Shown here one piece after another: positions 1-64,000 of a stretch of 64,000 nucleotides of DNA (position 1 is the first letter of the stretch; the number at the start of each line of letters is the position of its first letter). The notes beneath the pieces are model-generated. The model did no database searches, was not told where the DNA came from, and was given only the letters and a program-made list of their open reading frames with translations. The position numbers and the translations under genes were made by a program. The DNA comes from an uncultured Chthonomonadaceae bacterium (GTDB lineage Bacteria > Armatimonadota > Chthonomonadetes > Chthonomonadales > CAJBBX01): contig CAYSDM010000012.1 of the NCBI GenBank assembly GCA_964429855.1, positions 4,203 to 68,202 on the forward strand. Reading direction: 5' to 3'.

Positions 1-410
1 TCATATCGCCGCACGCCGTGCAGATGGATCGTCAGCAGCCGTCCGCCATGCGCCGGAGTAGCGACCGACTGGATGTTGTAGACCCAGTCCCCCTCCAGTC
101 GCACCTTCGACGGCAGCTTTGCGCCTGCGGGAGTCTCCAGCGTCCACTCCGCCTCATGCGTATTCGCCGCCGCCAGACGCGGACCGCCGCCCTTCGCCTC
201 CACCTTCAGGGTGGTCAGCGTGCCGCGCGCGCGGTCAAAGTGGATGACTCGCTCCACGGAATCGTTTCCGATCCGCCATGTCAGGGTCTTCTCATGGAAG
301 TAGACATAGGCGCGTTTGCCCTTGAAAGCGCCGTTTTTGGAATCGGCTCCCGCCGTCCCCGACAGGACTGCCGTCAGCAAAAGAAGCGCGAGTAGAACCG
401 TCCGAATCAA
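1..410 (-). CDS. hypothetical secreted protein, N-terminal part (gene runs off the left edge)
   Basis: Absent from the ORF track because it is open at the window edge. My reverse-complement translation from 410 reads LIRTVLLALLLLTAVLSGTAGADSKNGAFKGKRAYVYFHEKTLTWRIGNDS... with no stop down to position 1. TTG start at 408-410, with AGGAGG (revcomp of 418-423) 7 nt upstream. The N-terminus is hydrophobic and looks like a signal peptide. Confidence 0.6.
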   Translation of the reverse strand, partial: MIRTVLLALLLLTAVLSGTAGADSKNGAFKGKRAYVYFHEKTLTWRIGNDSVERVIHFDRARGTLTTLKVEAKGGGPRLAAANTHEAEWTLETPAGAKLPSKVRLEGDWVYNIQSVATPAHGGRLLTIHLHGVRRY

Positions 411-571
411 TTCGAAACCTCCTGCCCCGGGGAGCGCGAATCGCCGCGGTCGGGGATGGCGTAGAGTTTCCGACACCTGTCGGGATGTCCGCCTCCGACA
501 TACATTCGCGGCGATCCCGCCAGACTCCTGCTGAATCGAGTCGCGCGCCGACGCAGACTCCAAAATGCCCG

Positions 572-2716
572 TTACTCCAGCAGATAGGCGCTGCCGTGTG
601 TCGTCTGTATGCGCGACAGCATCCGGCGGATCTGATCAAGAGCCTGGGCGAAGTGGTGGATCGGCTGACGGCGATTGCTCACGCCTCCCAGCCGCAGGCA
701 GAAGATCGGGTAGCGGCGCAGTTGTCCGTGCGCGTCCGTCGTCTCCATATATCCCTGACGGCTCTGCTCCGCCGTATAGACATCGCGCGCCGCCTGATCG
801 AACCGGCGGACGATCTCCCGGCAGACCGTCTCCGCCTGCTCCGGCGCCAGCAGCAGATAGAAGTGGTCATAGTCGCCCTGCGCCAGAAACTGATCGGAGT
901 GCGGATGCTGCGCCAGCGCGTTCTCCAGCGCGCGCGCCGCCTTCAGCAGCGCCTCATCACTGTGGGCGATTCCGTAGACGTTGGTGAAGGCGCGGAAGTG
1001 CCGGATGTCGCCGTAGAGTAGAACGGTGGGCTGCCCCTGAGAAAGACGCAGGTTCGCCTCCTGCTCAAACGCGATCCGATCCGGCAGTCCGGTGACGGGA
1101 TGGACATGGCTGGCGCGGTTGACCTTCAGGTCGGTGATCGTCTCCAGCAGAGCGCGCACCGGCAGGACGCCCGCATATATGCCGTTATCCGCGACGATGA
1201 CATCGTGGTGAAAACGCATTCCCCGCCGATAGGTGACCTGTTTGGCGACCTGCTCCAGTGATGTCTCGGAATCCACGATCAGAGGCTGGCAGTCCATCAG
1301 CGTCGAGACGGGGCGACTCCGGCAGTCCGGGTCGGCGGCGAGCGCTTGCTCCAGCCGCTCACGCATCACCAGCCCTTCGATTCGCTCCTCCGCCAGGATC
1401 ACCACGCTCTCGATGTCCGGGTTCTTATAGAATTTGTTGGCGATGGTCTCTATCGGCGTCTCCGGCGGGAAGCTCAAGCCGATGCGCGCCGCTTTTCCGA
1501 CCGGGAACGGACTGGTTCCCAGACGCAGGCGGCGGCGGGCGACGTGTTCCGCCAGCAGATCGCGTATCTCGCGCCGCAATGACCGGAATCCGTCATTGGG
1601 TCGGCTGAGCAGATAGCCCTGCCCATAGGTGACGCCGATCTCCATGACGACGGAGAGTTCGTCGCGAGTCTCGATGCCTTCGGCGATCATTGCCGCGCCG
1701 ATCTGCATGGCATATTTGTTGAGCGTGGAGAGGAGAGCGCGGCGCGTTCCGCTGTTCTCGATGCTGCGCACCAGCGAGCGGTCTATCTTCACAAAATCGG
1801 GACGCAGTTCGGCGATGGTATGCAGGCTGCTGTAGCCCGCGCCTGCGTCATCAATGGCGATTTTGAAACCCTGACCGCGAAGCTCTTCGATATAGTGCAC
1901 CAGACGCGGAAAGTCCTCCACGGTCTGCCGTTCCGTCAGTTCCAGCACGATCTGCCGGGGAGAGATATGGCTTTCGGCAGCGCGATCCGCCAGCGTGCGG
2001 TCGGTCTCATGGACAAAATCCAGCCCCTCCGCATCCATATTCAGAAACAGGTGGGCTTTGATACCGGTCTGAGAGGCGCGGGTAAAACAGATCTCCTGGC
2101 AGGCGATGTCCACCCAGGAGACCAGCCGCGCTCGATCCGCTGCGGAGATCAGCGCGCCCGGGCGCCGTAGAACGCCGCTCTGCGGCACGCGCATCAGCGC
2201 CTCATAGCCGAAGACCTGCCCGGAATTCAGATGAACGATCGCCTGGAACTGCACGTTCAACCGCCGGTTGACCAGCATATCCAGAAGCTCGCTCAACTCC
2301 TCCAGATTCTCCTGCAGCAGCCCCACCGAACTGACAAAGGCAACGGGCATGATCTGCAGCCCTTCCGTATCGCCGGGATCGGCTTCCAGAGCCTCCGGAG
2401 CTGCCAGTTTCCGCCGCATCTGATCGAGCAGGGAGTGTACATGGAGCGGATCGAACGGCTCCCGACTGAAGGGAGTCGCCAGACAGATGCAGGTGTGCCG
2501 GTCACAGGAAATTACGCTGATATCGCAGGGGTCGAGGAGAGACTGCTCCAGCGCTTGGCGGATACGCTGATCCATGTTCGAAGGCGGCTCTTCGCCCGTA
2601 TAGCGGCAAAGGAATGCTGTGGTCGCCTCTTGAAACCCGTTCACGAACTGCGTGATCGGGTTCTCACGCGACACGACCCGCACGCCGTTTCCCGGCGTTC
2701 CGTTGGATTCGAACAT
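572..2716 (-). CDS. c-di-GMP phosphodiesterase with EAL domain, CBS pair and C-terminal degenerate GGDEF domain
   Basis: 714-aa ORF. EAL signatures: YEALMR, ELTE, DDAGAGYSS, KIDRSL, EGIE, QGY. A central CBS-like pair follows. The C-terminal GGDEF fold (TGLPDR...) carries QGDYDHF where GGDEF/GGEEF would be. Confidence 0.9.
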   Translation of the reverse strand: MFESNGTPGNGVRVVSRENPITQFVNGFQEATTAFLCRYTGEEPPSNMDQRIRQALEQSLLDPCDISVISCDRHTCICLATPFSREPFDPLHVHSLLDQMRRKLAAPEALEADPGDTEGLQIMPVAFVSSVGLLQENLEELSELLDMLVNRRLNVQFQAIVHLNSGQVFGYEALMRVPQSGVLRRPGALISAADRARLVSWVDIACQEICFTRASQTGIKAHLFLNMDAEGLDFVHETDRTLADRAAESHISPRQIVLELTERQTVEDFPRLVHYIEELRGQGFKIAIDDAGAGYSSLHTIAELRPDFVKIDRSLVRSIENSGTRRALLSTLNKYAMQIGAAMIAEGIETRDELSVVMEIGVTYGQGYLLSRPNDGFRSLRREIRDLLAEHVARRRLRLGTSPFPVGKAARIGLSFPPETPIETIANKFYKNPDIESVVILAEERIEGLVMRERLEQALAADPDCRSRPVSTLMDCQPLIVDSETSLEQVAKQVTYRRGMRFHHDVIVADNGIYAGVLPVRALLETITDLKVNRASHVHPVTGLPDRIAFEQEANLRLSQGQPTVLLYGDIRHFRAFTNVYGIAHSDEALLKAARALENALAQHPHSDQFLAQGDYDHFYLLLAPEQAETVCREIVRRFDQAARDVYTAEQSRQGYMETTDAHGQLRRYPIFCLRLGGVSNRRQPIHHFAQALDQIRRMLSRIQTTHGSAYLLE

Positions 2717-2936
2717 TCGGACAGTCTCCTCGTACCTGCTACTCCCTGCCTCGTCTCCGGAGCAGAAGAGGAACCGGTGGTGCTACTAATATCGGTTGAA
2801 ATGCTGGAATTCCATACACGATGTGTTCTCTTATTCCATAAATCCGATGGTGACCATGAATAGAGGATCAGGCAGGAGTATGCGGGGAGACGCGCGGAAG
2901 TTTATGAGGCAGACAGATAAGGAAGGAGCGATAAGA

Positions 2937-3677
2937 ATGCCTGACAGGATCGTTATCGGGATGATGGCAGCCGTCTTCCTGACTCTTGGCGGCTCTGGCG
3001 CGAAAGCGCAGACTCCGGGCAAACAGGAGGGCAAGTCCTTCAAGAAGGAGATTGTCAAGACGGTAACCGTGCAGTATCTTCTCTACCTGCCGAAGGAGTA
3101 TGGAAAAGACCCGGCGGCGAAGTTTCCCCTCATCCTGTTTCTACACGGCGCGGGCGAACGCGGCGCGGATCTGGAGAAGGTGAAGGCGCACGGTCCGCCC
3201 AGACTGGCGGCAGAGGGAAAGGAACTGCCGTTTATTATCGTCTCGCCGCAGTGTCCGGAGCGGCAGTTCTGGTCGCATGAGGCGCTCAACGCCCTTCTGG
3301 AGGAGATCATTGCGCAGTACAACGTGGATCAGGATCGAATCTATCTGACCGGGCTGAGCATGGGAGGCTATGGGACATGGGAGATGGCGATGGCTTATCC
3401 CGACCGTTTCGCCGCCCTTGTCCCGATCTGCGGCGGCGGTGATCCGGGTGGAGTGGAGAAGATAAAGCATCTCCCCATCTGGGTCTTTCATGGAGCGAAG
3501 GATAAGGCGGTTCCGCTCTCCGAGTCGCAGAAGATGGTGGACGCGCTGAAGGCGCTGAAAGCGGATGTGCAGTTTACGGTCTACCCCGAACTGGAGCATG
3601 ACTGCTGGACGGAGACCTATAACAATCGCGCTCTCTACGAGTGGCTTCTGAAACAGAAGCGTAAACCGCGTCTGTAA
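2937..3677 (+). CDS. secreted alpha/beta-hydrolase (carboxylesterase / PHB-depolymerase-type esterase)
   Basis: ORF 2796-3677. I prefer the internal ATG at 2937, which has AAGGAAGGA upstream and yields the signal peptide MPDRIVIGMMAAVFLTLGGSGAKAQ. LFLHGAGERG and the nucleophile elbow GLSMGGYG are present. Confidence 0.85.
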   Translation: MPDRIVIGMMAAVFLTLGGSGAKAQTPGKQEGKSFKKEIVKTVTVQYLLYLPKEYGKDPAAKFPLILFLHGAGERGADLEKVKAHGPPRLAAEGKELPFIIVSPQCPERQFWSHEALNALLEEIIAQYNVDQDRIYLTGLSMGGYGTWEMAMAYPDRFAALVPICGGGDPGGVEKIKHLPIWVFHGAKDKAVPLSESQKMVDALKALKADVQFTVYPELEHDCWTETYNNRALYEWLLKQKRKPRL

Positions 3678-3709
3678 TCCGCCGCCGCGGAAGATACCCG
3701 GAACAGAAC

Positions 3710-3925
3710 CTATGAGGAGGCGCTCGGAACCAGCGCCTCCACATCTACAATCTGTCCGGCGGCGGACGCCTGAATCGCCCCGAAAACCATCGCCATGCTC
3801 TTGAGATTGTCCGCCAGTGTTGTGGGAGGCTCGGGACCGCCGTCCAGCCAGTCCAGAAACTGCCCGATGATGGCGTTATGTCCCTCCAGAGAGGGCTGTA
3901 CGGCGGGAATATCCTCGATCAGCAT
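3710..3925 (-). pseudogene. orphan C-terminal fragment of a Gfo/Idh/MocA-type oxidoreductase
   Basis: The 71-aa ORF (...GHNAIIGQFLDWLDGGPEPPTTLADNLKSMAMVFGAIQASAAGQIVDV) resembles only the last ~65 residues of Gfo/Idh/MocA enzymes. An in-frame stop lies 13 codons upstream (3965-3967), and the PilZ gene ends at 3985, so there is no room for a Rossmann domain. Confidence 0.45.
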
Positions 3926-3984
3926 CCCGCGTCCGGGACGATGCTGCGCCAGCCGCTTTTGCGGTCACCGGGGGAATGGCAGGG

Positions 3985-4440
3985 TCAGGCGGCGTCTTGC
4001 ACCAGCGGGGAATCGCTCTCCTTCTCCACCGCCTCATCCCAGAGCAGACACATATAGCGGAGAAGGACGTTCGTCTCCTCCTCTGTCAGCGCGATGAAGT
4101 TGATCCCCAGGCTGGTATCCGCCCCCGCTTCCTGGACAACCATCACCTCGCAGGCGGCGATGAGCCAGTTCTCCTCATACAGAGGCGCGGCGAGAATGAC
4201 TGTCTCTCCTTTTGACAGAGGCGGGATTCCGGTTCCCCGGACGCACGCTCCCGAAAGACTGATGTCCTGAACGGTCATGGAATAGTCCTTGTCGTTCACA
4301 AACACCGTCGCCGGCATTCCCTCCACGCTCCAGCGCGCAAATCGTCGGCGATCCGACGATTTCAACAATCTGGCGCGACTCTGCGCCGCCGTATGTACAT
4401 AGCGGTCGCGAATAGACTGCAGTTGTTCCTGAAACGACAT
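3985..4440 (-). CDS. PilZ domain protein (c-di-GMP receptor)
   Basis: PilZ motifs RxxxR (RRFAR) and DxSxxG (DISLSG). ATG at 4440 is preceded by GAGGGAG 9 nt upstream. The track ORF begins at a TTG at 4458. Confidence 0.85.
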   Translation of the reverse strand: MSFQEQLQSIRDRYVHTAAQSRARLLKSSDRRRFARWSVEGMPATVFVNDKDYSMTVQDISLSGACVRGTGIPPLSKGETVILAAPLYEENWLIAACEVMVVQEAGADTSLGINFIALTEEETNVLLRYMCLLWDEAVEKESDSPLVQDAA

Positions 4441-4487
4441 GAAAGAGATCTCCCTCAAGAGCTAGTACATCTTCCAGGTAGGATAGT

Positions 4488-4635
4488 TGCATGGCCTGGC
4501 AGTCCTGTCGAGCGTAACGAAACCCCTGTCCAGCGGCAATGCGGCGACGGAAGCCGATTGTGCTTGGCGAATCCCTGTCATGTCGAGCGCAGCGAGACAT
4601 CTTAAGTTTCTTCGCTGCGCTGACAATGACAGCCA
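4488..4635. repeat. REP/MITE-like modular palindromic element, copy A
   Basis: The core imperfect palindrome at 4576-4631 is tgtcatgtcgagcgcagcgagacat-cttaag-tttcttcgctgcgctgacaatgaca. Module gtcctgtcgagcgtaacgaaacccctgtc lies at 4502-4530. The reverse complement of 40556-40703 matches both modules and both ends (tgcatNgcctggc ... atgacagcca). The track ORFs across it (e.g. MSSAARHLKFLRCADNDS) are translation artefacts of the repeat. Confidence 0.8.
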
Positions 4636-4686
4636 TATAAACTATCGTGACGATCTACTAGCCCGAATAGACAGCTTGTTCCTTCA

Positions 4687-5004
4687 TTATGGCGTTTCAG
4701 GAGTAAATCTTTCCGGCAGGAGAAAGGGAAGGGGCCACTGATTGGAGGCCGGTTCCGGTTCGGGGCGCAGCCGATCCTGGAACGCATCCTGCAGGCGCGC
4801 CGACATCTTCTCCCGGAAGGCGGGAGTCGTCTCGTGATGGGGATAGGCTTCGCGCAGGTGGACGCGCGTCTGTTCGAGCGTGCGCGCCTGAAACGCGCAC
4901 TCGGCGCAGCGCAACAGGTGACGCTCCAGACGGGCGCGCGTCTCCTCCGGCAGGTCGCCGTCTATGTACAGATCGAGTAGTTCCTGAAAATCCGCGCAAC
5001 GCAT
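4687..5004 (-). CDS. soluble ZAS-family anti-sigma factor (zf-HC2)
   Basis: 105 aa with C3 and H29-x3-C33-x2-C36 (RHLLRCAEC). No hydrophobic transmembrane segment. Lies 7 nt downstream of the ECF sigma gene. Confidence 0.85.
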   Translation of the reverse strand: MRCADFQELLDLYIDGDLPEETRARLERHLLRCAECAFQARTLEQTRVHLREAYPHHETTPAFREKMSARLQDAFQDRLRPEPEPASNQWPLPFLLPERFTPETP

Positions 5005-5011
5005 AATCCTG

Positions 5012-5554
5012 TCAATCCTCTTTCCAGCGTTCCTTCAGGCGGGCGCGCAGCGCGCGCCGCGCGCGATAGAGCAGCGATTTGGTGGCGGTCAGCGAACGCC
5101 CCAGAATCAACGCCGCCTCTCGCGCATCCCACTCCTCCACATCGCACAGAAGCAGTACATCCTGATACTCTTCGGGCAGCTCTTCCATCGCGCAGCGCAC
5201 ATCGGCGCGTAACGCCAATCCCTCCACCTCTCCGGAGTGTCCCGGCTCGAACGGCTCCTCCGGAAAGGTTAGCAGGCGCGGCTGCCGAAGACGATCACGG
5301 CAGAGATTACGGGCGATGCCGAACAGCCACCCGCGAAACGGGCTTTCGCCGCGATAGTCGGCCGCATGACGAAATGCCCGCAGGAACGCCTCCGAAACAA
5401 CCTCCTCCGCATCCTCGCGGTTATGGAGAATGTGGTAGGCATAGGCGTAGACCCGGTCCACATGCATCTCAAACAGGGTAGACAGCGCGATGCCGTCTCC
5501 CTGCCGGAACCGTTCCACCAGTCGGGCTTCATAGCCTGCGCCCTCCTGCGCCAC
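5012..5554 (-). CDS. ECF-type RNA polymerase sigma factor (sigma-70 family, group 4)
   Basis: 180 aa with region 2 (VYAYAYHILHNREDAEEVVSEAFLRAF) and region 4 (EEYQDVLLLCDVEEWDAREAALILGRSLTATKSLLYRAR). GTG start at 5552-5554 has AGGAGGAG 5 nt upstream. Confidence 0.92.
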   Translation of the reverse strand: MAQEGAGYEARLVERFRQGDGIALSTLFEMHVDRVYAYAYHILHNREDAEEVVSEAFLRAFRHAADYRGESPFRGWLFGIARNLCRDRLRQPRLLTFPEEPFEPGHSGEVEGLALRADVRCAMEELPEEYQDVLLLCDVEEWDAREAALILGRSLTATKSLLYRARRALRARLKERWKED

Positions 5555-5668
5555 GCCTGCTCCTCCTATCTATTACGACGCGCCTGCTCCTCTAAAAGTG
5601 TCGCGCGCCTATGCCCATTATATCACTCAATCTCTACAGACCCAACGCACTGCCGGAAAACGCAGGAG

Positions 5669-6541
5669 ATGGCTTGGCCGGTGTGGAATCGTAAAGACGT
5701 GCGAGCGATCTGGAGCATAGCGCGGTTAACGATGCTGGAGGCGGTGCGGCGCAAGCTGTTTATCGCTTCGTTGATTATCGCCGTCATCTTCTTTCTGTTG
5801 TCGCTGCTGCCGCATCTGATGGGCACATCAGGAAATACGCAGGTCGGTCCCGATCGGATGCGAATGACCCTGGGGGTGCTGTTGTGCATCTTCCTGGGAC
5901 TGCCGATGCTGCGGTTCTTTGCCGCCGTGCAAGCGGTGATTCTGGGAGCAGGCAGCATCAGCGGGGAGATCGAGCGCGGATCGCTGCCGGTCACGCTGGC
6001 AAGACCGATCAGCCGCGTACAGGTGATGCTCGGAAAGTGGCTGGGGATCAACCTCTTTCTGGGAGGGCATGTGCTGATCTGGGCAGCGCTTTTGTGGGCT
6101 TCCCTCTTCATACAGACGGGCGCGGGGAACTTCCAACTGCTCTATGCCGCGCTTCTCATCATCCTCTATCCGATCCTGTTCAGCAGTCTGTCGCTGCTCT
6201 TCTCCTCCTTTACCTCGCCCACGCTGGCGGCAGCGCTCACGCTGATCTGTGGCGGGATCGCCTGGTCAGAGGGAATCCTGAAGATGATTGCGCGTCTTCC
6301 GCTCGTAGACCTTCCCCTGCTGGCGCAGATCGGTCATGCCTGCTCTTTCGTAGTTCCGATGGCGCATGTGGACCGCTGGGTGGATCGGCTGCTGGGCGAC
6401 CTCAGCCCGATCGTCTTTGCGGAACGGATGGGACGCCCGCCGACGCAGCTTGCCACCGCCGCCGATCTGGTCTATATCGCGCTCTACACCCTGGCAGTCT
6501 TCGGAATCGGGCTGCTGTCGTTTCATCGGCGGGATATTTAA
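5669..6541 (+). CDS. ABC-2-type permease-like polytopic membrane protein (no adjacent ATPase gene)
   Basis: This is the real part of ORF 5366-6541; the 5' extension overlaps the sigma gene on the other strand. From MAWPVWNRKDVRAIWSIARLTMLEAVRRKLF there are about 6 hydrophobic spans, resembling ABC-2/YhaP-type permeases. The start codon is uncertain. Confidence 0.7.
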   Translation: MAWPVWNRKDVRAIWSIARLTMLEAVRRKLFIASLIIAVIFFLLSLLPHLMGTSGNTQVGPDRMRMTLGVLLCIFLGLPMLRFFAAVQAVILGAGSISGEIERGSLPVTLARPISRVQVMLGKWLGINLFLGGHVLIWAALLWASLFIQTGAGNFQLLYAALLIILYPILFSSLSLLFSSFTSPTLAAALTLICGGIAWSEGILKMIARLPLVDLPLLAQIGHACSFVVPMAHVDRWVDRLLGDLSPIVFAERMGRPPTQLATAADLVYIALYTLAVFGIGLLSFHRRDI

Positions 6542-6571
6542 GATATACAATCCGTACTAGGATAGGGACTC

Positions 6572-7810
6572 TTGGCTATCGTAAATCTGGCGGCATCCCT
6601 GCGCGAATGGAGGGCGATGCTTCCCGCGCAGACACGCGCCGCCTGGAAATGGGATACCGCGACCGGGTTTTTCGCCGGTCTCTACTTCGGGTGCGTCTGG
6701 ACCTTTGTGGCGCGTGTAGCCAGAGCCGATCTGGCGGCGACCAGCGCGCAGATGGGCTGGATTGCGGCGGCTCCCGCCGCCGGTTACCTCTTTGCCACCG
6801 TCTGGGCGCGGCAGATGGAGGGGCGCGCAAAGATGCCCTTCGTCTTCTGGACATGGCTGATCGCGCGCGGAATGTTCATGCTGACTCCGCTGGTGCATAC
6901 CCGCGAGCAGTTCGTTATGCTGGTCTGCATCACCACCTTTATCTTCTCCGTCTCCACGCCGGCGTACACCGCGATCATGAAGGATGTCTATCCGGACGCT
7001 AACCGGGGACGGCTGATGAGCGCGGTGCGTATCGTCATGAGTGTCATGACCTTTCTGACCGCGCTGACGGTGGGGCGTCTGCTGGACAGCCATGTGTTGA
7101 GTTTTCAATCGGCTTTCTGTCTGGGCGGGTTGTTCGGGGCGATCAGCGCGTGGACCTTCAGCCGCATTCCGGTCTCGCCCCCGGACCCGAAGCTGGAGAC
7201 GAATCTCTCAACCGGGGCGTTCTTCCGCGATACCTTTAATATTCTCCAGCGCAATCCGGGCTATCGCTGGTTCACCGCCTCGGTCTTCATCTACGGGTTC
7301 GGTAACATCATCGCCTCGACCATCTATCCGATCTATCAGGTGGATCGGTTCAACATCACCAATACGCAGGTTGCCAATCTCCAGAATCTTGCCGCCATCA
7401 TGACCATCATAGGCTTCTTCTTCTGGGGCACGTTCCTGGATCGCAGCGGTCCGCTGATGACGGTGCTTGTGGCGGTCTGCATCGTCTGCCTGATGCCGCT
7501 GTGCTATATGCTCGCCTGGGACATCAAGCTGCTCTATCTGGCGGCGGCGGCGGGAGGTCTGGCGATGTCCGGCATAGAACTGGGCTATCTGAACACGACG
7601 CTGCTGTTCGCCGAACCGGGGCGCGCCGCTCAGTATCAGGCGCTGCACTCCAGCTTCTTCGGGATTCGCGGCTCTATCGCGCCTCACTGCGCCATTCCGA
7701 TGATGGAGCGGATGGGCGCGCCCGGCGCGTTTTTCGCCTCCTTTGGAATCATGCTGATCGGCGTTTTGCTGCAGCTTCTCTCCATGCGCCACTATCGGCG
7801 GCGCGTCTGA
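6572..7810 (+). CDS. MFS transporter
   Basis: 412-aa ORF with about 12 hydrophobic spans and MFS-like loops. TTG at 6572, or alternatively ATG at 6617. Confidence 0.85.
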   Translation: MAIVNLAASLREWRAMLPAQTRAAWKWDTATGFFAGLYFGCVWTFVARVARADLAATSAQMGWIAAAPAAGYLFATVWARQMEGRAKMPFVFWTWLIARGMFMLTPLVHTREQFVMLVCITTFIFSVSTPAYTAIMKDVYPDANRGRLMSAVRIVMSVMTFLTALTVGRLLDSHVLSFQSAFCLGGLFGAISAWTFSRIPVSPPDPKLETNLSTGAFFRDTFNILQRNPGYRWFTASVFIYGFGNIIASTIYPIYQVDRFNITNTQVANLQNLAAIMTIIGFFFWGTFLDRSGPLMTVLVAVCIVCLMPLCYMLAWDIKLLYLAAAAGGLAMSGIELGYLNTTLLFAEPGRAAQYQALHSSFFGIRGSIAPHCAIPMMERMGAPGAFFASFGIMLIGVLLQLLSMRHYRRRV

Positions 7811-7856
7811 AAATCGCTCCCTTCGCAGTGAAATCGCCCGAATGCAGGCAGGGCGA

Positions 7857-7886
7857 TTGACGTTCTTAGCAGGGCTAAGGTATACT
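7857..7886 (+). promoter_or_regulatory. sigma-70-type promoter upstream of ubiE operon
   Basis: TTGACG (7857-7862), 18-nt spacer, TATACT (7881-7886), 45 nt upstream of the ATG at 7931. An 8-bp hairpin aatcgccc/gggcgatt (7832-7858) sits directly upstream and overlaps the -35 hexamer. Confidence 0.6.
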
Positions 7887-7930
7887 GCTGTATAGATTGT
7901 GAAAAAGGCTACAAAGTTCGGGGAACCGTC

Positions 7931-8662
7931 ATGGGCGCTCAGCAGGTAAGACCCGATCACTATGTCGGGGATAAAGCCGAATATGTGCGCGATATGTTCG
8001 CGGGCATCGCACACCGATACGATCTGCTGAATTCGGTGTTGAGCTTTAACCGCCATAAAGCCTGGCGGCGCTATGCGGTGCGGCTGGCGAATCTGCAGCC
8101 CGGTGACTGCGCGCTGGATGTCTGCACCGGGACCGGCGACTTTGCCCTGGATCTGTATCGCGTGGTGGGGAAGTCCGGCTATGTGGTCGGCGCGGACTTC
8201 TGCGCCCCCATGATCGAACAGGGACGCCGGAAGACGGAGCGCGCCGCCGGGAGGCGTATCGGCATGATGATCGCCGACGCGCTGGCGCTGCCCTATCCCG
8301 ACAATCAGTTCGACTGCGTGACGGTCGGGTTCGGCATTCGGAATGTGGCGGATGTTCCGCGCGCCTTCTGCGAGATGGCGCGTGTCGCCCGACCGGGCGG
8401 GCGCGTTCTCTGCCTGGAGTTTAATCAGCCGCGCCACTGGTTCTGGAAACCGCTGGTAAACTTCTATCAGAACTGCGTTCTCCCGCGTATTGGAGGCTTG
8501 CTCAGCCGGCGGGACGCCTATACCTATCTTCCTGCCTCCATTCAGGCGTTTCACACGCGCGAAGAGTTGAAAGCCATGATGGAGCAGGCAGGACTGGACT
8601 CGGTGCGGGTCTACGATCTGAACTTCGGCAGCGTGTGCATTCATCTGGGGGTGAAACGATGA
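7931..8662 (+). CDS. ubiE: demethylmenaquinone / ubiquinone C-methyltransferase
   Basis: Family signature KAEYVRDMFAGIAHRYDLLNSVLSF..HKAWRR and SAM motif LDVCTGTGD. Confidence 0.92.
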   Translation: MGAQQVRPDHYVGDKAEYVRDMFAGIAHRYDLLNSVLSFNRHKAWRRYAVRLANLQPGDCALDVCTGTGDFALDLYRVVGKSGYVVGADFCAPMIEQGRRKTERAAGRRIGMMIADALALPYPDNQFDCVTVGFGIRNVADVPRAFCEMARVARPGGRVLCLEFNQPRHWFWKPLVNFYQNCVLPRIGGLLSRRDAYTYLPASIQAFHTREELKAMMEQAGLDSVRVYDLNFGSVCIHLGVKR

Positions 8663-9711
8663 GAGCGATAGAGCCGGCATCTGAGGCTCTGCAGGGCAGA
8701 ACCACCTATATCTCCCAGTCCCCCGCCCTGACTCCGGAGACCGCCTTCCTGGAGTTGGTGCAGTCCGATCTAAAGGCGGTCGAAGCGCGTCTGAACAACG
8801 AGATCAGCGCAGAGGTTCGAGAGGTCAGCGCCCTGTCGGGGCATGTGCTGTCGGCCGGCGGCAAGCGGCTGCGTCCGGCGATGGTGGCGCTCTCCGCCCG
8901 CGCCGTGGATCCCGATCCTGACAGCGAGCGTCTGGCGGCTGTCGGCGCGTCGGTCGAACTGGTGCATATGGCGACGCTGGTGCATGATGATGTGGTGGAT
9001 AACACCGCCACCCGTCGCGGGAAACCGACCGCCAATGCCGTCTTCGGCAACGGTGTCGCGGTGCTGAGCGGCGACTTTCTGCTGGCGCGCGCCATGCGCC
9101 TGCTCGCGCTGGACGGCGACCTGCGAATCATTCGCGCTGTCTCCGAGATCACCATCGAGATGAGCGAGGGCGAGGTGATGGAGATCCTGGCGACAGGTGA
9201 CGCCTCCCTTACCGAGGAGCGATACTACAACATCCTGCGCAAGAAGACCGCCGTCTTTGTGGAGGGCTGCTGTCGCTGCGGGGCGATTCTGGGCGGGGCG
9301 ACGCCGCAGCAGGAGCGCGCGCTGGCGGAATACGGCTGCCATCTGGGAATGGCTTTTCAGATCGCCGATGACCTGCTGGACTACACCGGCAACCCGCTGG
9401 TGACGGGGAAACCCATCGGGAGCGACCTGCGCGACGGACGCGCCACGCTGCCCTTCCTGCTGGCGCTGCGGGAGGCGCATACCGCCGACCGAGAGCTTCT
9501 GCTCTCCGCCTTCAACCAGGCCGGGCTGGAGGACAGCGCGGTGGCGGAGATTGTCTGCCTGCTGAACCGTTACGGTGTGCTGGACCGCACCCGCGAGGCG
9601 GCGCGCACCCATGTCGAGCAGGCCGCTGCCGCCCTGCAGACGCTGCCCGCCTCTCCGGCGCGAGACAGCTTCTCCGCGCTGACCGACTACGTGATACAGC
9701 GAGACCGATGA
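8659..9711 (+). CDS. long-chain polyprenyl diphosphate synthase (hepta/octaprenyl type)
   Basis: First DDxxD motif (LVHDDVVDN) and second (IADDLLD). I chose ATG 8659 because it overlaps the ubiE stop as ATGA (8659-8662). The track ORF starts at 8635. Confidence 0.9.
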   Translation: MRAIEPASEALQGRTTYISQSPALTPETAFLELVQSDLKAVEARLNNEISAEVREVSALSGHVLSAGGKRLRPAMVALSARAVDPDPDSERLAAVGASVELVHMATLVHDDVVDNTATRRGKPTANAVFGNGVAVLSGDFLLARAMRLLALDGDLRIIRAVSEITIEMSEGEVMEILATGDASLTEERYYNILRKKTAVFVEGCCRCGAILGGATPQQERALAEYGCHLGMAFQIADDLLDYTGNPLVTGKPIGSDLRDGRATLPFLLALREAHTADRELLLSAFNQAGLEDSAVAEIVCLLNRYGVLDRTREAARTHVEQAAAALQTLPASPARDSFSALTDYVIQRDR

Positions 9712-10487
9712 ATCTCTACGTTTTCGATATGGACGGCGTTCTGTGGGCGATGGACGATCCCATTCCTCACGCCGCCGATGCCATCGCCCGCCTGCAGGGG
9801 CGGGGCGATCTGGTCTACTATCTGACCAATAACTCCTCCAAAACCCGCCTGGACTACGTCGAAAAGCTGGCGCGATTCGGCATCTCCGCCACGCAGGAGA
9901 CGATCATGACCTCTGCTTATGCGACCGCGCAGATTCTGCGGGCGGAGGGGCATGCGGGCAAAAGCGTCTATGTGGTCGGGGAGCAGGGGCTGCGCCGCGA
10001 GCTAGAGGCGGTCGGGATGCGGCTGGTGGAGTATGCCGAGGGAGATCGGGTGGATTTTGTGGTGGTCGGCTGGGATCGCGAGTTCACCTACCGGAAGCTG
10101 GCGCTGGCGCATGCGGCAATCGTGCGGGGGGGCGCGGCGTTCATCGCCACCAATCGCGACGCCACCTATCCTGACACGGGCGGGCGCACACTTCCTGGCG
10201 GAGGCGCGCTGGTCGCCGCCATCCAGACCTGCACTGGAATCGCGCCCCGCACCATCGGCAAGCCGGAGCCGCATACCCTCGACCTGATCCTGCGCGCGAC
10301 GGGGGCTTCCCCTCTGAACTGTCTGGTGATCGGCGACCGGCTGGATACCGACATCGCGCTGGGCAAGCGGGTCGGGGCGCGCACCGCCCTGGCGTTGACC
10401 GGCGTTACCTCCCGCGAGGATGTCGAAGCCGCTGCGCCCGAACAGCGTCCCGACCTGATCCTCCACAACCTCTCCGAACTGCCCTGA
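9708..10487 (+). CDS. HAD-superfamily hydrolase, subfamily IIA (NagD-like sugar phosphatase)
   Basis: DxDG motif VFDMDGVLW and the C-terminal GDRLDTDI motif. The start overlaps the upstream stop as ATGA (9708-9711). Confidence 0.88.
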   Translation: MNLYVFDMDGVLWAMDDPIPHAADAIARLQGRGDLVYYLTNNSSKTRLDYVEKLARFGISATQETIMTSAYATAQILRAEGHAGKSVYVVGEQGLRRELEAVGMRLVEYAEGDRVDFVVVGWDREFTYRKLALAHAAIVRGGAAFIATNRDATYPDTGGRTLPGGGALVAAIQTCTGIAPRTIGKPEPHTLDLILRATGASPLNCLVIGDRLDTDIALGKRVGARTALALTGVTSREDVEAAAPEQRPDLILHNLSELP

Positions 10488-10513
10488 AACGCCTCGCAAA
10501 ACCTGCGCTGAGC

Positions 10514-10542
10514 TTGACAGCAGCCGGCAGTTGTGATAGAAT
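10514..10542 (+). promoter_or_regulatory. near-consensus sigma-70 promoter with extended -10 and no downstream CDS
   Basis: TTGACA (10514-10519), 17-nt spacer, TAGAAT (10537-10542), with TG at -15/-14 (tgatagaat). Confidence 0.7.
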
Positions 10543-10549
10543 ACGCCCC

Positions 10550-10678
10550 TGGTTGACCGGCAAAAAAACCATATCTTTATTAGCAGGGGAGCCTCCTCAA
10601 CCCTTTCAGGCGCCTGCGATACGACACCGGATCCGCGAATCGAGAGCGGAAACCGGGGCGTGTCGTCAGGCGTTTTTT
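10550..10678 (+). ncRNA. candidate small RNA (~125 nt) of unrecognised family
   Basis: Bounded by the promoter at 10514-10542 and an intrinsic terminator ending in TTTTTT at 10673-10678. A 5' helix is possible: ggttga 10551-10556 with tcaacc 10597-10602. There is no plausible ORF or RBS inside. mutS2 has its own promoter downstream. Confidence 0.5.
10611..10678 (+). terminator. rho-independent terminator (long interrupted hairpin plus U-tract)
   Basis: Pairings: cgcctg/caggcg, acgacac/gtgtcgt, ccgg/ccgg and tccgc/gcgga, around the loop gaatcgaga. Followed by tttttt at 10673-10678. Confidence 0.75.
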
Positions 10679-10727
10679 GGTGCGGCGGCAGTCCTCTTCT
10701 GGAATGAACTGCAGGCGGGCGGGTTCG

Positions 10728-10756
10728 TTGACGCATCCCGCGCGCCATGATACAAT
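10728..10756 (+). promoter_or_regulatory. sigma-70 promoter of mutS2
   Basis: TTGACG (10728-10733), 17-nt spacer, TACAAT (10751-10756), with an extended TG (tgatacaat). Lies 14 nt upstream of ATG 10770, so the leader is very short. Confidence 0.7.
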
Positions 10757-10769
10757 GGAGCGATCAGTC

Positions 10770-13130
10770 ATGGATGCCCATACCCTTAAAGTCATAGAGT
10801 GGTCGAAGGTGCTGGAACGGCTGGCGGGACACGCCTCCAACAGCATGGGGCGCGAAGCGGCGCTGGCTCTGGAGCCGTCCGCCTATCCGGAGATCGTGGC
10901 GCGCCGCCTTCAGGAGACCCGCGAGGCGCGCTGGATTCTGGAACGGGAGTCGGGGCTGCCCCTCGGCGGCATTCGCGACATCCGCGAGGCGGTGGAACGC
11001 GCCGCCATCGAGTACCGCCTGACCCCGCATGAACTGCTCGATGTCGGGCAGACCGTCGCCGCCGCGCGCCGCCTGAAGACCTATCTGGTCAAACTGCGCG
11101 AGAAGTATCCCCTGCTGGCGGAGATCGCCGGCAACCTGCCGGTCTTTCCTCTACTGGAGACGCGCATTGAGGAGAGCATTGCGGAGAACGCCGAGGTGCG
11201 CGACAGCGCCACCCCGGAACTGGGGCGCATTCGCAGCCAGTTGAAGGTCTCCCACGCCCGCCTGATGGATAAGCTCAACAGCATTCTGGGCAGCGAACGC
11301 TACCGCACCTTTATCCAGGAGCCGATCATCACCCTGCGCGAGGGACGCTACTGCATCCCGGTGAAGGCGGAGAATCGCGGGCAGTTGGGAGGGATCGTCC
11401 ACGACGCCAGCGCCAGCGGCGCGACCGTCTTTGTCGAGCCGGGTTCCTGCATCGAACTGGGCAATCAGTTAAAGGAACTGGCGATACAGGAAGAGCAGGA
11501 GGTCGTTCGCATCCTGACGCGGCTGACCGGCATGGTCGGCGCGGCGGCGGAGGATATGCGGCGCATGATTGCGCTGCTGGCGACGCTGGATGTGGCGAAT
11601 GCTAAGGCGCTTATGGCGCTGGAGATGGAGGCGGCGGAGCCGAAGCTGAACCGAAACGGCGTGATCCGTCTTTTCGACGCCCGCCATCCGCTGCTGCCCG
11701 GAACGGTCGTGCCGATTGATGTGGAGGTGGGGGACCGCTTCACCGTCCTGCTGATTACAGGTCCGAATACAGGCGGCAAGACCGTCACCCTCAAAACCGT
11801 CGGGCTGCTGACGCTGATGACGCAGGCGGGACTGCAGATTCCTGCCTCCCCGGACAGCGAAATCGCTCTGTTCGAGCAGGTCTTCGCGGACATCGGCGAC
11901 GAACAGGATATACAGCAGTCGCTCTCCACCTTCTCCGCACACCTGAAGAATATCGTTAAGATCATCTCGACACTGAGCGCTAACGCGCTGGTGATGCTGG
12001 ACGAAGTGGGGGCGGGAACCGACCCGGCGGAGGGCGCGGCGCTGGCGAAGTCGCTCCTGATCGCGCTTCAGAAACGCGGCGCGCGAGTCATCGCCACCAC
12101 CCATTACGGCGAACTGAAGGAGTTCGCCTATGCGCATCCGGGCATTGAAAATGCGGCGGTCGAGTTTGACCGAGAGACCCTGCGTCCGACCTATCGAATC
12201 CTGCTGGGCGTGCCGGGGAATTCGCAGGCGTTCTATATTGCGGAGAGGCTGGGGCTGCCGGAGGAGATCGTCGCCGGCGCGCGCGAGAACCTTTCTCACC
12301 GCGATCAGCAGACCGCCGACCTTCTGATGCAGATCGAGGAGAGCCGCCGACAGACCTTCGCTATGGAGCGCGATGCGGCGCAGGCGAAGCGCGATGCGGA
12401 GGCGGCGCGGGAGGAGTATCAGCGTCGGGTGCAGCAGGTCGCCGATGTGCAGCGCACGATTCGCCGCGAGGCGGAGGAGGAGGCGCGCGCCGTTCTCCGG
12501 CGCGTCTCGGAGAAGGCGGAAAATATCCTGGAGGAGCTTCGCAAAGCCAACAAAGGCAAGCGTCGAACCACCACCTCCCGTCAGCAGTTGAGCGCGCTGC
12601 GGCGCGAGGTATCCGAGGAACTGGCAACTCCAGAGCCGGAAGAGGAGGAGCCGACACCGACAGACTACCGCTTCAAACGCGGCGACCGGGTGCGCGTTAC
12701 CACCTTCAATACCGAGGGCGAACTGCTGGACGAGCCGAGTGAGGGGCTGGTGAATGTGCAGATCGGCTCCATGCGCGCCCTGCTGCCGCTGGAGGTACTG
12801 CGCCCGCTGCCAAAAAAGACGGCGGAGAAGGCGAAGCGCGAAGTTTCAGGCGCGGCGGAGCTATCCATGCGCAAAGCGATTCACATCTCCCCGGAGATCA
12901 CCATTCGCGCCATGCGCGTGGAGGAGGCGGCTCCCCTGCTGGATCGTTATCTGGATGATGCCTATGCCGCCGGGATCGGGCAGGCGCGAATCATTCACGG
13001 GAAGGGAACCGGCGCGCTGCGAAAGTTCGTCCATGAATATCTGAAGTCGCACCCGGTCGTCGCCTCTTATCGCCTGGGAGATGAATCCGAGGGCGGAGAC
13101 GGCGCGACGGTAGTAACGATGAAGGAGTAG
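10770..13130 (+). CDS. mutS2: endonuclease MutS2 (MutS domain V ATPase plus C-terminal Smr)
   Basis: The N-terminus MDAHTLKVIEWSKVLERLAGHAS is typical of MutS2. Walker A is GPNTGGKT. The C-terminal Smr domain contains IIHGKGTGALRKFVHEYLKSHP. The track ORF starts at 10677, inside the terminator/promoter region. Confidence 0.93.
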   Translation: MDAHTLKVIEWSKVLERLAGHASNSMGREAALALEPSAYPEIVARRLQETREARWILERESGLPLGGIRDIREAVERAAIEYRLTPHELLDVGQTVAAARRLKTYLVKLREKYPLLAEIAGNLPVFPLLETRIEESIAENAEVRDSATPELGRIRSQLKVSHARLMDKLNSILGSERYRTFIQEPIITLREGRYCIPVKAENRGQLGGIVHDASASGATVFVEPGSCIELGNQLKELAIQEEQEVVRILTRLTGMVGAAAEDMRRMIALLATLDVANAKALMALEMEAAEPKLNRNGVIRLFDARHPLLPGTVVPIDVEVGDRFTVLLITGPNTGGKTVTLKTVGLLTLMTQAGLQIPASPDSEIALFEQVFADIGDEQDIQQSLSTFSAHLKNIVKIISTLSANALVMLDEVGAGTDPAEGAALAKSLLIALQKRGARVIATTHYGELKEFAYAHPGIENAAVEFDRETLRPTYRILLGVPGNSQAFYIAERLGLPEEIVAGARENLSHRDQQTADLLMQIEESRRQTFAMERDAAQAKRDAEAAREEYQRRVQQVADVQRTIRREAEEEARAVLRRVSEKAENILEELRKANKGKRRTTTSRQQLSALRREVSEELATPEPEEEEPTPTDYRFKRGDRVRVTTFNTEGELLDEPSEGLVNVQIGSMRALLPLEVLRPLPKKTAEKAKREVSGAAELSMRKAIHISPEITIRAMRVEEAAPLLDRYLDDAYAAGIGQARIIHGKGTGALRKFVHEYLKSHPVVASYRLGDESEGGDGATVVTMKE

Positions 13131-13134
13131 CTCC

Positions 13135-13566
13135 TTGCTCAGTACGGAAGCCGTTCAGGCGCTTATTCTCCTCGCAGCGCAGGCGAGAGAGAATGCGTAT
13201 GCGCCCTACAGCCGGTATCGCGTGGGAGCAGCGGTGGTCGCGGAGGATGAGCGAGTCTTCGCGGGCTGCAACGTGGAGAACGCCTCCTACGGGTTGAGCC
13301 TCTGTGCGGAGCGCGCCGCCATGTCCAGCGCGGTCGCCTGCGGCGTAAAGCGGCTGGCGGCGGTGGTGGTGGTGACGGAGGCGGAACCTCCCGGCACTCC
13401 CTGCGGAGCCTGTCGGCAGTGGCTGGCGGAGTTGGGCGGCGATAGTCTGGAGATTATCGCCGCCAATCTGCGCGGTCAGACCCGCCGTTTTACCCTCAAA
13501 CAGCTTCTGCCCGAGGCGTTCCGGCTCGATACGAACGGACCTCGCGCCCGTAACGACTCCCGATGA
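13135..13566 (+). CDS. cdd: cytidine deaminase
   Basis: Zinc motifs CAERAA and PCGACRQWL. TTG start at 13135 has GAAGGAG 7 nt upstream. Confidence 0.9.
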   Translation: MLSTEAVQALILLAAQARENAYAPYSRYRVGAAVVAEDERVFAGCNVENASYGLSLCAERAAMSSAVACGVKRLAAVVVVTEAEPPGTPCGACRQWLAELGGDSLEIIAANLRGQTRRFTLKQLLPEAFRLDTNGPRARNDSR

Positions 13567-13576
13567 CAGGATAACC

Positions 13577-14791
13577 ATGAAACCAACCGCAGTTCAGTTC
13601 GGCGCAGGAAATATCGGGCGCGGCTTTATCGCGCAGCTTTTTCATGAAAGCGGCTACGAGGTCGTCTTTGTGGATGTTGTCCCGGAGATCGTCGCCGCGC
13701 TCAATGAAAACCGGCAGTACCGCCTGCGGATTGTCGGCAGGGGAGCGCAGGATATTCAGATCACTCATGTGCGCGCGGTGCATGGTCGAGACCAGAAGTC
13801 GGTTGCGCAGGAGGTCGCCGCCTGCGAGATCGCCTGTACGGCGGTCGGCGTGGGCGCGCTCAAGTTTGTGGCTCCCAATCTGGCAGCCGGGCTTCTGCTC
13901 CGGCATGAGCAGGGAGGCGGCGCGCTGAACGTGCTGGTCTGCGAGAACCTGCACGACGCCAGCGGTCTGCTGAAGAGTCTGGTGGCGGAGCATCTGCCGG
14001 AGGCGGAGCGGGAGGCGATTCTGGCAAAGGTCGGCTTTGTGCAGGCGGTCGTCAGCCGCATGGTTCCCCTGCAGACGGAGGAGGATCGCCGCGAAGACCC
14101 GGCGGGCATCCGGGTGGAAGGCTACAAAAAGCTGCCGATTGACGGACAGGCGATTGTGGGAACGCTGCCCTCCATTATCGGCGTGAAGGTGGTTGCCGAT
14201 TTTGAGTCGGAGGTGGAGCGCAAGCTCTACACGCATAACTGTATGCACGCCGTCATGGGCTATCTGGGATTTCTGTCCGGTTTCACGCACGGCTATGAGG
14301 CGCTGGAACACCCGGAGACTCGCGCTATGGTGGATGCGGTGATGGAGGATACCGGGCTGGCGCTGGTGCGAAAGCACGGTTTCGACCCGCAGGAACATGC
14401 GGCGATCACGCTGGATATCCTCGAACGCTCCCGCAGCCGCGATCTCGGCGATACCTGTTTCCGGCTGGCGCGAGACCCGATACGCAAACTGGCTCCCGAT
14501 GACCGGCTGACCGGCGCGGCGCGTCTGTGCGAGTCGCAGAACGTCCCGACCGACCGTCTGGCGCTGGTGATCGCCTGCGCGCTGCGGTTCGAGTCGCCGG
14601 AAGACCCGACCTCGCTGGAGATGCAGCGGCGGATTCAGAGCGAGGGCGTGGAGCGCGTTCTGCAGGACCTCTGCGCCATTTCGCCGGAGGAACCGCTTGG
14701 AGAGGCGGTTCTGGCGGAATATGCGCGGCTGGTTCGCGCCTCCGAACCGTTCGAGACAATTCTGAAGCGAGCGATCCGGCATGAGTCATGA
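13577..14791 (+). CDS. mannitol-1-phosphate 5-dehydrogenase family oxidoreductase
   Basis: N-terminal Rossmann motif VQFGAGNIGRGFIAQLF and a length (404 aa) typical of MtlD-like enzymes. Confidence 0.8.
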   Translation: MKPTAVQFGAGNIGRGFIAQLFHESGYEVVFVDVVPEIVAALNENRQYRLRIVGRGAQDIQITHVRAVHGRDQKSVAQEVAACEIACTAVGVGALKFVAPNLAAGLLLRHEQGGGALNVLVCENLHDASGLLKSLVAEHLPEAEREAILAKVGFVQAVVSRMVPLQTEEDRREDPAGIRVEGYKKLPIDGQAIVGTLPSIIGVKVVADFESEVERKLYTHNCMHAVMGYLGFLSGFTHGYEALEHPETRAMVDAVMEDTGLALVRKHGFDPQEHAAITLDILERSRSRDLGDTCFRLARDPIRKLAPDDRLTGAARLCESQNVPTDRLALVIACALRFESPEDPTSLEMQRRIQSEGVERVLQDLCAISPEEPLGEAVLAEYARLVRASEPFETILKRAIRHES

Positions 14792-15962
14792 GGTTCGGGC
14801 AATCCGCGACAGCGAATACGAAGAGTGCCTGCAGCTCTGGATGAGGGCGTTTCAGGAGGAGGACGCCCGCGCCTACTTCGAGCGTTACTTCTTCGGCGAC
14901 GCCGATTTCCAGAACGAATACTGCCGGGTCTGCGTGGTGGATGGGCGTCTGGTCAGCGCAGTACAGATCGTCCGCAGAACGCTCTCCTTCGGCGACTTTA
15001 CCCTGACCCTGGGCGGCATCGCGAATGTGGCGACCCTGCCGGAGTATCGGGGAAAGGGCTACAATACGCAGTGTATGCTGCAGGCGCATGCCGTCATGGA
15101 ATCGGACGCCTTTGACCTCGCGCTGCTGGGAACCGGTATCCAGGATTACTATGCGCGGCTGGGCTGGGAGCTGATTCCCTCCCTTTCGCGGTCCGGATAT
15201 CTGCGCGAAGGCATTATCCCCGACCGGCGCGGCTTCACGGTTCGTCGAGCGCAGGCAGGCGATGAGGAGGCGATTCAGGCGATCTACCGCGCCTTCAATG
15301 ATCGGCGTCCCTGTACCGTCCGGCGCAGTCCTGCCTACTGGCGAGACTGGGTCGGGATGCGCGACGGAACGTTCCCTGCGGGAGAGGCGCGTATTGCAGA
15401 GCGCGACGGCATTCCGGTCGGATACCTTCTGTTTGATCTGAATGCCGAAAGAGCCATTGTCCGGGAGATCGGCGCGGCGGAGGGAGAAGAGGAGGCGCTG
15501 ACGACGCTGCTGGAGGAGGCGGCAGCCTTTACACAGCAGCGCGGTCAGGCGCGTATGGAGTGGGATATTCCCCGCGACCCCGTCATCCTCGCGGCGGCGG
15601 AATCGCTTTTCGCCCGGCAGCAGGTGGAGACCGACACCGGGACGATGGTGCGCTTCCTGCACCGCGACAACCTGCTTCGCGGACTGTCTCCCGTACTCAC
15701 CGAACGCTGGATGGAGGCTGGCTCCCCGCCAGGCTGCCTGACATTCGTCAATCCCTACGGCGCGACTCGCGTCGAATCGGATCGCTTTCTGAATATCCTT
15801 CCGACAGAGGATGCCGGGGACGCTCTGAATCAGTCTGAGATGTTTCTGCTGCTGACCGGAGTCGGGCTGCCGGAAGGGAGACTGAACCCGGAGAGGCAAG
15901 CCTTCGCCCACGCGCTCTTTCCTCCGTTCGATGCCTGGTACTGGAACTACGACTGGTTTTGA
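14781..15962 (+). CDS. GNAT family N-acetyltransferase (Eis-like, with C-terminal SCP2-like region)
   Basis: GNAT core GGIANVATLPEYRGKGY. The 393-aa length and layout resemble Eis-type acetyltransferases. Overlaps the upstream gene by 11 nt. Confidence 0.8.
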   Translation: MSHEVRAIRDSEYEECLQLWMRAFQEEDARAYFERYFFGDADFQNEYCRVCVVDGRLVSAVQIVRRTLSFGDFTLTLGGIANVATLPEYRGKGYNTQCMLQAHAVMESDAFDLALLGTGIQDYYARLGWELIPSLSRSGYLREGIIPDRRGFTVRRAQAGDEEAIQAIYRAFNDRRPCTVRRSPAYWRDWVGMRDGTFPAGEARIAERDGIPVGYLLFDLNAERAIVREIGAAEGEEEALTTLLEEAAAFTQQRGQARMEWDIPRDPVILAAAESLFARQQVETDTGTMVRFLHRDNLLRGLSPVLTERWMEAGSPPGCLTFVNPYGATRVESDRFLNILPTEDAGDALNQSEMFLLLTGVGLPEGRLNPERQAFAHALFPPFDAWYWNYDWF

Positions 15963-15963
15963 T

Positions 15964-17934
15964 ATGATGACCACGCGCCGGCAGGATTACTACCGAACAA
16001 TGATCTATAAAACGCTGCCTTCCTTCCTGTTCCTCTGCGCCCTGCTGCTGCCTTCTGTTCTCCCTGCCTTCGCCGATAACGTCGTCTTTCCCCCTGATGC
16101 CGGGATCGTCAATGTGAAGCTGCCTCCCTATAATGCGAAAGGAGACGGCATTCACGACGACACCGCCGCCATTCAGCGCGCTCTGGATGATCATCCGGCG
16201 ATGAACGCCATCATCTACCTGCCGAATGGAACCTACCTGATCACCAGCACGCTGAAGTGGGGCGGCGGCGCGCAGGGGCATACCCGCCAGCGCAATACCA
16301 TTCTGCAGGGGCAGAATCGCCTGCGTACCACGATTCGCCTGAAGAACGCCTGTCCCGGCTATACCGACTCGCAGAAGCCGAAGGCGATGATCTGGACGGG
16401 GGAGTTCCCGGCGCAGCGATTCCGCAATGCCATCCGCAACCTGACGGTGCACTCCGGAAACGGCAATCCGGGAGCGATTGGCGTACAGTTTCACGCCAGC
16501 AACGTCGGCTGCGTGCGCGAGGTCACCATTCAGTCGGGCGACGGGCAGGGCGTGATCGGCCTCGATATGTCCTATACCGACGACATCGGTCCCTGCTTCA
16601 TCAAGAACCTGGCGGTGATCGGGTTCGATGTCGGGATTGCGCTGGATCATGGCGTCAACTCCATGCATTTCGAGCATATTCGCCTGCGTGGACAGAGAAA
16701 GTACGGGCTGGTCAATGGAGAGCGGGTCTGCGGGCAGAGCGTCGGGATTCGCGGGCTGGTGAGCGAAAACAGCGTCCCTGCCGTCTACAACCCGCATCCG
16801 TTCGGGCTGATCGCCCTGATCGATTCGCGGCTGATGGGAACCGAACAGGCTTCCGCCCGCCCTGCCATCTGCAGCCCGCGCGGACATCTGTTTTTACGCA
16901 ATGTCGCCACGCCCGGCTACGGGCGCGCCGTCGAGTATGGCGACCGGGAGCCTCTGCGTATCCTTCCCGGTCCGACGGTGCGCGAGTTTACGACTGCCAC
17001 GATTCCAGGTTCGGCTCCCGCCTCGCTGAATCTGCCGGTGGTGGAGACGCCCGTCGTTCCCTGGGACGATCTGAAGGACTGGGCAAATATCGTGGACTTC
17101 GGGGGAAAACCCGATGACGATCTGGACGACAGCGACGCGCTGCAGCGCGCCATCGACTCCGGCAAGACGACGGTCTGTATGCCGCGCGGCGTCCTCACCA
17201 TCAAAAAGCCTATCATGATCCGGGGCAATGTGCGTCGTCTGATCGGCTGCGAATCCTATCTGAAGTTTCCGGAGCCGATCTCCGGCAAATCCATCTTCAC
17301 GGTGACGAACGGAAAATACCCGGTTGTCGTGGTGGAACGGCTCTGGGCGCCCTTCTGGGAGAACCGCTCCGGTATCAACTTTATAGACAATGTGTCCCGC
17401 CGGACTCTGGTGTTGAAGGAGGTCGGCGATGTGGACAATCTGGCGAATCTGGCGGAGGGCAACGTCATTACCGGACCGGGCGATCTCTTCATCGAGGATG
17501 TGACGGGGCGATTCCAGTTTCGCGGGCAGAGAGTCTGGGCGCGCTATATCAACCCGGAGACCAACTCCGAGCGCAATCCCCGCCTCGAAGACCGCTGGCA
17601 TCTGAAGAATGCGGGCGGCACGCTCTGGATACTGGGAATCAAGACCGAGGGACCGGGACCGATTGTGATCTCGACGAAAGGCGCAAAGACCGAGGTGATC
17701 GGCGGCTTGATGTACTCCTCTGGAGGGACTGCCGGAATGCAGGATCAGCCCGCGTTTGTGGTTGAGGACTCGCTGCTCTCCTTTACCCTCAGCGAAACCA
17801 ATTTCGTTCTAAACAATCCCTACGAGATACTGGTACGGCAGATTCGCGGCGGGCGGGTCGCCTTTGAACTCAAGCGCGGGCAGACGCCCTCCAGTCCGGG
17901 GGGCAGTCTCATTCCCCTGTTCGCCACTCGTTAA
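15964..17934 (+). CDS. secreted pectate-lyase-fold glycosidase with two tandem beta-helix modules (GH55-like)
   Basis: Two copies of the Pectate_lyase_3-type opening: YNAKGDGIHDDTAAIQRALDD...IYLPNGTYLITS and FGGKPDDDLDDSDALQRAIDSGKTTVCMPRGVL. The hydrophobic leader is LPSFLFLCALLLPSVLPAFA. Start is 15964 or 16000. Confidence 0.75.
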   Translation: MMTTRRQDYYRTMIYKTLPSFLFLCALLLPSVLPAFADNVVFPPDAGIVNVKLPPYNAKGDGIHDDTAAIQRALDDHPAMNAIIYLPNGTYLITSTLKWGGGAQGHTRQRNTILQGQNRLRTTIRLKNACPGYTDSQKPKAMIWTGEFPAQRFRNAIRNLTVHSGNGNPGAIGVQFHASNVGCVREVTIQSGDGQGVIGLDMSYTDDIGPCFIKNLAVIGFDVGIALDHGVNSMHFEHIRLRGQRKYGLVNGERVCGQSVGIRGLVSENSVPAVYNPHPFGLIALIDSRLMGTEQASARPAICSPRGHLFLRNVATPGYGRAVEYGDREPLRILPGPTVREFTTATIPGSAPASLNLPVVETPVVPWDDLKDWANIVDFGGKPDDDLDDSDALQRAIDSGKTTVCMPRGVLTIKKPIMIRGNVRRLIGCESYLKFPEPISGKSIFTVTNGKYPVVVVERLWAPFWENRSGINFIDNVSRRTLVLKEVGDVDNLANLAEGNVITGPGDLFIEDVTGRFQFRGQRVWARYINPETNSERNPRLEDRWHLKNAGGTLWILGIKTEGPGPIVISTKGAKTEVIGGLMYSSGGTAGMQDQPAFVVEDSLLSFTLSETNFVLNNPYEILVRQIRGGRVAFELKRGQTPSSPGGSLIPLFATR

Positions 17935-18041
17935 ACGCGAACTTCAGTCTATCCTGATATCGCCCCCGTACATTTACGAAGGAACTTGCACTACAATGGC
18001 GAACTATAACCGCCGATGATTGTGTACGGAGGTTAAATAGT

Positions 18042-20555
18042 ATGCACGATTCTGTTCTCAACCGCCCTCTGCCGAAAGGACTGGAGGGGCTGGCGGAGTT
18101 AGCGATAGATCTACGCTGGTCAGGCAGTCAGCAGACAGACCGCCTCTGGGAGATGCTCGATCCGGAAGCCTGGGAACGCACAACCAATCCTTATATGATC
18201 CTTCAGAATGTATCTCAGGATAGGCTGGAGGAGGCGGCGAACAACAAAGAGTTGAAGGCGGAGTTAGCCTACTGGCTGAAGAAGCGCAAACAGAAGCTGA
18301 CGGAGAAAAGCTGGTTCGAACGGAATTACGGCTCTTCCGGCTTGAAGAAGATCGCCTACTTCAGCATGGAGTTCGGTCTCTCGGAGGCGCTGCCAATCTA
18401 CTCCGGCGGTCTGGGGATTCTGGCGGGCGATCATCTGAAGACCGCCAGCGACCTGGGCATTCCGATGGTCGGAATCGGTCTGCTCTATCAGCAGGGCTAT
18501 TTCCGGCAGACGCTCTCGATGGAGGGCTGGCAGATCGAAGCCTTTCCGTATAACGACCCGACTTGCCTGCCGGTGGCTCCCGTCCAGAACCAGAATGGAG
18601 GGTGGCTGCGCGTCAAGCTGCAGCTTCCGGGACGCACCCTGCTGCTGCGTGTGTGGGAGGCGAGAGTGGGCAGAGTGCCGCTCTACCTGCTGGACAGCAA
18701 CGACCCGCTCAACAGCCCCTGGGATCGCGGTATCACCGCCAATCTCTACTCCATCGGTCAGGAGAGGCGTCTGCTGCAGGAGATCGCGCTGGGCAGCGGC
18801 GGGTGGCGCGTGGTCGAAGCGCTCGGTCTGGACGTGGATGTCTGCCATATGAACGAAGGTCATGCCGCGTTTGTGGTGCTGGCGCGCGCCCTCAGCTTTA
18901 TGCGCAAGCACAACGTCACCTTTGCCGAAGCGTTGCAGGCGACCCGTGCCGGCAATGTCTTCACCACGCATACGCCGGTCGCCGCCGGTTTCGACCGATT
19001 CCCCACGGACCTGATCCGCCGGTTCGCTGATCCGGTTGCGGAGGCGGTCGGAATCTCCACCGAGGAACTGCTCGCGCTGGGACGGCGGAATGCGCATGAC
19101 TACAACGAGCCGGTTAACATGGCGTATCTGGCAATGCATGGAAGCGGCTACGTCAACGCGGTCAGCAAGCTGCACGGTCAGGTCAGTAAGAGGATCTTCT
19201 GTCCGCTCTTTCCCGGCTGGCCCGTCGCGGAGGTTCCGGTGGATGCGGTCACCAACGGCATTCATATTCCGACATGGGACTCGCAGGCTGCCAGCAGTCT
19301 CTGGTCGCAGGCGTGCGGAGAAGACTACTGGCTGGAGGCGTCCGAACACCACTGTCGGCAGCTGGAGGAGATTCCGGACGATAAGCTGTGGGACTATCGC
19401 GCGACCGCGCGCCAGTCGCTGGTGAACTATGTGCGCCGTCGGCTGGTGCGGCAGGTTCAGCAGCAGGGCGCGTCCGTCGAACTGATCCAGCGCGCCCGCC
19501 ATGTTCTCGACCTGAATGCGCTGACCCTGGGTTTTGCCCGTCGATTCGCCGAGTATAAGCGCCCGACCCTGCTGCTGCGCGATCTGGAGCGGCTGGCGCG
19601 GCTGCTCTCCAATCAGGATCGCCCGGTGCAGTTGATTGTAGCGGGGAAAGCGCATCCCGCCGACGAAGAGAGCAAAAAGATGGTGCAGGCGGTGGCGCAG
19701 TTCGCCCGGCGCGACGATATGTTCGACCGGGTGGTCTTCCTCGCCGACTATGATATGACGCTCGCGCAGCATCTGGTGGCAGGGGTAGATGTCTGGCTCA
19801 ACAATCCGCGCCGTCCCTGGGAAGCCAGCGGAACCAGCGGCATGAAGGTGCTGGTTAACGGCGGTCTGAACTTCTCGGAACTGGACGGCTGGTGGGATGA
19901 AGCCTACAGCCCGGAGGTCGGCTGGTCTTTGGGCGACGGACAGGAGCACGATCCTTCCTGGGATGTCTGCGAAGCAGAGATGCTCTATCGCACGCTGGAG
20001 GAACAGATCGTGCCGGAGTTCTATGACCGGGATGAGCAGGGGATTCCGCGCTCCTGGCTGCACCGCATTCGCGCCAGCATGATGCAGTTAACCCCGCAGT
20101 TCAGCAGCAACCGGATGATGCGGGAGTATGTGCAACGCGCCTATCTTCCCGCCTCCGAAGCCTATCAGAAACGCGAGGCGAACAATGGCGAGATTGCCCG
20201 GCAGCTGGTTCAGTGGAAGCGGAAACTAGTAGAGCGTTGGAAAGGGCTGCGAATCTCCGATCTGCGCGTCACGACAGAAGAGGGGATGTGGCACTTCGAG
20301 GCGCACGTCTATCTGGGCGAACTCAGCCCGGATGATGTGCAGGTGCAGCTTTTCAGCGAGCCGGAGGGCGAGGGACATGCTTTCCCGGCGATCATGGAGC
20401 GCAAAGCCCCGATCTCCGGAGCCGTCAACGGGCATCTCTATGCGGCGACAGTGCCGGCAAACCGTCCGCTGGATCACTACACGCCGCGCATCGTTCCTTT
20501 CCATCCGGACATGATCGTGCCGCTGGAGGAGATGCACATCTACTGGCAACACTGA
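18042..20555 (+). CDS. glgP: alpha-glucan (glycogen/maltodextrin) phosphorylase, GT35, DUF3417-type N-terminus
   Basis: GGLGILAGDHLKTASDLGIP, and the PLP-lysine region EASGTSGMKVLVNGG. GGAGG lies 9 nt upstream of the ATG. Confidence 0.93.
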   Translation: MHDSVLNRPLPKGLEGLAELAIDLRWSGSQQTDRLWEMLDPEAWERTTNPYMILQNVSQDRLEEAANNKELKAELAYWLKKRKQKLTEKSWFERNYGSSGLKKIAYFSMEFGLSEALPIYSGGLGILAGDHLKTASDLGIPMVGIGLLYQQGYFRQTLSMEGWQIEAFPYNDPTCLPVAPVQNQNGGWLRVKLQLPGRTLLLRVWEARVGRVPLYLLDSNDPLNSPWDRGITANLYSIGQERRLLQEIALGSGGWRVVEALGLDVDVCHMNEGHAAFVVLARALSFMRKHNVTFAEALQATRAGNVFTTHTPVAAGFDRFPTDLIRRFADPVAEAVGISTEELLALGRRNAHDYNEPVNMAYLAMHGSGYVNAVSKLHGQVSKRIFCPLFPGWPVAEVPVDAVTNGIHIPTWDSQAASSLWSQACGEDYWLEASEHHCRQLEEIPDDKLWDYRATARQSLVNYVRRRLVRQVQQQGASVELIQRARHVLDLNALTLGFARRFAEYKRPTLLLRDLERLARLLSNQDRPVQLIVAGKAHPADEESKKMVQAVAQFARRDDMFDRVVFLADYDMTLAQHLVAGVDVWLNNPRRPWEASGTSGMKVLVNGGLNFSELDGWWDEAYSPEVGWSLGDGQEHDPSWDVCEAEMLYRTLEEQIVPEFYDRDEQGIPRSWLHRIRASMMQLTPQFSSNRMMREYVQRAYLPASEAYQKREANNGEIARQLVQWKRKLVERWKGLRISDLRVTTEEGMWHFEAHVYLGELSPDDVQVQLFSEPEGEGHAFPAIMERKAPISGAVNGHLYAATVPANRPLDHYTPRIVPFHPDMIVPLEEMHIYWQH

Positions 20556-20571
20556 CGCCACAGAAGAACGG

Positions 20572-20606
20572 ACGGCGGGGAAGTAGACTCATCCCCGCCG
20601 TTTCTT
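20572..20606. terminator. hairpin terminator between convergent genes
   Basis: 10-bp perfect stem acggcgggga (20572-20581) with tccccgccgt (20592-20601), followed by ttctt. It lies between the glgP stop (20555) and the stop of the minus-strand gene (20677). Confidence 0.65.
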
Positions 20607-20676
20607 ATGGGTTACAGATGCTGCCAGCCTGTGCCGATTCGGTTCGGGCAGGAGGCGCTGGGGGAGAGCGGCGGTT

Positions 20677-22986
20677 TTACCGCTTTATCAGCCAGACCTC
20701 CGTCAGCCGGGACTGGAAGCGCCAGTTCAGATGCGGCTCGAAGGTGGGATCGAAGGTGAGGGTGATAACGCCGTCGCGATAGAGACCGCGCGGGATGGGA
20801 AACTCCTTGATCTCGCCGATCTGCCTGCCGTCGAGCGTCGGGGCGACTCGCGCTCCGTTCACGCGCAGGAGGCAGTCCCCGCAGCCGGTCGTCCGCACCA
20901 GATAGTCTGCGCGGGGATCAATCGCGGGGTAGACGATGGCGGCGGGCCAGGCTTCGTCGGTCATCCAGGACTGCCGCGCGCGCGCCAGCGGGTGTCTGTC
21001 TACCCACCACATGACGCCGGGCAGCGGCGTGTGATCCATATCCAGCAGGGGACCCGCCGGTTTTTCGCAGCGGACGACGCGGGGCGACTTTGCGATATTG
21101 CCGATATCATCGTAGAAGCAGCCGGGACCGGGATTCTCCCAGCGCGCCAGCGCCTCCAGCCGCGCGATCCTCTCCTCCTCCGAATCCATCTCGCCCGCCT
21201 TCGCCAGTTCATCCTCCAGCCACCAGCGATTATTGAGCGGGTAGCGCAGAAAGTCGAGAACCGCTCCGCGCTCCAGACCGCTCGCCTGAAACCGCTCCAT
21301 GCTGGTCTGCAGACCGATGGACTGAAACAGGTCTTCGCATAGCCGCGTGATTCGGTCGGCAAGCTCCGGGCGCGTCGGGTGTGTGTCGGCGCGCCGGAGC
21401 GTCTGAAGCGCGGCGTGGATCGCCTGTTCCGCGCCGATTTGACGGGCGGCAAGCAGCTTCTCGTTCGCCTCCGACTCCAGCTTGGTTTCGTAGAGCAGCC
21501 GCTGCCGCGTGTACCGATCGTAACAGGCGCGCAAGAGACACATCTGCCATCGCCAGTTATCCCGCAGGTCGGGAGCCTTGCGATCCAGCGCCTCCCAGAA
21601 GGCGAAGGTCGCCTCCACGCCGCCATTGGTCGCCAGCGCGCCCTCCCAGTTGCGCTCCAGCGCCAGTATCCCGTCGCAAGCCTCCTCTGCGACCTCATGC
21701 CCGAAAAAGACCCGGCTGTACTCCGTCAGAATCTCGCGGATATCGGCGTCCGGGTTCCATGTCAGCGCACTCCAGACGATCTTATTGACATCATCGTGAA
21801 CGCCGTCCGAATAGCTGATAAAGCCGTCGGTGAAAGGAGCCGTGTCCCGAATGGCGCGCGCAAAGAAGAGAGGGCGCGGATTGACGCACTCGCGCCCCAG
21901 CGTGAAGGCGAAGGCGGGGTCCCAGCAGGGAACCGGAAACTGGCAGCGCACGCTGTGGGTGATGTCCGGGTAGTCGCGTATCCCGTAGGGCTGCGGCAGC
22001 CGGGCGCGCATCTCCGGCAGCGGCGGGCTGGACGGACCCGCCGCCAGTCCGCCGAACCAGTCCGGTCGCTCCTCCTCGATCCACTGATAGACTCGATCCT
22101 GTTCCGCGCCCTGAAAGCCCTGCATGGAGAGCCATATCCGGGCATTCGGATGGCAGGCGCGGAGAAGGCGGCTCATCTCCTTCATGTAGGCGATGACCAG
22201 TTCGGCAGGATTATCGCCGGGATCGCCTCCCGGCACGAAAATGCCCGACAGCGTGGGGCAGTCGCGAAACAGCGCCTCATGTTCCCGCAGCGCCGCCTCG
22301 CGCTGATTCGTATCCCGCATGTCGAAGTCCGCCGGAACCCATACCCAGTAGTCCTGACCGTATCGCTGGCAGATATGGCTGAGGTCTATATTCATCTGAC
22401 TGCGCGGATAGGGACTGACGGTTGGACGGGTGTCCTGAAACGGGATATTTTCGATGCTGTTGGAGCCGAAGATCGCCAGTTCGCGGATATACCGCTCGTA
22501 CTGCGCGGGCGACCAGGCGTCATAGGAGTTGGCGGTGGCGCGATAGCCCATCTGATGACCGCGTATCGGATAGCGGGGCGCAGAGACGAGATTCAGAGGC
22601 GCAGTCAACCGAACGCTTCCCGGTCGGCAGATCAGGTTTCGCAGAACGCGACCAACCCCGAACAGCGCGCCTCTCGGATCGCTGCCCAGAATCCAGAGAA
22701 CGGGACGCTCCGGCTGCGAACGGTCCGTCCGAATGGCGTAGCTCTCCGTCGTCTCTGCGCGCATCCCATCTGGAATGGGGATCCCGTGCAGCACAGGCTC
22801 CCTTCCCGAAAAGAGAGCGACCGACCAGCCCTGCGTAGACCACTCCGTTCCGACGCGCCATCTCACGCCGGAGCGTCTCTCGATCTCCTCCAGAAGAACA
22901 TCGGCGGCGGTGCGCTCCACGAGCGGCGCATCTTCGCGAACGACCAGCGTCGCCGTCGTCATATCCAGACTGTCCTGTGTCTGCAT
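20677..22986 (-). CDS. putative glycoside hydrolase, family not securely recognised (GH20/GH67-like N-domain then barrel-like region)
   Basis: This is the real part of track ORF 20677-24315. From MQTQDSLDMTTATLVVREDAPLVE the composition is protein-like (SYAIRTD..., YPIRGHQMGY, SIENIPFQD). The upstream 443 codons are Arg/Gly-rich and run antisense to the PSCyt gene. No signal peptide is evident. Confidence 0.6.
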   Translation of the reverse strand: MQTQDSLDMTTATLVVREDAPLVERTAADVLLEEIERRSGVRWRVGTEWSTQGWSVALFSGREPVLHGIPIPDGMRAETTESYAIRTDRSQPERPVLWILGSDPRGALFGVGRVLRNLICRPGSVRLTAPLNLVSAPRYPIRGHQMGYRATANSYDAWSPAQYERYIRELAIFGSNSIENIPFQDTRPTVSPYPRSQMNIDLSHICQRYGQDYWVWVPADFDMRDTNQREAALREHEALFRDCPTLSGIFVPGGDPGDNPAELVIAYMKEMSRLLRACHPNARIWLSMQGFQGAEQDRVYQWIEEERPDWFGGLAAGPSSPPLPEMRARLPQPYGIRDYPDITHSVRCQFPVPCWDPAFAFTLGRECVNPRPLFFARAIRDTAPFTDGFISYSDGVHDDVNKIVWSALTWNPDADIREILTEYSRVFFGHEVAEEACDGILALERNWEGALATNGGVEATFAFWEALDRKAPDLRDNWRWQMCLLRACYDRYTRQRLLYETKLESEANEKLLAARQIGAEQAIHAALQTLRRADTHPTRPELADRITRLCEDLFQSIGLQTSMERFQASGLERGAVLDFLRYPLNNRWWLEDELAKAGEMDSEEERIARLEALARWENPGPGCFYDDIGNIAKSPRVVRCEKPAGPLLDMDHTPLPGVMWWVDRHPLARARQSWMTDEAWPAAIVYPAIDPRADYLVRTTGCGDCLLRVNGARVAPTLDGRQIGEIKEFPIPRGLYRDGVITLTFDPTFEPHLNWRFQSRLTEVWLIKR

Positions 22987-23271
22987 CTCAGCCTCTCTAT
23001 CCGTCTCTCGCGGGATGGTTTCGGGTTTGCCCGCCCTTGCGCGGTTCCGGCGCACGCGAGGGGAGAGACGCGAGCATCTATTTGTGGCTCTGTTCTCCGA
23101 GTGGAGGAGACAGTCCTGCCGTTTTGTGTGTGTGCGGCGGGAGAAGACTGTATTCGCATCCATCTCCCGAACATCGAAACGAAGGTGGCGAAGAGAGGAG
23201 GAAGGAGGAGGCGCAGGGCGAAGAGAATCCTGAAAGAGATTCATCACTACCTTCGGAGAGATGCAAGCGTT

Positions 23272-26200
23272 ATGAAAACCCCGATGACTCCGCCTTCCCG
23301 TCTGCACTCGCCCCGAACCGCTCTGATGCTCTGCCTGCTGTTGACCATGCTGCTGCCGGTCGCCGCACAGCAGAGGCGCGCCGTTCGCCCGGCGAAGCTG
23401 CAGTTCAACCGCGACATTCGCCCGATCCTGTCGGAAAACTGTTTTCCCTGTCATGGACCCGACAGAAACACCCTGAAGGCGAACCTGCGCCTCGATATTC
23501 GCGAGTCGGCGGTGCAGCGCGGAGCGATTGTTCCGGGCAGACCGGCGAAGAGCGGGCTGGCGGCGCGCATCCAGACGAAAAATCCCGGACTTATTATGCC
23601 GCCTCTCGCCTCGCATAAGAAGCTGACCCCGGCGCAAAAGAGTCTGCTGACGCGCTGGATAGAAGAGGGCGCGGAGTATCAGGCGCACTGGGCTTATCTT
23701 GCTCCTCGCCGTCCCGCGCTGCCCTCCGCGCGCGCCTCGCGCACTCCTCCCGACAATCCGATTGATCGTTTTATCTTTGCGCGGTTGGAGCAGAAGGGGC
23801 TGAAGCCCTCGCCTCTGGCGGATCGCCGCACGCTGATCCGGCGTCTCTCCCTTGATCTGATTGGCTTGCCTCCGACGCCGCAGGAGGTCGCCGCGTTTGT
23901 GGCGGATCGTTCTCCCAACGCCTATGAGAGGCTGGTGGATCGGCTGCTGGCATCGCCGCACTACGGGGAGCGGATGGCGGTTCCCTGGCTGGACGTGGTG
24001 CGCTATGCCGATACCGTCGGGTTTCATGGCGATCAGAACCAGAACGCCTGGGCATACCGCGACTATGTGATCTCCTCCTTTAATCAGAATAAACCCTTTG
24101 ACCGGTTTACCCGGGAGCAGATTGCAGGCGACCTGCTGCCCGACGCCACCCCGGAGACGCGCACCGCAACCTGCTTCCTCCGGCTGAATATGATGACCCG
24201 TGAGGGCGGCGCGCAGCCGAAAGAGTATCTTGCCAAATACTCCGCCGACCGCGTTCGCACCGTCGGCATGGCGTGGCTTGGCTCGACCCTTGCCTGTGCC
24301 GAGTGCCACGACCACAAGTACGACCCCTTCACCCAGAAAGACTTCTATTCGCTGGCGGCTTTCTTCGCCGATGTGAAGCAGTGGGGTGTCTATGCCGACT
24401 ACGGCTATACGCCTAACCCCGATCTGCGCGGCTATGATAACGACTCGCCGTTCCCGCCGGAGATTTTTGTCGAAAGCCGCTACCTGAAACAGCGCATCGA
24501 GCAGCAGCGGCGACGATTCGCGCAGATTGCCGAAAAGACCGAATCGCTTCTACAGACCGATTCCGCGCGCGAGGCGTACTCTCGCTGGCGCGGGCAGGGC
24601 GAAGCGTTTCTCACGAAGTACCCGCAGGGCTGGCAGACGCCGTCAGATCCACAGGTAACGGTCGCCAGGACGAAGACGCCTCCCGGCTATCGGATCGAGC
24701 CGGACGGCAGCATCCTCTTCACGGAACGGGCTCCCGCAGACGCAGCCATTACGCTGACGCCCCAGACCGAATGGATCGCGGCGCTGCGTCTGGAACTGCT
24801 GCCGCATACCGAACATAACGGCTCGCTCTTTCGACCGGGCAGCGAGGGCGGATACCTCTCTCTCTCCGCATCGGTGCTGCGCGCCGATGGCAAGACGGAG
24901 AATGTCGCTTTTCGCCATGCTGAAGCTAACCACTACCTGCCGCGTTATGCCAGCAGTTTCGAGATTATCGGCGTGCAGAGCGGATGGAAACTCTCCTCCG
25001 CGCATGCGAAGGAGCCGAATGTCGCGGTCTGGTTCCCCGCGACTCCTCTGCGGCTTCAGCCGGGCGAGACGCTGACGGTGAAGCTGCCCGGTCTTCGCGC
25101 AGGCTGCGTGCGTCTCTCCGTCTCTCCTTTTCCGCTTGACCATCCGGCTTTTTTGATGACTCCGGAGTCGCTTGCCGATGCGATGCGGACACCGAACGCG
25201 CTGACCGCACAAGCCTATCTGCTCGGAACCGCCTGGAATGCGGAGGCCTTTGCGCAGGCTCGCGAACAGGAGAACGACATTCTGGGATGCCGGAAGGGGA
25301 TCACGCCCGTGATGGTGGCGGTCTCCACAACCCCGCTGATAACCCGTGTGCTTCCGCGCGGCAACTGGCAGGACGAGAGCGGTCCGGTGGTACAGCCCGC
25401 AACGCCGCATTTCCTGCCGGGAAACCGGCCGGCGAACGGCAGGCGGCTGACCCGGCTCGATCTGGCAGACTGGCTGGTTTCGCCGGAGAATCCGTTGACG
25501 GCGCGCGTCTTCATGAACCGTCTCTGGAGACAGTTTTTCGGGAGCGGATTGAGCGCGCAGGTGGAGGATGTCGGGGCGCAGGGCGAATGGCCCTCTCATC
25601 CCGAACTGCTCGACTGGCTGGCGGTGGAGTTTCGCGAAAGCAGGTGGAACGTCAAGCGTATGGTCAGGATGATCGTCCTGTCGCACGCCTACCGGCAGTC
25701 CTCCCGTCTCGATCCGAAGCTGCGCGACCTCGACCCGAATAACCGGCTGCTCTCCAGCCAGAACCCGCGAAGACTGGAGGCGGAGTTTGTGCGCGATAAC
25801 GCGCTTGCCATCGTCGGGCTGCTGAATCGCGATCTTGGCGGCCCTCCCTGCAAGCCCTATCAGCCGCCCGGCTACTACGCTAATCTCCAGTTTCCGGATC
25901 GCGACTATATCGCCAGCCGGGATGATCAGCAGTGGCGGCGCGGAGTCTATATGCACTGGCAGCGAACCTTCCTGCATCCGATGCTGGCGAACTTCGACGC
26001 GCCCTCTCGCGAGGACTGTATCGCGATTCGCACCGCCGCCAACACTCCCCAGCAGGCGCTTACTCTCCTGAACGATCCCACCTTCGTCGAAGCGGCGAGG
26101 GTCTTCGCCGTCCGCCTGCTATCCGAACCGGTTTCCGGCGATGAGGCGCGGCTGGAACGCGCCTTTCAGCTTGCTCTGGGGCGTTCTGTGAAGCCCAAAG

Positions 26201-26391
26201 AGAGGCAGTCGCTTCTTGCCTTTCTGGCAAAGATAAGACCCATCTACCGGGAGAGACCGGAGGACACGAAAAAGCTGCTGACGCTCGGTTATGCGCCCGC
26301 CCCGACCGATTCAGACCCGGTGGAACTGGCGGCATGGACGAGCGTCTGCCGTGTCGTTCTGAATCTGCACGAGACCATTACCCGCTACTGA
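23272..26391 (+). CDS. PSCyt1 (CxxCH) - DUF1549 - DUF1553 protein
   Basis: This is the real part of track ORF 21379-26391. It has a signal peptide MKTPMTPPSRLHSPRTALMLCLLLTMLLPVAAQ and a heme motif CFPCH at 23440-23454. DUF1549 motif: DNPIDRFIFARLEQKGLKPSP..LIRRLSLDLIGLPPT. DUF1553 motif: CAECHDHKYDPFTQKDFYSLAAFF. Confidence 0.9.
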   Translation: MKTPMTPPSRLHSPRTALMLCLLLTMLLPVAAQQRRAVRPAKLQFNRDIRPILSENCFPCHGPDRNTLKANLRLDIRESAVQRGAIVPGRPAKSGLAARIQTKNPGLIMPPLASHKKLTPAQKSLLTRWIEEGAEYQAHWAYLAPRRPALPSARASRTPPDNPIDRFIFARLEQKGLKPSPLADRRTLIRRLSLDLIGLPPTPQEVAAFVADRSPNAYERLVDRLLASPHYGERMAVPWLDVVRYADTVGFHGDQNQNAWAYRDYVISSFNQNKPFDRFTREQIAGDLLPDATPETRTATCFLRLNMMTREGGAQPKEYLAKYSADRVRTVGMAWLGSTLACAECHDHKYDPFTQKDFYSLAAFFADVKQWGVYADYGYTPNPDLRGYDNDSPFPPEIFVESRYLKQRIEQQRRRFAQIAEKTESLLQTDSAREAYSRWRGQGEAFLTKYPQGWQTPSDPQVTVARTKTPPGYRIEPDGSILFTERAPADAAITLTPQTEWIAALRLELLPHTEHNGSLFRPGSEGGYLSLSASVLRADGKTENVAFRHAEANHYLPRYASSFEIIGVQSGWKLSSAHAKEPNVAVWFPATPLRLQPGETLTVKLPGLRAGCVRLSVSPFPLDHPAFLMTPESLADAMRTPNALTAQAYLLGTAWNAEAFAQAREQENDILGCRKGITPVMVAVSTTPLITRVLPRGNWQDESGPVVQPATPHFLPGNRPANGRRLTRLDLADWLVSPENPLTARVFMNRLWRQFFGSGLSAQVEDVGAQGEWPSHPELLDWLAVEFRESRWNVKRMVRMIVLSHAYRQSSRLDPKLRDLDPNNRLLSSQNPRRLEAEFVRDNALAIVGLLNRDLGGPPCKPYQPPGYYANLQFPDRDYIASRDDQQWRRGVYMHWQRTFLHPMLANFDAPSREDCIAIRTAANTPQQALTLLNDPTFVEAARVFAVRLLSEPVSGDEARLERAFQLALGRSVKPKERQSLLAFLAKIRPIYRERPEDTKKLLTLGYAPAPTDSDPVELAAWTSVCRVVLNLHETITRY

Positions 26392-26403
26392 GGAGAACCG
26401 ACG

Positions 26404-27852
26404 ATGAGCCATCCTTTTGACTCGAACGCCTTTGCGCAGAGCGTCAGCCGCCGCGCCTTTCTGCAGCGCTCCGCTTACGGGCTGGGAAGCCTGGCGCTGG
26501 GAATGCTGATCGGGGATCCGGCGCAGTCTCAGAGCCGCCGCTCCTCCGAGGGAATGCGGGGCGTGATCCGCGCGCCGCACTTTCCGGTTAAGGTGAAGCG
26601 GGTGATCCATCTGTGTATGGCGGGCGGACCGTCGCAGTTTGAGTGCCTGGACAATAAGCCGAAACTGCGCGAAATGCATGGCAAACCGTTCCCGGAGTCG
26701 CTGACGAAGGGACAACAGCTTGCGCAGCTTCAGAACTCGCAACTGATGGCGCGAGGCTCCGCCATTCCGTTCAAGCGGTGGGGGAAGTCCGGGCAGGAGA
26801 TCGCCGAAATCTTCCCGCAGATCGGCGGACTCGCCGACGAGATATGCATCATCCGCTCGATGGTCACCGAGCAGATCAATCACGATCCGGCGCAGGCGTT
26901 TATGAACTCAGGCTCCATTCTCAAAGGGCGTCCCAGCATGGGGTCCTGGCTGCTCTACGGGCTTGGCGCGGAGACGCAGAACCTGCCCGGATTCGTGGTG
27001 ATGGTTTCGCAGGGGCGGGGCGGAGGAGCGCAGCCGGTCTCGGCGCGGCAGTGGTCGAGCGGGTTTCTGCCGGGAAGGTATCAGGGCGTGCAGTTTCAGA
27101 CTCGCGGGGATGCGGTTCACTATGTAGGAAACCCGGAAGGAGTCTGCCAGAGCGCGCAAAGGCTGGTCGTGGAGGAGATCAAACGCCTGAACGGGGCGCT
27201 GGCGGAGGATCGCTTCGACCCGGAGATTCAGACGCGCATCGCGCAGTATGAACTGGCATTCCGCATGCAGACCAGCATTCCTGAACTGACCGATCTCTCC
27301 CGCGAATCGAAGCAGATGCTGGAGATGTACGGCGTCAAGCAGCCTGGCGACGGCAGCTTCGCCTCCAACTGCCTGCTGGCGCGGCGGCTGGCGGAGCGCG
27401 GCGTCCGATTTATTCAACTCTACCATCGCGCCTGGGATCATCACGGCGATATTGACCGCAACATGCCCATCTCCGCGCAGGAGACAGACGGACCCTGCGC
27501 CGCCCTGATCAAAGACCTGAAACAGCGCGGGATGCTGGACGATACGCTGATCATCTGGGGCGGCGAGTTCGGGCGCACGCCGATGGGGCAGGGCAGCGGT
27601 CGCGACCATCACATTCTTTCGTTTTCGATCTGGCTGGCAGGAGGCGGCATCAAGGGAGGCATTACCTACGGAGCTACCGACGAATTCGGGTATCGGTCAG
27701 TCGAGAATGTTGTTACCATGCATAACCTGCACGCGACGATGCTCTATCTGTGCGGCATTGATCATGAGCGATTCAGCGTGAAGTTTCAGGGACTGGACGC
27801 GCGCCTGACCGGAGTGGAGCCTACCCGCGTGATCCAGGAGATTCTGGCATAG
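26404..27852 (+). CDS. DUF1501 (sulfatase-fold) protein with twin-arginine signal
   Basis: TAT-like [22 protein letters not shown]1501 signatures [29 protein letters not shown] and GRDHH. Starts 12 nt after the PSCyt gene. Confidence 0.9.
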
Positions 27853-27865
27853 AGGAGAGATAGAG

Positions 27866-29083
27866 ATGACACCGCGTGAACGGGTTCTCCGCGCGCTTCA
27901 TTTTGAGGAGACCGACCGCGTGCCGCGCGATCTGGGCGCTATGCGCTCTACCGGGATCAGCGCATTCGCCTATCCGAAACTGGTGGAGGCGCTGGGGCTT
28001 CCTCCGCGTAGACCCCGGGTGCATGACACCGGACAGATGCTGGCGCTGCCGGATCGGGATGTGCTGGACGCGCTCGGCTGCGATGTGGTTACCATAGATG
28101 GCGGCGTGACCAACGCCTTCGAGGAGCCAGAGAAGTGGCATGACTACGATTTTGGCGGGCGGCTTCCGGCGCGGGTGCTGAGTCCGGAGGCGTTTGAGGC
28201 GCAGCCGGACGGGAGCGTGGTGCAGTGGAAGAGCCTGCGAATGCCCCCGACCTCCTACGTCTTCAATTCCGACCACAGCGGGCAGCCTCTCCTTGACCTC
28301 GATCAACCGCTTCCATTGCTTGACCTTAAGCAGTTTGCGAAAGACATCCAGGCGAACCCTATTACCGATGAGCAGATCAAGCGTACCGCCGATCTTGTCC
28401 GTCGGGTGCGTGAATCCACCGACCGCGCCGTCTTCTTCACCGACTTTTGCGGCTCCGGGCTGGGAATTGGCGGCTACTGCGGCATCGGCATCTTTCCCAT
28501 CATCTGCAAGCTGGAGCCGGAATTTGTACACGAATACCATGAACTTACCATCGAGCGCGCCATTCGGAACGTGCGCGCCATTCTGCCGGAGGTGCGCGAC
28601 TGCGTGGACATCATCATGACCACCGCGGACGACTGGGGAACGCAGAAGACCCTGATCGCCTCCCCGGAAACCTATCGAACGCTCTTCCTGCCCTACTACC
28701 GACGGCTGAATGACGAGGTGCATCGGCTGGTTCCCGGCGTCAAGATTTTCATGCATAACTGCGGCGCGATCTATGATCTGCTGGATATGATCGTGGAGAG
28801 CGGTTTCGATATTATCAACCCGATCCAGTGGCCCGCAGGCGGGCATACCTTTATGGAGTGGAAGGATCGCCTGCGCTGCCGGGCGACGATGTGGGGAGGA
28901 GGCGTGAACACGCAGCAGACCCTGACGCTGGGAACGTTGGAAGAGGTCGAGTGCGAGGTGGAGCGGGTGGTGCGTTACTGCAAACAGGACGGCGGCTACG
29001 TTTTCAACAACGTTCATAATCTGCTGGCGGAGGTTCCCCCGGAGAAGGTGATCGCCATGTATCGGGTGGCGGGAAGCGTATAG
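27866..29083 (+). CDS. uroporphyrinogen decarboxylase (URO-D) family protein, MtaA/CmuA-like
   Basis: N-terminus MTPRERVLRALHFEETDRVPRD and C-terminus DIINPIQW...GGYVFNNVHNLLAEVPPEKVIAMY, both typical of the URO-D-like fold. GAGGAGAGA RBS. Confidence 0.8.
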   Translation: MTPRERVLRALHFEETDRVPRDLGAMRSTGISAFAYPKLVEALGLPPRRPRVHDTGQMLALPDRDVLDALGCDVVTIDGGVTNAFEEPEKWHDYDFGGRLPARVLSPEAFEAQPDGSVVQWKSLRMPPTSYVFNSDHSGQPLLDLDQPLPLLDLKQFAKDIQANPITDEQIKRTADLVRRVRESTDRAVFFTDFCGSGLGIGGYCGIGIFPIICKLEPEFVHEYHELTIERAIRNVRAILPEVRDCVDIIMTTADDWGTQKTLIASPETYRTLFLPYYRRLNDEVHRLVPGVKIFMHNCGAIYDLLDMIVESGFDIINPIQWPAGGHTFMEWKDRLRCRATMWGGGVNTQQTLTLGTLEEVECEVERVVRYCKQDGGYVFNNVHNLLAEVPPEKVIAMYRVAGSV

Positions 29084-29114
29084 CGGGACGCATTTAGATG
29101 AAGCGAGGAGAGAT

Positions 29115-30173
29115 ATGCCGAAGGAGACCATGACGCCGCGCGAACGATGGCAGGTGGTGCTGCGGCGCGAGAAGCCGGATCGCGTGCCGATGGACTACTG
29201 GGCTACTGGCGAAGCGAATGAGAAACTGATGAAGCATCTGGGCTGTTCGGACATCCGGGAGATGTACCGGCGGCTGCATATAGATCGTCCGGTGGGCGTT
29301 GGACCGCGCTACGTGGGACCGACCCCGCCGCCAGGGGAGGATATATGGGGGATGCGCCACCGGCAGATTCAGTACGAAACCGGCGTCTATACCGAGTGCA
29401 TTCACCATCCTCTGGCGCATTTTCAGTCGGTGGAGGAGATCGAGGCAAACTATCGGTGGCCCCTGCCCGACTGGTGGGACTATTCGGAGATTCCGGCGCA
29501 GATCAAAGGATGGGAAGACTATCCGATTCAGGGCGGCGGCTCGGAGCCTTTCCTGCACTACTGTCAGCTTCGCGGACTGGAGCAGGGGATGATGGACCTG
29601 GCGCTGAACCCGGAGATGGTTCACTATGCGCTGGATAAGCTGTTCCATCTCGCCTATGAGAACACGCGCCGCATCTACGAGCAGATTCCGGGGAAGGTGC
29701 TGCTCTCCTATGTGGCGGAGGATATGGGGTCGCAGGAGAGCCTGCTCTTTTCTGTCAAACAGATCAAGGAGTTCCTGCTGCCCGGCATGAAGCGGATGAT
29801 GGATCTGGCGCACGAGGCGGGAGTCTATGTCTTCCATCACAGCGACGGGGCGATCCGCCCAATCCTGCCGACGATGATCGAAGCCGGGATTGACGTGCTG
29901 AATCCGATTCAGTGGCGGTGCAAAGGGATGGAGCGCGAGGGGCTGAAGCGCGATTTCGGCGATCAGGTAGTCTTTCACGGCGGCGTAGATAACCAGTATA
30001 CGCTGGCGCGCGGGACGGTTGAGGAGGTGCGGCAGGAGGTCGAAGACAACCTGCGGATACTGGGCGCGGGCGGCGGCTATATGATTGCGCCCTGCCACAA
30101 TATTCAGGCGGTCAGCCCGCCGGAAAATATCGTTGCGATGTATGAGACCGGATACGCCCTCGGCTGGCAGTAA
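29115..30173 (+). CDS. uroporphyrinogen decarboxylase (URO-D) family protein, paralog of upstream gene
   Basis: MTPRERWQVVLRREKPDRVPMD... and DVLNPIQW...GGYMIAPCHNIQAVSPPENIVAMY. Co-linear with the 27866 gene at protein level. GAGGAG lies 4 nt upstream. Confidence 0.8.
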   Translation: MPKETMTPRERWQVVLRREKPDRVPMDYWATGEANEKLMKHLGCSDIREMYRRLHIDRPVGVGPRYVGPTPPPGEDIWGMRHRQIQYETGVYTECIHHPLAHFQSVEEIEANYRWPLPDWWDYSEIPAQIKGWEDYPIQGGGSEPFLHYCQLRGLEQGMMDLALNPEMVHYALDKLFHLAYENTRRIYEQIPGKVLLSYVAEDMGSQESLLFSVKQIKEFLLPGMKRMMDLAHEAGVYVFHHSDGAIRPILPTMIEAGIDVLNPIQWRCKGMEREGLKRDFGDQVVFHGGVDNQYTLARGTVEEVRQEVEDNLRILGAGGGYMIAPCHNIQAVSPPENIVAMYETGYALGWQ

Positions 30174-30196
30174 CCGGTGAGGAAAGGGAGACGGGA

Positions 30197-33100
30197 ATGA
30201 GTCGCAGCAGGATACTGCTCTGGGTAGTTGCCGGAATGCTCTGGGCTTCGGTGTGTGGGGCGCAGAGCGCGCTGGATGCCGGTTTCCGCACGCCTCCCGG
30301 TTCGGCGCACCCGCATACCTGGTGGCACTGGGTGAACGGCAACATTACCCGCGAGGGCATCACCGCCGACCTGGAGGCGATGAAACGCGCCGGGATCGGA
30401 GGCGCGCAGATTTTTAACGTGGACTGCGGGCTGCCCGCCGGTCCGGTTCTTTTTATGAGTCCGGAGTGGCGCGCGCTGATCACGCACGCCGTGAAAGAGG
30501 CGGATCGGCTCGGAATTGAACTGTGCATTCATAACTGTGCGGGCTGGTCGAGCAGCGGCGGTCCCTGGATCACGCCGGAACACTCGATGCAGATACTGAC
30601 CTGGAGTGAAACAACGGCGCGCGGTCCGCAGAAGTTCGCCGCGCCGCTCCCGCAGCCCCCGTCGCGCATGAACTACTATCGCGATATCGCCGTGCTGGCG
30701 TTTCGCACGCCGTCCGGCGAGACGGCGGAGCGGAAGCTGCGCCTCTCGCAGGTCAACGTCAAGGCGGCGTTCGAGCGCGGCGACCGCATCCTGCCCGACC
30801 TCTCCCCGACCCCGCCCGATCTGGCGATCCCGCGCGCGGGCGTGATGAATCTCACTCCGCAGATGGATGCAGAAGGACGTCTGACATGGGACGTGCCGGA
30901 AGGGGAGTGGACCGTTCTGCGCCTGGGGCATACGACGACCGGGAAAGATAATCATCCCTCTATTCCCGAAGGGCGCGGGCTGGAGTGCGACAAGATGAGC
31001 CGGGAGGCGATGGATCGGCACTGGTCCGGCATGATGGCGACCGTCCTTCGCGATCTGGGACCGCTGGCGGGGCGCGTGCTCAATAACGCGCTGATAGACA
31101 GCTATGAGGTGGGAAGCCAGAACTGGACGCCGAAGTTTCGCGAGGAGTTTCGGCGGAGGCGCGGCTACGATCCGCTGCCGTTTATGCCGGTGGTTAGCGG
31201 GCGCGTGGTGGACAGTCTCGCGGTCAGCGAGCGATTTCTGTGGGACTTTCGGCGCACCATCTCCGACCTGTTTGCCGATAACTACTTCGCCTACTTCGGG
31301 GAGTTGTGCCGGAAGCAGGGGATGCTCTTCTCCGTGGAGCCCTACGGCAACGGCTCTTTCGACAATATTCAGAGCGGCGGGCTGGCGGATATTCCGATGG
31401 GCGAGTTCTGGGTGGGCGGAGCCGCGATTGAGACAACCAAGCTCGCCTCCTCCATCGCGCACACGCACGGGCGAAAGCATGTCGGGGCAGAATCCTTCAC
31501 AGCGGACGATACGCGCGGACGCTGGCTGGTAGACCCGTACTCCATCAAGGCGCTGGGGGATTTGGCGTTCTGCAACGGCGTCAACCGCTATATCTTCCAT
31601 CGCTACGCCCATCAGCCCTGGACAGACCTCTATCCTGGCCTGACGATGGGACCGTGGGGAATGCATCTGGAGCGCACCGTCACCTGGTGGCATCAGGGCG
31701 CGGCATGGCTGCGTTATGTGGCGCGCTGTCAGTATCTCCTGCAGTCGGGTCTTTTTGTCGCCGACGCCTGCTACTTCTACGGGGACTCCGGTCCCAACGA
31801 CCTGCTCTATCGCAACGCCCTGCGTCCGGAACTGCCCAACGGCTACGACTACGACGGATGCGATGCGGCGACTCTGCGGCGCATGAAGGTGAAAAACGGG
31901 CGGATCGTTCTGCCGGACGGCATGAGCTACCGCGTGCTGATCCTGCCGGAGACGACCTTTATGACCCCGGCGACCCTGCGCGCAATCCGTCGGCTGGCGC
32001 AGGAGGGCGCGACGATCCTCGGACCAAAACCCACGCACTCGCCGAGCCTGTCGGACTACCCCCGTTGCGATGACGAGGTGAGAAGGCTGGCGGACGAGGT
32101 CTGGGGAGACTGCGACGGCAAGACGGTGAAGGAGCGGCGATTCGGCAAGGGACGCATTCTCTGGGGAAAGCCGCTGCAGACCGTCTTCTCGGAGAGGGGC
32201 GTTTCGCCCGACTTCTCCTATCGCAGCGGCTCCCGCGAGACCCGGCTGATCTACATTCACCGCATGGCGAACGGCGCGGATATTTACTTCGTGTCGAACC
32301 AGCGCTACCGCAATGAGACGGCGGACGCGATCTTCCGGGTGCAGGGACGGCAGCCAGAACTCTGGAACCCGATGACCGGGGAGATACAGCCCGCGCCGGT
32401 CTTCCGACAGGAGCAGGGGCGCACAGTGGTGCCACTCACCCTGGAACCGGCAGGCTCCGTCTTTGTGGTCTTCCGTAAGCCGCTGCGTGATTCCGATCAT
32501 CTGACGCAGTTGACCCGTTCCGGTCCGAAGCCGCCGCCGGGGACTCGCATACTGGTGGAGATTCGGCGCGCCTTCTATGGCGCGGCGGACGGACGGGGCG
32601 CGGATGTGACCGAGAAGGTTGCCGGGATGGTCGCCGATGGAGTCTATGCGATTCCCGCAACTAACGCCGCTTTCGGCGACCCGGTGGTGAATGTTGTCAA
32701 GCAGTTAACCGTCGAGTATCTGCTGAACGGTAAGGAGAAGCGGCAGGTTGTCCCTGAAAACGAGACGATGGAACTGGCGGAATCGCGTGACCCGATCTCC
32801 TATCCGGCGTTTGAGGTGATGACGGATCGAAGCGGCGCTGCCATTCTGCTGCCCTGGCAGGCAGGCGTCTATCAGGCGCGCACGGCGAAGGGCAAGATGT
32901 GGAAGGCGGAGGTTCGGGATTCCGCCCGCCCGCTGACGCTCACCAACGCCTGGCGGCTGCGTTTCCCGACCGGAAAAGGCGCGCCGTCAGAGATTCGCCT
33001 GAGTCGCCTGCTCTCCTGGACGGAACATGAACAGCCCGGCGTGCGCTACTTCTCCGGCACAGCGGAGTACACGACGACCTTCACCGTTCCGGCGGCGATG

Positions 33101-33502
33101 CTGTCCGGGAAGCGGGTGGTATCGCTCGATTTGGGGCGGGTGAAAAACTTCGCCGAAGTCCAGGTGAACGGGCGCAGTCTGGGCGTCCTGTGGAAGGAGC
33201 CGTTCCGTCTGGATGTGACCGGGCTGGTGAAATCCGGACCGAACAGGCTGACGGTGCGCGTAACCAATCTGTGGCCCAACCGCCTGATCGGGGACGCGCA
33301 GCAGCCGGAAGAGGTGGAGTGGAGCGGCGACGCGATCAGAAAGTGGCCCGACTGGGTCTGGAAGGGCGCGCCGCGTCCTGCGACCACGCGCCTGACCTTC
33401 ACGACCTGGCGATTCTATCGCAAAGATTCGCCGCTGCTGGAATCAGGGCTTCTCGGACCGGTGACGCTTCGCTCCGCGCCGAAGATCGTTCTGAAGAGGT
33501 GA
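30197..33502 (+). CDS. large secreted glycoside hydrolase (GH106 alpha-L-rhamnosidase-like / GH2 sugar-binding-domain type)
   Basis: Signal peptide MSRSRILLWVVAGMLWASVCGAQS. The opening FRTPPGSAHPHTWWHWVNGNITREGITADLEAMKRAGIGGAQIF and the ~1100-aa size match what I recall of the GH106-type family. The assignment is from memory only. Confidence 0.7.
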   Translation: MSRSRILLWVVAGMLWASVCGAQSALDAGFRTPPGSAHPHTWWHWVNGNITREGITADLEAMKRAGIGGAQIFNVDCGLPAGPVLFMSPEWRALITHAVKEADRLGIELCIHNCAGWSSSGGPWITPEHSMQILTWSETTARGPQKFAAPLPQPPSRMNYYRDIAVLAFRTPSGETAERKLRLSQVNVKAAFERGDRILPDLSPTPPDLAIPRAGVMNLTPQMDAEGRLTWDVPEGEWTVLRLGHTTTGKDNHPSIPEGRGLECDKMSREAMDRHWSGMMATVLRDLGPLAGRVLNNALIDSYEVGSQNWTPKFREEFRRRRGYDPLPFMPVVSGRVVDSLAVSERFLWDFRRTISDLFADNYFAYFGELCRKQGMLFSVEPYGNGSFDNIQSGGLADIPMGEFWVGGAAIETTKLASSIAHTHGRKHVGAESFTADDTRGRWLVDPYSIKALGDLAFCNGVNRYIFHRYAHQPWTDLYPGLTMGPWGMHLERTVTWWHQGAAWLRYVARCQYLLQSGLFVADACYFYGDSGPNDLLYRNALRPELPNGYDYDGCDAATLRRMKVKNGRIVLPDGMSYRVLILPETTFMTPATLRAIRRLAQEGATILGPKPTHSPSLSDYPRCDDEVRRLADEVWGDCDGKTVKERRFGKGRILWGKPLQTVFSERGVSPDFSYRSGSRETRLIYIHRMANGADIYFVSNQRYRNETADAIFRVQGRQPELWNPMTGEIQPAPVFRQEQGRTVVPLTLEPAGSVFVVFRKPLRDSDHLTQLTRSGPKPPPGTRILVEIRRAFYGAADGRGADVTEKVAGMVADGVYAIPATNAAFGDPVVNVVKQLTVEYLLNGKEKRQVVPENETMELAESRDPISYPAFEVMTDRSGAAILLPWQAGVYQARTAKGKMWKAEVRDSARPLTLTNAWRLRFPTGKGAPSEIRLSRLLSWTEHEQPGVRYFSGTAEYTTTFTVPAAMLSGKRVVSLDLGRVKNFAEVQVNGRSLGVLWKEPFRLDVTGLVKSGPNRLTVRVTNLWPNRLIGDAQQPEEVEWSGDAIRKWPDWVWKGAPRPATTRLTFTTWRFYRKDSPLLESGLLGPVTLRSAPKIVLKR

Positions 33503-33509
33503 AGCTCCC

Positions 33510-36017
33510 ATGCGCTGCACACAGTGGAAGTTGTTCTGGACTGTTTTCGCGCTCAGTGCCCAGTCGGTCTGCCTGCCCGCCTCTATCCAGGCGCAGAGCG
33601 CCTCTCTCTCGCTGCGCGCCGAAAATCGGATGGCGAAGGGGTGGGGCGCGGGCGGCTGGGGAAACTATCGGTTCACGCTGAAGAATCCGACCGATCGAGA
33701 GGCGTTCATCGTGAAGTGGACTGCCCGCTGGGAGGTGAAGGGCAAGCCGTTCGGGGATGCGTGGGGCGGGGAGGTGAACGAACCGCTGCCCCCCGGCAAA
33801 GAGTGGATGCGCGAGGAGGCGGGACTGCTGCCGGAGGAGGTGGCGCGCGCGGCAAAGCCGGAGAAGCCGGTGATGGCGGGAACCTTCACGCTGCGTCAGG
33901 GAGAGCGCGTCCTGGAACTGCCCTATCGTCTGGAGATTCCGGAGGCAACGCTGCCGGAGCCGTTGAAGCTGGTGAAGGGGAAGACGGTCGGGATGAGCCT
34001 GATGGAGTCTCGCTATCGCTCCTTCAAACATCTGGATCGCGCCTTGCGCTGGATAGATCAGTGTTATTCCGCCATGATCGAGATGACCGGAGAGAAGCCG
34101 TTCAACGGCAGGCGGATGGTCTTTCGAGAAGCCCCCGCGCATCCCTGGTGGGCTTACGCCGGACAGGAGATGATTCTCAATACCGACTATGTCGGCTCCA
34201 CGCTCAGGGAGTTCGACGAGGGGCTGATCTCCTTCGGCTGGGTGCATGAGGTCGGGCATAACTTCGACGAGAAACTGGGGAAGTGGTATATCTGGAACGG
34301 ACCTTCGGCGGAATGGCAGGCGAACTTCAAGCTGGCTTACGCCTTCGAGACGATTCCCGATCAGTCTTACCGCATTCGCTGGACCTTTCAGGCTCCCGGC
34401 TTTCCGGCTCCAGACCGCAATATCCGTCTGCGCGGCGTAGAACTGGTGGAGCGATTCTTCCTGATGTTCGGCGATGCCTATCTTGCCGACCCGTCGCGAA
34501 AGTGGGAGACGCTCTCCTCCGACGAGATGCACAGCCTCTTTCAGCGGCTTCAGCGTGTCTACGGCTGGGAGATCTTCAAAAATTGGTATCGCGCCTACCG
34601 TCGGCTGGAAGATGCCGGGATGAAGCCTCCGGAGCAGGCAGAAGAGAAGGTGAGCCTGATCGTCGCGATCCTGAGCGCAGAGGCAAAGACCGATCTGATC
34701 CCTGTGTTTCAGCGGTGGCGTTTTCCGGTCACCCCGGAGAGCGTGCAGGCCATGCGCGACCGCTACCGGATCGGCGAACGAACCGCCTCCGGGACGGAGA
34801 TAGCGGCGGAGGACGCGGCCGGACTCTATGAGCGTACCGGCGCGCCGATGGACTGCGCGATTCTCTTGCCGGAAACGCTGCGGCGCGCGGCGGTGCAGGG
34901 AGGTCTGTTTTTGCGGGAGGAGGGCAGCGCGCAGCGAATCCCGGCGCAGTACGATCCCGGCGCAGGCAGGCTCTACTGGCTGATGTCTGCTGGAAAGGCG
35001 GGACGCCGCGCGCTGCGACTGGTGGAATCGTCTCCGGCGGAGCCGCTCCTGCGCGCCGCGATAGACGCCTCCAGCGGGCAGGCGATGGTAACAGAGGCGG
35101 GACGCCCGGTTCTCCGTTATAACTTCCAGACCCTCTCTCCCGGCGAACTCCTGACTTCCATCTCCGAAGCGAACCGCATCTACGCCCGCCCTCGCAGCGA
35201 CTATATTCATCCGCTCTACGGTCTGGATGGGGAGGAGTTGACGAAAGACTGGTCGCTCGATCATCCGCACCATCGCGGCATCTACTGGGCATGGCCCGAG
35301 GTGGACTTTCGCGGAGAGCGCGGCGACCTGCATGCGCTTCAGCGAGTCTTCGCCCGTCCGATCGGTGAATGCAGACTGCAGAGCGGATCGGTCTACGCGC
35401 AGATCGAGGCGGAAAACCGCTGGATGTGGGAAGAGCGCACTCCGATCGTCCGGGAACGGGCCGTCATTCGGGTCTATCGCGCCACGCCACAGGGACGCTG
35501 TATTGACCTGACGCTGCATTTTACGGCGCTGGAGGAGGATGTCTCCCTTGCCCGGCGCGGAACCGACCTGTACGGCGGCTTGAACGTCCGGCTCTCGGCC
35601 GTGCAGGAGCAGCAGATTCAGTTCTACACCGATCCGCCTGGCGTCTATCCTCGCAAAGCCTTTGCGACGCTTCGGGGGAGGTTTGCGGGCGCAGGTCAGA
35701 CCGTTGCGAGGTTTGCGGGCGCAGGTCAGACCGTTGCGCTGACCATTCTCCAGCATCGCGCCAATCCGGACTACCCCGGCGACTGGGTACAGTATCCGGA
35801 ACTGAACTGGTTTCAGCCGACCTTCCCGGCTTCCGGCACGCGCTGGACGCTGAAGAAGGGGCAGACCCTCACGCTGCGATATCGGCTCTGGATCGCGCGC
35901 ACTGAGCAGGTGGACGCCGCGCTCTGCGCCGACCAGTGGCGCGTCTACAACGATCTTTCCCTCATATCCGGTGGTGATGTAAGCCGTATTCAGACCATGC
36001 ACAGAGGAAAACGATGA
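33510..36017 (+). CDS. secreted fusion protein: M60-like (enhancin-type) zinc peptidase domain plus DUF6807/PmoA-family domain
   Basis: Signal peptide ending SIQAQS. HExxH motif is WVHEVGHNFD. The C-terminal half has YIHPLYGLDGEELT...LDHPHHRGIYWAW and LQHRANPDYPGDW, typical of the DUF6807/PmoA family. Confidence 0.75.
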   Translation: MRCTQWKLFWTVFALSAQSVCLPASIQAQSASLSLRAENRMAKGWGAGGWGNYRFTLKNPTDREAFIVKWTARWEVKGKPFGDAWGGEVNEPLPPGKEWMREEAGLLPEEVARAAKPEKPVMAGTFTLRQGERVLELPYRLEIPEATLPEPLKLVKGKTVGMSLMESRYRSFKHLDRALRWIDQCYSAMIEMTGEKPFNGRRMVFREAPAHPWWAYAGQEMILNTDYVGSTLREFDEGLISFGWVHEVGHNFDEKLGKWYIWNGPSAEWQANFKLAYAFETIPDQSYRIRWTFQAPGFPAPDRNIRLRGVELVERFFLMFGDAYLADPSRKWETLSSDEMHSLFQRLQRVYGWEIFKNWYRAYRRLEDAGMKPPEQAEEKVSLIVAILSAEAKTDLIPVFQRWRFPVTPESVQAMRDRYRIGERTASGTEIAAEDAAGLYERTGAPMDCAILLPETLRRAAVQGGLFLREEGSAQRIPAQYDPGAGRLYWLMSAGKAGRRALRLVESSPAEPLLRAAIDASSGQAMVTEAGRPVLRYNFQTLSPGELLTSISEANRIYARPRSDYIHPLYGLDGEELTKDWSLDHPHHRGIYWAWPEVDFRGERGDLHALQRVFARPIGECRLQSGSVYAQIEAENRWMWEERTPIVRERAVIRVYRATPQGRCIDLTLHFTALEEDVSLARRGTDLYGGLNVRLSAVQEQQIQFYTDPPGVYPRKAFATLRGRFAGAGQTVARFAGAGQTVALTILQHRANPDYPGDWVQYPELNWFQPTFPASGTRWTLKKGQTLTLRYRLWIARTEQVDAALCADQWRVYNDLSLISGGDVSRIQTMHRGKR
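35678..35737 (+). repeat. perfect 30-bp tandem duplication inside CDS
   Basis: gaggtttgcgggcgcaggtcagaccgttgc occurs at 35678-35707 and again, identical, at 35708-35737. It is in frame and gives RFAGAGQTVA twice. Confidence 0.95.
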
Positions 36018-37372
36018 AAGCCAAAACCTGTACCGATCCGCCTTCTCGTCGTCAGTTTCTTCAGTCGGCTGCCGCCGCTGTTGTTTTACCGGAGATCATT
36101 CCTGCTGGAGCGCTGGGGCGGGAAGGCGCGCCGCCGCCCTCCGAACGGATACAACTGGGCGTTATCGGGGTCAATGGGATGGGGCGCGCCAACCTGCAAA
36201 ACTGCGCGCAGTACCCCGATGTGGTTGTGACGGCGGTCTGCGATGTCTATCAGGCGCGGCTGGATGCCGCGCTGGAGCCGCATAAGTCCACCGCAAAGGG
36301 CTATCGGGACTATCGAGAGCTTCTGGCGCGTAAAGATGTGGATGCGGTGATCATTGCGACGCCCCCGCACTGGCACGCGCTGATGGCGATTCATGCGGCG
36401 GAGGCGAAAAAGGACATCTACCTTCAAAAGCCGATGACGCTCTATCCCGAAGAGACGCTGGCGGTGCGCAACGCCGTCAACCGCCACGGGGTGATCAGCC
36501 AGATCGGCACACAGATACACGCCTCCGCCAACTACCGACGGGTGGTGGAGTGGGTTCGCTCCGGCAAACTGGGACCGATCAACACCGTCCGCACCTTCAA
36601 CGTGATGAACCAGGGACCCAACGGGATAGGACATGCGCCGAATGAGCCGCCGCCGGAAGGTCTGGACTGGGAGATGTGGCTGGGACCTGCGCCAAAACGC
36701 GCCTTCAACCGTCTGCTCTTCGCTGACGCCTACTATCACGGCTCCTTCTGGGACTACTCTGGCGGGTGGACACCCGGCATGGCGCCCCATATTATTGATC
36801 TGCCGGTCTGGGCGCTAGATCTGGGCGTTCCGACGCTGACAAGCTGCTCCGGCGGGCGGCTGGTTGTCCGGGACGACGGGGACGCCCCCGACACGCAGGA
36901 GGTGCTGTGGCAGTATCCGGGCGTGACGATGACCTGGATGATGAGTCTGTGTAACAGCTTCGGGTTCGACTTCGGTCGCGGAACGCCCTCGCGACGCCTC
37001 GGCATCTACCTTCACGGCATGAACGGAACGCTGATCGCCGACTATGGTCGCTGCGAGGTGGTGCCGGAAGGCGATATGCTCAAAGACGCCTCGCCGCCGC
37101 CGCCCTCCATCCCGCCGTCGCCCGGTCATGAGCGGGAGTGGCTGGACTGCATTAAGTCGAGGCAGCAGCCCTCCTGCAGCGTCAACTATCACTATCGGGT
37201 GGATATGGCGATCACGCTGGCAAACCTCTCCTATAGACTGGGACGCTCCCTGCGCTTCGATCCGAAGACAGAGCGAATTACTGGCGATGCACAGGCTGCG
37301 CGCATGGCGCGTCCAGTCTACCGCTCCCCCTGGAAGTTTCCGGAGGAGTATCTGAAACAGCAGAAAAGCTGA
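36014..37372 (+). CDS. TAT-exported Gfo/Idh/MocA family oxidoreductase
   Basis: Twin-arginine SRRQFLQSAAAAVV. Rossmann motif LGVIGVNGMGRANL. Core motif KDIYLQKP. ATGA overlap with the upstream stop (36014-36017). Confidence 0.9.
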   Translation: MKAKTCTDPPSRRQFLQSAAAAVVLPEIIPAGALGREGAPPPSERIQLGVIGVNGMGRANLQNCAQYPDVVVTAVCDVYQARLDAALEPHKSTAKGYRDYRELLARKDVDAVIIATPPHWHALMAIHAAEAKKDIYLQKPMTLYPEETLAVRNAVNRHGVISQIGTQIHASANYRRVVEWVRSGKLGPINTVRTFNVMNQGPNGIGHAPNEPPPEGLDWEMWLGPAPKRAFNRLLFADAYYHGSFWDYSGGWTPGMAPHIIDLPVWALDLGVPTLTSCSGGRLVVRDDGDAPDTQEVLWQYPGVTMTWMMSLCNSFGFDFGRGTPSRRLGIYLHGMNGTLIADYGRCEVVPEGDMLKDASPPPPSIPPSPGHEREWLDCIKSRQQPSCSVNYHYRVDMAITLANLSYRLGRSLRFDPKTERITGDAQAARMARPVYRSPWKFPEEYLKQQKS

Positions 37373-37399
37373 TACAAGACGGTATCTCGGGCGGCGCGC

Positions 37400-38275
37400 T
37401 CAGAGTAGCTGCGCCGCCATCGCCTCTATCTCCTCGAAACGCTCCTCCGCCAGCAGCTGTCCGTAGTGTACCAGACCGCGCTCCCCGATCAAGCCCCAGG
37501 AGTGCCAGGGATGGCGTGTGCGCCATCCGGTCACCTGCGCGGTGATGAGGGCGCGCTCTGCGCGGACAAAGTCGGCGCGTTTTGCGGCGTCCCATCCGGG
37601 CATGGCGCGCGCCAGAATCGCCAGACGCTCCACGATCCGGTCCGCGTATCGCCTGCCAAGCTCCGGCGATGCACCTTTCTCGATAGCGTCCGTTGCTCCA
37701 TACTCCGCATCGTCGCGGATACGCCCGATATCCACCAGTTCCGGGATCAGATGCCACAGCAGAGACGTTTCGCCGATCCCCGCATGGTCTCCCAGATAGC
37801 CCGCATCATGCGCCAGCCAGTACTCTGGCGTGCCAAGCACCGGAATCTGCAGCCGCTCTGTCATGCGCGTCCCGACCTCGCGCACCACGATCTGCTGATT
37901 ATGCCCGTAGTGTCCGGTCAGCATCAGAATGGCGCGAAATCCCTGCCGGTGAAACTCATAGCATAACTGTTCCAGCCAGGGGCGCAGAAGGTGATTCTCC
38001 CAGGCGTTTTCCCCCTCCATCACCACCGTCGCGGGTCTATCCAGACCGCCCATTCCCCCGTAGACCGGCGGATGAACCACCCCGCCGCCCGCTTTTTCTG
38101 CAGCCTGCACGCAGAGCGCGTGCGCTTTCAGGCTGTCCAGACCCAGCGCGTTGTGTTCGCCGTGCCACTCCACCGTCCCCAGCGGCAGAAAGACGGTTGG
38201 AAGGGCGGCGACCGCCTCGCGAAACTCTGCCGGAAGCATACGCTCCCATTGAATACGCTCTTTGAGCGGACTCAT
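37400..38275 (-). CDS. creatininase (creatinine amidohydrolase) family protein
   Basis: LPLGTVEWHGEHNALGLD and LTGHYGHNQ motifs; 291 aa. Confidence 0.85.
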   Translation of the reverse strand: MSPLKERIQWERMLPAEFREAVAALPTVFLPLGTVEWHGEHNALGLDSLKAHALCVQAAEKAGGGVVHPPVYGGMGGLDRPATVVMEGENAWENHLLRPWLEQLCYEFHRQGFRAILMLTGHYGHNQQIVVREVGTRMTERLQIPVLGTPEYWLAHDAGYLGDHAGIGETSLLWHLIPELVDIGRIRDDAEYGATDAIEKGASPELGRRYADRIVERLAILARAMPGWDAAKRADFVRAERALITAQVTGWRTRHPWHSWGLIGERGLVHYGQLLAEERFEEIEAMAAQLL

Positions 38276-38364
38276 GACAAACCTCCTGCAAGGTGTAAAG
38301 GCATTCAGTTATCGAAGTCACGATAAATAAAATAAAAATTATATGGTAAAAATTTGTGTTTTTG

Positions 38365-38373
38365 TGCTACAAT
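38365..38373 (+). promoter_or_regulatory. extended -10 promoter element in an AT-rich island
   Basis: TGcTACAAT at 38365-38373, inside the strikingly AT-rich stretch at about 38320-38375 (ataaataaaataaaaattatatggtaaaaatttgtg). No good -35 hexamer. About 105 nt upstream of ATG 38479. Confidence 0.45.
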
Positions 38374-38478
38374 ATACCTGTATTGTCTTCCTGAAACGCA
38401 TACGGTTCATCATAGAACAACCATATACAGGCGCAGCTTTCGCTGTGGAGGGCTGCGCTTTCTCAAGGAGGAAATCGG

Positions 38479-39273
38479 ATGCACCGAAGAGGCGCCTTTA
38501 CACTGATCGAGCTGCTCGTTGTCATCGCCATTATCGCGATTCTTGCAGCGATCCTCTTTCCCGTCTTCGCGCAGGCGCGCGAGTCTGCGCGTAAGACTAA
38601 CTGCCTGTCGAACCTGAAGCAGATCGGCACGGCGGCGATGATGTATATCCAGGACTATGACGAACAGTTCATGGAGGTCTACCGCTGGCACGAGAACACC
38701 TGGTGGGAGGTCTGGCCTGCGGGCGAGTACCCGAAGCCCGGTTCTAGCGAAGTGTACGGCTGGTATACCGCTCCTCGCGATCTGATGAACCAGTACGGCA
38801 TCACTCCCAACTGGGCGTATCTACTGGCCAGCGTCTATACCAAAAATGCGCAGCTCTTTGCCTGTCCCTCCGGCTTTCCCACCTGGTGGCGCCCTGCCAC
38901 CAGCAGCGACGACATGGGGTATGTGCTGACCAACTGGATTGCCGATCGGGGGATCGCCCCCTGGGACTCCAACTGGCGCGGCTCTGCGCGTATCTCCTTC
39001 ATTCCGCGCCCGGCGGAGACGATCCTGTTCTGGGAGCATGGCAAGGCCAACTGGGCGGTGGAGATCCATGGCTGGAACGGCTATCGAGACTGGAATCCCA
39101 CCTTCCCCGGACCGGAGTGGACCTGTCCTAACTGCTGGCCCGACTGGCTCCCGCAGCATGCCGGCGGACGCAATTTCACCTTCTGCGACGGTCATGCGAA
39201 GTGGGCGAAGGATGCCTCCATTGACATCTGGCACTATCCGGACCGGTGGGACTATCGCCTGCAGCAGAACTGA
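38479..39273 (+). CDS. prepilin-type N-terminal cleavage/methylation domain protein, DUF1559 (H-X9-DG) family
   Basis: [31 protein letters not shown], followed by [16 protein letters not shown] (H-X9-DG). AAGGAGG RBS. Confidence 0.9.
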
Positions 39274-39288
39274 TCGAGGGAGGAGACC

Positions 39289-39519
39289 ATGAAACAGAAC
39301 GTCCCCCCGGCTCTTACCGTCCTTATACTGGTGGTTGTGCTGGCGGCGATCGGCTTTGTCGGATACTATCTGTTTCTGACCCCGAAGGCGCGTCCTTCCA
39401 CAACCAATATGACGCCCCCTTCCGGGTTTCAGAGCAAGATGCCGAAAGGCTATACGACACCGCCTCCCGGCGGACCGGCGGGTCCTGACGCCCGTAGTTC
39501 TGCCGGACAGCCGCGCTAG
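39289..39519 (+). CDS. small single-pass membrane protein with Pro/Gly-rich tail
   Basis: GGGAGGAG RBS, then ATG 39289, 15 nt after the pilin-like gene. Transmembrane helix PALTVLILVVVLAAIGFVGYYLF. Confidence 0.6.
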   Translation: MKQNVPPALTVLILVVVLAAIGFVGYYLFLTPKARPSTTNMTPPSGFQSKMPKGYTTPPPGGPAGPDARSSAGQPR

Positions 39520-39532
39520 ATGTGAGCGTGAT

Positions 39533-39970
39533 TCAGGAAGACAACACCGTGTGCCTGCCCTCGTCTGCATCGGACGAGGGCTTTTCCTCCAGAATGACCA
39601 GATGAGAGGCACAGCGGCAGTCGCTGGAGCCGAACCCCCGCGCAACGACACGCGCCTGCGGCAGCGACAGAGCGCGCCGACTCCATTCACACTCGATACG
39701 CTCCTTTGTCTGATGAATCTCCACCGCCTCCACCCGCGCATACTGCAGCAGATAGTCTATATGCCAGCGCAGACTCTTTTCCAGGCGCAGGTGACGCTGT
39801 AGACGATTGTTTAGACCGCCCAGCGCGCTGCCGGTGTAGAGATAGACTCCGCCAGGAAAGAGAAAGCAGCCCAGACGGCCGACCTCTATAAGACGCTCCG
39901 TCTCCAGACGAATGCGGAGCTGATAAACGCCGGGAGCATCAGGGAAGGAGGCGGGGTACAATGCGTTCAT
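39533..39970 (-). CDS. GIY-YIG nuclease superfamily protein (DUF123 type)
   Basis: GVYQLRI...GGVYLYTGSA...RLQRH...RWHIDYL and GFGSSDCRCASHL, as in DUF123/Uri-type proteins. Confidence 0.8.
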   Translation of the reverse strand: MNALYPASFPDAPGVYQLRIRLETERLIEVGRLGCFLFPGGVYLYTGSALGGLNNRLQRHLRLEKSLRWHIDYLLQYARVEAVEIHQTKERIECEWSRRALSLPQARVVARGFGSSDCRCASHLVILEEKPSSDADEGRHTVLSS

Positions 39971-39992
39971 CTGTTTTCGGGAGTATGAGAGA

Positions 39993-40409
39993 ATGGTCTA
40001 TCAGGAAGAGCTGGTCATACAGACGGACGGGCATCGCGATATGCAGGACCTGACCCGGCGGGTTGCGGAGGTGGTTGGGCGATCCGGCGTACAGCATGGA
40101 ACGGTTACCCTGTTCGTGATCGGCAGCACCGCCGCCATCGGAACCATCGAATTTGAGCCGGGACTGCAGCGCGATCTGCCGGAAGTGCTGGACAGACTGC
40201 TGCCGCCCAGCCGCGACTACGGACATGAACGCGCCTGGCACGACGGCAACGGTCATTCCCATCTTCAGGCGACCCTTCTGGGACCGTCGCTGGTCGTGCC
40301 GATCTGCATGGGCAGCCTTCCGCTGGGGACGTGGCAGCAGATGTTTCTGCTGGAGTGCGACATCAAGCCGCGCCGCCGCAGAGTCCATGTTACGGTGATG
40401 GGCGAGTAA
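39993..40409 (+). CDS. YjbQ/UPF0047 family protein (secondary thiamine-phosphate synthase type)
   Basis: LVIQTDGHRDMQDLTRRV...HDGNGHSHLQATLLGPS...GTWQQMFLLE. Confidence 0.85.
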   Translation: MVYQEELVIQTDGHRDMQDLTRRVAEVVGRSGVQHGTVTLFVIGSTAAIGTIEFEPGLQRDLPEVLDRLLPPSRDYGHERAWHDGNGHSHLQATLLGPSLVVPICMGSLPLGTWQQMFLLECDIKPRRRRVHVTVMGE

Positions 40410-40487
40410 CGCGAATCCATCCCACCCTGGCGTAGCACGTTTTGACAAGCATGGCAAGCGGCGGAGCATCCATGGGGGTAGGCGGAA

Positions 40488-40524
40488 CACCACCTCCCCC
40501 TTTGCGAAAGAGGGGGAGGTGGTG
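40488..40524. repeat. perfect 14-bp-stem hairpin
   Basis: caccacctccccct (40488-40501), loop ttgcgaaag, agggggaggtggtg (40511-40524). Lies in the region between the stops of two convergent genes. Confidence 0.85.
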
Positions 40525-40555
40525 ATCGTAAGATGAGTACGTCGTCAAGATAGTC

Positions 40556-40703
40556 TGGCTGTCATTCTGAGCGCAGCGAAGAATCTTAAGATGTCTCGCT
40601 GCGCTCGACATGACAGGGGTTTCGTTACGCTCGACAGGACCGTGTTGCGCTGCGCTCAACAGGACAGTGTTCCATGTGCTCGACATGATCGCCAGGCGAT
40701 GCA
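40556..40703. repeat. REP/MITE-like modular palindromic element, copy B (inverted relative to copy A)
   Basis: tggctgtcattctgagcgcagcgaagaatcttaagatgtctcgctgcgctcgacatgacaggggtttcgttacgctcgacaggac..., followed by two further gcgctcRacaKgac sub-repeats. Its reverse complement aligns with 4488-4635. Confidence 0.8.
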
Positions 40704-40725
40704 GCCCTTCTACCGCGACGATCTG

Positions 40726-41574
40726 CTAGAGACCCCGCATCTGGCGCAAATCGGCGCAGTTGCCGCCGTTATAGTCGCTCCAGTACATGCAGACGTTAGG
40801 AACCACCTCAGGGGCACCATCCGCCAGCCGGTTCTCTTTGTATCGGAACCATTTGGCGTGACCATCGGCAAATCCAAAGTTCATGCCGTTGGTGTGTCGG
40901 GGCCATCCCTGTTTGCGTACCTGATCACAGGCGCTGTCTCCCGGTCCTGGCAGGGTCATATCGCCGCGCCCCAGTCCTTTCACCGTCGTGTCGACCGAGT
41001 CTCCTAGCAGAATCAGCTCCGCTGGCGCAGACAGCGCAGCCATCGGTTTGCCGACTAAGAGTGTGCTGCGTACCGTCGCGACCACCACATTATCGCCGAA
41101 ACGAATCTCGTACGGCGCGTTGGGGTTGATCGTATTGGGGACGGCGCGCGTGAGACCGGTGTCGTTGTTCCACTGGTCGCCAGTGTTATAGCCGTAGCCC
41201 CACATATACTGCTCACGGGTCGGGTTGTCCACGCCGCCGGGCAGCAGATTGGCGCTGCAGACCCCCAGAGAAGCCATCGGAACCACATAAGAGGGGCAGA
41301 ACAGGATTTTCAGGTTTTTGATGTAGGGCTGAGGGTAGTACATAAAATCGCCGGGAAAGCCGCGAGACCAGGAGGTGACGGTCGTCTCGTCATAGTCCTG
41401 CCAATACATCTGATGTGCCAGCGAAAGCTGCTTGGTGTTGGACAGGCACGAAGATTTTCGGGCGCTCTCGCGCGCCTGAGCGAAGACCGGAAACAGTATC
41501 GCCGCGAGAATGGCGATAATTGCAATAACAACCAGCAACTCGATGAGCGTGAAACCGGCAAAACGCTTTGACAT
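40726..41574 (-). CDS. prepilin-type N-terminal cleavage/methylation domain protein, DUF1559 (H-X9-DG) family
   Basis: [36 protein letters not shown] and [19 protein letters not shown] 41574 has AAGGAG 6 nt upstream. The track ORF starts at 41592. Confidence 0.9.
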
Positions 41575-41631
41575 CCTTCTCTCCTTATTCATGGAATGTT
41601 CTTTTTTCGGTCGTCCGACGAGAGACGACCC

Positions 41632-41802
41632 TTAGCGTCGTTCGCTCTTCTCATCGGCGCGAATGCCGCTGCGAGCCGATGAGATAGAAGAGGAAGAGGA
41701 GACAGCCGTCTCTTCTTTCTGGCTTTTGCATCCTGTGAGCATAAGGCTGCCGGAAGCCATCAGAAGAGCCAGCAAAAGAGGGCGAGATAGACGCAACATC
41801 AT
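41632..41802 (-). CDS. small lipoprotein (56 aa)
   Basis: AGGAGG lies 7 nt upstream of ATG 41802. Signal peptide plus lipobox MMLRLSRPLLLALLMASGSLMLTGC. The tail is Ser-rich. Sits directly upstream of the pilin-like gene. Confidence 0.6.
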   Translation of the reverse strand: MMLRLSRPLLLALLMASGSLMLTGCKSQKEETAVSSSSSISSARSGIRADEKSERR

Positions 41803-41956
41803 ACGGATCCTCCTGCACACGAGACGGAGTTGCGGGACTTGGTAAGACTTTGTGGATCCACGTAGTATATATAGCAAAGAATAGTTAAGACGCGATTAAG
41901 CGGGGATTAACTGATTGTTAAACAGCACAGGTTTGCGCCAGAGGGGAGACAACTGC

Positions 41957-41985
41957 TTGCGAAAACGGCGAAAAGTTCCTATAAT
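41957..41985 (+). promoter_or_regulatory. sigma-70 promoter upstream of the second PSCyt-type gene
   Basis: TTGCGA (41957-41962), 17-nt spacer, TATAAT (41980-41985), in a relatively AT-rich divergent intergenic region. Confidence 0.6.
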
Positions 41986-42077
41986 GGCTCTATCCGCCCG
42001 TAATTCTCTGTAACCGGGCGTATTAGCGACGCATATATTTAGTGCCGATAAGAATTGTCTGACGGAGGGAAGCAGGT

Positions 42078-44729
42078 ATGCCTCAACCACAGAGAGCGTT
42101 TTCCGGCGCGCGCCTGCGCATATTTACGTTATTCGCCGCCTGTTTGTTAAGCCTCGCGCTGCTTATCTCGACCCTGGCGGGAGAAAGCGCGCAGGGGCAG
42201 CGAAGCCGAAATGCGCGATCCGCCTCCTCGCCGCCGGTCAGCGGACGCCTGATCCTCATGCCATCCGCCAGCGTCATTGACGGCAGCTACGGCTACCAGA
42301 CCCTTAGCGCAGTGGTGAATTCGCCGGACGGAAGCGCGCTCGATGTGACCAGACGCGCCACGCTGACCTCCTCCAACCCCGCCGTCATCCGCATTGTGAA
42401 CGGCGTTGCGCTGCCGGTGGGCGATGGACAGGCCCAGATTTCTGCCTCCCTGAACGGGCAGACCGCGCGCATGAGCATAACGGTTCGGAATACGCGCACC
42501 GACTCCGCTCTGAGCTTCGAGAACGACATCACCCCCATTGTCATCAAAAATGGCTGTGCGGGAGCCGCCTGTCATGGTGCGCAGCACGGGCAAGCCGGTT
42601 TTAAGCTCTCCCTCTTCGGGTATGAGCCGGATAAAGACCGCGAATCGATCTGGACGGCGGATCGGGGACGGCGCATCAACTCCGGCGATCCGGCGAACAG
42701 CATGCTGCTGCTCAAGCCGACGGGCGTGATCCCGCATGTGGGCGGCAAGCGTTTCTCAAAGGATTCGCTGGAGTACCGGACGATCCTGGCATGGATACGC
42801 GCCGGTGGTCCTTTGAATCCCCGTGGAAGCGCGAATACGGCGGGGAAGAGCGGCGGACCGCAGCTTGCCTCTGCCGGATCGCCTGTAAAGCCGGCGACCA
42901 GAGTGGAACTGGAAGGGATTTCGGTCTGGCCCGAAGAGCGCGTCATTACCGCGCCCAACTCCACCCATCAGATTCTGGTGACGGCGCGATTCTCCGATGG
43001 CAGCGTTCGAGACGTTACGCCGATGGCGCGCTACTTCTCGGATGATGAGGGGATCGCCTCGGTCAATGGGCAGGGAGTTGTGACTGCGCTGCGGCACGGC
43101 GAGGCGAATATTATGGTGCGCTATCACGGAAAAGCCTCTGTCGCGCGCCTGATGGTGCTCACGCAGCCCCGTCCCGCCAGCTACCCGAACATTCCGGAGA
43201 ACAACTTCATTGATAAACATATCTTCGCCAAACTGAAGAAGATGGGGATCGTTCCGGCTCCTCTCAGCACGGATGCGGAGTTCATTCGGCGCGTCTCGCT
43301 GGACATTGCGGGAGTGTTGCCGACCTCCCGGCAGGCGCGCGATTTTGTCGCCTCGAAAGATCCCAACAAACGCGCCCGACTGATTGATGAACTGCTGGAG
43401 CGTCCCGAATACCAGGACGTGATGACGATTCAGTGGAGCGAACTGCTGCGCGTCAACCGGATATTCCTGCAGGAGCAGGGCGTCCGGCAGTATACCGGCT
43501 ACATCCGCGACAGCTTTGCGGAGAACCGCCCGTTCGATCAGTTTGTCCGCGACCTGATCGGCAGCGTCGCCTATACCCGCGAGCAGGTCGAACAGAGTCG
43601 CGAGGGGCAGACCCGCGCTGAACAGGCGGTCTACCGCAAAGCCAGCGGGCACTACAGCGGGCCGATCAACTACTATCGCGTTACCGCCGACCCCACCGAA
43701 CTGACCACCTCGACCAGCCAGGTTTTCCTGGGCGTGCGGCTGGACTGCTCCCGCTGCCACAATCATCCCTTTGACCGCTGGACGATGAAGGACTTCTACG
43801 GATTCGCCGCCTACTTTGCGGGAACCGGGTATACGCCCGGCAAAGCGCGGGATGAGTTCGCCATCTATGTGGATAAAAACGGACAGATCGTCAACCCGCG
43901 CACGAATCAGGCGGCGCTTCCCAAACCGTTGACGGCGGCGGAGGGGGCGGCGGATACCGAAGGGAAGCGGCATAAGCTGCTGGCGGAGTGGATCACCTCC
44001 CGCGATAATCCGTTTTTTGCGCGCGCGGTGGTCAATCGCTTCTGGAAGCAGTTTTTCGGGCGGGGTATCGTGCATCCGGTGGACGATTTTCGCGCCACCA
44101 ATCCCCCCGTCAATGAGCCGCTGCTGGATGCGCTGGCGAAGGACTTCATCGCCAGTAACTACGATGTCAAGCATCTGATACGCACGATCTGCAATTCACG
44201 CGCCTATCAGTTAAGCGATAAGACCAACCCGACCAACGAACGGGATACCAAGAACTTCTCCCATTTCTACAGCAAACGGCTGGGACCGGAGGTGCTGTTC
44301 GACGCGATTGTTACGGCGACCGGCGTGCCGGAGAGTTTCGGCGGCGCAGTGGCGCGGAGAGCGACCAACCTGCCGGACAACAATACCCCCTCCTACTTCC
44401 TGGACGTGTTCGGGCGCAGCCGCCGACTTCAGGTGCAGGAGCGCAGCGAGGCGACCTCCATGTCGCAGGCGCTGCATCTGATGAATGGCGATACCATTAA
44501 CAATCGAATCAAGCATCCCGAAGGGAGGGTCGCCACGCTCCTGAAGTCGCAGTTAAGTCCGAAGGAAGTTATCGAGGAGTTATTCCTTTCGACACTCTGC
44601 CGCCTGCCTACTGCTCAGGAGACACAGCTAAGCCTCAAGTATATGGAGCAGTCGCCCACGCCGAAAGAGGGCTATGAAGACCTGTTGTGGGCGATTCTGA
44701 ACTCGCGGGAGTTTATCTTCAACCATTGA
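42078..44729 (+). CDS. Big_2 - DUF1549 - DUF1553 protein (PSCyt2/PSD1 type)
   Basis: Hydrophobic leader. Ig-like segment: SSNPAVIRIVNGVALPVGDGQAQISASLNG. DUF1549 motifs: CAGAACHGAQHGQAGFKLSLFGYEPDKD and NNFIDKHIFAKLKKMGIVPAP..FIRRVSLDIAGVLPT. DUF1553 motif: CSRCHNHPFDRWTMKDFYGFAAYF. Confidence 0.9.
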   Translation: MPQPQRAFSGARLRIFTLFAACLLSLALLISTLAGESAQGQRSRNARSASSPPVSGRLILMPSASVIDGSYGYQTLSAVVNSPDGSALDVTRRATLTSSNPAVIRIVNGVALPVGDGQAQISASLNGQTARMSITVRNTRTDSALSFENDITPIVIKNGCAGAACHGAQHGQAGFKLSLFGYEPDKDRESIWTADRGRRINSGDPANSMLLLKPTGVIPHVGGKRFSKDSLEYRTILAWIRAGGPLNPRGSANTAGKSGGPQLASAGSPVKPATRVELEGISVWPEERVITAPNSTHQILVTARFSDGSVRDVTPMARYFSDDEGIASVNGQGVVTALRHGEANIMVRYHGKASVARLMVLTQPRPASYPNIPENNFIDKHIFAKLKKMGIVPAPLSTDAEFIRRVSLDIAGVLPTSRQARDFVASKDPNKRARLIDELLERPEYQDVMTIQWSELLRVNRIFLQEQGVRQYTGYIRDSFAENRPFDQFVRDLIGSVAYTREQVEQSREGQTRAEQAVYRKASGHYSGPINYYRVTADPTELTTSTSQVFLGVRLDCSRCHNHPFDRWTMKDFYGFAAYFAGTGYTPGKARDEFAIYVDKNGQIVNPRTNQAALPKPLTAAEGAADTEGKRHKLLAEWITSRDNPFFARAVVNRFWKQFFGRGIVHPVDDFRATNPPVNEPLLDALAKDFIASNYDVKHLIRTICNSRAYQLSDKTNPTNERDTKNFSHFYSKRLGPEVLFDAIVTATGVPESFGGAVARRATNLPDNNTPSYFLDVFGRSRRLQVQERSEATSMSQALHLMNGDTINNRIKHPEGRVATLLKSQLSPKEVIEELFLSTLCRLPTAQETQLSLKYMEQSPTPKEGYEDLLWAILNSREFIFNH

Positions 44730-44837
44730 GATGGAAGGAACGGGCAGGAACTCGGGAACGAGGGAGCTTTAGAGAGAGAGACATCGCCGGAATCATCGCA
44801 GGCGTCGCAGAGGGGAAAGGTCGGATTCCTGTTTTAT

Positions 44838-45962
44838 ATGGGGCATGGTCACCTGACCCAGTTTCAGAATTTTCAGGAGTGTCTGCCCGCAGAATATGCG
44901 GGTCGCGCCGAGTGGATTCCGCTCTATGGCGACTCATCGGGCGATCCGCTGTGCCGTCTGCGCTTTTTTCCGCATGATTGGCGCTACTCCCGGCATCAAC
45001 GCTGGCACGCCATGACCGGCATTGCGCGTCATAAGCGGTGGGACGGGCTGTTCTTTGCGGCGGTGTCGTTCAAGTTTCTGCCGTTCTTTCGTCGCCATCC
45101 CTGTTATGTCTATCACGACCTCTCTCCCTCGCTGATCCGCGCGCTGGGCTACGATCCGCCGGTGGAGGGGAATCTGCTGCGGGCAATCAAGAACCGCCTC
45201 CAGAGCAAGACCTTTCAGGCGGCGCGTGGCGTATTCGCCATGTCGCGCTGTTCGGCGGAGGGGATCGCGCTGGACTACGGGGTGCGGCGGGAGCGGCTGC
45301 ATATCTCGCATCCAGGCGCAAACCTGAAGCGATGGCGGTTTGTGGATCGCCGTCCGCGTCCCGCGAATCGCCCTGTGCGTTTGCTGATGGTCGGCGGATG
45401 GTTCCGGCTCAAGGGCGGCAATCTGCTGCTGGAGTGGGCCGAACGGACGCAGGCGAAGAACTGGGAACTGGATATTGTCACCTGGCCCGGACAGTTTCCA
45501 GACTGGGTGGATGAGATCATGGGGCATCCCGCGCAGGACGCCGTTATCAGCCGCTCGCTGGCTCCGCGCCTGCCCAATGTGCGCATTCATGTCGGCGTCA
45601 AGGCGAACACGCCGGAGAACCTGTCGCTCTATGAGCAGGCGGACATCTACTGTCATCCGACGCTGGCGGACGGGACTCCGATTGCCATTCTGGAGGCGAT
45701 GGCGACCGGGCTTCCGGTGGTGGCGAGCGGCATCTCCGGCATCCCGGAGATGATCCGGGAGAACGAAACCGGTCTGCTGCATCGCGCCGGGGATGTGGAA
45801 CAGATGGAGGAGCGGCTCCGGTCACTGATCGAAGATGCCTCGCTACGTCTTAAACTTGGGTACGCGGCGCGCCAATCCTGTGAAGACTATTTCAATGTCG
45901 AAAGGCAACTGAGGGACATATTCACCGTGATTGACCGTGACCGGCAGACACGGGGTGAGTGA
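44838..45962 (+). CDS. glycosyltransferase family 4 (GT-B, group 1)
   Basis: C-terminal GT1 motif: ADIYCHPTLADGTPIAILEAMATGLPVVASGISGIPEMIRENETGLL. Confidence 0.85.
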   Translation: MGHGHLTQFQNFQECLPAEYAGRAEWIPLYGDSSGDPLCRLRFFPHDWRYSRHQRWHAMTGIARHKRWDGLFFAAVSFKFLPFFRRHPCYVYHDLSPSLIRALGYDPPVEGNLLRAIKNRLQSKTFQAARGVFAMSRCSAEGIALDYGVRRERLHISHPGANLKRWRFVDRRPRPANRPVRLLMVGGWFRLKGGNLLLEWAERTQAKNWELDIVTWPGQFPDWVDEIMGHPAQDAVISRSLAPRLPNVRIHVGVKANTPENLSLYEQADIYCHPTLADGTPIAILEAMATGLPVVASGISGIPEMIRENETGLLHRAGDVEQMEERLRSLIEDASLRLKLGYAARQSCEDYFNVERQLRDIFTVIDRDRQTRGE

Positions 45963-46124
45963 GGACGGACACGCTTCATTCAGATGCTGCCCTTGCTGCG
46001 TCAGCGGCGAGGGGGCAAGTCTTCATTTCGCAGACGCCGGCAGCCAACCTGTACAACGACACACTCACACATAGATCAGGCGAACAGTCAGAGGCGCGCA
46101 GGGCGCGTCGGTAAGGGGAACGGG

Positions 46125-47465
46125 ATGGATAAAAGAGAACTGGAGCAGTTGGGAAGCTACATTGACCGAACATGCGAGGGACTGACACGCCGCCAACTGC
46201 TGAAGGTGGGCGCGGTCAGCTTCCTGGGACTGGGGCTGACCGAGTTCCTGGCATTGAAGGCGGGAGCGGACGCGCCGCAGCGCCCGAAGAGCAAGGGGGC
46301 GACCCGTGATGTCTCCGTCATTCTGCTCTGGATGGCGGGGGGGCCGAGCCATGTGGACACCTTCGATCCCAAGCCCAACGCGCCGGAGACGATCCGGGGA
46401 CCATTTGAGGCGATCAAGACCGTTGCGCCCGGCATGATGCTTTCGGAGCATCTGCCGAAACTGGCGAAAGTCGCCGACCGATTCAGCATTCTGCGCTCGG
46501 TGACGCACGGCGACGGGGCGCATGAACGCGCTCAGCACTATATGCAGACCGGCTATCTGCCCATCCCGACGATGGAGTTTCCCTCCTATGGAGCCGTGCT
46601 GGCGCGCGAGCGCGGCATGGCAAACAGTCTTCCCGCCTACGTAACGCTGCTGGGACGCGACGGAGAGGGCTACGGACCGGGTTTCCTGGGCGGCTCCTAC
46701 AGCCCCTTCTTCGCGGGAAATCCCAACGACGGTAACTATCGCGTGCCTGACCTGCCGCTGCCGGAGGGCGTGAACCGCAACCGTCTGGATCGTCGGCGCG
46801 CGCTGCTGCAGACGCTCGATACGCTGGCGCGCAGCAACGATGCCGTCAAATCTATGGACACATTCTTCCATAACGCCTATAATCTGGTCACCTCGACCGG
46901 TTCTCAGCAGGCGTTTGAGATCGGGCAGGAGTCGGCGCAGATTCGCGACCTGTATGGGCGCAACCCGTTCGGACAGTCATGCCTGCTGGCGCGTCGTCTG
47001 GTGTCGGCGGGCGTTCGGTTTGTCACCATCACACAGGGCGGCTGGGATACGCATGAGAATAACTTCCCGTCGCTTCGGAACGGTCTGTTGCCGACGATAG
47101 ATCAGGGAATGAGCGCGTTGATCGGCGATCTGGCGCAGCGCGGAATGCTGGATACCACGCTGGTGATCTGGATGGGCGAGTTCGGGCGCACGCCGGAGAT
47201 CAACAAGAACCGGAATCCGGGGCGCGATCACTGGCCCAACGCGATGTCGGTGGTGATGGCGGGCGGCGGGACACGCGGCGGAATGGTGATCGGCGAGACG
47301 GACGAGCGGGCGATGGGACCGAAAGAGCGGCCGATCCATGTGGAGGATCTCGCTGCAACCATCTATCATGCGCTCGGTATTGACCCGGAGAAGGAGTATA
47401 TCACTCCGACAGGGCGTCCGGTGCGCCTCTCCAATGACGGTAAAGTGATCCGGGAGCTATTCTAG
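46125..47465 (+). CDS. DUF1501 (sulfatase-fold) protein with twin-arginine signal
   Basis: This is the real part of ORF 45984-47465, starting at ATG 46125 (MDKRELEQLGSYIDRTCEGLTRRQLLKVGAVSFLGLGL). Signatures LLWMAGGPSHVDTFD, GGWDTHEN, WMGEFGRTP and GRDHW. Confidence 0.88.
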   Translation: MDKRELEQLGSYIDRTCEGLTRRQLLKVGAVSFLGLGLTEFLALKAGADAPQRPKSKGATRDVSVILLWMAGGPSHVDTFDPKPNAPETIRGPFEAIKTVAPGMMLSEHLPKLAKVADRFSILRSVTHGDGAHERAQHYMQTGYLPIPTMEFPSYGAVLARERGMANSLPAYVTLLGRDGEGYGPGFLGGSYSPFFAGNPNDGNYRVPDLPLPEGVNRNRLDRRRALLQTLDTLARSNDAVKSMDTFFHNAYNLVTSTGSQQAFEIGQESAQIRDLYGRNPFGQSCLLARRLVSAGVRFVTITQGGWDTHENNFPSLRNGLLPTIDQGMSALIGDLAQRGMLDTTLVIWMGEFGRTPEINKNRNPGRDHWPNAMSVVMAGGGTRGGMVIGETDERAMGPKERPIHVEDLAATIYHALGIDPEKEYITPTGRPVRLSNDGKVIRELF

Positions 47466-47470
47466 CCTCC

Positions 47471-48514
47471 ATGCTCGATTCCACCGATCTGATCCGCGAA
47501 CTGACCGCCATTCCGGGACCGCCGGGCAATGAGGAGGCGGTCAGCGCCGCCGTTCGCGCCTACGCCGAAGCGCTGGGCTACGCCTGCTATCTGGACGCGA
47601 AGGGCAACCTGCTGATTCCTCTGCCGACCGGAGGGGAGCCGCTAACGACTCCCCGCATCGTCGTTACCGCTCATCTGGACGAACTGGGGCTGATGATTTC
47701 ACAGATAGAGCCGGATGGCTCGGCGCGAGTGATCCCGATGGGCGGACTCTATCCCTGGAAGTGGGGAGAGCAGCCGGTAGAGATCATAGCGCAGCCGGAG
47801 CCGGTTCCGGGCATCATCTCCTTCGGCTGTATTCACACCAACTCGCCCCTGTCGGTGGCGCATCATGCCCGGAATGAGCCGCTGACCTGGGAGCAGACGT
47901 ATATCTTCACGGGGATGCTGCCGGAGGAACTGGAAGCGCGGGGCGTGCGTCCCGGCGTGCGCGTCGCCTTGGCGCGGGATCGGCGAACCGTGCGGGAGAT
48001 AGGCCCGTACCTCTGCGGCTACTTTCTAGACGACCGCGCCGATCTGGCGGTGATGCTGATGGCGCTGGAGAGGCTGCGAGATAGGACCTTCCCGCAGGGC
48101 GTTCTCTTTGCCGCCACCGTCTCCGAGGAGGTAGGAGGCGAAGGCGCGCTCTATCTGATGCAGCAGTATCGCCCGGACCTCTGTCTTGCGCTGGAGATTG
48201 GACCCTCCGTCCCGGAGAGCCACTTCCTGCCGGATGAGCAGCCTACCATCTGGGTCAACGACAGCTTTGCCGCCATGTCCGCCCGCGACATCGAAGAGAT
48301 GCATCGTCTCTGCGCGCAGTTAGAACTTGTCCCGCACTGGCAGGCGCTCTCTCGCGGCGGTTCGGATGCCTCCTGCGCGGCGGCGCGCGGTCTGACGGCG
48401 CGCCCGATCACCCTCGGACTTCCTCTTGAAAACTCGCACGGCTATGAGATCATGCACCGCGATGCGCCGACTGTTCTGGCGCATCTGCTCGCCGCTTACC
48501 TTCAACAGAAGTAG
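47471..48514 (+). CDS. M42 family metallopeptidase (glutamyl aminopeptidase / FrvX-like)
   Basis: LIRELTAIPGPPGNEEAV, TAHLDELG, YFLDDRADLAV and SEEVGGEGA. Confidence 0.85.
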   Translation: MLDSTDLIRELTAIPGPPGNEEAVSAAVRAYAEALGYACYLDAKGNLLIPLPTGGEPLTTPRIVVTAHLDELGLMISQIEPDGSARVIPMGGLYPWKWGEQPVEIIAQPEPVPGIISFGCIHTNSPLSVAHHARNEPLTWEQTYIFTGMLPEELEARGVRPGVRVALARDRRTVREIGPYLCGYFLDDRADLAVMLMALERLRDRTFPQGVLFAATVSEEVGGEGALYLMQQYRPDLCLALEIGPSVPESHFLPDEQPTIWVNDSFAAMSARDIEEMHRLCAQLELVPHWQALSRGGSDASCAAARGLTARPITLGLPLENSHGYEIMHRDAPTVLAHLLAAYLQQK

Positions 48515-48540
48515 CGCGAACTTGCGCCTGGAGAGAATAT

Positions 48541-49296
48541 ATGCGTGAACTGCAGGGGCGAACCGCGCTGATTACGGGCGGAACCCGGGGGATCGGCGCG
48601 GCAATTGCGCGAGTCTACGCGGAGCAGGGGATGCGTCTTGCGCTCAACTATCGGACAGATCATGCCAGCGCGCGGCAAACCCTCGCGCAGCTTCCCGGCG
48701 AGGGGCACTGCCTGATTGCGGCGGATATCTCCGATCCCGCGCAGACTCAGGCGATGGTGACGCAGGCGGTGGAGGCGTTAGGGCGGCTGGATGTGCTGGT
48801 CAATAACGCTGCCGTCTATGCCTGTCAGTCGTTCCAGACGGAGCGCTATGAGGAGTGGCAGGATGCCTGGAGGCGCACGCTGGACCTGAATCTAATGGGA
48901 GCGGTCAACGCCACCTACTGCGCCCTGCCGCAGATGCGATTCCAGGGCAGCGGCAAGGTGATCTTCATCGGGTCACGCGGGGGATTTCGCGGGGAGACCG
49001 AAGCGCCTGCCTATGCAGTCGCCAAGATCGGACTGGTGGGGTTTACGCGCAGTCTGGCGCGCGCGCTGGCGAGCGAGAAGGTCTATGCCTACTGCATCGC
49101 GCCGGGCTGGGTGGACACCGATATGTCGCGCCAGCGTATGGAGCCGCAGATGGAGCGAATCCTGACGGAGATTCCCTTCGGGCGCGTTGCCTCCGTCGAG
49201 GATGTGGCGGGCGTCGCCCGGTTCCTTGCAACCGACGCCGCCGACTATCTGACTGGCATTACGATCACCGTCACCGGCGGTCAGGCGATCTTCTAG
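48541..49296 (+). CDS. SDR family oxidoreductase (FabG-like)
   Basis: TGGTRGIGAAIA (TGxxxGIG), NNAA, and the catalytic YAVAK (YxxxK). Confidence 0.9.
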   Translation: MRELQGRTALITGGTRGIGAAIARVYAEQGMRLALNYRTDHASARQTLAQLPGEGHCLIAADISDPAQTQAMVTQAVEALGRLDVLVNNAAVYACQSFQTERYEEWQDAWRRTLDLNLMGAVNATYCALPQMRFQGSGKVIFIGSRGGFRGETEAPAYAVAKIGLVGFTRSLARALASEKVYAYCIAPGWVDTDMSRQRMEPQMERILTEIPFGRVASVEDVAGVARFLATDAADYLTGITITVTGGQAIF

Positions 49297-49350
49297 CCTT
49301 CGTCCCGTCTCTCATCGTCTCTGATCGTCTCCCGGTATTCCGAGGCTTCT

Positions 49351-51327
49351 ATGAACGCAGCCCCGCAGCCACAATCCGCGCCGGAACCAGACCCCATTTC
49401 TGCCCGCCGATTTGCGCCGGTGACGCTCCGCTCCGTGCTGATAGGGGCGGCGGGCGGCGTGGCGGTGGTGATCCTGCAGGTCGTCTCCAAAGCAGCACCC
49501 AGTACCGTGATTCTGCCCCTGGGGAGCGCCACCACGCTGTTTCCGGGGGGGGTGCTCTGTCTGTTCACGATGGCGGTCGCCAATCTGCTGCTGAAGCGGT
49601 GGCGTCCTTCGGCGGTCTTTCAGCCGGGCGAATTTGCGGTGGTCTTCGGGATGGTAACCGTCGCGGCAAGCATCGGGGCGCAGGATCAGCTTCAGTATCT
49701 GCTTCCCACGATGGTCTACCCGTTCCGGCAGGCGCAGGACGCCGCTTCAGGAGAGTTTCGTAAATTTATCCCGGAGTGGTACGCGCCGCGTGATCCGTCG
49801 GTCGTCGAACCCTACTATCAGGGCAATCAGAGCTTCTGGAACCCGCAGTTCTGGCTGCCCTGGGTGATTCCGGTCGCCGTCTGGATCGTGTGGACGATGG
49901 CGCTGGGAATAACCATCTGGGCGTGGAACGTGATTTTACGCCGCCGCTGGATGGATCACGACCGCCTCGTTTTTCCCTGCGTGCAGCTTCCGCTGGAGAT
50001 GTGCCGCGCCGGAGGTTTCAACGGAATGTTGAGCGGACGGCTCTTCTGGGGCGGCTTTCTCTTCGCGGTCGTCTTCAACTCCCTCACCAGTCTCAACGGC
50101 TTCATTCCGACAATTCCGGCGATCCCAACCTGGTATTCGGCGACTCCCGTCCTCGAAGCCGCGCCGGCACCCTGGAACGCCCTTGCACCGATGTCCTTGA
50201 CATGGGACCCCTTCCATATCGGTATCTGCTACTTCATTCCGCTGGATATCCTCTTCAGTTCGTGGTTTTTCTACCTGCTCCGGAAGGGGATGGAGGTGTT
50301 CGGCTTCGCGATGGGCTGGCGCGAACTGGGATGGGACGCTAACGGATTCCCCTATACCCGCGCGCAGGCGTCGGGAGCGTGGATCGTTCTCTTCTTCCTG
50401 CTGGTCTGGGCGGAACGGAAGCATCTGGCGCGAGTCTTCCGGGCCGGATTCGGACTGCGCGCCGATCTGGACGATTCCGATGAACCCGGCTCCTATCGGT
50501 GGGCGGCGCGCTGGCTGGTGCTCGGAACGCTGTTTCTCGTCGGGTTCAGCGTCGTCTCCGGCATGTCCATCTGGCTGACCCTCGCCTACTACGCCTTCTT
50601 CTTCATGCTCTATGTGACCATGACTCGCATCTACGCGCAGGTCGGTCCGCCGATTCTGGAACTCTATTTCATAGACCCGCAGCGATTCATCACCTCGACC
50701 TTCGGGACACAGTGGGATACGCCGCGCTCCTGGACGCTCTTTTCGCTGAACTACTGGATCAACCGCGATCATCGCGGGCAGCCAATGGCGCATCAACTGT
50801 CGGCGTTTCGCGTCGGCAACAGCTGTCACGTGCCGCCGCGTGCCATGGGCGGACTGGTCCTGGTCGCCTTTCTGATCGGCACGGTGACCTGTCTGCTCGC
50901 CGGTCTGCACTGGGCGTACCGACTGGGCGAGGATCAGTGGGTGACGGGGGGATGGCGCGAAGCCGCCGCCGGTCTGACCGTCAGCCGCTATCGCCAGTGG
51001 ACGCTGACGCCCTCCGGTCCGCACTGGCTGGAGGTCGGCTTTCTGAGCGTCGGAGCCGTCATCACCTGGACGCTCGCCAAGCTGCAGTACACGATTATCG
51101 GTTTCCCCTTCCATCCCATCGGGTTTGCGCTGGCGATGTGTTTTGCGGTCGAATACAACTGGCCTGCTTTCCTGATCGCCTGGCTGTTCAAGCTGCTCCT
51201 GTTTCGTTATGGCGGGCGAGGAATGTACCTGCGTTTCGCGCCCTTCTTTCTGGGACTGATTCTGGGAGCCGTTATCACGCCGCTGGCATGGGGATTTCTG
51301 AGTTGGCTGTTCGAATGGAACCGCTGA
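49351..51327 (+). CDS. large polytopic membrane protein of unknown function (658 aa)
   Basis: At least 12 hydrophobic spans, Trp/Phe-rich, with no motif I can assign. The antisense ORF 49936-51741 is Arg/Gly-rich and was rejected. Confidence 0.75.
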   Translation: MNAAPQPQSAPEPDPISARRFAPVTLRSVLIGAAGGVAVVILQVVSKAAPSTVILPLGSATTLFPGGVLCLFTMAVANLLLKRWRPSAVFQPGEFAVVFGMVTVAASIGAQDQLQYLLPTMVYPFRQAQDAASGEFRKFIPEWYAPRDPSVVEPYYQGNQSFWNPQFWLPWVIPVAVWIVWTMALGITIWAWNVILRRRWMDHDRLVFPCVQLPLEMCRAGGFNGMLSGRLFWGGFLFAVVFNSLTSLNGFIPTIPAIPTWYSATPVLEAAPAPWNALAPMSLTWDPFHIGICYFIPLDILFSSWFFYLLRKGMEVFGFAMGWRELGWDANGFPYTRAQASGAWIVLFFLLVWAERKHLARVFRAGFGLRADLDDSDEPGSYRWAARWLVLGTLFLVGFSVVSGMSIWLTLAYYAFFFMLYVTMTRIYAQVGPPILELYFIDPQRFITSTFGTQWDTPRSWTLFSLNYWINRDHRGQPMAHQLSAFRVGNSCHVPPRAMGGLVLVAFLIGTVTCLLAGLHWAYRLGEDQWVTGGWREAAAGLTVSRYRQWTLTPSGPHWLEVGFLSVGAVITWTLAKLQYTIIGFPFHPIGFALAMCFAVEYNWPAFLIAWLFKLLLFRYGGRGMYLRFAPFFLGLILGAVITPLAWGFLSWLFEWNR

Positions 51328-51352
51328 TTTTTGCTGCTCGGTAAGGGAGGAT

Positions 51353-51985
51353 ATGGAAGCGTTAACGCCTCTGCTAAAGACGACAATTGCGCTGATCGTG
51401 GTGGTTAATCCAATCGGGGCGGCGCCGGTCTTTCTGAGCCTGACGCACGGGCAGAGCGACGAAGCGCGCCGCCAGATGGCGCGCACTGCCGCGCTGGCGA
51501 CCGTGCTAATCCTGCTGGCGGCGGCGCTGGCGGGAAAATGGCTGCTTCTGCTGTTTGGCATCAGCCTGCCGAGTTTCAAAGTGGCGGGAGGGATGCTGTT
51601 TCTGCTGATGGGGCTGGATATGCTCAATGCGCGTCCGAGCCGCAGCCGCGAGACACCGGAAGAGACGGCGGAAGCCGGAAGGCGCAAAGAGATCGCGGTC
51701 GTGCCGATCGCGATTCCGCAACTTGCCGGACCGGGAGCCATCGGGTCGGTGATCCTCTTTGCGGACGCCGGTCCGTTCTGGCCTCATATGCTGGTGGTCG
51801 CCGGGGTGATTCTGGCGGTCGGGGTCATCTCGTGGGTGTCGCTGCGGCTGGCCGCTCCCATCGGGATGGCGCTGGGAACCACCGGAATCAACATCTTCAC
51901 CCGGATCATGGGTCTGATAGTGGTGGCGGTGGCGGTCGAGTTTATCGTCAGCGGACTGCGCGCCCTCTGGAAGACCGCCGTTTAG
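51353..51985 (+). CDS. MarC family (UPF0056/NAAT) membrane protein
   Basis: 210 aa with 6 hydrophobic spans. NPIGAAPVFLSL and AIPQLAGPGAI motifs. AGGGAGG RBS. Confidence 0.85.
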   Translation: MEALTPLLKTTIALIVVVNPIGAAPVFLSLTHGQSDEARRQMARTAALATVLILLAAALAGKWLLLLFGISLPSFKVAGGMLFLLMGLDMLNARPSRSRETPEETAEAGRRKEIAVVPIAIPQLAGPGAIGSVILFADAGPFWPHMLVVAGVILAVGVISWVSLRLAAPIGMALGTTGINIFTRIMGLIVVAVAVEFIVSGLRALWKTAV

Positions 51986-52003
51986 CCGCTCCCTGCAGTC
52001 GGG

Positions 52004-53467
52004 TTACCGGGGCTTTTTAAACCGCTCCAGATTTTTCCGCGCGTCGGCGTAGTTGGGGTTGATGGCGAGCGCGCGGCGATAGCTGGCGACCGCCAGATCT
52101 GTAAAGCCCTTCTTCTCCAGCGCAACCCCCAGATTGTTATGGGCGAACTCGTAGCGCGGGTTGGCTTTGATGGCACGCTGGTAGAACTTAATCGCCTCAT
52201 CCACGCTGTTGCGCCGGTCGAAGATCAGCCCCAGCCCGTTGAGCGCTTCGGCATTTTCGGGAGCATTTTGCAGGGAGCGCGTATACTCCTTCTCGGCGCG
52301 ATCCAGGTCGTTCTTTGCCAGGTAGTGGGCGGCAAGCCAGCGGCGCACATCGGCGCGGGCAGGGTCGCGCTCCAGCGCGGTCGCCCAGGCGCGCGCGGCG
52401 GAATCGGGATCTCCTTTACGCGAATAGGCGGTCCCGAGATTGACCCAGGCGACTGCATCGCCGGGAGCGATCTCCGCCAATTGACGAAATGTCTGGACGG
52501 CCTCCTCTATCTGACCGGCTTGAAAATACTGCAGCCCGAGCGCGTTGAGGGTTTCGGCGCTGTTCGGGCGTGCCTCCAATGCGCGGCGAAAGCAGGCGAT
52601 GGCGCGTATCGGGCTGCCATTGCGAGCATACAGCATCCCCAGACTGTAGGCGGCGGCGAAGTCCTTCGGGCTGATTGCCAGCGCGCGTTCATACTGGACG
52701 ATCGCCTCCTTTTCCTGCCTCAACTGCTGAAAGGTCTCTGCCAGCGCCATGCGGGCGTCATAGTTTCGCGCATCCAGATTAACCGCCTTTAGCAGCGCGT
52801 CGCGCGCCTGCGGGTACTGCCGGAGATCGAGATATGCCAGCCCCAGGTTGAGCCAGAAGTCGGCATTGCCGGGCATAAGCTGCGTGGAGCGGATATAGGC
52901 GGCAATCGCCTCCTGCGGGCGACGTATCTGCTGGAGCGCGTAGCCCAGATTGTTCTGAATGTAGGCGTCGCGGGGATTGATCTGCGCGGCGCGGCGAAAC
53001 GCGGCGATGGCGTCCAAGAAGCGGTTTACTTTGGTATAGACGCGACCCAGATTATAGTGCGCGTTTGCGGAGTCGGGCTGAAGGGAGACGGTTTTTCGGA
53101 AAGCGGTGATCGCCTCCTGCACGCGCCCGGCGTTCAGATAGGCGTTCCCCAGGTTCATATAGGCTTCGCCATAGCTGTCGCGCAGCTTAACCGCCTTCTC
53201 CAGCGGCTCAATCGCCTCCGCGTACTTTCCCTGCCGCAGACGGATGAAGCCGATCCAGTTATAGATCAGCGGATCGTTGGGGGAGGCGGTTCGCGCGCGT
53301 TCGAACTCCTCCAGCGCCGCATCCAGCTTCCCCTCGCGATGGAGGGCAACCGCTTTGTTGAAATGCTCTGCGGTGTCCTGAGCCGCCGTGCATACCGCAG
53401 ACATGCAGAGCAGATATGCCAGCAGAATGAACGTTGGGCGCACGCATGCCTGCATCACCGCGCACAC
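52004..53467 (-). CDS. secreted tetratricopeptide (TPR) repeat protein
   Basis: About 12 consecutive 34-aa TPR units (e.g. AEALNGLGLIFDRRNSVDEAIKFYQRAIKANP). Signal-like N-terminus. GAAGGAG abuts the GTG at 53467, so the true start is probably the GTG at 53458 or the ATG at 53455. Confidence 0.88.
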   Translation of the reverse strand: MCAVMQACVRPTFILLAYLLCMSAVCTAAQDTAEHFNKAVALHREGKLDAALEEFERARTASPNDPLIYNWIGFIRLRQGKYAEAIEPLEKAVKLRDSYGEAYMNLGNAYLNAGRVQEAITAFRKTVSLQPDSANAHYNLGRVYTKVNRFLDAIAAFRRAAQINPRDAYIQNNLGYALQQIRRPQEAIAAYIRSTQLMPGNADFWLNLGLAYLDLRQYPQARDALLKAVNLDARNYDARMALAETFQQLRQEKEAIVQYERALAISPKDFAAAYSLGMLYARNGSPIRAIACFRRALEARPNSAETLNALGLQYFQAGQIEEAVQTFRQLAEIAPGDAVAWVNLGTAYSRKGDPDSAARAWATALERDPARADVRRWLAAHYLAKNDLDRAEKEYTRSLQNAPENAEALNGLGLIFDRRNSVDEAIKFYQRAIKANPRYEFAHNNLGVALEKKGFTDLAVASYRRALAINPNYADARKNLERFKKPR

Positions 53468-53565
53468 TCCTTCTGACCATAGTTTGATCGGTAATTAAAA
53501 TTATTATAACACAGGCAGGCGGTCAGGAGACACGTCCGCCGGGGCAGTTCGGGGGAATGGACGGA

Positions 53566-55005
53566 TTAACCGCCGTCCGGCATGGCGGGAGAGATGAGCG
53601 AGGAGGCGAGGATGATGCGGTTTTTGCCGGCGCGTTTGGCTTCATAGAGGGCGCTGTCGGCGGTCTGTATCAGCGCATTCTCATCGGGGGCATCACCGGG
53701 ATAGGCGGAGACTCCCGCGCTGACGGTCATGGCGCAGGAAAGACCGTTGCCCAGATCAAAACGGGTCTCCGCCACCGCCGATCGCACGCGCTCCGCCACC
53801 ACCTCCGCTTCGGAGGCATGGGTCTCCGGGCAGACGATCACAAACTCCTCGCCGCCGTAGCGCGCCGCCAGATCGGCTTCGCGAATGCTGCGCCGCAGAA
53901 GCTCCGCGATCTGAATAAGCACACGGTTACCCGCTTCATGACCATAGCGGTCATTGACGGTCTTGAAGTCGTCGAGATCCAGGAGGATCACCGCAAGAGG
54001 ATGATGGTAGCGCGCCGAGCGTTTCAGTTCATCTTCCAGGCTCTTGCGGAAGAAGCGGAAGTTATAGAGTCGGGTCATCTCATCCGTGAAAGCAAGGTCC
54101 TCCAGTCCCTCCTGAAGACGCAGTTTATAGAGGGGAAACCCGATCCGGTCGGCGAACTGGCGCAGCAGGCGAAGCTGCGCTTCATCCAGAGGCTGTTCGA
54201 TCTTAAACGAGAGATAGAGCATCCCGAACGGAACCTTCAGCGAACGCAGGCTGACGCAGGCGACGGCGCGGGCGCGTGGATCGAGATTCAACAGGCGCAC
54301 ATGGCGATGCGCCTCCACATCCGGGATGTAGAGCGGGGTGGAGTCGTTGGGCGACCACCCCGCATGGCGGGCGCGCAGGCTGAAACGTTCGAACTTCAGG
54401 TCGCCGGGAGTGGCTCCCAGCACCGCCATCATCTGCATGGAGTGCTGTGCCTCCCCGGTCAAAAAGATGGCGGCGCTCTGCAGACCGGGATACATCTTGT
54501 GCAGGGTCAGCAGGATCGAGTCGAGCGCATAGTCCAGCTTATCTGAGGAGTTGATGATCTGAGAGATATTGAGAAGCTCGTCTTTCTCCGCAACGGACAA
54601 CTGAAGCGAGATGCGCTCGCGGTTAACCTGGTTCGCGTAGAGACCTCCCACCAGCGCGATGACGATCAGCGTCAGGGCGCGCACCACCTCTTCCGTAGCC
54701 AGTCCTCTGCCTCCTAGAAAAGGTATCTCCATCAGAAGGGAGACGCCGCCCAGTATCAGCCCCAGCGCGATGACAAACCGCAAACGGCAGCGAATGATGG
54801 CGAAGATGACAGGCAGGAAGAGCAGGGGAAGATAGGGAGAGGCGGAGCCGCCGGTCAGACGCACAATAAAGACGGCGACCGCCACCGTCGCCAGTACGAA
54901 CAGGTTGGCGGTTCCTTCTGTCTTGAGTAGTCTGTTTAGCCAGTTGTTCACGGCGTCTCTCTTCCGGGATGAGCGGAGCATTCCGAACTCACCCGACACT
55001 GCCAC
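53566..55005 (-). CDS. membrane-anchored GAF-GGDEF diguanylate cyclase
   Basis: About 4 N-terminal transmembrane spans, a central GAF-like region, an intact GGEEF (RYGGEEFVIV), and an RxxD I-site (READ) five residues upstream of it. GTG start at 55005, or ATG at 54981. Confidence 0.88.
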   Translation of the reverse strand: MAVSGEFGMLRSSRKRDAVNNWLNRLLKTEGTANLFVLATVAVAVFIVRLTGGSASPYLPLLFLPVIFAIIRCRLRFVIALGLILGGVSLLMEIPFLGGRGLATEEVVRALTLIVIALVGGLYANQVNRERISLQLSVAEKDELLNISQIINSSDKLDYALDSILLTLHKMYPGLQSAAIFLTGEAQHSMQMMAVLGATPGDLKFERFSLRARHAGWSPNDSTPLYIPDVEAHRHVRLLNLDPRARAVACVSLRSLKVPFGMLYLSFKIEQPLDEAQLRLLRQFADRIGFPLYKLRLQEGLEDLAFTDEMTRLYNFRFFRKSLEDELKRSARYHHPLAVILLDLDDFKTVNDRYGHEAGNRVLIQIAELLRRSIREADLAARYGGEEFVIVCPETHASEAEVVAERVRSAVAETRFDLGNGLSCAMTVSAGVSAYPGDAPDENALIQTADSALYEAKRAGKNRIILASSLISPAMPDGG

Positions 55006-55099
55006 GCCGTTTCATGCCATCAGGGGCCGGAATAGTATGAAACGCGAATTAACCGATGAAAACCATCTGCGTCATGCAAACAGCTATATCCGTATACGA

Positions 55100-56524
55100 T
55101 CAGGAAGCGGGCATTATCTCCAATAATTTCTCCGCGTGAAGCAATTGCTCGCGGACGGCTTCCGGCGCGGTTCCACCGCGCTCGCGGCGGGACTCGACGC
55201 TGGCGAGAAGGGTGGCGTAATCGCCGGCATCCGTCCCGAACTCCGGGGCAAAGGAGGCGAGCGTCTCGCTCCCCAGGTCTTCCAGCGCGATTCCCTGCTC
55301 GATACAGTGGCGCACAATACGCCCGACCACATGATGGGCGTCGCGAAAGGCCATTCCGCGCCGTACCAGCAGGTCTGCCAGGTCGGTCGCCGTCGAGAAA
55401 TCGCCGCGCAGCGCCGCTCTCATGCGCTCTCGCTGAAACTGCGCGGTCGCCAGAGTTTTTTCAAAGGCGGGCAGGGTCATCAGCAGGGAGTCCACCGCAT
55501 CAAAGAGCGGCTCCTTATCCTCCTGCATATCTTTGTTATAGGTTAAGGGCAGTCCTTTCATCACCGTCAGCAGGGCAAGCAGGTCGCCGTATATCCTGCC
55601 AGTCTTTGCCCGCGCCAGTTCCGCCACATCCGGGTTCTTCTTCTGCGGCATGATGCTGCTGCCGGTGGTCACGGAGTCATCCAGTTGGACGAATCCGAAT
55701 TCGGGACTGTTCCAGAGAATTATCTCCTCCGCCAGCCGGGAGCAGTGCATACTGATGATCGCAGCGGCGGAGAGAAACTCCAGCGCATAGTCGCGGTCTG
55801 ATACGGCGTCCATGCTGTTCTCGGCAATCGCCGCAAACCCCAGAAGCTCCGCAACGCGCTCCCGGCAGATGGGAAACGAGGTTCCTGCCAGCGCGCCCGC
55901 GCCCAGCGGAAGCCGGTTGACCCGCTTGAGGGCATCCGCCAGCCGCTCCCGATCCCGTTGAAACATCCAGAAGTAGGCAAGCAGATGATGCGAGAGCAGT
56001 ACGGGCTGCGCGTGCTGCAGGTGGGTGAAGCCGGGCAAGAGGGTCGGCGGATCAAGCTCCTGCCGCGCCAGCCGCGTCAGAGTCTGCTGCATGGTGCGCA
56101 GAAGAGCGTCCACCTGGCGGATCACCTCGCGCAGATAGAGGCGGGTATCGGTCGCCACCTGATCGTTGCGGCTGCGCGCCGTATGCAGCTTTCCGGCTAC
56201 GGGTCCGATTCGTTGCCGCAGCAGCGATTCAACCGCGCTGTGGATATCTTCCGCGGCGGGATCGAAAGCCAGCGTGCCGGCGAGGATTCCCTGTTCGATC
56301 TCGCGCAGCCCGCTGACGATCTGCCGCGCCTCTTCCTCCGCAATGATCTGCGTCTCTCCGAGCATGGTGGCGTGCGCGATACTGCCCGCGATATCCTGCT
56401 GCCAGAGGCGCGCATCGAAGCGAAACGAGTTGTTCAGCCGTTCGACGATCTCATCCATCGAGCCGCTGAAGCGTCCGCCCCAGAGCCGGGGGGCGTTCGC
56501 GGGGGCGTCGGGTTGCTGGGTCAT
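55100..56524 (-). CDS. argH: argininosuccinate lyase
   Basis: Fumarate-lyase signature GSSIMPQKKNPD. N-terminus LWGGRFSG. Confidence 0.95.
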   Translation of the reverse strand: MTQQPDAPANAPRLWGGRFSGSMDEIVERLNNSFRFDARLWQQDIAGSIAHATMLGETQIIAEEEARQIVSGLREIEQGILAGTLAFDPAAEDIHSAVESLLRQRIGPVAGKLHTARSRNDQVATDTRLYLREVIRQVDALLRTMQQTLTRLARQELDPPTLLPGFTHLQHAQPVLLSHHLLAYFWMFQRDRERLADALKRVNRLPLGAGALAGTSFPICRERVAELLGFAAIAENSMDAVSDRDYALEFLSAAAIISMHCSRLAEEIILWNSPEFGFVQLDDSVTTGSSIMPQKKNPDVAELARAKTGRIYGDLLALLTVMKGLPLTYNKDMQEDKEPLFDAVDSLLMTLPAFEKTLATAQFQRERMRAALRGDFSTATDLADLLVRRGMAFRDAHHVVGRIVRHCIEQGIALEDLGSETLASFAPEFGTDAGDYATLLASVESRRERGGTAPEAVREQLLHAEKLLEIMPAS

Positions 56525-56542
56525 GGGGAATAGCGTATTCTT

Positions 56543-56570
56543 CGCGCCGGGAGAGATCTCTCCCGGCGCG
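56543..56570. other. perfect GC-rich palindrome between amidase stop and argH start
   Basis: cgcgccgggagaga|tctctcccggcgcg at 56543-56570, a 28-nt perfect inverted repeat centred on gatc. Confidence 0.85.
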
Positions 56571-56579
56571 CCTTTCTGG

Positions 56580-57092
56580 TTACTCCGGAATCTGTTCCGT
56601 TCTCCATTCGTAGCGCAGCTTTTGATCCAGGAAGTTAAAAAATGTCTCCCAGGGATAGTCCACCGGGTCCTGTTTGCGCCCTTTCGGCGAGGCGACTTGC
56701 GCGTGAGAAAAGATGGCGTCCCGGCTCAGCCCGTAGTTCTTGATAAGATAGGCGCAGATGCGGGAGACCTCCTCAACCTGTTCGCGGGGCCAATCCTCCC
56801 GACCGTCAAAATGCTCCTGTTCGATACCGAGGCTCGCGCTGTTGCTGTATCGGTCCGCCGTGACTTTTCCCGCATGATAGGCGGTGTCGTCGTTTCTCAC
56901 AAAGTGATAGACCCTGCCGACGCGGGTGACGTACCAGTGGACGCTGACCCGCGGACCGGTCAGCGTCGCCACGTCTCCTGCCTCCCGACCGTCCGTTGAG
57001 TGGAGAATGATGCTCTGAACAGGGCGGGTGCGTCCTGCGCGATAGGCGCGAGCCGGACGCCAGAGATAGTGGATCGTTCGCAGTTCCGCCAT
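56580..57092 (-). CDS. N-acetylmuramoyl-L-alanine amidase (amidase_2 / PGRP fold)
   Basis: IILHSTDG, TAYHAG and GIEQE motifs. GAGGAGG RBS. No signal peptide seen. Confidence 0.8.
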   Translation of the reverse strand: MAELRTIHYLWRPARAYRAGRTRPVQSIILHSTDGREAGDVATLTGPRVSVHWYVTRVGRVYHFVRNDDTAYHAGKVTADRYSNSASLGIEQEHFDGREDWPREQVEEVSRICAYLIKNYGLSRDAIFSHAQVASPKGRKQDPVDYPWETFFNFLDQKLRYEWRTEQIPE

Positions 57093-57134
57093 CGAAACCT
57101 CCTCTCCGAAGCTGACGGCGGTCGTTTGCGCCGT

Positions 57135-58355
57135 CTAGCCCTTGCGATGCCGCAGCGACCAGTACATACGAGACTGCAAGCCGTGTGTCTTGACGATGCC
57201 GACGCTTTCGGACTGGTCGAAGGTCTTGCTGTCGAAGGAGGCGAGATCCTCGTTATAGAGCGCCCATTCGCTGGCGCGTCCGACGACCACTGCGCTGCCT
57301 TTCGCAAGGCGCATCGTCACGGTTCCGGTCACGCGCTCCTGAATCTTGTTGATGAAGGCCTCCAGGTCCTCTTTGAGCGGATCGAACCACAGCCCCTTAT
57401 ACGCCAGTTCGCCCCACTCCCGGTCTACCATCGCCTTGAACTTCAGTTCCGCCTGCGTGCCGACCAGCGCCTCCAGCGCGCGGTGCGCCGCCAGAATGAC
57501 GACGGCGGCGGGGCACTCGTAGTTTTCGCGCACCTTCAGACCGAGCATTCGGTCTTCCATGATATCCACTCGCCCGACGCCGTGCTCTCCGGCAATCTTA
57601 TTCAGCGCGGTCACCAGTTCCAGCCCGGACATCTTTGACCCGTCCAGCGAGACCGGAACGCCGTTCTCAAACCCGATGGTCAGCATACGCGGCTCGTTCG
57701 GAGTATCGGCGAGGCTGCGCGTCCACTGAAATATCTCTTCCGGCGGCGCGTAGTCCGGCTCTTCCAGACGCCCGCCCTCGATGCTGCGCCCCCACAGGTT
57801 CTCGTCTATGCTCCAGATTTTATCTTTCGTCTGCGGGATATTGAGACCGTGCGCGTTGGCATAGTCAATCTCCTCGCTGCGAGTCCAGGGTTCGCGGCGA
57901 CCCTCCGGCAGCAGACGCCCCTCGCGCATCGGCGCGATGATCCGCATCTCCGGCGTGAGCGTTCGCATGATGTACTCGATGCGAAACTGATCGTTACCCT
58001 TGCCGGTGCATCCGTGCGCGTAAGCCTGCGCTCCCACGCGCCGGGCAACTTCCACCGCCTTCAGCGCGATCAGAGGACGGGCGATACTGGTGGAGATCGG
58101 GTATCCCTGGTAGTCGCCATTGGCGCGTACCGCCAGCCAGCAGTAACGCTCCACAAATTCGGCTTTTGCATCTACGGTGTAGTGTTCCGTGCCGAGGGTT
58201 TTTGCGCGCTCTTCCGCCTGACGGATGTCCTCGGCGGGCTGACCGACATCCACGGTCACCGTGATGATGTGGTCGAAGCCATACTCTTCTCGCATCAGAG
58301 GAATACAGACGGAGGTGTCCAGACCTCCAGAGTAGACGAGGACAACGGTGGGCAT
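57135..58355 (-). CDS. argG: argininosuccinate synthase
   Basis: VVLVYSGGLDTS ATP-pyrophosphatase motif. I prefer ATG 58355 (MPTVVLVYSGG...), which has AAGGA upstream. The track ORF starts at 58376. Confidence 0.93.
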   Translation of the reverse strand: MPTVVLVYSGGLDTSVCIPLMREEYGFDHIITVTVDVGQPAEDIRQAEERAKTLGTEHYTVDAKAEFVERYCWLAVRANGDYQGYPISTSIARPLIALKAVEVARRVGAQAYAHGCTGKGNDQFRIEYIMRTLTPEMRIIAPMREGRLLPEGRREPWTRSEEIDYANAHGLNIPQTKDKIWSIDENLWGRSIEGGRLEEPDYAPPEEIFQWTRSLADTPNEPRMLTIGFENGVPVSLDGSKMSGLELVTALNKIAGEHGVGRVDIMEDRMLGLKVRENYECPAAVVILAAHRALEALVGTQAELKFKAMVDREWGELAYKGLWFDPLKEDLEAFINKIQERVTGTVTMRLAKGSAVVVGRASEWALYNEDLASFDSKTFDQSESVGIVKTHGLQSRMYWSLRHRKG

Positions 58356-58436
58356 GGTAGAGTTCCTTTCAGTCATCGGTCCTGTTGGATGGCATGAAAG
58401 GGTTATACCACTCGATTCGCGCGGTTGGCAAGGGGG

Positions 58437-59909
58437 TCATTCGCTTTTGGTCGCTTCCAGCCGATCTATGATCTCACCGTCCGGGGCGGCGGCTTCAAAA
58501 ATCAGCGACGCGCCGTCGAGGTGAAAGATGCCCACATGATGACGGCGAATCACCCGATCCATCACGGGCGTTTCGGAGAGGAGACCCTCTTCTATGCCGC
58601 CGCCTCCGCCGCCGACAATGAAATAGTGGGTCGTCTGCCTGCCGAAGCGGAGCGTCAGCCGCTCATAGTCGTGCGTGTGACCGGAGATGACCGCGTCTAT
58701 ACCGTAAGGTTCCATCAGAGGCGCAAGCATCTCCCGGATGGGCAGGTCGCCCGTATACTCATACCAGCCCTGAGAGTAGGGAGGCTGATGAATCAGCAGA
58801 AACCGCCAGACGGCGCGGCTCCATGCCGGGGACTGGAGTTCGCGAAGAAACCAGCGATACTGTTCTGAATCGAGAGGAACGCCGGTAGGGTAGTGAAGGT
58901 TTGGATCGAGCGCGATAAAACGGGCATGACCGCACGACCAGGCGGCGTAACGCTCTCCGGTGCGGTGGCGGGCATATCTCTCCAGCCAGGGAGAGCGCAT
59001 CGTCTCAAAGCAGCCATCGTACTCATGATTGCCGCCGATCAGGATCACAGGTATCTCGGAGGCAAGCGGGTGCAGCGTCTTCAGGAGGCTTTGCCAGTGG
59101 ATCTGCCGGTCTCCCTCCTCCACCATATCGCCGACCGCCGCCACGAATGCCGGAGAGCGTGAGCGCAGTAGTTCTGTCAGAAGGCTGAGAATCTCCCAGC
59201 GATTCTGTGAGTCGGCGATAACGCCGAAGGAGAACGCGCCGCGCTCCGGCAGCGTTCTAAAGCGATATTCCGCCGAGAGGCGCGTTCCGACGCGAATCCG
59301 GTAGACGCCCTCGCTTCCCGGAGGCAGCCCTTCCAGGCGAGCGAAATGCAGGCTCCCTTCGTTCTGCGCCGCCGCCGTCTGCTCGCCGAAGCGCTCCTCG
59401 CCCCATTCAACGACGGTTTTGCAGGGAGAGGCGGTCTCCCATACCACCGTAACGCCGCGGGAGTCTGGCTCCTGCAAATAGGGACCGACGAGAATCGCAG
59501 GAGTGTTCAGACTGCCTTCCACTTCGCGCTGCGCCTTCTCTTCGGCTTCGCGCTCCCGCAGGTAGTCGTCCAGCGGGATTGCCTGTATCTCTTCCAGTCC
59601 GCCGTACATCGCCTTGTTCAGCACGCGCACCGTCAAGCGGGCTGGCTCCAGAACGGCAGGCAGAAAAAAGACCCCGTTCCGCATCGGTATCCGGGTCTCA
59701 TTCAGGTAGACCTGCGCGCCGTCGTCCGCCCGAATCTTCAATACGCATGGCTGCGGGAAACGCGCCTCCGCCACATACCAGTAGGGCGTATCCGGAGCTA
59801 GCAGGCGGTGCGGCAGGGAGACCGGTTCGCGGTGAGCGGGAAGACGGTCGAGCGTGGTATTCAGTCCCTCCGAAGGACTACCCAGGGCGAACGTCCAGGC
59901 GGAGATCAC
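58437..59909 (-). CDS. cytosolic calcineurin-like metallophosphoesterase, purple-acid-phosphatase type, with extra N-terminal beta-domain
   Basis: The Pur_ac_phosph_N-like segment GPYLQEPDSRGVTVVWET is followed by IADSQ, GDMVEEGD, GNHEYD and GHTHDYER. No signal peptide. The GTG start overlaps the upstream stop as GTGA (59906-59909). Confidence 0.85.
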   Translation of the reverse strand: MISAWTFALGSPSEGLNTTLDRLPAHREPVSLPHRLLAPDTPYWYVAEARFPQPCVLKIRADDGAQVYLNETRIPMRNGVFFLPAVLEPARLTVRVLNKAMYGGLEEIQAIPLDDYLREREAEEKAQREVEGSLNTPAILVGPYLQEPDSRGVTVVWETASPCKTVVEWGEERFGEQTAAAQNEGSLHFARLEGLPPGSEGVYRIRVGTRLSAEYRFRTLPERGAFSFGVIADSQNRWEILSLLTELLRSRSPAFVAAVGDMVEEGDRQIHWQSLLKTLHPLASEIPVILIGGNHEYDGCFETMRSPWLERYARHRTGERYAAWSCGHARFIALDPNLHYPTGVPLDSEQYRWFLRELQSPAWSRAVWRFLLIHQPPYSQGWYEYTGDLPIREMLAPLMEPYGIDAVISGHTHDYERLTLRFGRQTTHYFIVGGGGGGIEEGLLSETPVMDRVIRRHHVGIFHLDGASLIFEAAAPDGEIIDRLEATKSE

Positions 59910-62773
59910 TGACTGACCTCTGTGCCCAGCGCGCGAATCTGCTCCACAACTGCCAGCGTGCGTGCGGAGGGAGCCAGAGCAAGTTCCTCCCGCAGCGCCT
60001 CCCGGCAGGTCTCATAGGCGCGCAGCGCCTCGGCGCGCCTTCCCTGACGGGACAGCGCCACCATCCGCAGGCGGCACGCGCTTTCCAGACAGGGATCTAC
60101 CGCCAGCAGTCGTTCGGTAAATCGCTCGACTTCTGACCAGTTCTCGGCGCGATGCGCGTAGCGCGCCAGCGTCAGCAGCACCGCTGTATGCAGGTCTGCC
60201 AGCCGCCTCCGCTCCTCCTCTACCCACTCCGCCGTCCGCTCCTCCGGCAGCAGTTCGCCGCGATAGAGCGCGTCCGCCTGGAGAAGAGACTGCTGTACCG
60301 AGTCGGTAAATCCGGTCGCTTCGTGGACGGTCGACTCCGCGACCAGCCTGCGAAACGCGATCACGTCTACCTCAATGCCCGCCTGCGTGTGCAGGCAGAT
60401 CGCATCGCGGCTGATGCTCAGGAAGGTCTCGCTCTCCCCCAGCGGAGCCAGAACCGTCCGCGTCTCCGAAAGGGCTTTACGCAGGGCGTGCTGTGCGGCG
60501 GCTGCCTCTAATTGAGGCCAGAGCAGTTCACTGAGAAGGGCGCGCGGAGCGGGAATATCGGGATGCAGGCAGAGATATTGCAGCAGCATCCGATGAGAGC
60601 GACGACTCCATCCCGGCAGGCGCAGCGACGGATCGGCAGGCTCCAGCGAAAAGCCTCCCAGCAGACGCACAGAGAGACGAGGCGGGGAATTGGAAGCGCG
60701 CGTCTGTTTTGGAGAGAAGAGCAGGGTCGGGTTCGGGGCTGCCGTCTCCCCAAACGTGACCGCGTGCGCGGGAGCAGAAACAATCGCCGGGGCAGCCGCC
60801 TCTTCGCGCTTCTCCTCCAACTCATCCAGCCGGGCGCGCGCGGAAGCCAGGGCGCGTTGATCTCCCACCGCCTCATAGTCCTCCAGACTGCGAGTATAGA
60901 GACGCCGTGCCTGTTCCCGGTCGCCGCGCTGCGCGGCGATGTCCGCCAGTCCCGACGTCACGGTCGCCAGCCCGCACCGGTCGCCAATCTGTTCATAGAG
61001 CGCGCCGCAGCGCAGATAGAGCCGTTCTGCGCGCTCAAGGTCGCCCTGATCGGCGGTGACATCTGCCAGATTATTCAGGGCGATGGCGGCGCGATGCAGA
61101 TCGTTCAGTCGCTGATAGACGCTCCACGCCTCTTCCAGCAGACGCGCAGCTTCCGTATAGTCACCGCGTTTTCGTGCAAGCAGCGCCAGATTGTTGATGG
61201 TCGCGCCAATGCCCGGCTCATCACCGAGCGCGCGCCGAAGCGCCAGGCTCTTCATGTGGCATATGGCAGCCTCCTCCGGCTCTCCAAGCACATCCGCCAC
61301 ATTTCCCAGATTGTTGAGGGCGCGGGCAACCCCCGCCTGATCGTTCTGATCGCGCCAGAGGGTCAGCGCCTCCTCATAGAGCGGGCGCGCGCGGGCATGT
61401 TCGCCATGCAGGCAGAGCAGACTCCCGTAGTCGCTCAAAAGCTGCGCCAGCATCTGTAACTCTCGCAGGTTTCGCGCTCCCTCAACGGCGTGGCGGAGGT
61501 GTTCCGCCCCTTCCCGGAAAGGTCCGCGTATCTTCCAGAATTGCGCCGTCGCCGCGCCGAAAGCCGCCATCAACGCCGATTCGCCGCGCTGCTGCGCCCA
61601 TGTCATTGCGGCGCGCAGATTGTCCAGCGATTCCGCCTGCCGCGCCAGCGCCTCCGTCTGTGCGCCTTCGCGCATCTTTGCCTCGACCGCGCGCGCCACT
61701 GCCAGAAAACGGGAGGCGTGACGCTGCGTGGTCTCCTCCCACTCTCCGGCCGCCTGCGCCTGCCCGCCCGCATAGACCCGCAGGATCTCCAACATCCGGT
61801 AACGCGGCTCTCCCTCGCGCTCCTCCATCATCAGCAGCGAGTGTTCGCAGAGCGTCTCCAGAATCGGCTCTATCTCGATCCCGGCGCAGACCGCCGCCGC
61901 GTCTTCCCGATCAAAGCCGCCGCGAAAAACCGCCAGCGACCGGAATACGCGCTGCTCGGTCGGGGAAAGCATCGCATATGACCAGGCGATAGCTCCCTCC
62001 AGCGACTGCATCCGCCCGATGCCGCCGGTCAGACTCTCCTGAAGAAAGTAGTGTCCCGCCTCCAGATCGGCGAGCATCTGGCGAACGCTCTGCTGACGTA
62101 TTCGAGCGGCGGCAATCTCCAGCGCAAGCGGCAGACCATCCAGCCGACGGCAGAGCGCGGCAATCTCCTCCATTCGTTCCGGTGAAGGTCTCCAGCCTAG
62201 GTGGGCGGACTGTGCGCGTTTGACAAAAAGCTCCACGCTGTCGGTCTGTTCGCTGGCGACCGGAACGGGCAGCGGGGAGATGCGCATCACGCTCTCTCCC
62301 AGCGTTCGGAGCGGCAGCCTGGATGTGACCAGAACGCGCAGGCGTGGGCAGTCCAGGAGCAGGCGAACAATTTCCGGGGCAGCTTCGCGCAGATGCTCGC
62401 AGTTATCCAGCAGAAGCAGCACACGGTGATCACGCAGGGCGTCGCGGGCGACCGCAAGCGTTTCAGGGTTGGTGGAGGGGGGCAGTCCGATGGCTTCGCA
62501 AAGGAGGTCGCCAAAATGGGAGGGGTCGCTCAGGCGAGTGAGTTCCACAAAGAAGGCGCCGTCCGGGAACTGCGCTATTGCCTGTCGGGCGGCTTCGATG
62601 GCAAGGCGAGTCTTGCCCACTCCGCCCGGACCGACGAGTGTCAACAGACGCGCTTCCGGATCCGCCAGCAGCCGCGACAACTGCTGCAACTCCTGCCTGC
62701 GTCCCACGAAACCGGTTAACGGCGTGGGAATCGTACCGCGCAACCGCAGCATGAGAGTCCTCCCGTTCGTCAT
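59906..62773 (-). CDS. STAND-type regulator: NB-ARC-like ATPase - TPR array - C-terminal SARP module (OmpR-type wHTH plus BTAD)
   Basis: Walker A is GPGGVGKTRLA; Walker B is VLLLLDNCEH. TPR units such as ARALNNLGNVADVLGEPEEA are present. The C-terminus has VRLLGGFSL...LLQYLCLHP...LLSELWP, then a BTAD-like LYRGELLPEE...RAYETCREALREELALAPS. Confidence 0.85.
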   Translation of the reverse strand: MTNGRTLMLRLRGTIPTPLTGFVGRRQELQQLSRLLADPEARLLTLVGPGGVGKTRLAIEAARQAIAQFPDGAFFVELTRLSDPSHFGDLLCEAIGLPPSTNPETLAVARDALRDHRVLLLLDNCEHLREAAPEIVRLLLDCPRLRVLVTSRLPLRTLGESVMRISPLPVPVASEQTDSVELFVKRAQSAHLGWRPSPERMEEIAALCRRLDGLPLALEIAAARIRQQSVRQMLADLEAGHYFLQESLTGGIGRMQSLEGAIAWSYAMLSPTEQRVFRSLAVFRGGFDREDAAAVCAGIEIEPILETLCEHSLLMMEEREGEPRYRMLEILRVYAGGQAQAAGEWEETTQRHASRFLAVARAVEAKMREGAQTEALARQAESLDNLRAAMTWAQQRGESALMAAFGAATAQFWKIRGPFREGAEHLRHAVEGARNLRELQMLAQLLSDYGSLLCLHGEHARARPLYEEALTLWRDQNDQAGVARALNNLGNVADVLGEPEEAAICHMKSLALRRALGDEPGIGATINNLALLARKRGDYTEAARLLEEAWSVYQRLNDLHRAAIALNNLADVTADQGDLERAERLYLRCGALYEQIGDRCGLATVTSGLADIAAQRGDREQARRLYTRSLEDYEAVGDQRALASARARLDELEEKREEAAAPAIVSAPAHAVTFGETAAPNPTLLFSPKQTRASNSPPRLSVRLLGGFSLEPADPSLRLPGWSRRSHRMLLQYLCLHPDIPAPRALLSELLWPQLEAAAAQHALRKALSETRTVLAPLGESETFLSISRDAICLHTQAGIEVDVIAFRRLVAESTVHEATGFTDSVQQSLLQADALYRGELLPEERTAEWVEEERRRLADLHTAVLLTLARYAHRAENWSEVERFTERLLAVDPCLESACRLRMVALSRQGRRAEALRAYETCREALREELALAPSARTLAVVEQIRALGTEVSQ

Positions 62774-62951
62774 GCAGGTTACACATCGGCTTACGCTTCT
62801 CCTGCCTGCGGCGCGTTCTTTACCAGACAGCGCCGGTCTATCCGGCGCGCTTACTCTGAACCTGCCTGATAAAAATGCCGATAATCAGCCTGTCTGAATC
62901 ACGCTCGCGTTTCTCGCAGGTTCCCCCCTGCGTCTGTTGAGGAGGAGAGAG

Positions 62952-63236
62952 ATGCACTGGAGATGCCTCTGGTGGGTCACCGCCGTTTTGCTGGTGATGT
63001 CCGCCGGAATGGCTTTCGCAGATACGCCGCAGACGAATGACGGCCGTCATATATACGATCGTCCGTTACAAATACAATCTTCCGGTAATGATGGAAGACA
63101 TATCTACGACCGACCGCTGACTTCTCAGTTCGTCTCGGAGGAGGAGGCGCTGTTCTTTGTCTGGATCGCCTTCCCGACCTGGATGCCGCCCTGCTGGCAG
63201 GCATCGCAGGTCGCTGTCGGCGGGATCGCCTTCTGA
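62952..63236 (+). CDS. small secreted protein (94 aa) with two NDGRHIYDRPL repeats and a hydrophobic C-terminus
   Basis: GAGGAGGAG RBS (62939-62947), then ATG 62952. Signal peptide MHWRCLWWVTAVLLVMSAGMAFA. The repeats at 63036-63068 and 63087-63119 encode identical peptides but differ at 9 of 33 nt, all synonymous. Confidence 0.65.
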   Translation: MHWRCLWWVTAVLLVMSAGMAFADTPQTNDGRHIYDRPLQIQSSGNDGRHIYDRPLTSQFVSEEEALFFVWIAFPTWMPPCWQASQVAVGGIAF

Positions 63237-63445
63237 TCCTGATCCATTGGCGTCTATTCAGGGATTCAGGCTGTCGGAACGTCTTTCCCGATCCGCCTGA
63301 ATCTCCTGAAAGCGATTCCTCTTTTCTCCCGTCTCCCGATGCTGTTGTCCCCGCGTTCCCATAAGCAGGAGATTTGCTCTCTCAGATGCAAATAGAGGAG
63401 CAAACCGCTGCGTTCTGGTTTGCGTCTGTCTCTATGTAGCCTGAA

Positions 63446-64000
63446 ATGCATCCTCTCACATCCCTGGAATCGGATAGATTGCGCTTCGGTCTGCCGGCGT
63501 GGTATCGGTGGGCAGGTTGGCTGGCGACTCTGGGAGGCGCGGCTACTCTGGTTCTCTATCTGCTGCTGCCGACAACCGAGCAGACCTGGCGACCCGCGCT
63601 TATCGTGGGAGCCTGCACGCTGTTTATCCTTGCGTGCGGGCTGGTTCTCTGGAATGAATCTCTGGAGATCCTCCCGCAGGAAAAGGCCTTCGTCTATGAA
63701 CGGGGCTTCTGGCTTCTTCGGAAGCGGCGGCAGGGCAGCGCCAACGAATTCCGGCGGTTGATCCAGCAGACGGTGGAGCATACACTTGCCAGCGGAGAGA
63801 GGGAGAAAACGCTGATACTGCGTCTCCAGACCTCCTGGGGACAGGCGACCCTCTGGAAGACGGAAGAGGAGGAAGAGGCGCGGGAGTCCGCTTCGCGTCT
63901 GGCGGCGCGTCTGCGTCTGGCGCTGGAGGAGTCGCCCGCGAACGGTCCCGAGGCGATGCGTCCCGGTCGCGCCGCCTCGCTGCTGACCGCCGGGCTGGTG
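63446..64000 (+). CDS. hypothetical membrane protein, N-terminal part (runs off the right edge)
   Basis: Absent from the track because it is open at the edge. My translation from ATG 63446 gives MHPLTSLESDRLRFGLPAWYRWAGWLATLGGAATLVLYLLLPTTEQTWRPALIVGACTLFILACGLVLWNES... with no stop to 64000 (185 codons). An in-frame TAG lies 3 codons upstream. Two transmembrane helices. No clear SD. Confidence 0.55.
   Translation, partial: MHPLTSLESDRLRFGLPAWYRWAGWLATLGGAATLVLYLLLPTTEQTWRPALIVGACTLFILACGLVLWNESLEILPQEKAFVYERGFWLLRKRRQGSANEFRRLIQQTVEHTLASGEREKTLILRLQTSWGQATLWKTEEEEEARESASRLAARLRLALEESPANGPEAMRPGRAASLLTAGLV

Follow-up and report, generated by a model that had tools for sequence, protein, structure and literature searches.

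The locus analysed here consists of seven tightly packed genes (G1 to G7), all on the + strand, from a Chthonomonadales-like bacterium of soil or water that has not been cultured; the window is the whole 64-kb stretch of DNA that was analysed. The gaps from G1 to G6 in the ORF list are 12, 13, 31, 23 and 7 nt, and G6 and G7 share an ATGA overlap (acgATGAaa), so that the layout proposed in a preliminary description of this DNA was reproduced in full, as were the families that it had assigned to the seven proteins, each of which was confirmed by Pfam HMM search. Every gene is preceded by a GGAG/GAGG-type ribosome-binding site located 5-12 nt upstream (GGAGAG for G1), and GC3 values of 0.71-0.79 support the seven reading frames. 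The operon was also found in independent JGI and Logan assemblies, with 100% protein identity by tblastn over the common genes, which excludes an assembly artefact. No terminator-like or promoter-like site was found between G1 and G7, the counts within the region not exceeding the shuffle expectation; thus, co-transcription of G1-G7 is plausible on sequence grounds. An Rfam search of the region gave no match. Five of the seven proteins carry export signals, of Sec type for G1, G5 and G6 and of twin-arginine type for G2 and G7, meaning that the two twin-arginine signals previously announced stand while the Sec or hydrophobic leaders number three rather than four. No leader was seen in G3 or G4, whose orthologs begin at the same residue, and both are predicted to be cytoplasmic. 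Among the Pfam matches of the operon genes there is no transporter that would connect periplasmic with cytoplasmic steps.

On the - strand, divergent from the operon, G0 (20677..22986) encodes a cytoplasmic, family-less protein of 769 aa devoid of signal peptide. It had been taken for a putative glycosidase, an assignment left unsupported by the absence of any match in Pfam (E <= 10), NCBIfam or PDB sequences; copies 88% identical occupy the same position in the close relatives L176 and L180. The intergenic region between G0 and G1, read from the sequence, does span 285 bp as claimed (22987..23271). Searches of this spacer revealed no riboswitch, no notable repeat and no sigma-70-like site, and the nucleotide alignment of the window to its relatives breaks within it. 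On the other side, the operon is bounded by a convergent creatininase-family gene (37400..38275, - strand, Pfam 3e-29), which is truncated or absent in two relatives (37739-38174 missing in L084, 37451-38309 in L180). Upstream of the operon lie genes for an RHGA-like beta-helix protein and a mannitol-dehydrogenase-family protein, and the remainder of the window is a mixture of unrelated housekeeping and signalling genes.

G1 (23272..26391) encodes a Sec-exported PSCyt1-DUF1549-DUF1553 protein of 1039 aa (Pfam 1.5e-11, 4e-89 and 9e-96, respectively) in which the CxxCH heme-c motif occurs twice, as C57FPCH (nt 23440-23454) and as C342AECH (nt 24295-24309). G2 (26404..27852) encodes its usual partner, a DUF1501 protein of 482 aa (Pfam 7.5e-150) with a twin-arginine leader (S15RRAFLQ); compared with 7all, it gave a sulfatase motif match below threshold only (E 0.77). 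The dN/dS values relative to the sister genome are 0.14 for G1 and 0.06 for G2. PSCyt1/PSCyt2/PSD1 + DUF1501 pairs have been found in Planctomycetota, Verrucomicrobiota and Lentisphaerota (Kamneva et al. 2012, PMC3542564; He et al. 2017, PMC5615132); an electron-transfer role was proposed for PSCyt proteins by Kamneva et al. (PMC3542564), and He et al. noted that the density of PSCyt genes follows oxygenated water layers (PMC5615132). G1 and G2 resemble the pairs of the PVC group in their adjacency, domain architecture, twin-arginine DUF1501 leader and CxxCH motifs, as well as in having a paralogous pair in the same window (42078-47465) and carbohydrate-active genes close by, as noted in both studies. 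However, their host lies outside the PVC group, its relatives being Armatimonadota, and the pair stands first in an operon whose other genes are of URO-D-like, GH106, M60-like/DUF6807 and Gfo type, a setting that is previously unreported and not conserved outside this clade.

The two cytoplasmic proteins are URO-D-like. G3 (27866..29083) encodes a URO-D/MtaA-fold TIM-barrel of 405 aa with a partial Pfam URO-D match (3e-20), and G4 (29115..30173) a distant paralog of 352 aa (Pfam URO-D ~3e-20), 36% identical to G3 across the C-terminal 187 aa. The AF2 model of G3 (pLDDT 91.9) matches the URO-D HemE and M. mazei MtaA in Foldseek (TM 0.57-0.68 target-normalised and 0.51-0.58 query-normalised, ~14% identity). 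Residues H297, C299, H384 and D255-D256-W257 are invariant in the ortholog alignment, and the H-x-C motif falls at the zinc-site position of MtaA. Unlike the His-Cys-Cys set of MtaA, the third ligand in G3 is a histidine, while G4 has H242 and D244 in place of the HxC and C327-H328 at the third site; for both proteins a His / Cys-or-Asp / His metal site is putative. Both also differ from the URO-D/MtaA-CmuA superfamily in scoring below every equivalog or subfamily cut-off (for G3 in NCBIfam, 38 bits vs 235 for MtaA/CmuA and 22 vs 303 for HemE) and in their variable contexts. G3 orthologs (54-80% identity) were found in 80 genomes from five phyla with varying neighbours, and G4 orthologs (67-79% identity) on 80 metagenome contigs, in none of which were they beside G1, G2 or G6. 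No conserved genomic partner emerged in either set, and a Pfam check of 20 recurrent clusters of genes neighbouring G3 orthologs gave no B12-binding or corrinoid family. All four sister lineages have kept G4, with 93-95% identity.

G5 (30197..33502) encodes a Sec-exported GH106 glycoside hydrolase of 1101 aa, matched over its full length (Pfam 7e-215, 716 bits). It shares with GH106 alpha-L-rhamnosidases such as BT4145 this high-scoring catalytic domain, Sec export and a rhamnosidase-type C-terminal jelly-roll (GH2_N-like in Pfam; NCBIfam rhamnoside_JR, 164 bits vs cut-off 50). With 291 bits against the cut-off of 1300 of the corresponding model, it is not a BT4145 equivalog, and it is dispensable in sister lineages: two independent deletions, at different junctions, removed window positions 30224-33367 in L084 and 30319-33573 in L180. 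G5 is thus an accessory gene of the operon, and the suggestion of rhamnose as the defining substrate is not supported, since both lineages retain the rest of the locus.

G6 (33510..36017) encodes a Sec-exported M60-like/DUF6807 fusion of 835 aa (Pfam Peptidase_M60 3.7e-6, DUF6807 3e-32). The M60-like gluzincin part spans residues 1 to ~425 and includes H246EVGH250 (nt 34245-34259) and E268; this HEXXH(X17)E motif is nearly invariant across 28 homologs of the N-terminal family and fits the published M60-like pattern HEXXHX(8,28)E (Nakjang et al. 2012, PMC3267712). Motif, export and relatives with carbohydrate-active fusions recall the M60-like/enhancin O-glycopeptidases (PF13402; PMC3267712; PDB 4fca/5ev7). 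In contrast to these, the Pfam score is marginal (27-29 bits vs cut-off 25.8, with the match restricted to profile positions 127-275, its C-terminal half), the host lives free in the environment rather than with animals, no CBM32, CBM51 or BACON is recognisable, and the DUF6807 fusion is unique to the clade. The DUF6807 half (residues ~427-815) contains an invariant D584-H-P-H587-H588-R-G motif and is modelled by AF2 as all-beta (pLDDT 90.4); the only PDB matches of the model are galactose-mutarotase-like carbohydrate domains of the supersandwich type, and they are weak (TM 0.28-0.39). Each half is common as an exported protein of its own, and a fusion of the two was not seen outside the clade in the 150 best matches drawn from 1.84 billion representative proteins. 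Relatives of the halves are fused to GH29+PA14, HEAT+F5/8-type-C, GH20 or a GH63-like domain.

G7 (36014..37372), which by its ATGA overlap appears translationally coupled to G6, encodes a Gfo/Idh/MocA dehydrogenase of 452 aa (Pfam GFO_IDH_MocA and TAT signal) with a twin-arginine leader (S11RRQFLQ). By sequence comparison, it appears closest to glycoside 3-dehydrogenases (NCBIfam BT_2158_fam, 181 bits, E 3e-53; PDB 8tdf 3e-32, 8tdh 1e-30). For BT2158, a Gfo-family enzyme exported by the twin-arginine route, oxidation of disaccharides by means of a bound cofactor has been proposed (PMC8121099). In its best family and structure matches and in its periplasmic setting, G7 recalls the 3-keto-glycoside pathway BT2156-BT2160 of B. 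thetaiotaomicron (Liu et al. 2021, PMC8121099; 8tdf/8tdh), and in L172 the orthologous DUF6807-Gfo pair adjoins DUF1080 '3keto-disac_hyd' (3-keto-disaccharide hydrolase) genes. However, G7 lies far under the equivalog cut-off (181 vs 750 bits), its partner is a DUF6807 protein without described activity, and the window operon has no DUF1080 hydrolase, sugar-phosphate-isomerase-like protein or SusR regulator.

The association of G6 and G7 recurs elsewhere. G7 orthologs (76%, 64%, 60% and 52% identity) lie directly 3' of stand-alone DUF6807 genes, and a G7-like Gfo gene comes immediately after a DUF6807 gene in six of the seven sampled contexts on which this pairing rests (the window clade, L168, L169, L172, L181 and L184, not L175). 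In L169, a Chthonomonadales MAG, M60-like, DUF6807 and Gfo are separate genes within 5 kb (69% identity to G6 residues 23-421, 54%, and 76% to G7, respectively), in a different, ABC-transporter context from which the seven-gene combination is absent. The M60-like/DUF6807/Gfo trio is the only recurring part found beyond the known G1-G2 pair.

All seven genes occur together in three related lineages (the window, L176/L177/L179 and L178), and the full seven-gene set is limited to this clade of ~88% nucleotide identity. Within 10 kb, no PSCyt/DUF1501 pair or G6 homolog accompanies G3 orthologs (0/80 genomes) or G4 orthologs (0/80 metagenome contigs), and these 160 loci hold a single GH106-like match, 23% identical. 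Retained genes show dN/dS values of 0.06-0.21, and all five sampled lineages keep G1, G2, G4, G6 and G7 contiguous, in unchanged order and under purifying selection. In L180, the G5 deletion joins the G5 signal peptide in frame to codon 22 of G6, and in L084 residues 222-375 of G3 were lost between 9-bp direct repeats.

The carbohydrate or glycoconjugate theme proposed for the exported part holds, with G5 a GH106 enzyme, G7 near glycoside 3-dehydrogenases and relatives of the G6 halves fused to carbohydrate-linked domains. We favour, with about even confidence, a recently assembled, lineage-specific mosaic operon of four independently evolving units involved in periplasmic glycoconjugate processing, rather than one dedicated pathway. 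Unit A would be the widespread pair of heme-c protein and twin-arginine-exported DUF1501 protein (G1 and G2), unit B the cytoplasmic URO-D/MtaA-fold enzymes (G3 and G4), from highly conserved families with many genomic contexts, unit C the optional exported GH106 hydrolase (G5), and unit D a conserved periplasmic module (G6 and G7) whose M60-like and DUF6807 parts are fused in this lineage and joined by the Gfo-type dehydrogenase. The zincin domain of G6 may cut or hold a glycoconjugate in the periplasm. DUF6807, a probable sugar-binding supersandwich with its invariant His-His motif, could bind or further convert the oxidised sugar, a role comparable by analogy to that of the DUF1080 3-keto-glycoside hydrolase, and GH106, where present, would trim terminal rhamnose-type caps. 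Units A and B would be co-expressed with the rest, without action on the same substrate being implied. Against this reading, the tight spacing and the retention of G1, G2, G4, G6 and G7 in the five sampled lineages could still point to a common function of a kind that conservation tests over larger distances would miss.

Neutral juxtaposition, in which co-transcription merely results from rearrangement and deletion having packed together unrelated genes without common substrate, in a lineage known for dispersed and loosely ordered pathways, even G6-G7 having no functional tie to the rest, appears unlikely. Frequent deletions at the locus, the lack of a conserved partner for G3 and G4 and the unrelated genes in the rest of the window are consistent with it, as is the abstract of PMC4959169, which describes Chthonomonas calidirosea as a carbohydrate scavenger and calls its genome a 'seemingly disorganized genome'. 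However, order and purifying selection are kept for five genes in five lineages, the in-frame G6 signal peptide left by the L180 deletion suggests selection for G6 to go on being exported and expressed, and gaps of 7-31 nt with an ATGA overlap are tighter than usual chance packing.

Still more doubtful is the single coupled pathway initially put forward, in which PSCyt/DUF1501 captures a complex rhamnose-containing or methylated glycan or glycoprotein, GH106 and M60 cleave it, the URO-D-like enzymes demethylate and the Gfo enzyme oxidises. Close packing of the genes in one direction, a ribosome-binding site for each, the lack of an internal terminator, the carbohydrate-themed exported enzymes (five of seven proteins being exported) and the RHGA-like and mannitol-dehydrogenase-family genes upstream agree with this reading. 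In addition, the unrelated genome L181 has a URO-D-family gene, just 26% identical to G4, directly after its DUF6807-Gfo pair, which hints that unit B may be linked to unit D. Nevertheless, the combination is missing from L169 and from every one of the 160 loci located through G3 or G4 orthologs; its absence from related genomes had been named beforehand as grounds for abandoning the pathway and, beyond the narrow clade, this is largely what we observe. Two losses of GH106 and one of G3 left purifying selection on the remaining genes intact, and no operon transporter joins the periplasmic and cytoplasmic steps. The link to methylated glycans is likewise not supported, the URO-D-like proteins being cytoplasmic, far under the MtaA and HemE cut-offs and, for G3 orthologs, without a corrinoid family in the 20 neighbour clusters examined with Pfam. 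Finally, it is very improbable that heme-c G1 re-oxidises the bound NAD(P)H of G7 in a respiration-linked sugar oxidation, with DUF1501 as a de-esterifying hydrolase: the two CxxCH motifs, the published electron-transfer proposal and oxygenated-layer trend, and the need of BT2158-type enzymes for a re-oxidant (PMC8121099) speak for it, but a PSCyt/DUF1501 gene lies near none of the six other DUF6807 contexts (five with a Gfo partner), ~2 Mb of flanks around G3 and G4 orthologs contain no G1 or G2 homolog, and no mechanism is known by which enzyme-bound NAD(P)H would pass its electrons to a c-type heme.

The DUF6807 half of G6 also carries a perfect 30-bp in-frame tandem duplication on the + strand (35678..35738, RFAGAGQTVA x2; TRF score 122, 100% match). 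It sits in a low-confidence loop of the model, where pLDDT dips, and the relative L180 has a single copy of the repeat.

The ORF list places seven genes on the plus strand, and Pfam assigns them, in order, to a PSCyt1-DUF1549-DUF1553 protein (G1, 23272-26391; E-values of 1.5e-11, 4e-89 and 9e-96), a DUF1501 protein (G2, 26404-27852; 7.5e-150, 500 bits), two URO-D-like proteins (G3, 27866-29083, and G4, 29115-30173; each a partial match of 73 bits), a full-length GH106 protein with a jelly-roll domain (G5, 30197-33502; 716 bits), a protein joining a marginal Peptidase_M60 match (27 bits) to DUF6807 (113 bits; G6, 33510-36017), and a GFO_IDH_MocA protein with a TAT signal (G7, 36014-37372). The genes, their coordinates, the gaps of 12, 13, 31, 23 and 7 nt from G1 to G6 and the ATGA overlap between the G6 stop and the G7 start are reproduced exactly as in the preliminary description, whose family calls for all seven proteins are also confirmed with Pfam. 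The reading frames are supported, with a GC3 of 0.71-0.79, and a GGAG/GAGG-type ribosome-binding site stands ahead of every start. Because independent JGI and Logan assemblies carry the same arrangement, with identical gene order and shared genes 100% identical at the protein level, the operon is not an assembly artefact. No terminator-like or promoter-like sites were found between G1 and G7, the counts being at or below shuffle expectation, and no Rfam family matches at the operon. The tight layout and this lack of internal sites make it plausible that the seven genes are transcribed together. In the 285-bp spacer between G1 and the divergent gene G0 (20677-22986, minus strand, 769 aa), promoter- and terminator-like sites do not exceed shuffle expectation, nothing matches Rfam, and there are no repeats of any note. 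G0 itself, formerly described as a putative glycosidase, loses that label, as it matches nothing in Pfam (E <= 10), in NCBIfam or in the PDB sequence search.

Inspection of the N-termini revealed Sec-type leaders on G1, G5 and G6, and twin-arginine leaders on G2 (SRRAFLQ, starting at S15) and G7 (SRRQFLQ). G3 and G4 have no leader by the same inspection, and their start residue agrees with that of their orthologs. Five of the seven proteins are predicted to be exported and the URO-D-like proteins to be cytoplasmic; of the six exported proteins originally counted, the two twin-arginine ones stand, and the Sec-type ones are three and not four.

The operon had been read as a single dedicated glycan pathway headed by the PSCyt/DUF1501 pair, a reading that would fall if the combination were absent from related genomes. 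We looked for this combination around orthologs of the two URO-D-like genes. The G3 family comprises 1403 matches (54-90% identity) in Armatimonadota, Chloroflexota, Planctomycetota, Verrucomicrobiota and Lentisphaerota. Around 80 G3 orthologs, taken from species-representative genomic loci with 10-kb flanks, no homolog of G1, G2, G5 or G6 was detected. The neighbours are heterogeneous (ABC/MFS sugar transporters, GH127, GH38, GH31, aldolase, PFK, deaminase, an enolase-superfamily protein, AFOR), and the most frequent partner occurs at no more than 12 of the 80 loci. Likewise, 80 metagenome contigs carrying G4 orthologs (67-79% identity) showed no G1, G2 or G6 homolog, a single GH106-like match (23% identity) and a generic Gfo gene in five cases, the only recurrent neighbour being a distant URO-D paralog; the Pfam annotation of neighbours was made on recurrent clusters from the G3-anchored flanks. 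The seven-gene set is absent at the phylogenetic distance of these anchor loci and was found only among close relatives. We conclude that the operon is no dedicated pathway but a mosaic, put together recently and in this lineage, of four independent units (G1 and G2; G3 and G4; G5; G6 and G7). Tandem arrays of distant URO-D paralogs recur among the sampled loci (L004-L166).

The close relatives were obtained by exact and near-exact look-ups, which returned four sister lineages at ~88% nucleotide identity. In two of them (L176/L177/L179 and L178) the locus is complete, from G0 through the seven genes to the creatininase gene downstream. In a third (L084), residues 222-375 of G3, the catalytic half with the invariant H297 and C299, have been deleted in frame between 9-bp direct repeats (GGCGGCTAC); G5 is gone but for its last 44 codons, and the creatininase gene is truncated. 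The fourth (L180) lost G5 via a different deletion (window 30319-33573), which joined the first ~41 G5 codons, encoding the signal peptide, in frame to codon 22 of G6 to give an exported G6 of 865 aa; the creatininase gene is also missing. G1, G2, G4, G6 and G7 are retained in all five lineages, the window included, with dN/dS of 0.06-0.21. We take the operon to be real, probably transcribed as one unit, and under purifying selection, and the locus offers a clear natural case of operon remodelling by repeated in-frame deletions with export signals kept. Three independent deletions can be placed on the window, at 28477-28990 (G3, microhomology-mediated, between the repeats), 30224-33367 and 30319-33573 (both GH106), corresponding to 2895-3590 and 4728-4896 in L084 and to 9977-10200 in L180. 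The convergent creatininase-family gene (37400-38275) is damaged or absent in the same two lineages that lack GH106. The G6-G7 segment of L180 (10184-14032) is 95% identical at the DNA level to the window (33573-37451), with 98.9% identity for the G7 protein and ~88% in the flanks, a pattern that suggests recent recombination between lineages across these two genes.

These losses bear on rhamnose, which had been suggested as a possible constituent of the substrate. G5 is a genuine family member by its coverage of the GH106 profile (positions 2-738 of 743) and by a rhamnoside_JR domain scoring 164 bits against an NCBIfam cut-off of 50; it falls short of equivalog status with the BT4145 rhamnosidase (291 vs 1300 bits). 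GH106 was lost twice and is therefore an accessory gene, and this double loss argues against rhamnose defining the operon.

As to the proposed link to methylated glycans, no corrinoid partner was detected, G3 and G4 have no signal peptide and no neighbour is conserved, so the link is unsupported. From the neighbourhoods of the 80 G3 orthologs, 20 recurrent clusters of neighbouring proteins were examined with Pfam through their representatives; none proved to be a B12-binding or corrinoid protein, nor did the window contain one, and a methyl-transfer role of G3 and G4 was dropped on this ground. We found no literature connecting URO-D-family proteins with methylated sugars. A weak counter-hint comes from one unrelated genome (L181, 8001-12910), where a DUF6807 gene and a twin-arginine Gfo gene (60% identity to G7) are followed by a URO-D-family gene, 26% identical to G4 and with an MtaA-type HxC...C motif, and by a second, cytoplasmic-type Gfo gene.

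Between G3 and G4, which are distant paralogs, identity is 36% across the C-terminal 187 residues. Both score 38-42 bits with the NCBIfam MtaA/CmuA model, far from its cut-off of 235, and with HemE (TIGR01464) G3 reaches 21.8 bits against a cut-off of 303 and G4 gives no match. The AF2 model of G3 (pLDDT 91.9) resembles HemE and Methanosarcina MtaA alike (TM 0.57-0.68 by target and 0.51-0.58 by query, ~14% identity), and the structural comparison does not discriminate between the two. H297, C299 and H384 are invariant in the G3 family, and the corresponding positions of G4 are H242, D244 and C327-H328. G3 departs from the MtaA-type His-x-Cys...Cys zinc site, having H297-x-C299 with H384 in third position, and these residues suggest a predicted metal site in G3 and G4 unlike the His-Cys-Cys site of MtaA. 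Across five phyla the two families show unusual conservation (54-80% identity for G3, 67-79% for G4), which marks them as strongly constrained cytoplasmic enzymes, perhaps horizontally mobile.

The PSCyt/DUF1553 and DUF1501 partners are among the most heavily duplicated modules without an assigned function in PVC-type genomes, and a conserved enzymatic context would have rendered their function testable. G1 and G2 form an adjacent module of this kind, PSCyt1-DUF1549(PSCyt2)-DUF1553(PSD1) followed by DUF1501 12 nt downstream, and G1 has two predicted heme-binding CxxCH motifs (C57FPCH and C342AECH). PDB sequence searches with G1, G2 and G3 gave no meaningful match. A profile built from four DUF1501 sequences found only a sub-threshold arylsulfatase motif match in the PDB (E 0.77), which agrees with, though it is no evidence for, the membership of DUF1501 in the alkaline-phosphatase clan of Pfam. 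The pair has been described as widespread, highly duplicated and without known function, with electron transfer proposed (PMC3542564), and a role in carbohydrate metabolism has also been proposed (PMC5615132); we found no paper naming both DUF1553 and DUF1501. No homolog of the pair was present at the other DUF6807-Gfo contexts examined or in ~2 Mb of fetched flanks, and nothing that we found ties it specifically to the downstream G3-G7. Since this context is not a conserved one, the pair stays unexplained by the operon, which adds nothing on its function. A second, paralogous module lies at 42078-47465, where a DUF1549/DUF1553 protein without PSCyt1 and with a weak Big-like domain is separated from its DUF1501 partner by a GT4 gene. 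It is followed by genes for an M42 peptidase, an SDR, DUF6785/DUF6784 and MarC, and the module is syntenic in L084 and L180.

Among the features of the operon, the M60-like/DUF6807 fusion and its coupling to a twin-arginine Gfo dehydrogenase are the most informative, and they lead to a testable hypothesis for DUF6807. M60-like gluzincins follow the pattern HEXXHX(8,28)E (PMC3267712), and G6 shows it as HEXXH(X17)E, with H246EVGH250 and E268; H246, E247, H250 and E268 are nearly invariant in 28 homologs. The Pfam M60 match (PF13402) reaches 27-29 bits against a cut-off of 25.8 and covers only profile positions 127-275 of 275, and the match to PDB 4fca spans only 85 residues (E 2e-4). The DUF6807 half matches its family profile (PF14100) almost end to end, over positions 4-269 of 270 and at 113-115 bits where 27 would suffice, with invariant H587-H588 in DHPHHRG, W593, W638, Y688, G690 and R694. 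Its AlphaFold model (pLDDT 90.4) has weak PDB matches (TM 0.28-0.39), all of them galactose-mutarotase-like supersandwich domains of carbohydrate enzymes, including GalM, LacZ domain 5, GH63/GH65 N-terminal domains, OpgD, polysaccharide lyases and GH174. Judged by this model, DUF6807 is predicted to be a supersandwich domain that binds sugars and bears the invariant His-His motif. The literature mentions DUF6807/PF14100 only in passing and leaves its function undescribed; 'PmoA' is a former mislabel of the family. A perfect 30-bp in-frame tandem duplication (35678-35738, RFAGAGQTVA twice) lies in a low-confidence loop of the domain, and it is very recent, since L180 has one copy.

Fusions to a GH29 fucosidase with PA14 and to HEAT with F5/8-type-C domains are found among relatives of DUF6807; the zincin half has relatives joined to GH20 and to a GH63-like domain. 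The word-index search returned the M60-like/DUF6807 fusion only in G6 and its 85%-identical sister. In an exhaustive HMMER pass with G6 over 1.84 billion cluster representatives, each half turned up commonly as a stand-alone protein with a signal peptide of its own, the N-terminal-half proteins measuring ~410-450 aa (e.g. P0127, 60% identity) and the C-terminal-half ones ~330-440 aa; no other such fusion appeared among the best 150 matches. One homolog, P0126, was considered as a second fusion and rejected, as Pfam shows two tandem M60-like domains.

The best NCBIfam model for G7 is the BT_2158 glycoside 3-dehydrogenase (E 3e-53), with a score of 181 bits over profile positions 1-287 of 487, below the equivalog cut-off of 750. 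Its nearest solved relatives are the dehydrogenases 8tdf (3e-32) and 8tdh, and a more distant one is the glucuronide 3-dehydrogenase 8tdi; kinship at the level of the family is clear. BT2158, after which that model is named, belongs to the Gfo family and is exported by the twin-arginine route; it has been proposed to oxidise disaccharides at C3 by means of a tightly bound cofactor (PMC8121099). In contrast to the 3-keto-glycoside pathway (BT2156-BT2160), the operon contains no DUF1080 hydrolase and no isomerase-like lyase/hydratase, and Pfam detected neither a DUF1080 3-keto-glycoside hydrolase nor a sugar-phosphate-isomerase-like gene among G1-G7 or in the flanks.

The three parts of G6 and G7 occur as separate genes within 5 kb in a Chthonomonadales MAG (GCA_020849275.1, L169), where the M60-like gene is 69% identical to G6 residues 23-421, the DUF6807 gene 54% and the Gfo gene 76% to G7. 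This trio sits in a LacI/ABC-transporter/GH172/S9-peptidase context, with no PSCyt/DUF1501 gene around it. A G7-like twin-arginine Gfo gene also comes immediately after a DUF6807 gene in L168 (52% over the 100 available residues), L172 (64%), L181 (60%) and L184; Gfo is absent after DUF6807 in L175. The contigs of P0127 and of another match, P0130, measure ~3 kb and offer little context, save the start of a Gfo gene after P0130. In the sampled contexts this orphan family thus stands almost always directly upstream of a twin-arginine dehydrogenase related to glycoside 3-dehydrogenases. Only in L172 do DUF1080 genes, with a '3keto-disac_hyd' domain, adjoin the pair. Since the trio exists as separate genes and the DUF6807-Gfo pairing recurs, G6 is a Rosetta-stone fusion that joins two of the three members of a recurring module.

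In the mechanism that we envisage, G7 would oxidise a sugar of a glycoconjugate in the periplasm, DUF6807 would then bind or further convert the oxidised sugar, and the G6 zincin would act on the peptide or aglycone part. We tentatively propose, as a speculative reading that has perhaps one chance among several of being right, that the fusion and its translationally coupled Gfo dehydrogenase form a previously unrecognised three-component periplasmic system, whose separate genes would be widespread in Chthonomonadales (L169) and across several metagenomic lineages that await classification. On this reading, glycoside-3-dehydrogenase-like enzymes would have in DUF6807 the partner, catalytic or binding, that has so far been missing, a functional analogue of the DUF1080 3-keto-glycoside hydrolase; the targets would be glycopeptides or proteoglycans, and the heme-c/DUF1501 pair might be a recruited redox or de-esterification accessory. 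If true, oxidative glycoside cleavage would extend beyond Bacteroidota and connect to glycoprotein degradation. In L169, a gene (3406-6990) for a 1194-aa protein with no Pfam family and no window homolog lies directly upstream of the DUF6807-Gfo pair and downstream of a LacI/ABC sugar-transporter set.

Elsewhere the window mixes unrelated genes, among them those for c-di-GMP signalling, menaquinone synthesis, MutS2, glycogen phosphorylase, arginine synthesis and a STAND/TPR regulator. A passage in PMC4959169 speaks of the 'seemingly disorganized genome' of Chthonomonas calidirosea, and the mixture seen here is in line with it. Upstream of the operon, genes on the plus strand at 13577-17934 encode a mannitol-dehydrogenase-family oxidoreductase, a GNAT protein and an RHGA-like beta-helix protein, which may hint at pectin or hexuronate; glycogen phosphorylase and G0 separate them from the operon. 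Downstream, two DUF1559/prepilin-type N-methylation proteins are encoded in opposite orientation (38479-39273, plus; 40726-41592, minus), and ~170 nt at their 5' ends, 74% identical, stand as inverted copies on either side of DUF123 and YjbQ genes.

Follow-up and report, generated by a model that had tools for sequence, protein, structure and literature searches.

A predicted exported repeat protein encoded divergently from a STAND-SARP regulator in Armatimonadota

A short gene in the DNA of an uncultured Chthonomonadaceae bacterium encodes the same eleven-residue peptide twice and faces, across a small intergenic region, the gene for a large STAND-class transcription regulator with a TPR sensor. 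This arrangement raises the question of whether the small protein acts on the regulator or is simply its dedicated target. The original prediction, made from the window (the whole stretch of 64,000 nucleotides that was analysed), had proposed a precursor of a repeated signalling or bioactive peptide, or a ligand for the TPR sensor.

The small gene and its repeated peptide

The window does contain the predicted open reading frame at 62937-63236 on the forward strand, but its start needed revision. The upstream TTG codon is replaced by a TAG stop in L007, one of two close relatives (a MAG titled 'uncultured Chthonomonadales bacterium', phylum Armatimonadota; the other is L001), and for this reason the ATG at 62952 is taken as almost certainly the true start. 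Translation from this ATG yields the N-terminus MHWR that is common to all orthologs. The strong ribosome-binding site noted originally is located just upstream, and it is retained in the close relatives together with a long conserved block of the 5′ flank. The gene has the following features.

62940 to 62947, forward strand: Shine-Dalgarno sequence AGGAGGAG, 4 nt 5′ of the ATG and identical in L001 and L007
62952 to 63236, forward strand: small gene for pre-protein P0001, 94 amino acids, stop codon included in the coordinates
62952 to 63020, forward strand: predicted Sec/SPase I-type signal peptide MHWRCLWWVTAVLLVMSAGMAFA, residues 1-23, with predicted cleavage between AFA and D
63036 to 63068, forward strand: repeat unit 1, NDGRHIYDRPL, residues 29-39, read from the translation
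63087 to 63119, forward strand: repeat unit 2, NDGRHIYDRPL, residues 46-56, with 0 of 11 amino acids differing from unit 1
63147 to 63233, forward strand: C-terminal hydrophobic tail, residues 66-94, rich in Trp, Phe and Pro and lacking a basic cluster

The translation reads MHWRCLWWVTAVLLVMSAGMAFA/DTPQT-NDGRHIYDRPL-QIQSSG-NDGRHIYDRPL-TSQFVSEEEALFFVWIAFPTWMPPCWQASQVAVGGIAF, where the slash marks the predicted cleavage site. The two units are 17 residues apart, start to start, as first described, and our recount agrees with the original one in that they differ at nine of 33 nucleotides without any change to the peptide. Seven of these differences fall at third codon positions, and the other two are first-position changes in the pairs CGT/AGA and TTA/CTG. 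Among simulated random sets of nine substitutions, 0 of 2,000,000 left the peptide intact; because all nine observed differences are silent, conservation acts on the peptide, as had been proposed. The repeats of L001 and L007 have accumulated further synonymous changes (pS of 0.50-0.56 in the repeat region between the window and these two), while all 22 repeat residues are invariant and the peptide is thus 100% conserved. For the small gene as a whole, pairwise dN/dS against the same two orthologs is 0.12-0.27. This sequence evidence shows that the small gene is real and under purifying selection, with the motif as the part of the protein that is selected most strongly.

The product is predicted to be a pre-protein that consists of a cleavable Sec-type signal peptide, an exported segment carrying the motif and a hydrophobic tail. 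Its signal peptide, whose AFA ending was correctly recognized at the outset, begins with a basic n-region, followed by a hydrophobic core of 12 residues, and carries A-x-A at -3/-1. On manual inspection, all eight members of the family described below keep the n-h-c layout and a small residue at each of positions -3 and -1 (A-x-A or V-x-A) despite their sequence divergence, and the best hydrophobic 15-mers of these signal peptides score 2.0-2.6 on the Kyte-Doolittle (KD) scale. An AF2 model of P0001 has its sole confident helix at residues 3-23. Over the repeats the pLDDT is <50, and the model as a whole, with a pLDDT of 56, is of low confidence and served only as a hint of disorder. To judge from this model, the repeat-bearing segment, which reads as acidic to neutral in the family sequences, is probably disordered, and this fits short linear motifs in an exported segment.

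The aromatic, hydrophobic tail is present as described. In P0001 its KD 19-mer score is 1.0 and its Wimley-White interfacial score is strongly favourable, and tails across the family likewise lie below typical transmembrane thresholds on the KD scale and are strongly interfacial by Wimley-White. AF2 gives low-confidence helices in the P0001 tail. These properties suggest that the tail probably keeps the protein at the membrane, although a classical transmembrane helix is not assured. C-terminal sorting signals comprise a signature motif, a transmembrane helix and, at the very C-terminus, a cluster of basic residues. The family tails have 0-1 Lys or Arg residues and end in F, W or P, unlike sorting signals such as PEP-CTERM, GlyGly-CTERM or LPXTG, and no NCBIfam sorting-domain model matched any family member.

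Homologs, which the original prediction had called for, were found at several distances. Near-exact or exact copies of the small gene are present on several metagenome contigs, and orthologs at 80% and 90% identity are present in L001 and L007. A HMMER search of 1.84 billion representative proteins found P0004, whose architecture is the same as that of P0001, and a profile search added P0007; each of these two proteins has 120 amino acids, a signal peptide, three copies of G(D)G[TI]HIYD[RS] and a Pro/Met/Trp-rich tail. Three further members were missed by the sequence searches and were reached by synteny alone.

L016, 749 to 1027, reverse strand: family ORF of 92 amino acids with a predicted signal peptide and two copies of GTHMFD
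L017, 390 to 677, reverse strand: family ORF of 95 amino acids with a predicted signal peptide and two copies of GTHIYD
L018, 3443 to 3793, reverse strand: family ORF of 116 amino acids with a predicted signal peptide and three copies of [DN]GTLIYD[DE]xP at a 23-residue period

In L016 the gene caller had picked an ORF on the opposite strand instead of the small gene. With three of six lineages invisible to sequence searches and one gene uncalled, such small partners are likely to be under-counted.

In total the family spans six lineages, one of them an Armatimonadota (Chthonomonadales) MAG, and has eight distinct sequences as members. Common to all eight are the signal peptide, two or three copies of G-[TR]-[HL]-[IM]-[YF]-D and a hydrophobic tail that is rich in aromatic residues and Pro and has no basic cluster. 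Members range from 92 to 120 amino acids, and identity between lineages is only 25-36%, with the repeats retained. A six-frame scan of all loci confined the paired motifs to the small-gene ORFs, which speaks against a longer gene in another frame, a possibility that the original prediction had itself raised. Neither the eight members nor the family profile found a meaningful match in Pfam, NCBIfam or PDB, and the Pfam RHS_repeat model (YD/RHS repeat) matched none of the eight at E <= 0.1. Database annotation of the product is only 'hypothetical protein', and the family is, by these searches, undescribed in the libraries used.

Several other candidate matches were rejected. A match to UbiA (E = 0.003, 17 bits versus a cut-off of 34) is an artefact of the hydrophobic segment, and an ABC-transporter ATPase with DGTHIYDRP, encountered in a motif scan of metagenome contigs, carries this string inside a normal cytoplasmic ATPase domain and was judged a chance match. 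Three proteins returned by HMMER are not regarded as homologs, namely P0003 (897 amino acids, with nine tandem domains of ~95 amino acids that each contain SGNNGxHIYDAP) and the giant repeat proteins P0005 and P0006, because in each case the match is to a short motif multiplied by repeats and the architecture is different.

Exclusive linkage to a divergent regulator

The gene that faces the small gene was characterized with Pfam.

59906 to 62773, reverse strand: STAND regulator with an NB-ARC/AAA NTPase, a TPR sensor, an OmpR-type wHTH and a BTAD (SARP) domain

As called, the regulator has 955 amino acids, and ortholog alignment points to Met8 (62752) as the start, so that the protein probably has 948. 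The intergenic gap is 178 bp from the ATG at 62773, just as originally stated, and 199 bp if Met8 is used. Pfam places NB-ARC/AAA_22 at residues 30-233, TPR_12 (E = 1.7e-38) and TPR_10 at 443-630, a weak Trans_reg_C match at 728-782 and BTAD at 802-947, which gives the domain order NB-ARC-TPR-SARP. A search with this regulator as query gave just seven clusters with full-length coverage, at identities of 46-88% or more. The remaining matches have at most 40% identity and nearly all cover about two-thirds of the protein (the NB-ARC/TPR part), while P0127, with 33% identity and 99% coverage, was treated as an outgroup.

The small gene adjoins every full-length regulator ortholog examined, in six lineages, always in divergent orientation and with a gap of about 170-220 bp, which bears out the expectation of synteny with an NB-ARC/TPR/BTAD gene. 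On the contigs that encode P0004 and P0007, for example, a regulator ortholog of 58-60% identity is divergent and ~210-220 bp away, and the other neighbours are all different. Paralogous regulators at 33-36% identity (L019, L020, L021 and L022) have no analogous small repeat ORF. Across the six lineages the regulator is the only conserved neighbour of the small gene. The gene 3′ of the regulator on the regulator strand can be a metallophosphatase (which in the window overlaps the regulator by 4 nt), an esterase, an unknown protein, an M1 peptidase or a DHOD electron-transfer subunit. Similarly, the two-TM protein encoded from 63446 onward, which the original prediction implied to be part of the system, is kept only in L001 and L007 and is replaced by unrelated genes in other lineages, and its membership is not supported. 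Peptide transporters, proteases and maturases were sought in ~20 kb of window genes, where only a cytoplasmic M42 aminopeptidase was found that is not conserved with the module, and no uptake, maturase, protease or exporter gene is conserved beside the module in the six lineages. By this comparison of gene order, the small gene is linked exclusively, and in a conserved manner, to a single orthologous group of STAND-SARP regulators, and the linkage supports functional coupling of the two proteins.

Candidate control elements are present on both sides of the small gene.

62789 to 62868, forward strand: 20-nt direct repeat between the two genes, in two copies (62789-62808 and 62849-62868) that are 80% identical and spaced by 60 nt
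62877 to 62886, forward strand: upstream box GCCGATAATC (consensus RCCGAYAATC), probable -10 region of an activator-dependent promoter
63258 to 63309, forward strand: hairpin located 22 nt past the stop codon, with a variable loop on a stem of ~14 bp

The box is found 74-126 nt 5′ of the start codon in five of the six lineages, compared with 0.03 such 8-mers in shuffled controls. No sigma-70 -35/-10 consensus pair was detected in the upstream region, and because the -10-like box is conserved where this pair is absent, the pattern is that of an activator-dependent promoter. The second copy of the 20-nt repeat ends 11 nt 5′ of the GATAAT hexamer (62880-62885). This repeat is partly conserved in L001 and L007, which belong to the window's own clade, and its two copies are candidate regulator-binding sites. 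SARP-type heptamer repeats with 11-nt spacing were sought 5′ of the box, and the weak repeats recovered, which are spaced by 10 nt and unshared between lineages, were set aside. The hairpin has an RNAalifold energy of -22.4 kcal/mol, with an invariant stem and a diverged loop among the window, L001 and L007, and is a probable terminator or transcript-stabilising element.

Possible roles of the small protein

By analogy, the small protein and the regulator are probably a regulator and peptide-partner pair like AfsR/AfsS. The SARP domain of the regulator would activate the small gene, as AfsR activates afsS, from a promoter with a conserved -10-like box and without a -35 consensus. The repeated motifs could then serve as multivalent ligands of the TPR sensor, as AfsS repeats do for AfsR, and on this precedent the regulator may plausibly bind the repeats directly (PMC10832544). 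Since the small protein is predicted to be exported, the cytoplasmic regulator would meet the motif only as unexported precursor or as fragments that are released by envelope proteases and re-imported. With the motif limited to these two forms, the module would act as a loop, for feedback or for signalling, and would operate much as an RRNPP receptor-propeptide cassette does, with a STAND-class receptor. The original interpretation is partly supported, and two hypotheses are retained from it, that the small protein may be a signalling-peptide precursor and that it may be a TPR ligand. The combined reading, AfsR/AfsS-like and RRNPP-like, is held tentatively, at a little short of an even chance. 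A specific form of it, in which the STAND TPR sensor has the exported repeat peptide as its cognate ligand, reached through release by envelope proteases and re-uptake or as unexported precursor, is more doubtful and on balance unlikely.

Several observations weigh against such a loop. It needs extra steps of processing and uptake, because the small protein would be exported and the sensor is cytoplasmic, and genes for these steps are not among the conserved neighbours. The hosts appear to be diderm, because flagellar L- and P-ring genes are near the module in L012, and with a diderm envelope a freely diffusible 9-11-mer pheromone is less straightforward. Classical propeptides lack such a conserved hydrophobic tail, and the core motif is fairly conserved across lineages, in contrast to the rapid diversification of RRNPP pherotypes. 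Moreover, a per-domain comparison across lineages finds the TPR region no more conserved than other regulator domains. Divergent regulator-target pairs that have no ligand relationship also exist, and this too counts against the loop.

As the main rival explanation, the small protein may be only an output, a membrane-associated envelope protein that is the dedicated target of the regulator. Its motif would bind a periplasmic or outer-envelope partner or be a protease substrate, and the TPR domain would sense an unrelated cue. A divergent regulator-target layout with an activator-type promoter agrees with this explanation, as does the absence of conserved uptake and processing genes nearby. The signal peptide and hydrophobic tail would put the repeats outside the cytoplasm and away from the regulator, and the charge of the repeat segment fits a periplasmic location. 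However, it would be unusual for a 950-residue signal-integrating regulator to be conserved with a single linked, disordered protein of 70 residues, and the small repeat proteins beside STAND-SARPs in the AfsR/AfsS precedent bind the regulator (PMC10832544). The His and Tyr of the motif are also replaceable (GTLIYD in L018, GTHMFD in L016), which counts against this role and for the same reason disfavours metal binding via His or Tyr-specific chemistry. We regard the output-only role as a serious possibility, though one clearly below an even chance.

It is improbable that the units are multiple core peptides of a RiPP or other bioactive-peptide precursor, modified by a maturase encoded elsewhere and then released. 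Multi-copy, core-like units in a small precursor would suit this explanation, and the regulator has weak NCBIfam matches to HaaT (E = 1.5e-45) and FxSxx_TPR (E = 4e-23), with a B12/radical-SAM gene ~3.6 kb from the regulator in L016. These matches are far below the curated cut-offs, however (156 versus 1125 bits for HaaT and 82 versus 300 bits for FxSxx_TPR), a maturase, protease or exporter is conserved nearby in 0 of 6 lineages, and the residues that would be candidates for modification vary (Y/F and H/L). Sec signal peptides are uncommon among RiPP precursors, which also counts against this explanation.

More improbable still is that the hydrophobic tail is the active signal, in the manner of SHP/XIP, and that the repeats are processing or recognition elements. 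Short hydrophobic pheromones of the SHP/XIP type are encoded divergently from rgg genes, and the tail may resemble them. Its sequence varies, contains many Trp, Phe, Gly and Val residues and ends ...VAVGGIAF, and the small gene is likewise divergent from a putative receptor. The strongest selection is nevertheless on the repeats and not on the tail, homology to Rgg is absent, and SHP propeptides have no Sec signal peptides and use PptAB (PMC10075063).

Finally, the ORF could be spurious, with a repeat that arose by chance, that matters only at the nucleotide level or that belongs to a gene read in another frame. The bare database annotation would favour this explanation, but it is refuted by the silent-substitution pattern, by a protein architecture kept down to 25% identity, by the conserved ribosome-binding site and by the motif pair being in this frame only at all loci.

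If the exported repeat is indeed the ligand of the TPR sensor, the regulator would be the first peptide-sensing STAND/NLR-type transcription factor, and the module would be the first RRNPP-like loop of export, processing and sensing outside Bacillota, in a diderm Armatimonadota lineage. AfsR/AfsS-type modules would thereby be linked to cell-cell or envelope signalling. By the unexported-precursor route, the regulator would report the state of secretion or of the envelope.

Comparison with known regulator-peptide systems

The module was compared by layout and gene position with AfsR/AfsS of Streptomyces (PMC10832544, PMC10936776, bioRxiv 10.64898/2026.09.02.748808, PMC2267785). Both regulators combine a SARP module (wHTH and BTAD), an NB-ARC NTPase and TPRs, and both are adjacent to the gene for a small repeat protein, which has 63 amino acids in S. 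coelicolor and 92-120 amino acids with 2-3 repeats here. The afsS gene adjoins afsR and is a direct, activator-dependent AfsR target (PMC10832544); its promoter has poor -35 and -10 elements, and a poor -35 element is found in the promoters on which SARPs act (PMC10936776). Identity among AfsS-like proteins is 17-38%, but each has 2-5 repeats, and the binding of AfsS to AfsR (Kd of 4.7 uM) is lost without the repeats (PMC10832544). Detection of AfsS orthologs needs synteny plus repeats, and the activating signals of large SARP/NLR-like regulators are still called unknown (bioRxiv 10.64898/2026.09.02.748808). The small proteins described here similarly diverge fast while their repeats persist, have orthologs that are recognized via synteny, and agree with the small-ORF definition used in those papers (<200 amino acids, 2-5 internal repeats and low overall conservation).

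The two systems also differ in several respects. AfsS is a soluble 'sigma-like' protein with no reported signal peptide, whereas the protein here is predicted to carry a Sec-type signal peptide and a hydrophobic tail, and a soluble cytoplasmic location is disfavoured for this reason. In AfsR the domain order is SARP-NB-ARC-TPR, which is permuted in the present regulator, and afsS is downstream of afsR whereas the genes of the module are divergent. AfsR/AfsS belongs to Actinomycetota and the module to Armatimonadota. Against the NCBIfam AfsR equivalog model NF053617 the regulator scores 128.7 bits, compared with a cut-off of 1430.

HaaT of the cyclophane/triceptide clusters and the FxSxx-COOH TPR protein offer another likeness, since these STAND NB-ARC and TPR proteins are linked in the genome with small precursor peptides, and the weak matches of the regulator to HaaT and FxSxx_TPR extend over its NB-ARC/TPR region. 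Those systems are defined by radical-SAM maturases, whereas the conserved neighbourhood here contains no radical SAM/SPASM maturase and the TPR protein falls below the family cut-offs. The present regulator, in contrast to theirs, carries a DNA-binding SARP module.

Bacillota cassettes of the RRNPP class (Rap/Phr, NprR/NprX, PlcR/PapR, Rgg/SHP and AimR/AimP) also place a small propeptide gene beside that of an intracellular TPR receptor, which is often a transcription factor, amid variable flanking genes. Tandem pheromone copies occur in RRNPP (Phr) propeptides (PMC11343458). RRNPP_detector applies five criteria to such quorum-sensing systems (PMC10075063). With 94 amino acids the small protein lies within the propeptide range of 10-100 (relatives have 92-120), the two genes are direct, divergent neighbours in six lineages, the regulator has TPR_12 and other TPR matches, and the n-h-c layout of a Sec signal peptide, which would suit the requirement of the detector for a Sec-secreted propeptide, is seen by manual inspection in 8 of 8 members. 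At 948-955 amino acids, and 900-948 in relatives, the regulator is larger than RRNPP receptors, for which about 250-500 is expected, and no specific Pfam or NCBIfam model for Rap, Rgg, NprR, PlcR, PrgX or AimR (e.g. TIGR01716) matched it. The receptor here differs further in having a STAND NTPase and a SARP output, the propeptide in having a long hydrophobic C-terminal tail, and the host in that it appears diderm and is not a member of Bacillota. A literature search recovered no paper in which the phrase 'STAND NTPase' occurs alongside the quorum-sensing or signalling-peptide terms.

These comparisons suggest that the pairing of a STAND-SARP regulator with a small repeat protein is not confined to Streptomyces, and the predicted signal peptides indicate that an exported version of it exists. 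Through that version, regulators of this class could be tied to peptide signalling or to the sensing of the envelope, in a phylum that has been little studied. The two-gene module, with GxHIYD as the candidate core of the partner, offers a simple test system for how a TPR domain drives the switching of a STAND transcription factor. With its putative function, the module extends a well-known regulator class. It would work like AfsR/AfsS and the RRNPP cassettes and yet is a member of neither: it belongs to Armatimonadota, its regulator falls short of the AfsR equivalog model and has a permuted domain order, and, at twice the size of RRNPP receptors, this protein is not homologous to them.

Features in and around the regulator and small repeat-peptide gene pair

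Three features lie within or next to the divergent pair formed by the STAND regulator and the small repeat-peptide gene (L001, cited below, is the locus of a close relative).

58437-59909 (-), metallophosphoesterase with a purple-acid-phosphatase-like N-terminal domain
62918-62935 (+), short inverted repeat CGCAGG-ttcccc-CCTGCG in the presumed 5′ UTR, immediately upstream of the small-gene RBS
63446-64000 (+), two-TM protein running past the window end (L001 10643-11641)

The metallophosphoesterase gene overlaps the regulator stop codon by 4 nt, and the two genes are therefore probably co-transcribed. The gene found downstream of the regulator differs in other lineages, where it encodes an esterase, an M1 aminopeptidase, a DHOD electron-transfer subunit or a protein of unknown function, and this position looks like a variable ‘cargo’ slot. 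The inverted repeat is kept at both loci of the closest relatives (L001 and L007), and could modulate translation.

The two-TM protein had been flagged in the original prediction as the gene following the small one. Its L001 counterpart, a 332-aa protein with faint TPR matches, is succeeded by a 370-aa unknown protein and then by a SurA-like PPIase. Because this arrangement is kept in the closest relatives only, the two-TM protein is placed outside the core module.

Other genes in the window

Farther from the pair, in the region 42078-47465 (+), a GT4 glycosyltransferase separates an 883-aa Planctomycete-type PSCyt2/PSD1 protein (DUF1549/DUF1553) from a 493-aa DUF1501 protein. Beyond this group are an M42 aminopeptidase, an SDR, a DUF6785/DUF6784 membrane protein and a MarC protein. 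A 487-aa protein consisting almost entirely of TPR (TPR_1 E = 2e-80) is encoded at 52004-53467 (-), ∼6.4 kb from the regulator, and the largest ORF of the window (1670 aa) occupies 21379-26391 (+).

An overlooked family member and look-alikes

At L016, a locus from a distant lineage, the small repeat-peptide gene (749-1027, -) is absent from the output of the metagenome gene caller, and an overlapping ORF on the opposite strand (723-1040, +) is annotated in its place. Since this member was overlooked, protein databases likely under-count the family.

Two other proteins resemble members of the family by motif. P0003 (897 aa), a protein of the representative library from outside the window, comprises nine tandem Cys-containing domains of ∼95 aa apiece, every one of which includes SGNNG[VI]HIYDAP, a sequence near SGNDGRHIYDRP of the window’s small protein. 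This likeness probably reflects convergence on a beta-strand motif. The second, an ABC-transporter ATPase encoded at L015 (528-1634, +), contains DGTHIYDRPTTSFVASFVG and is a trap for searches that use the repeat motif alone. The match resembles a stretch, ‘(E/D)IYxRP...F(V/I)A.F(I/V)G’, that occurs in MalK/PotA-type ATPases.
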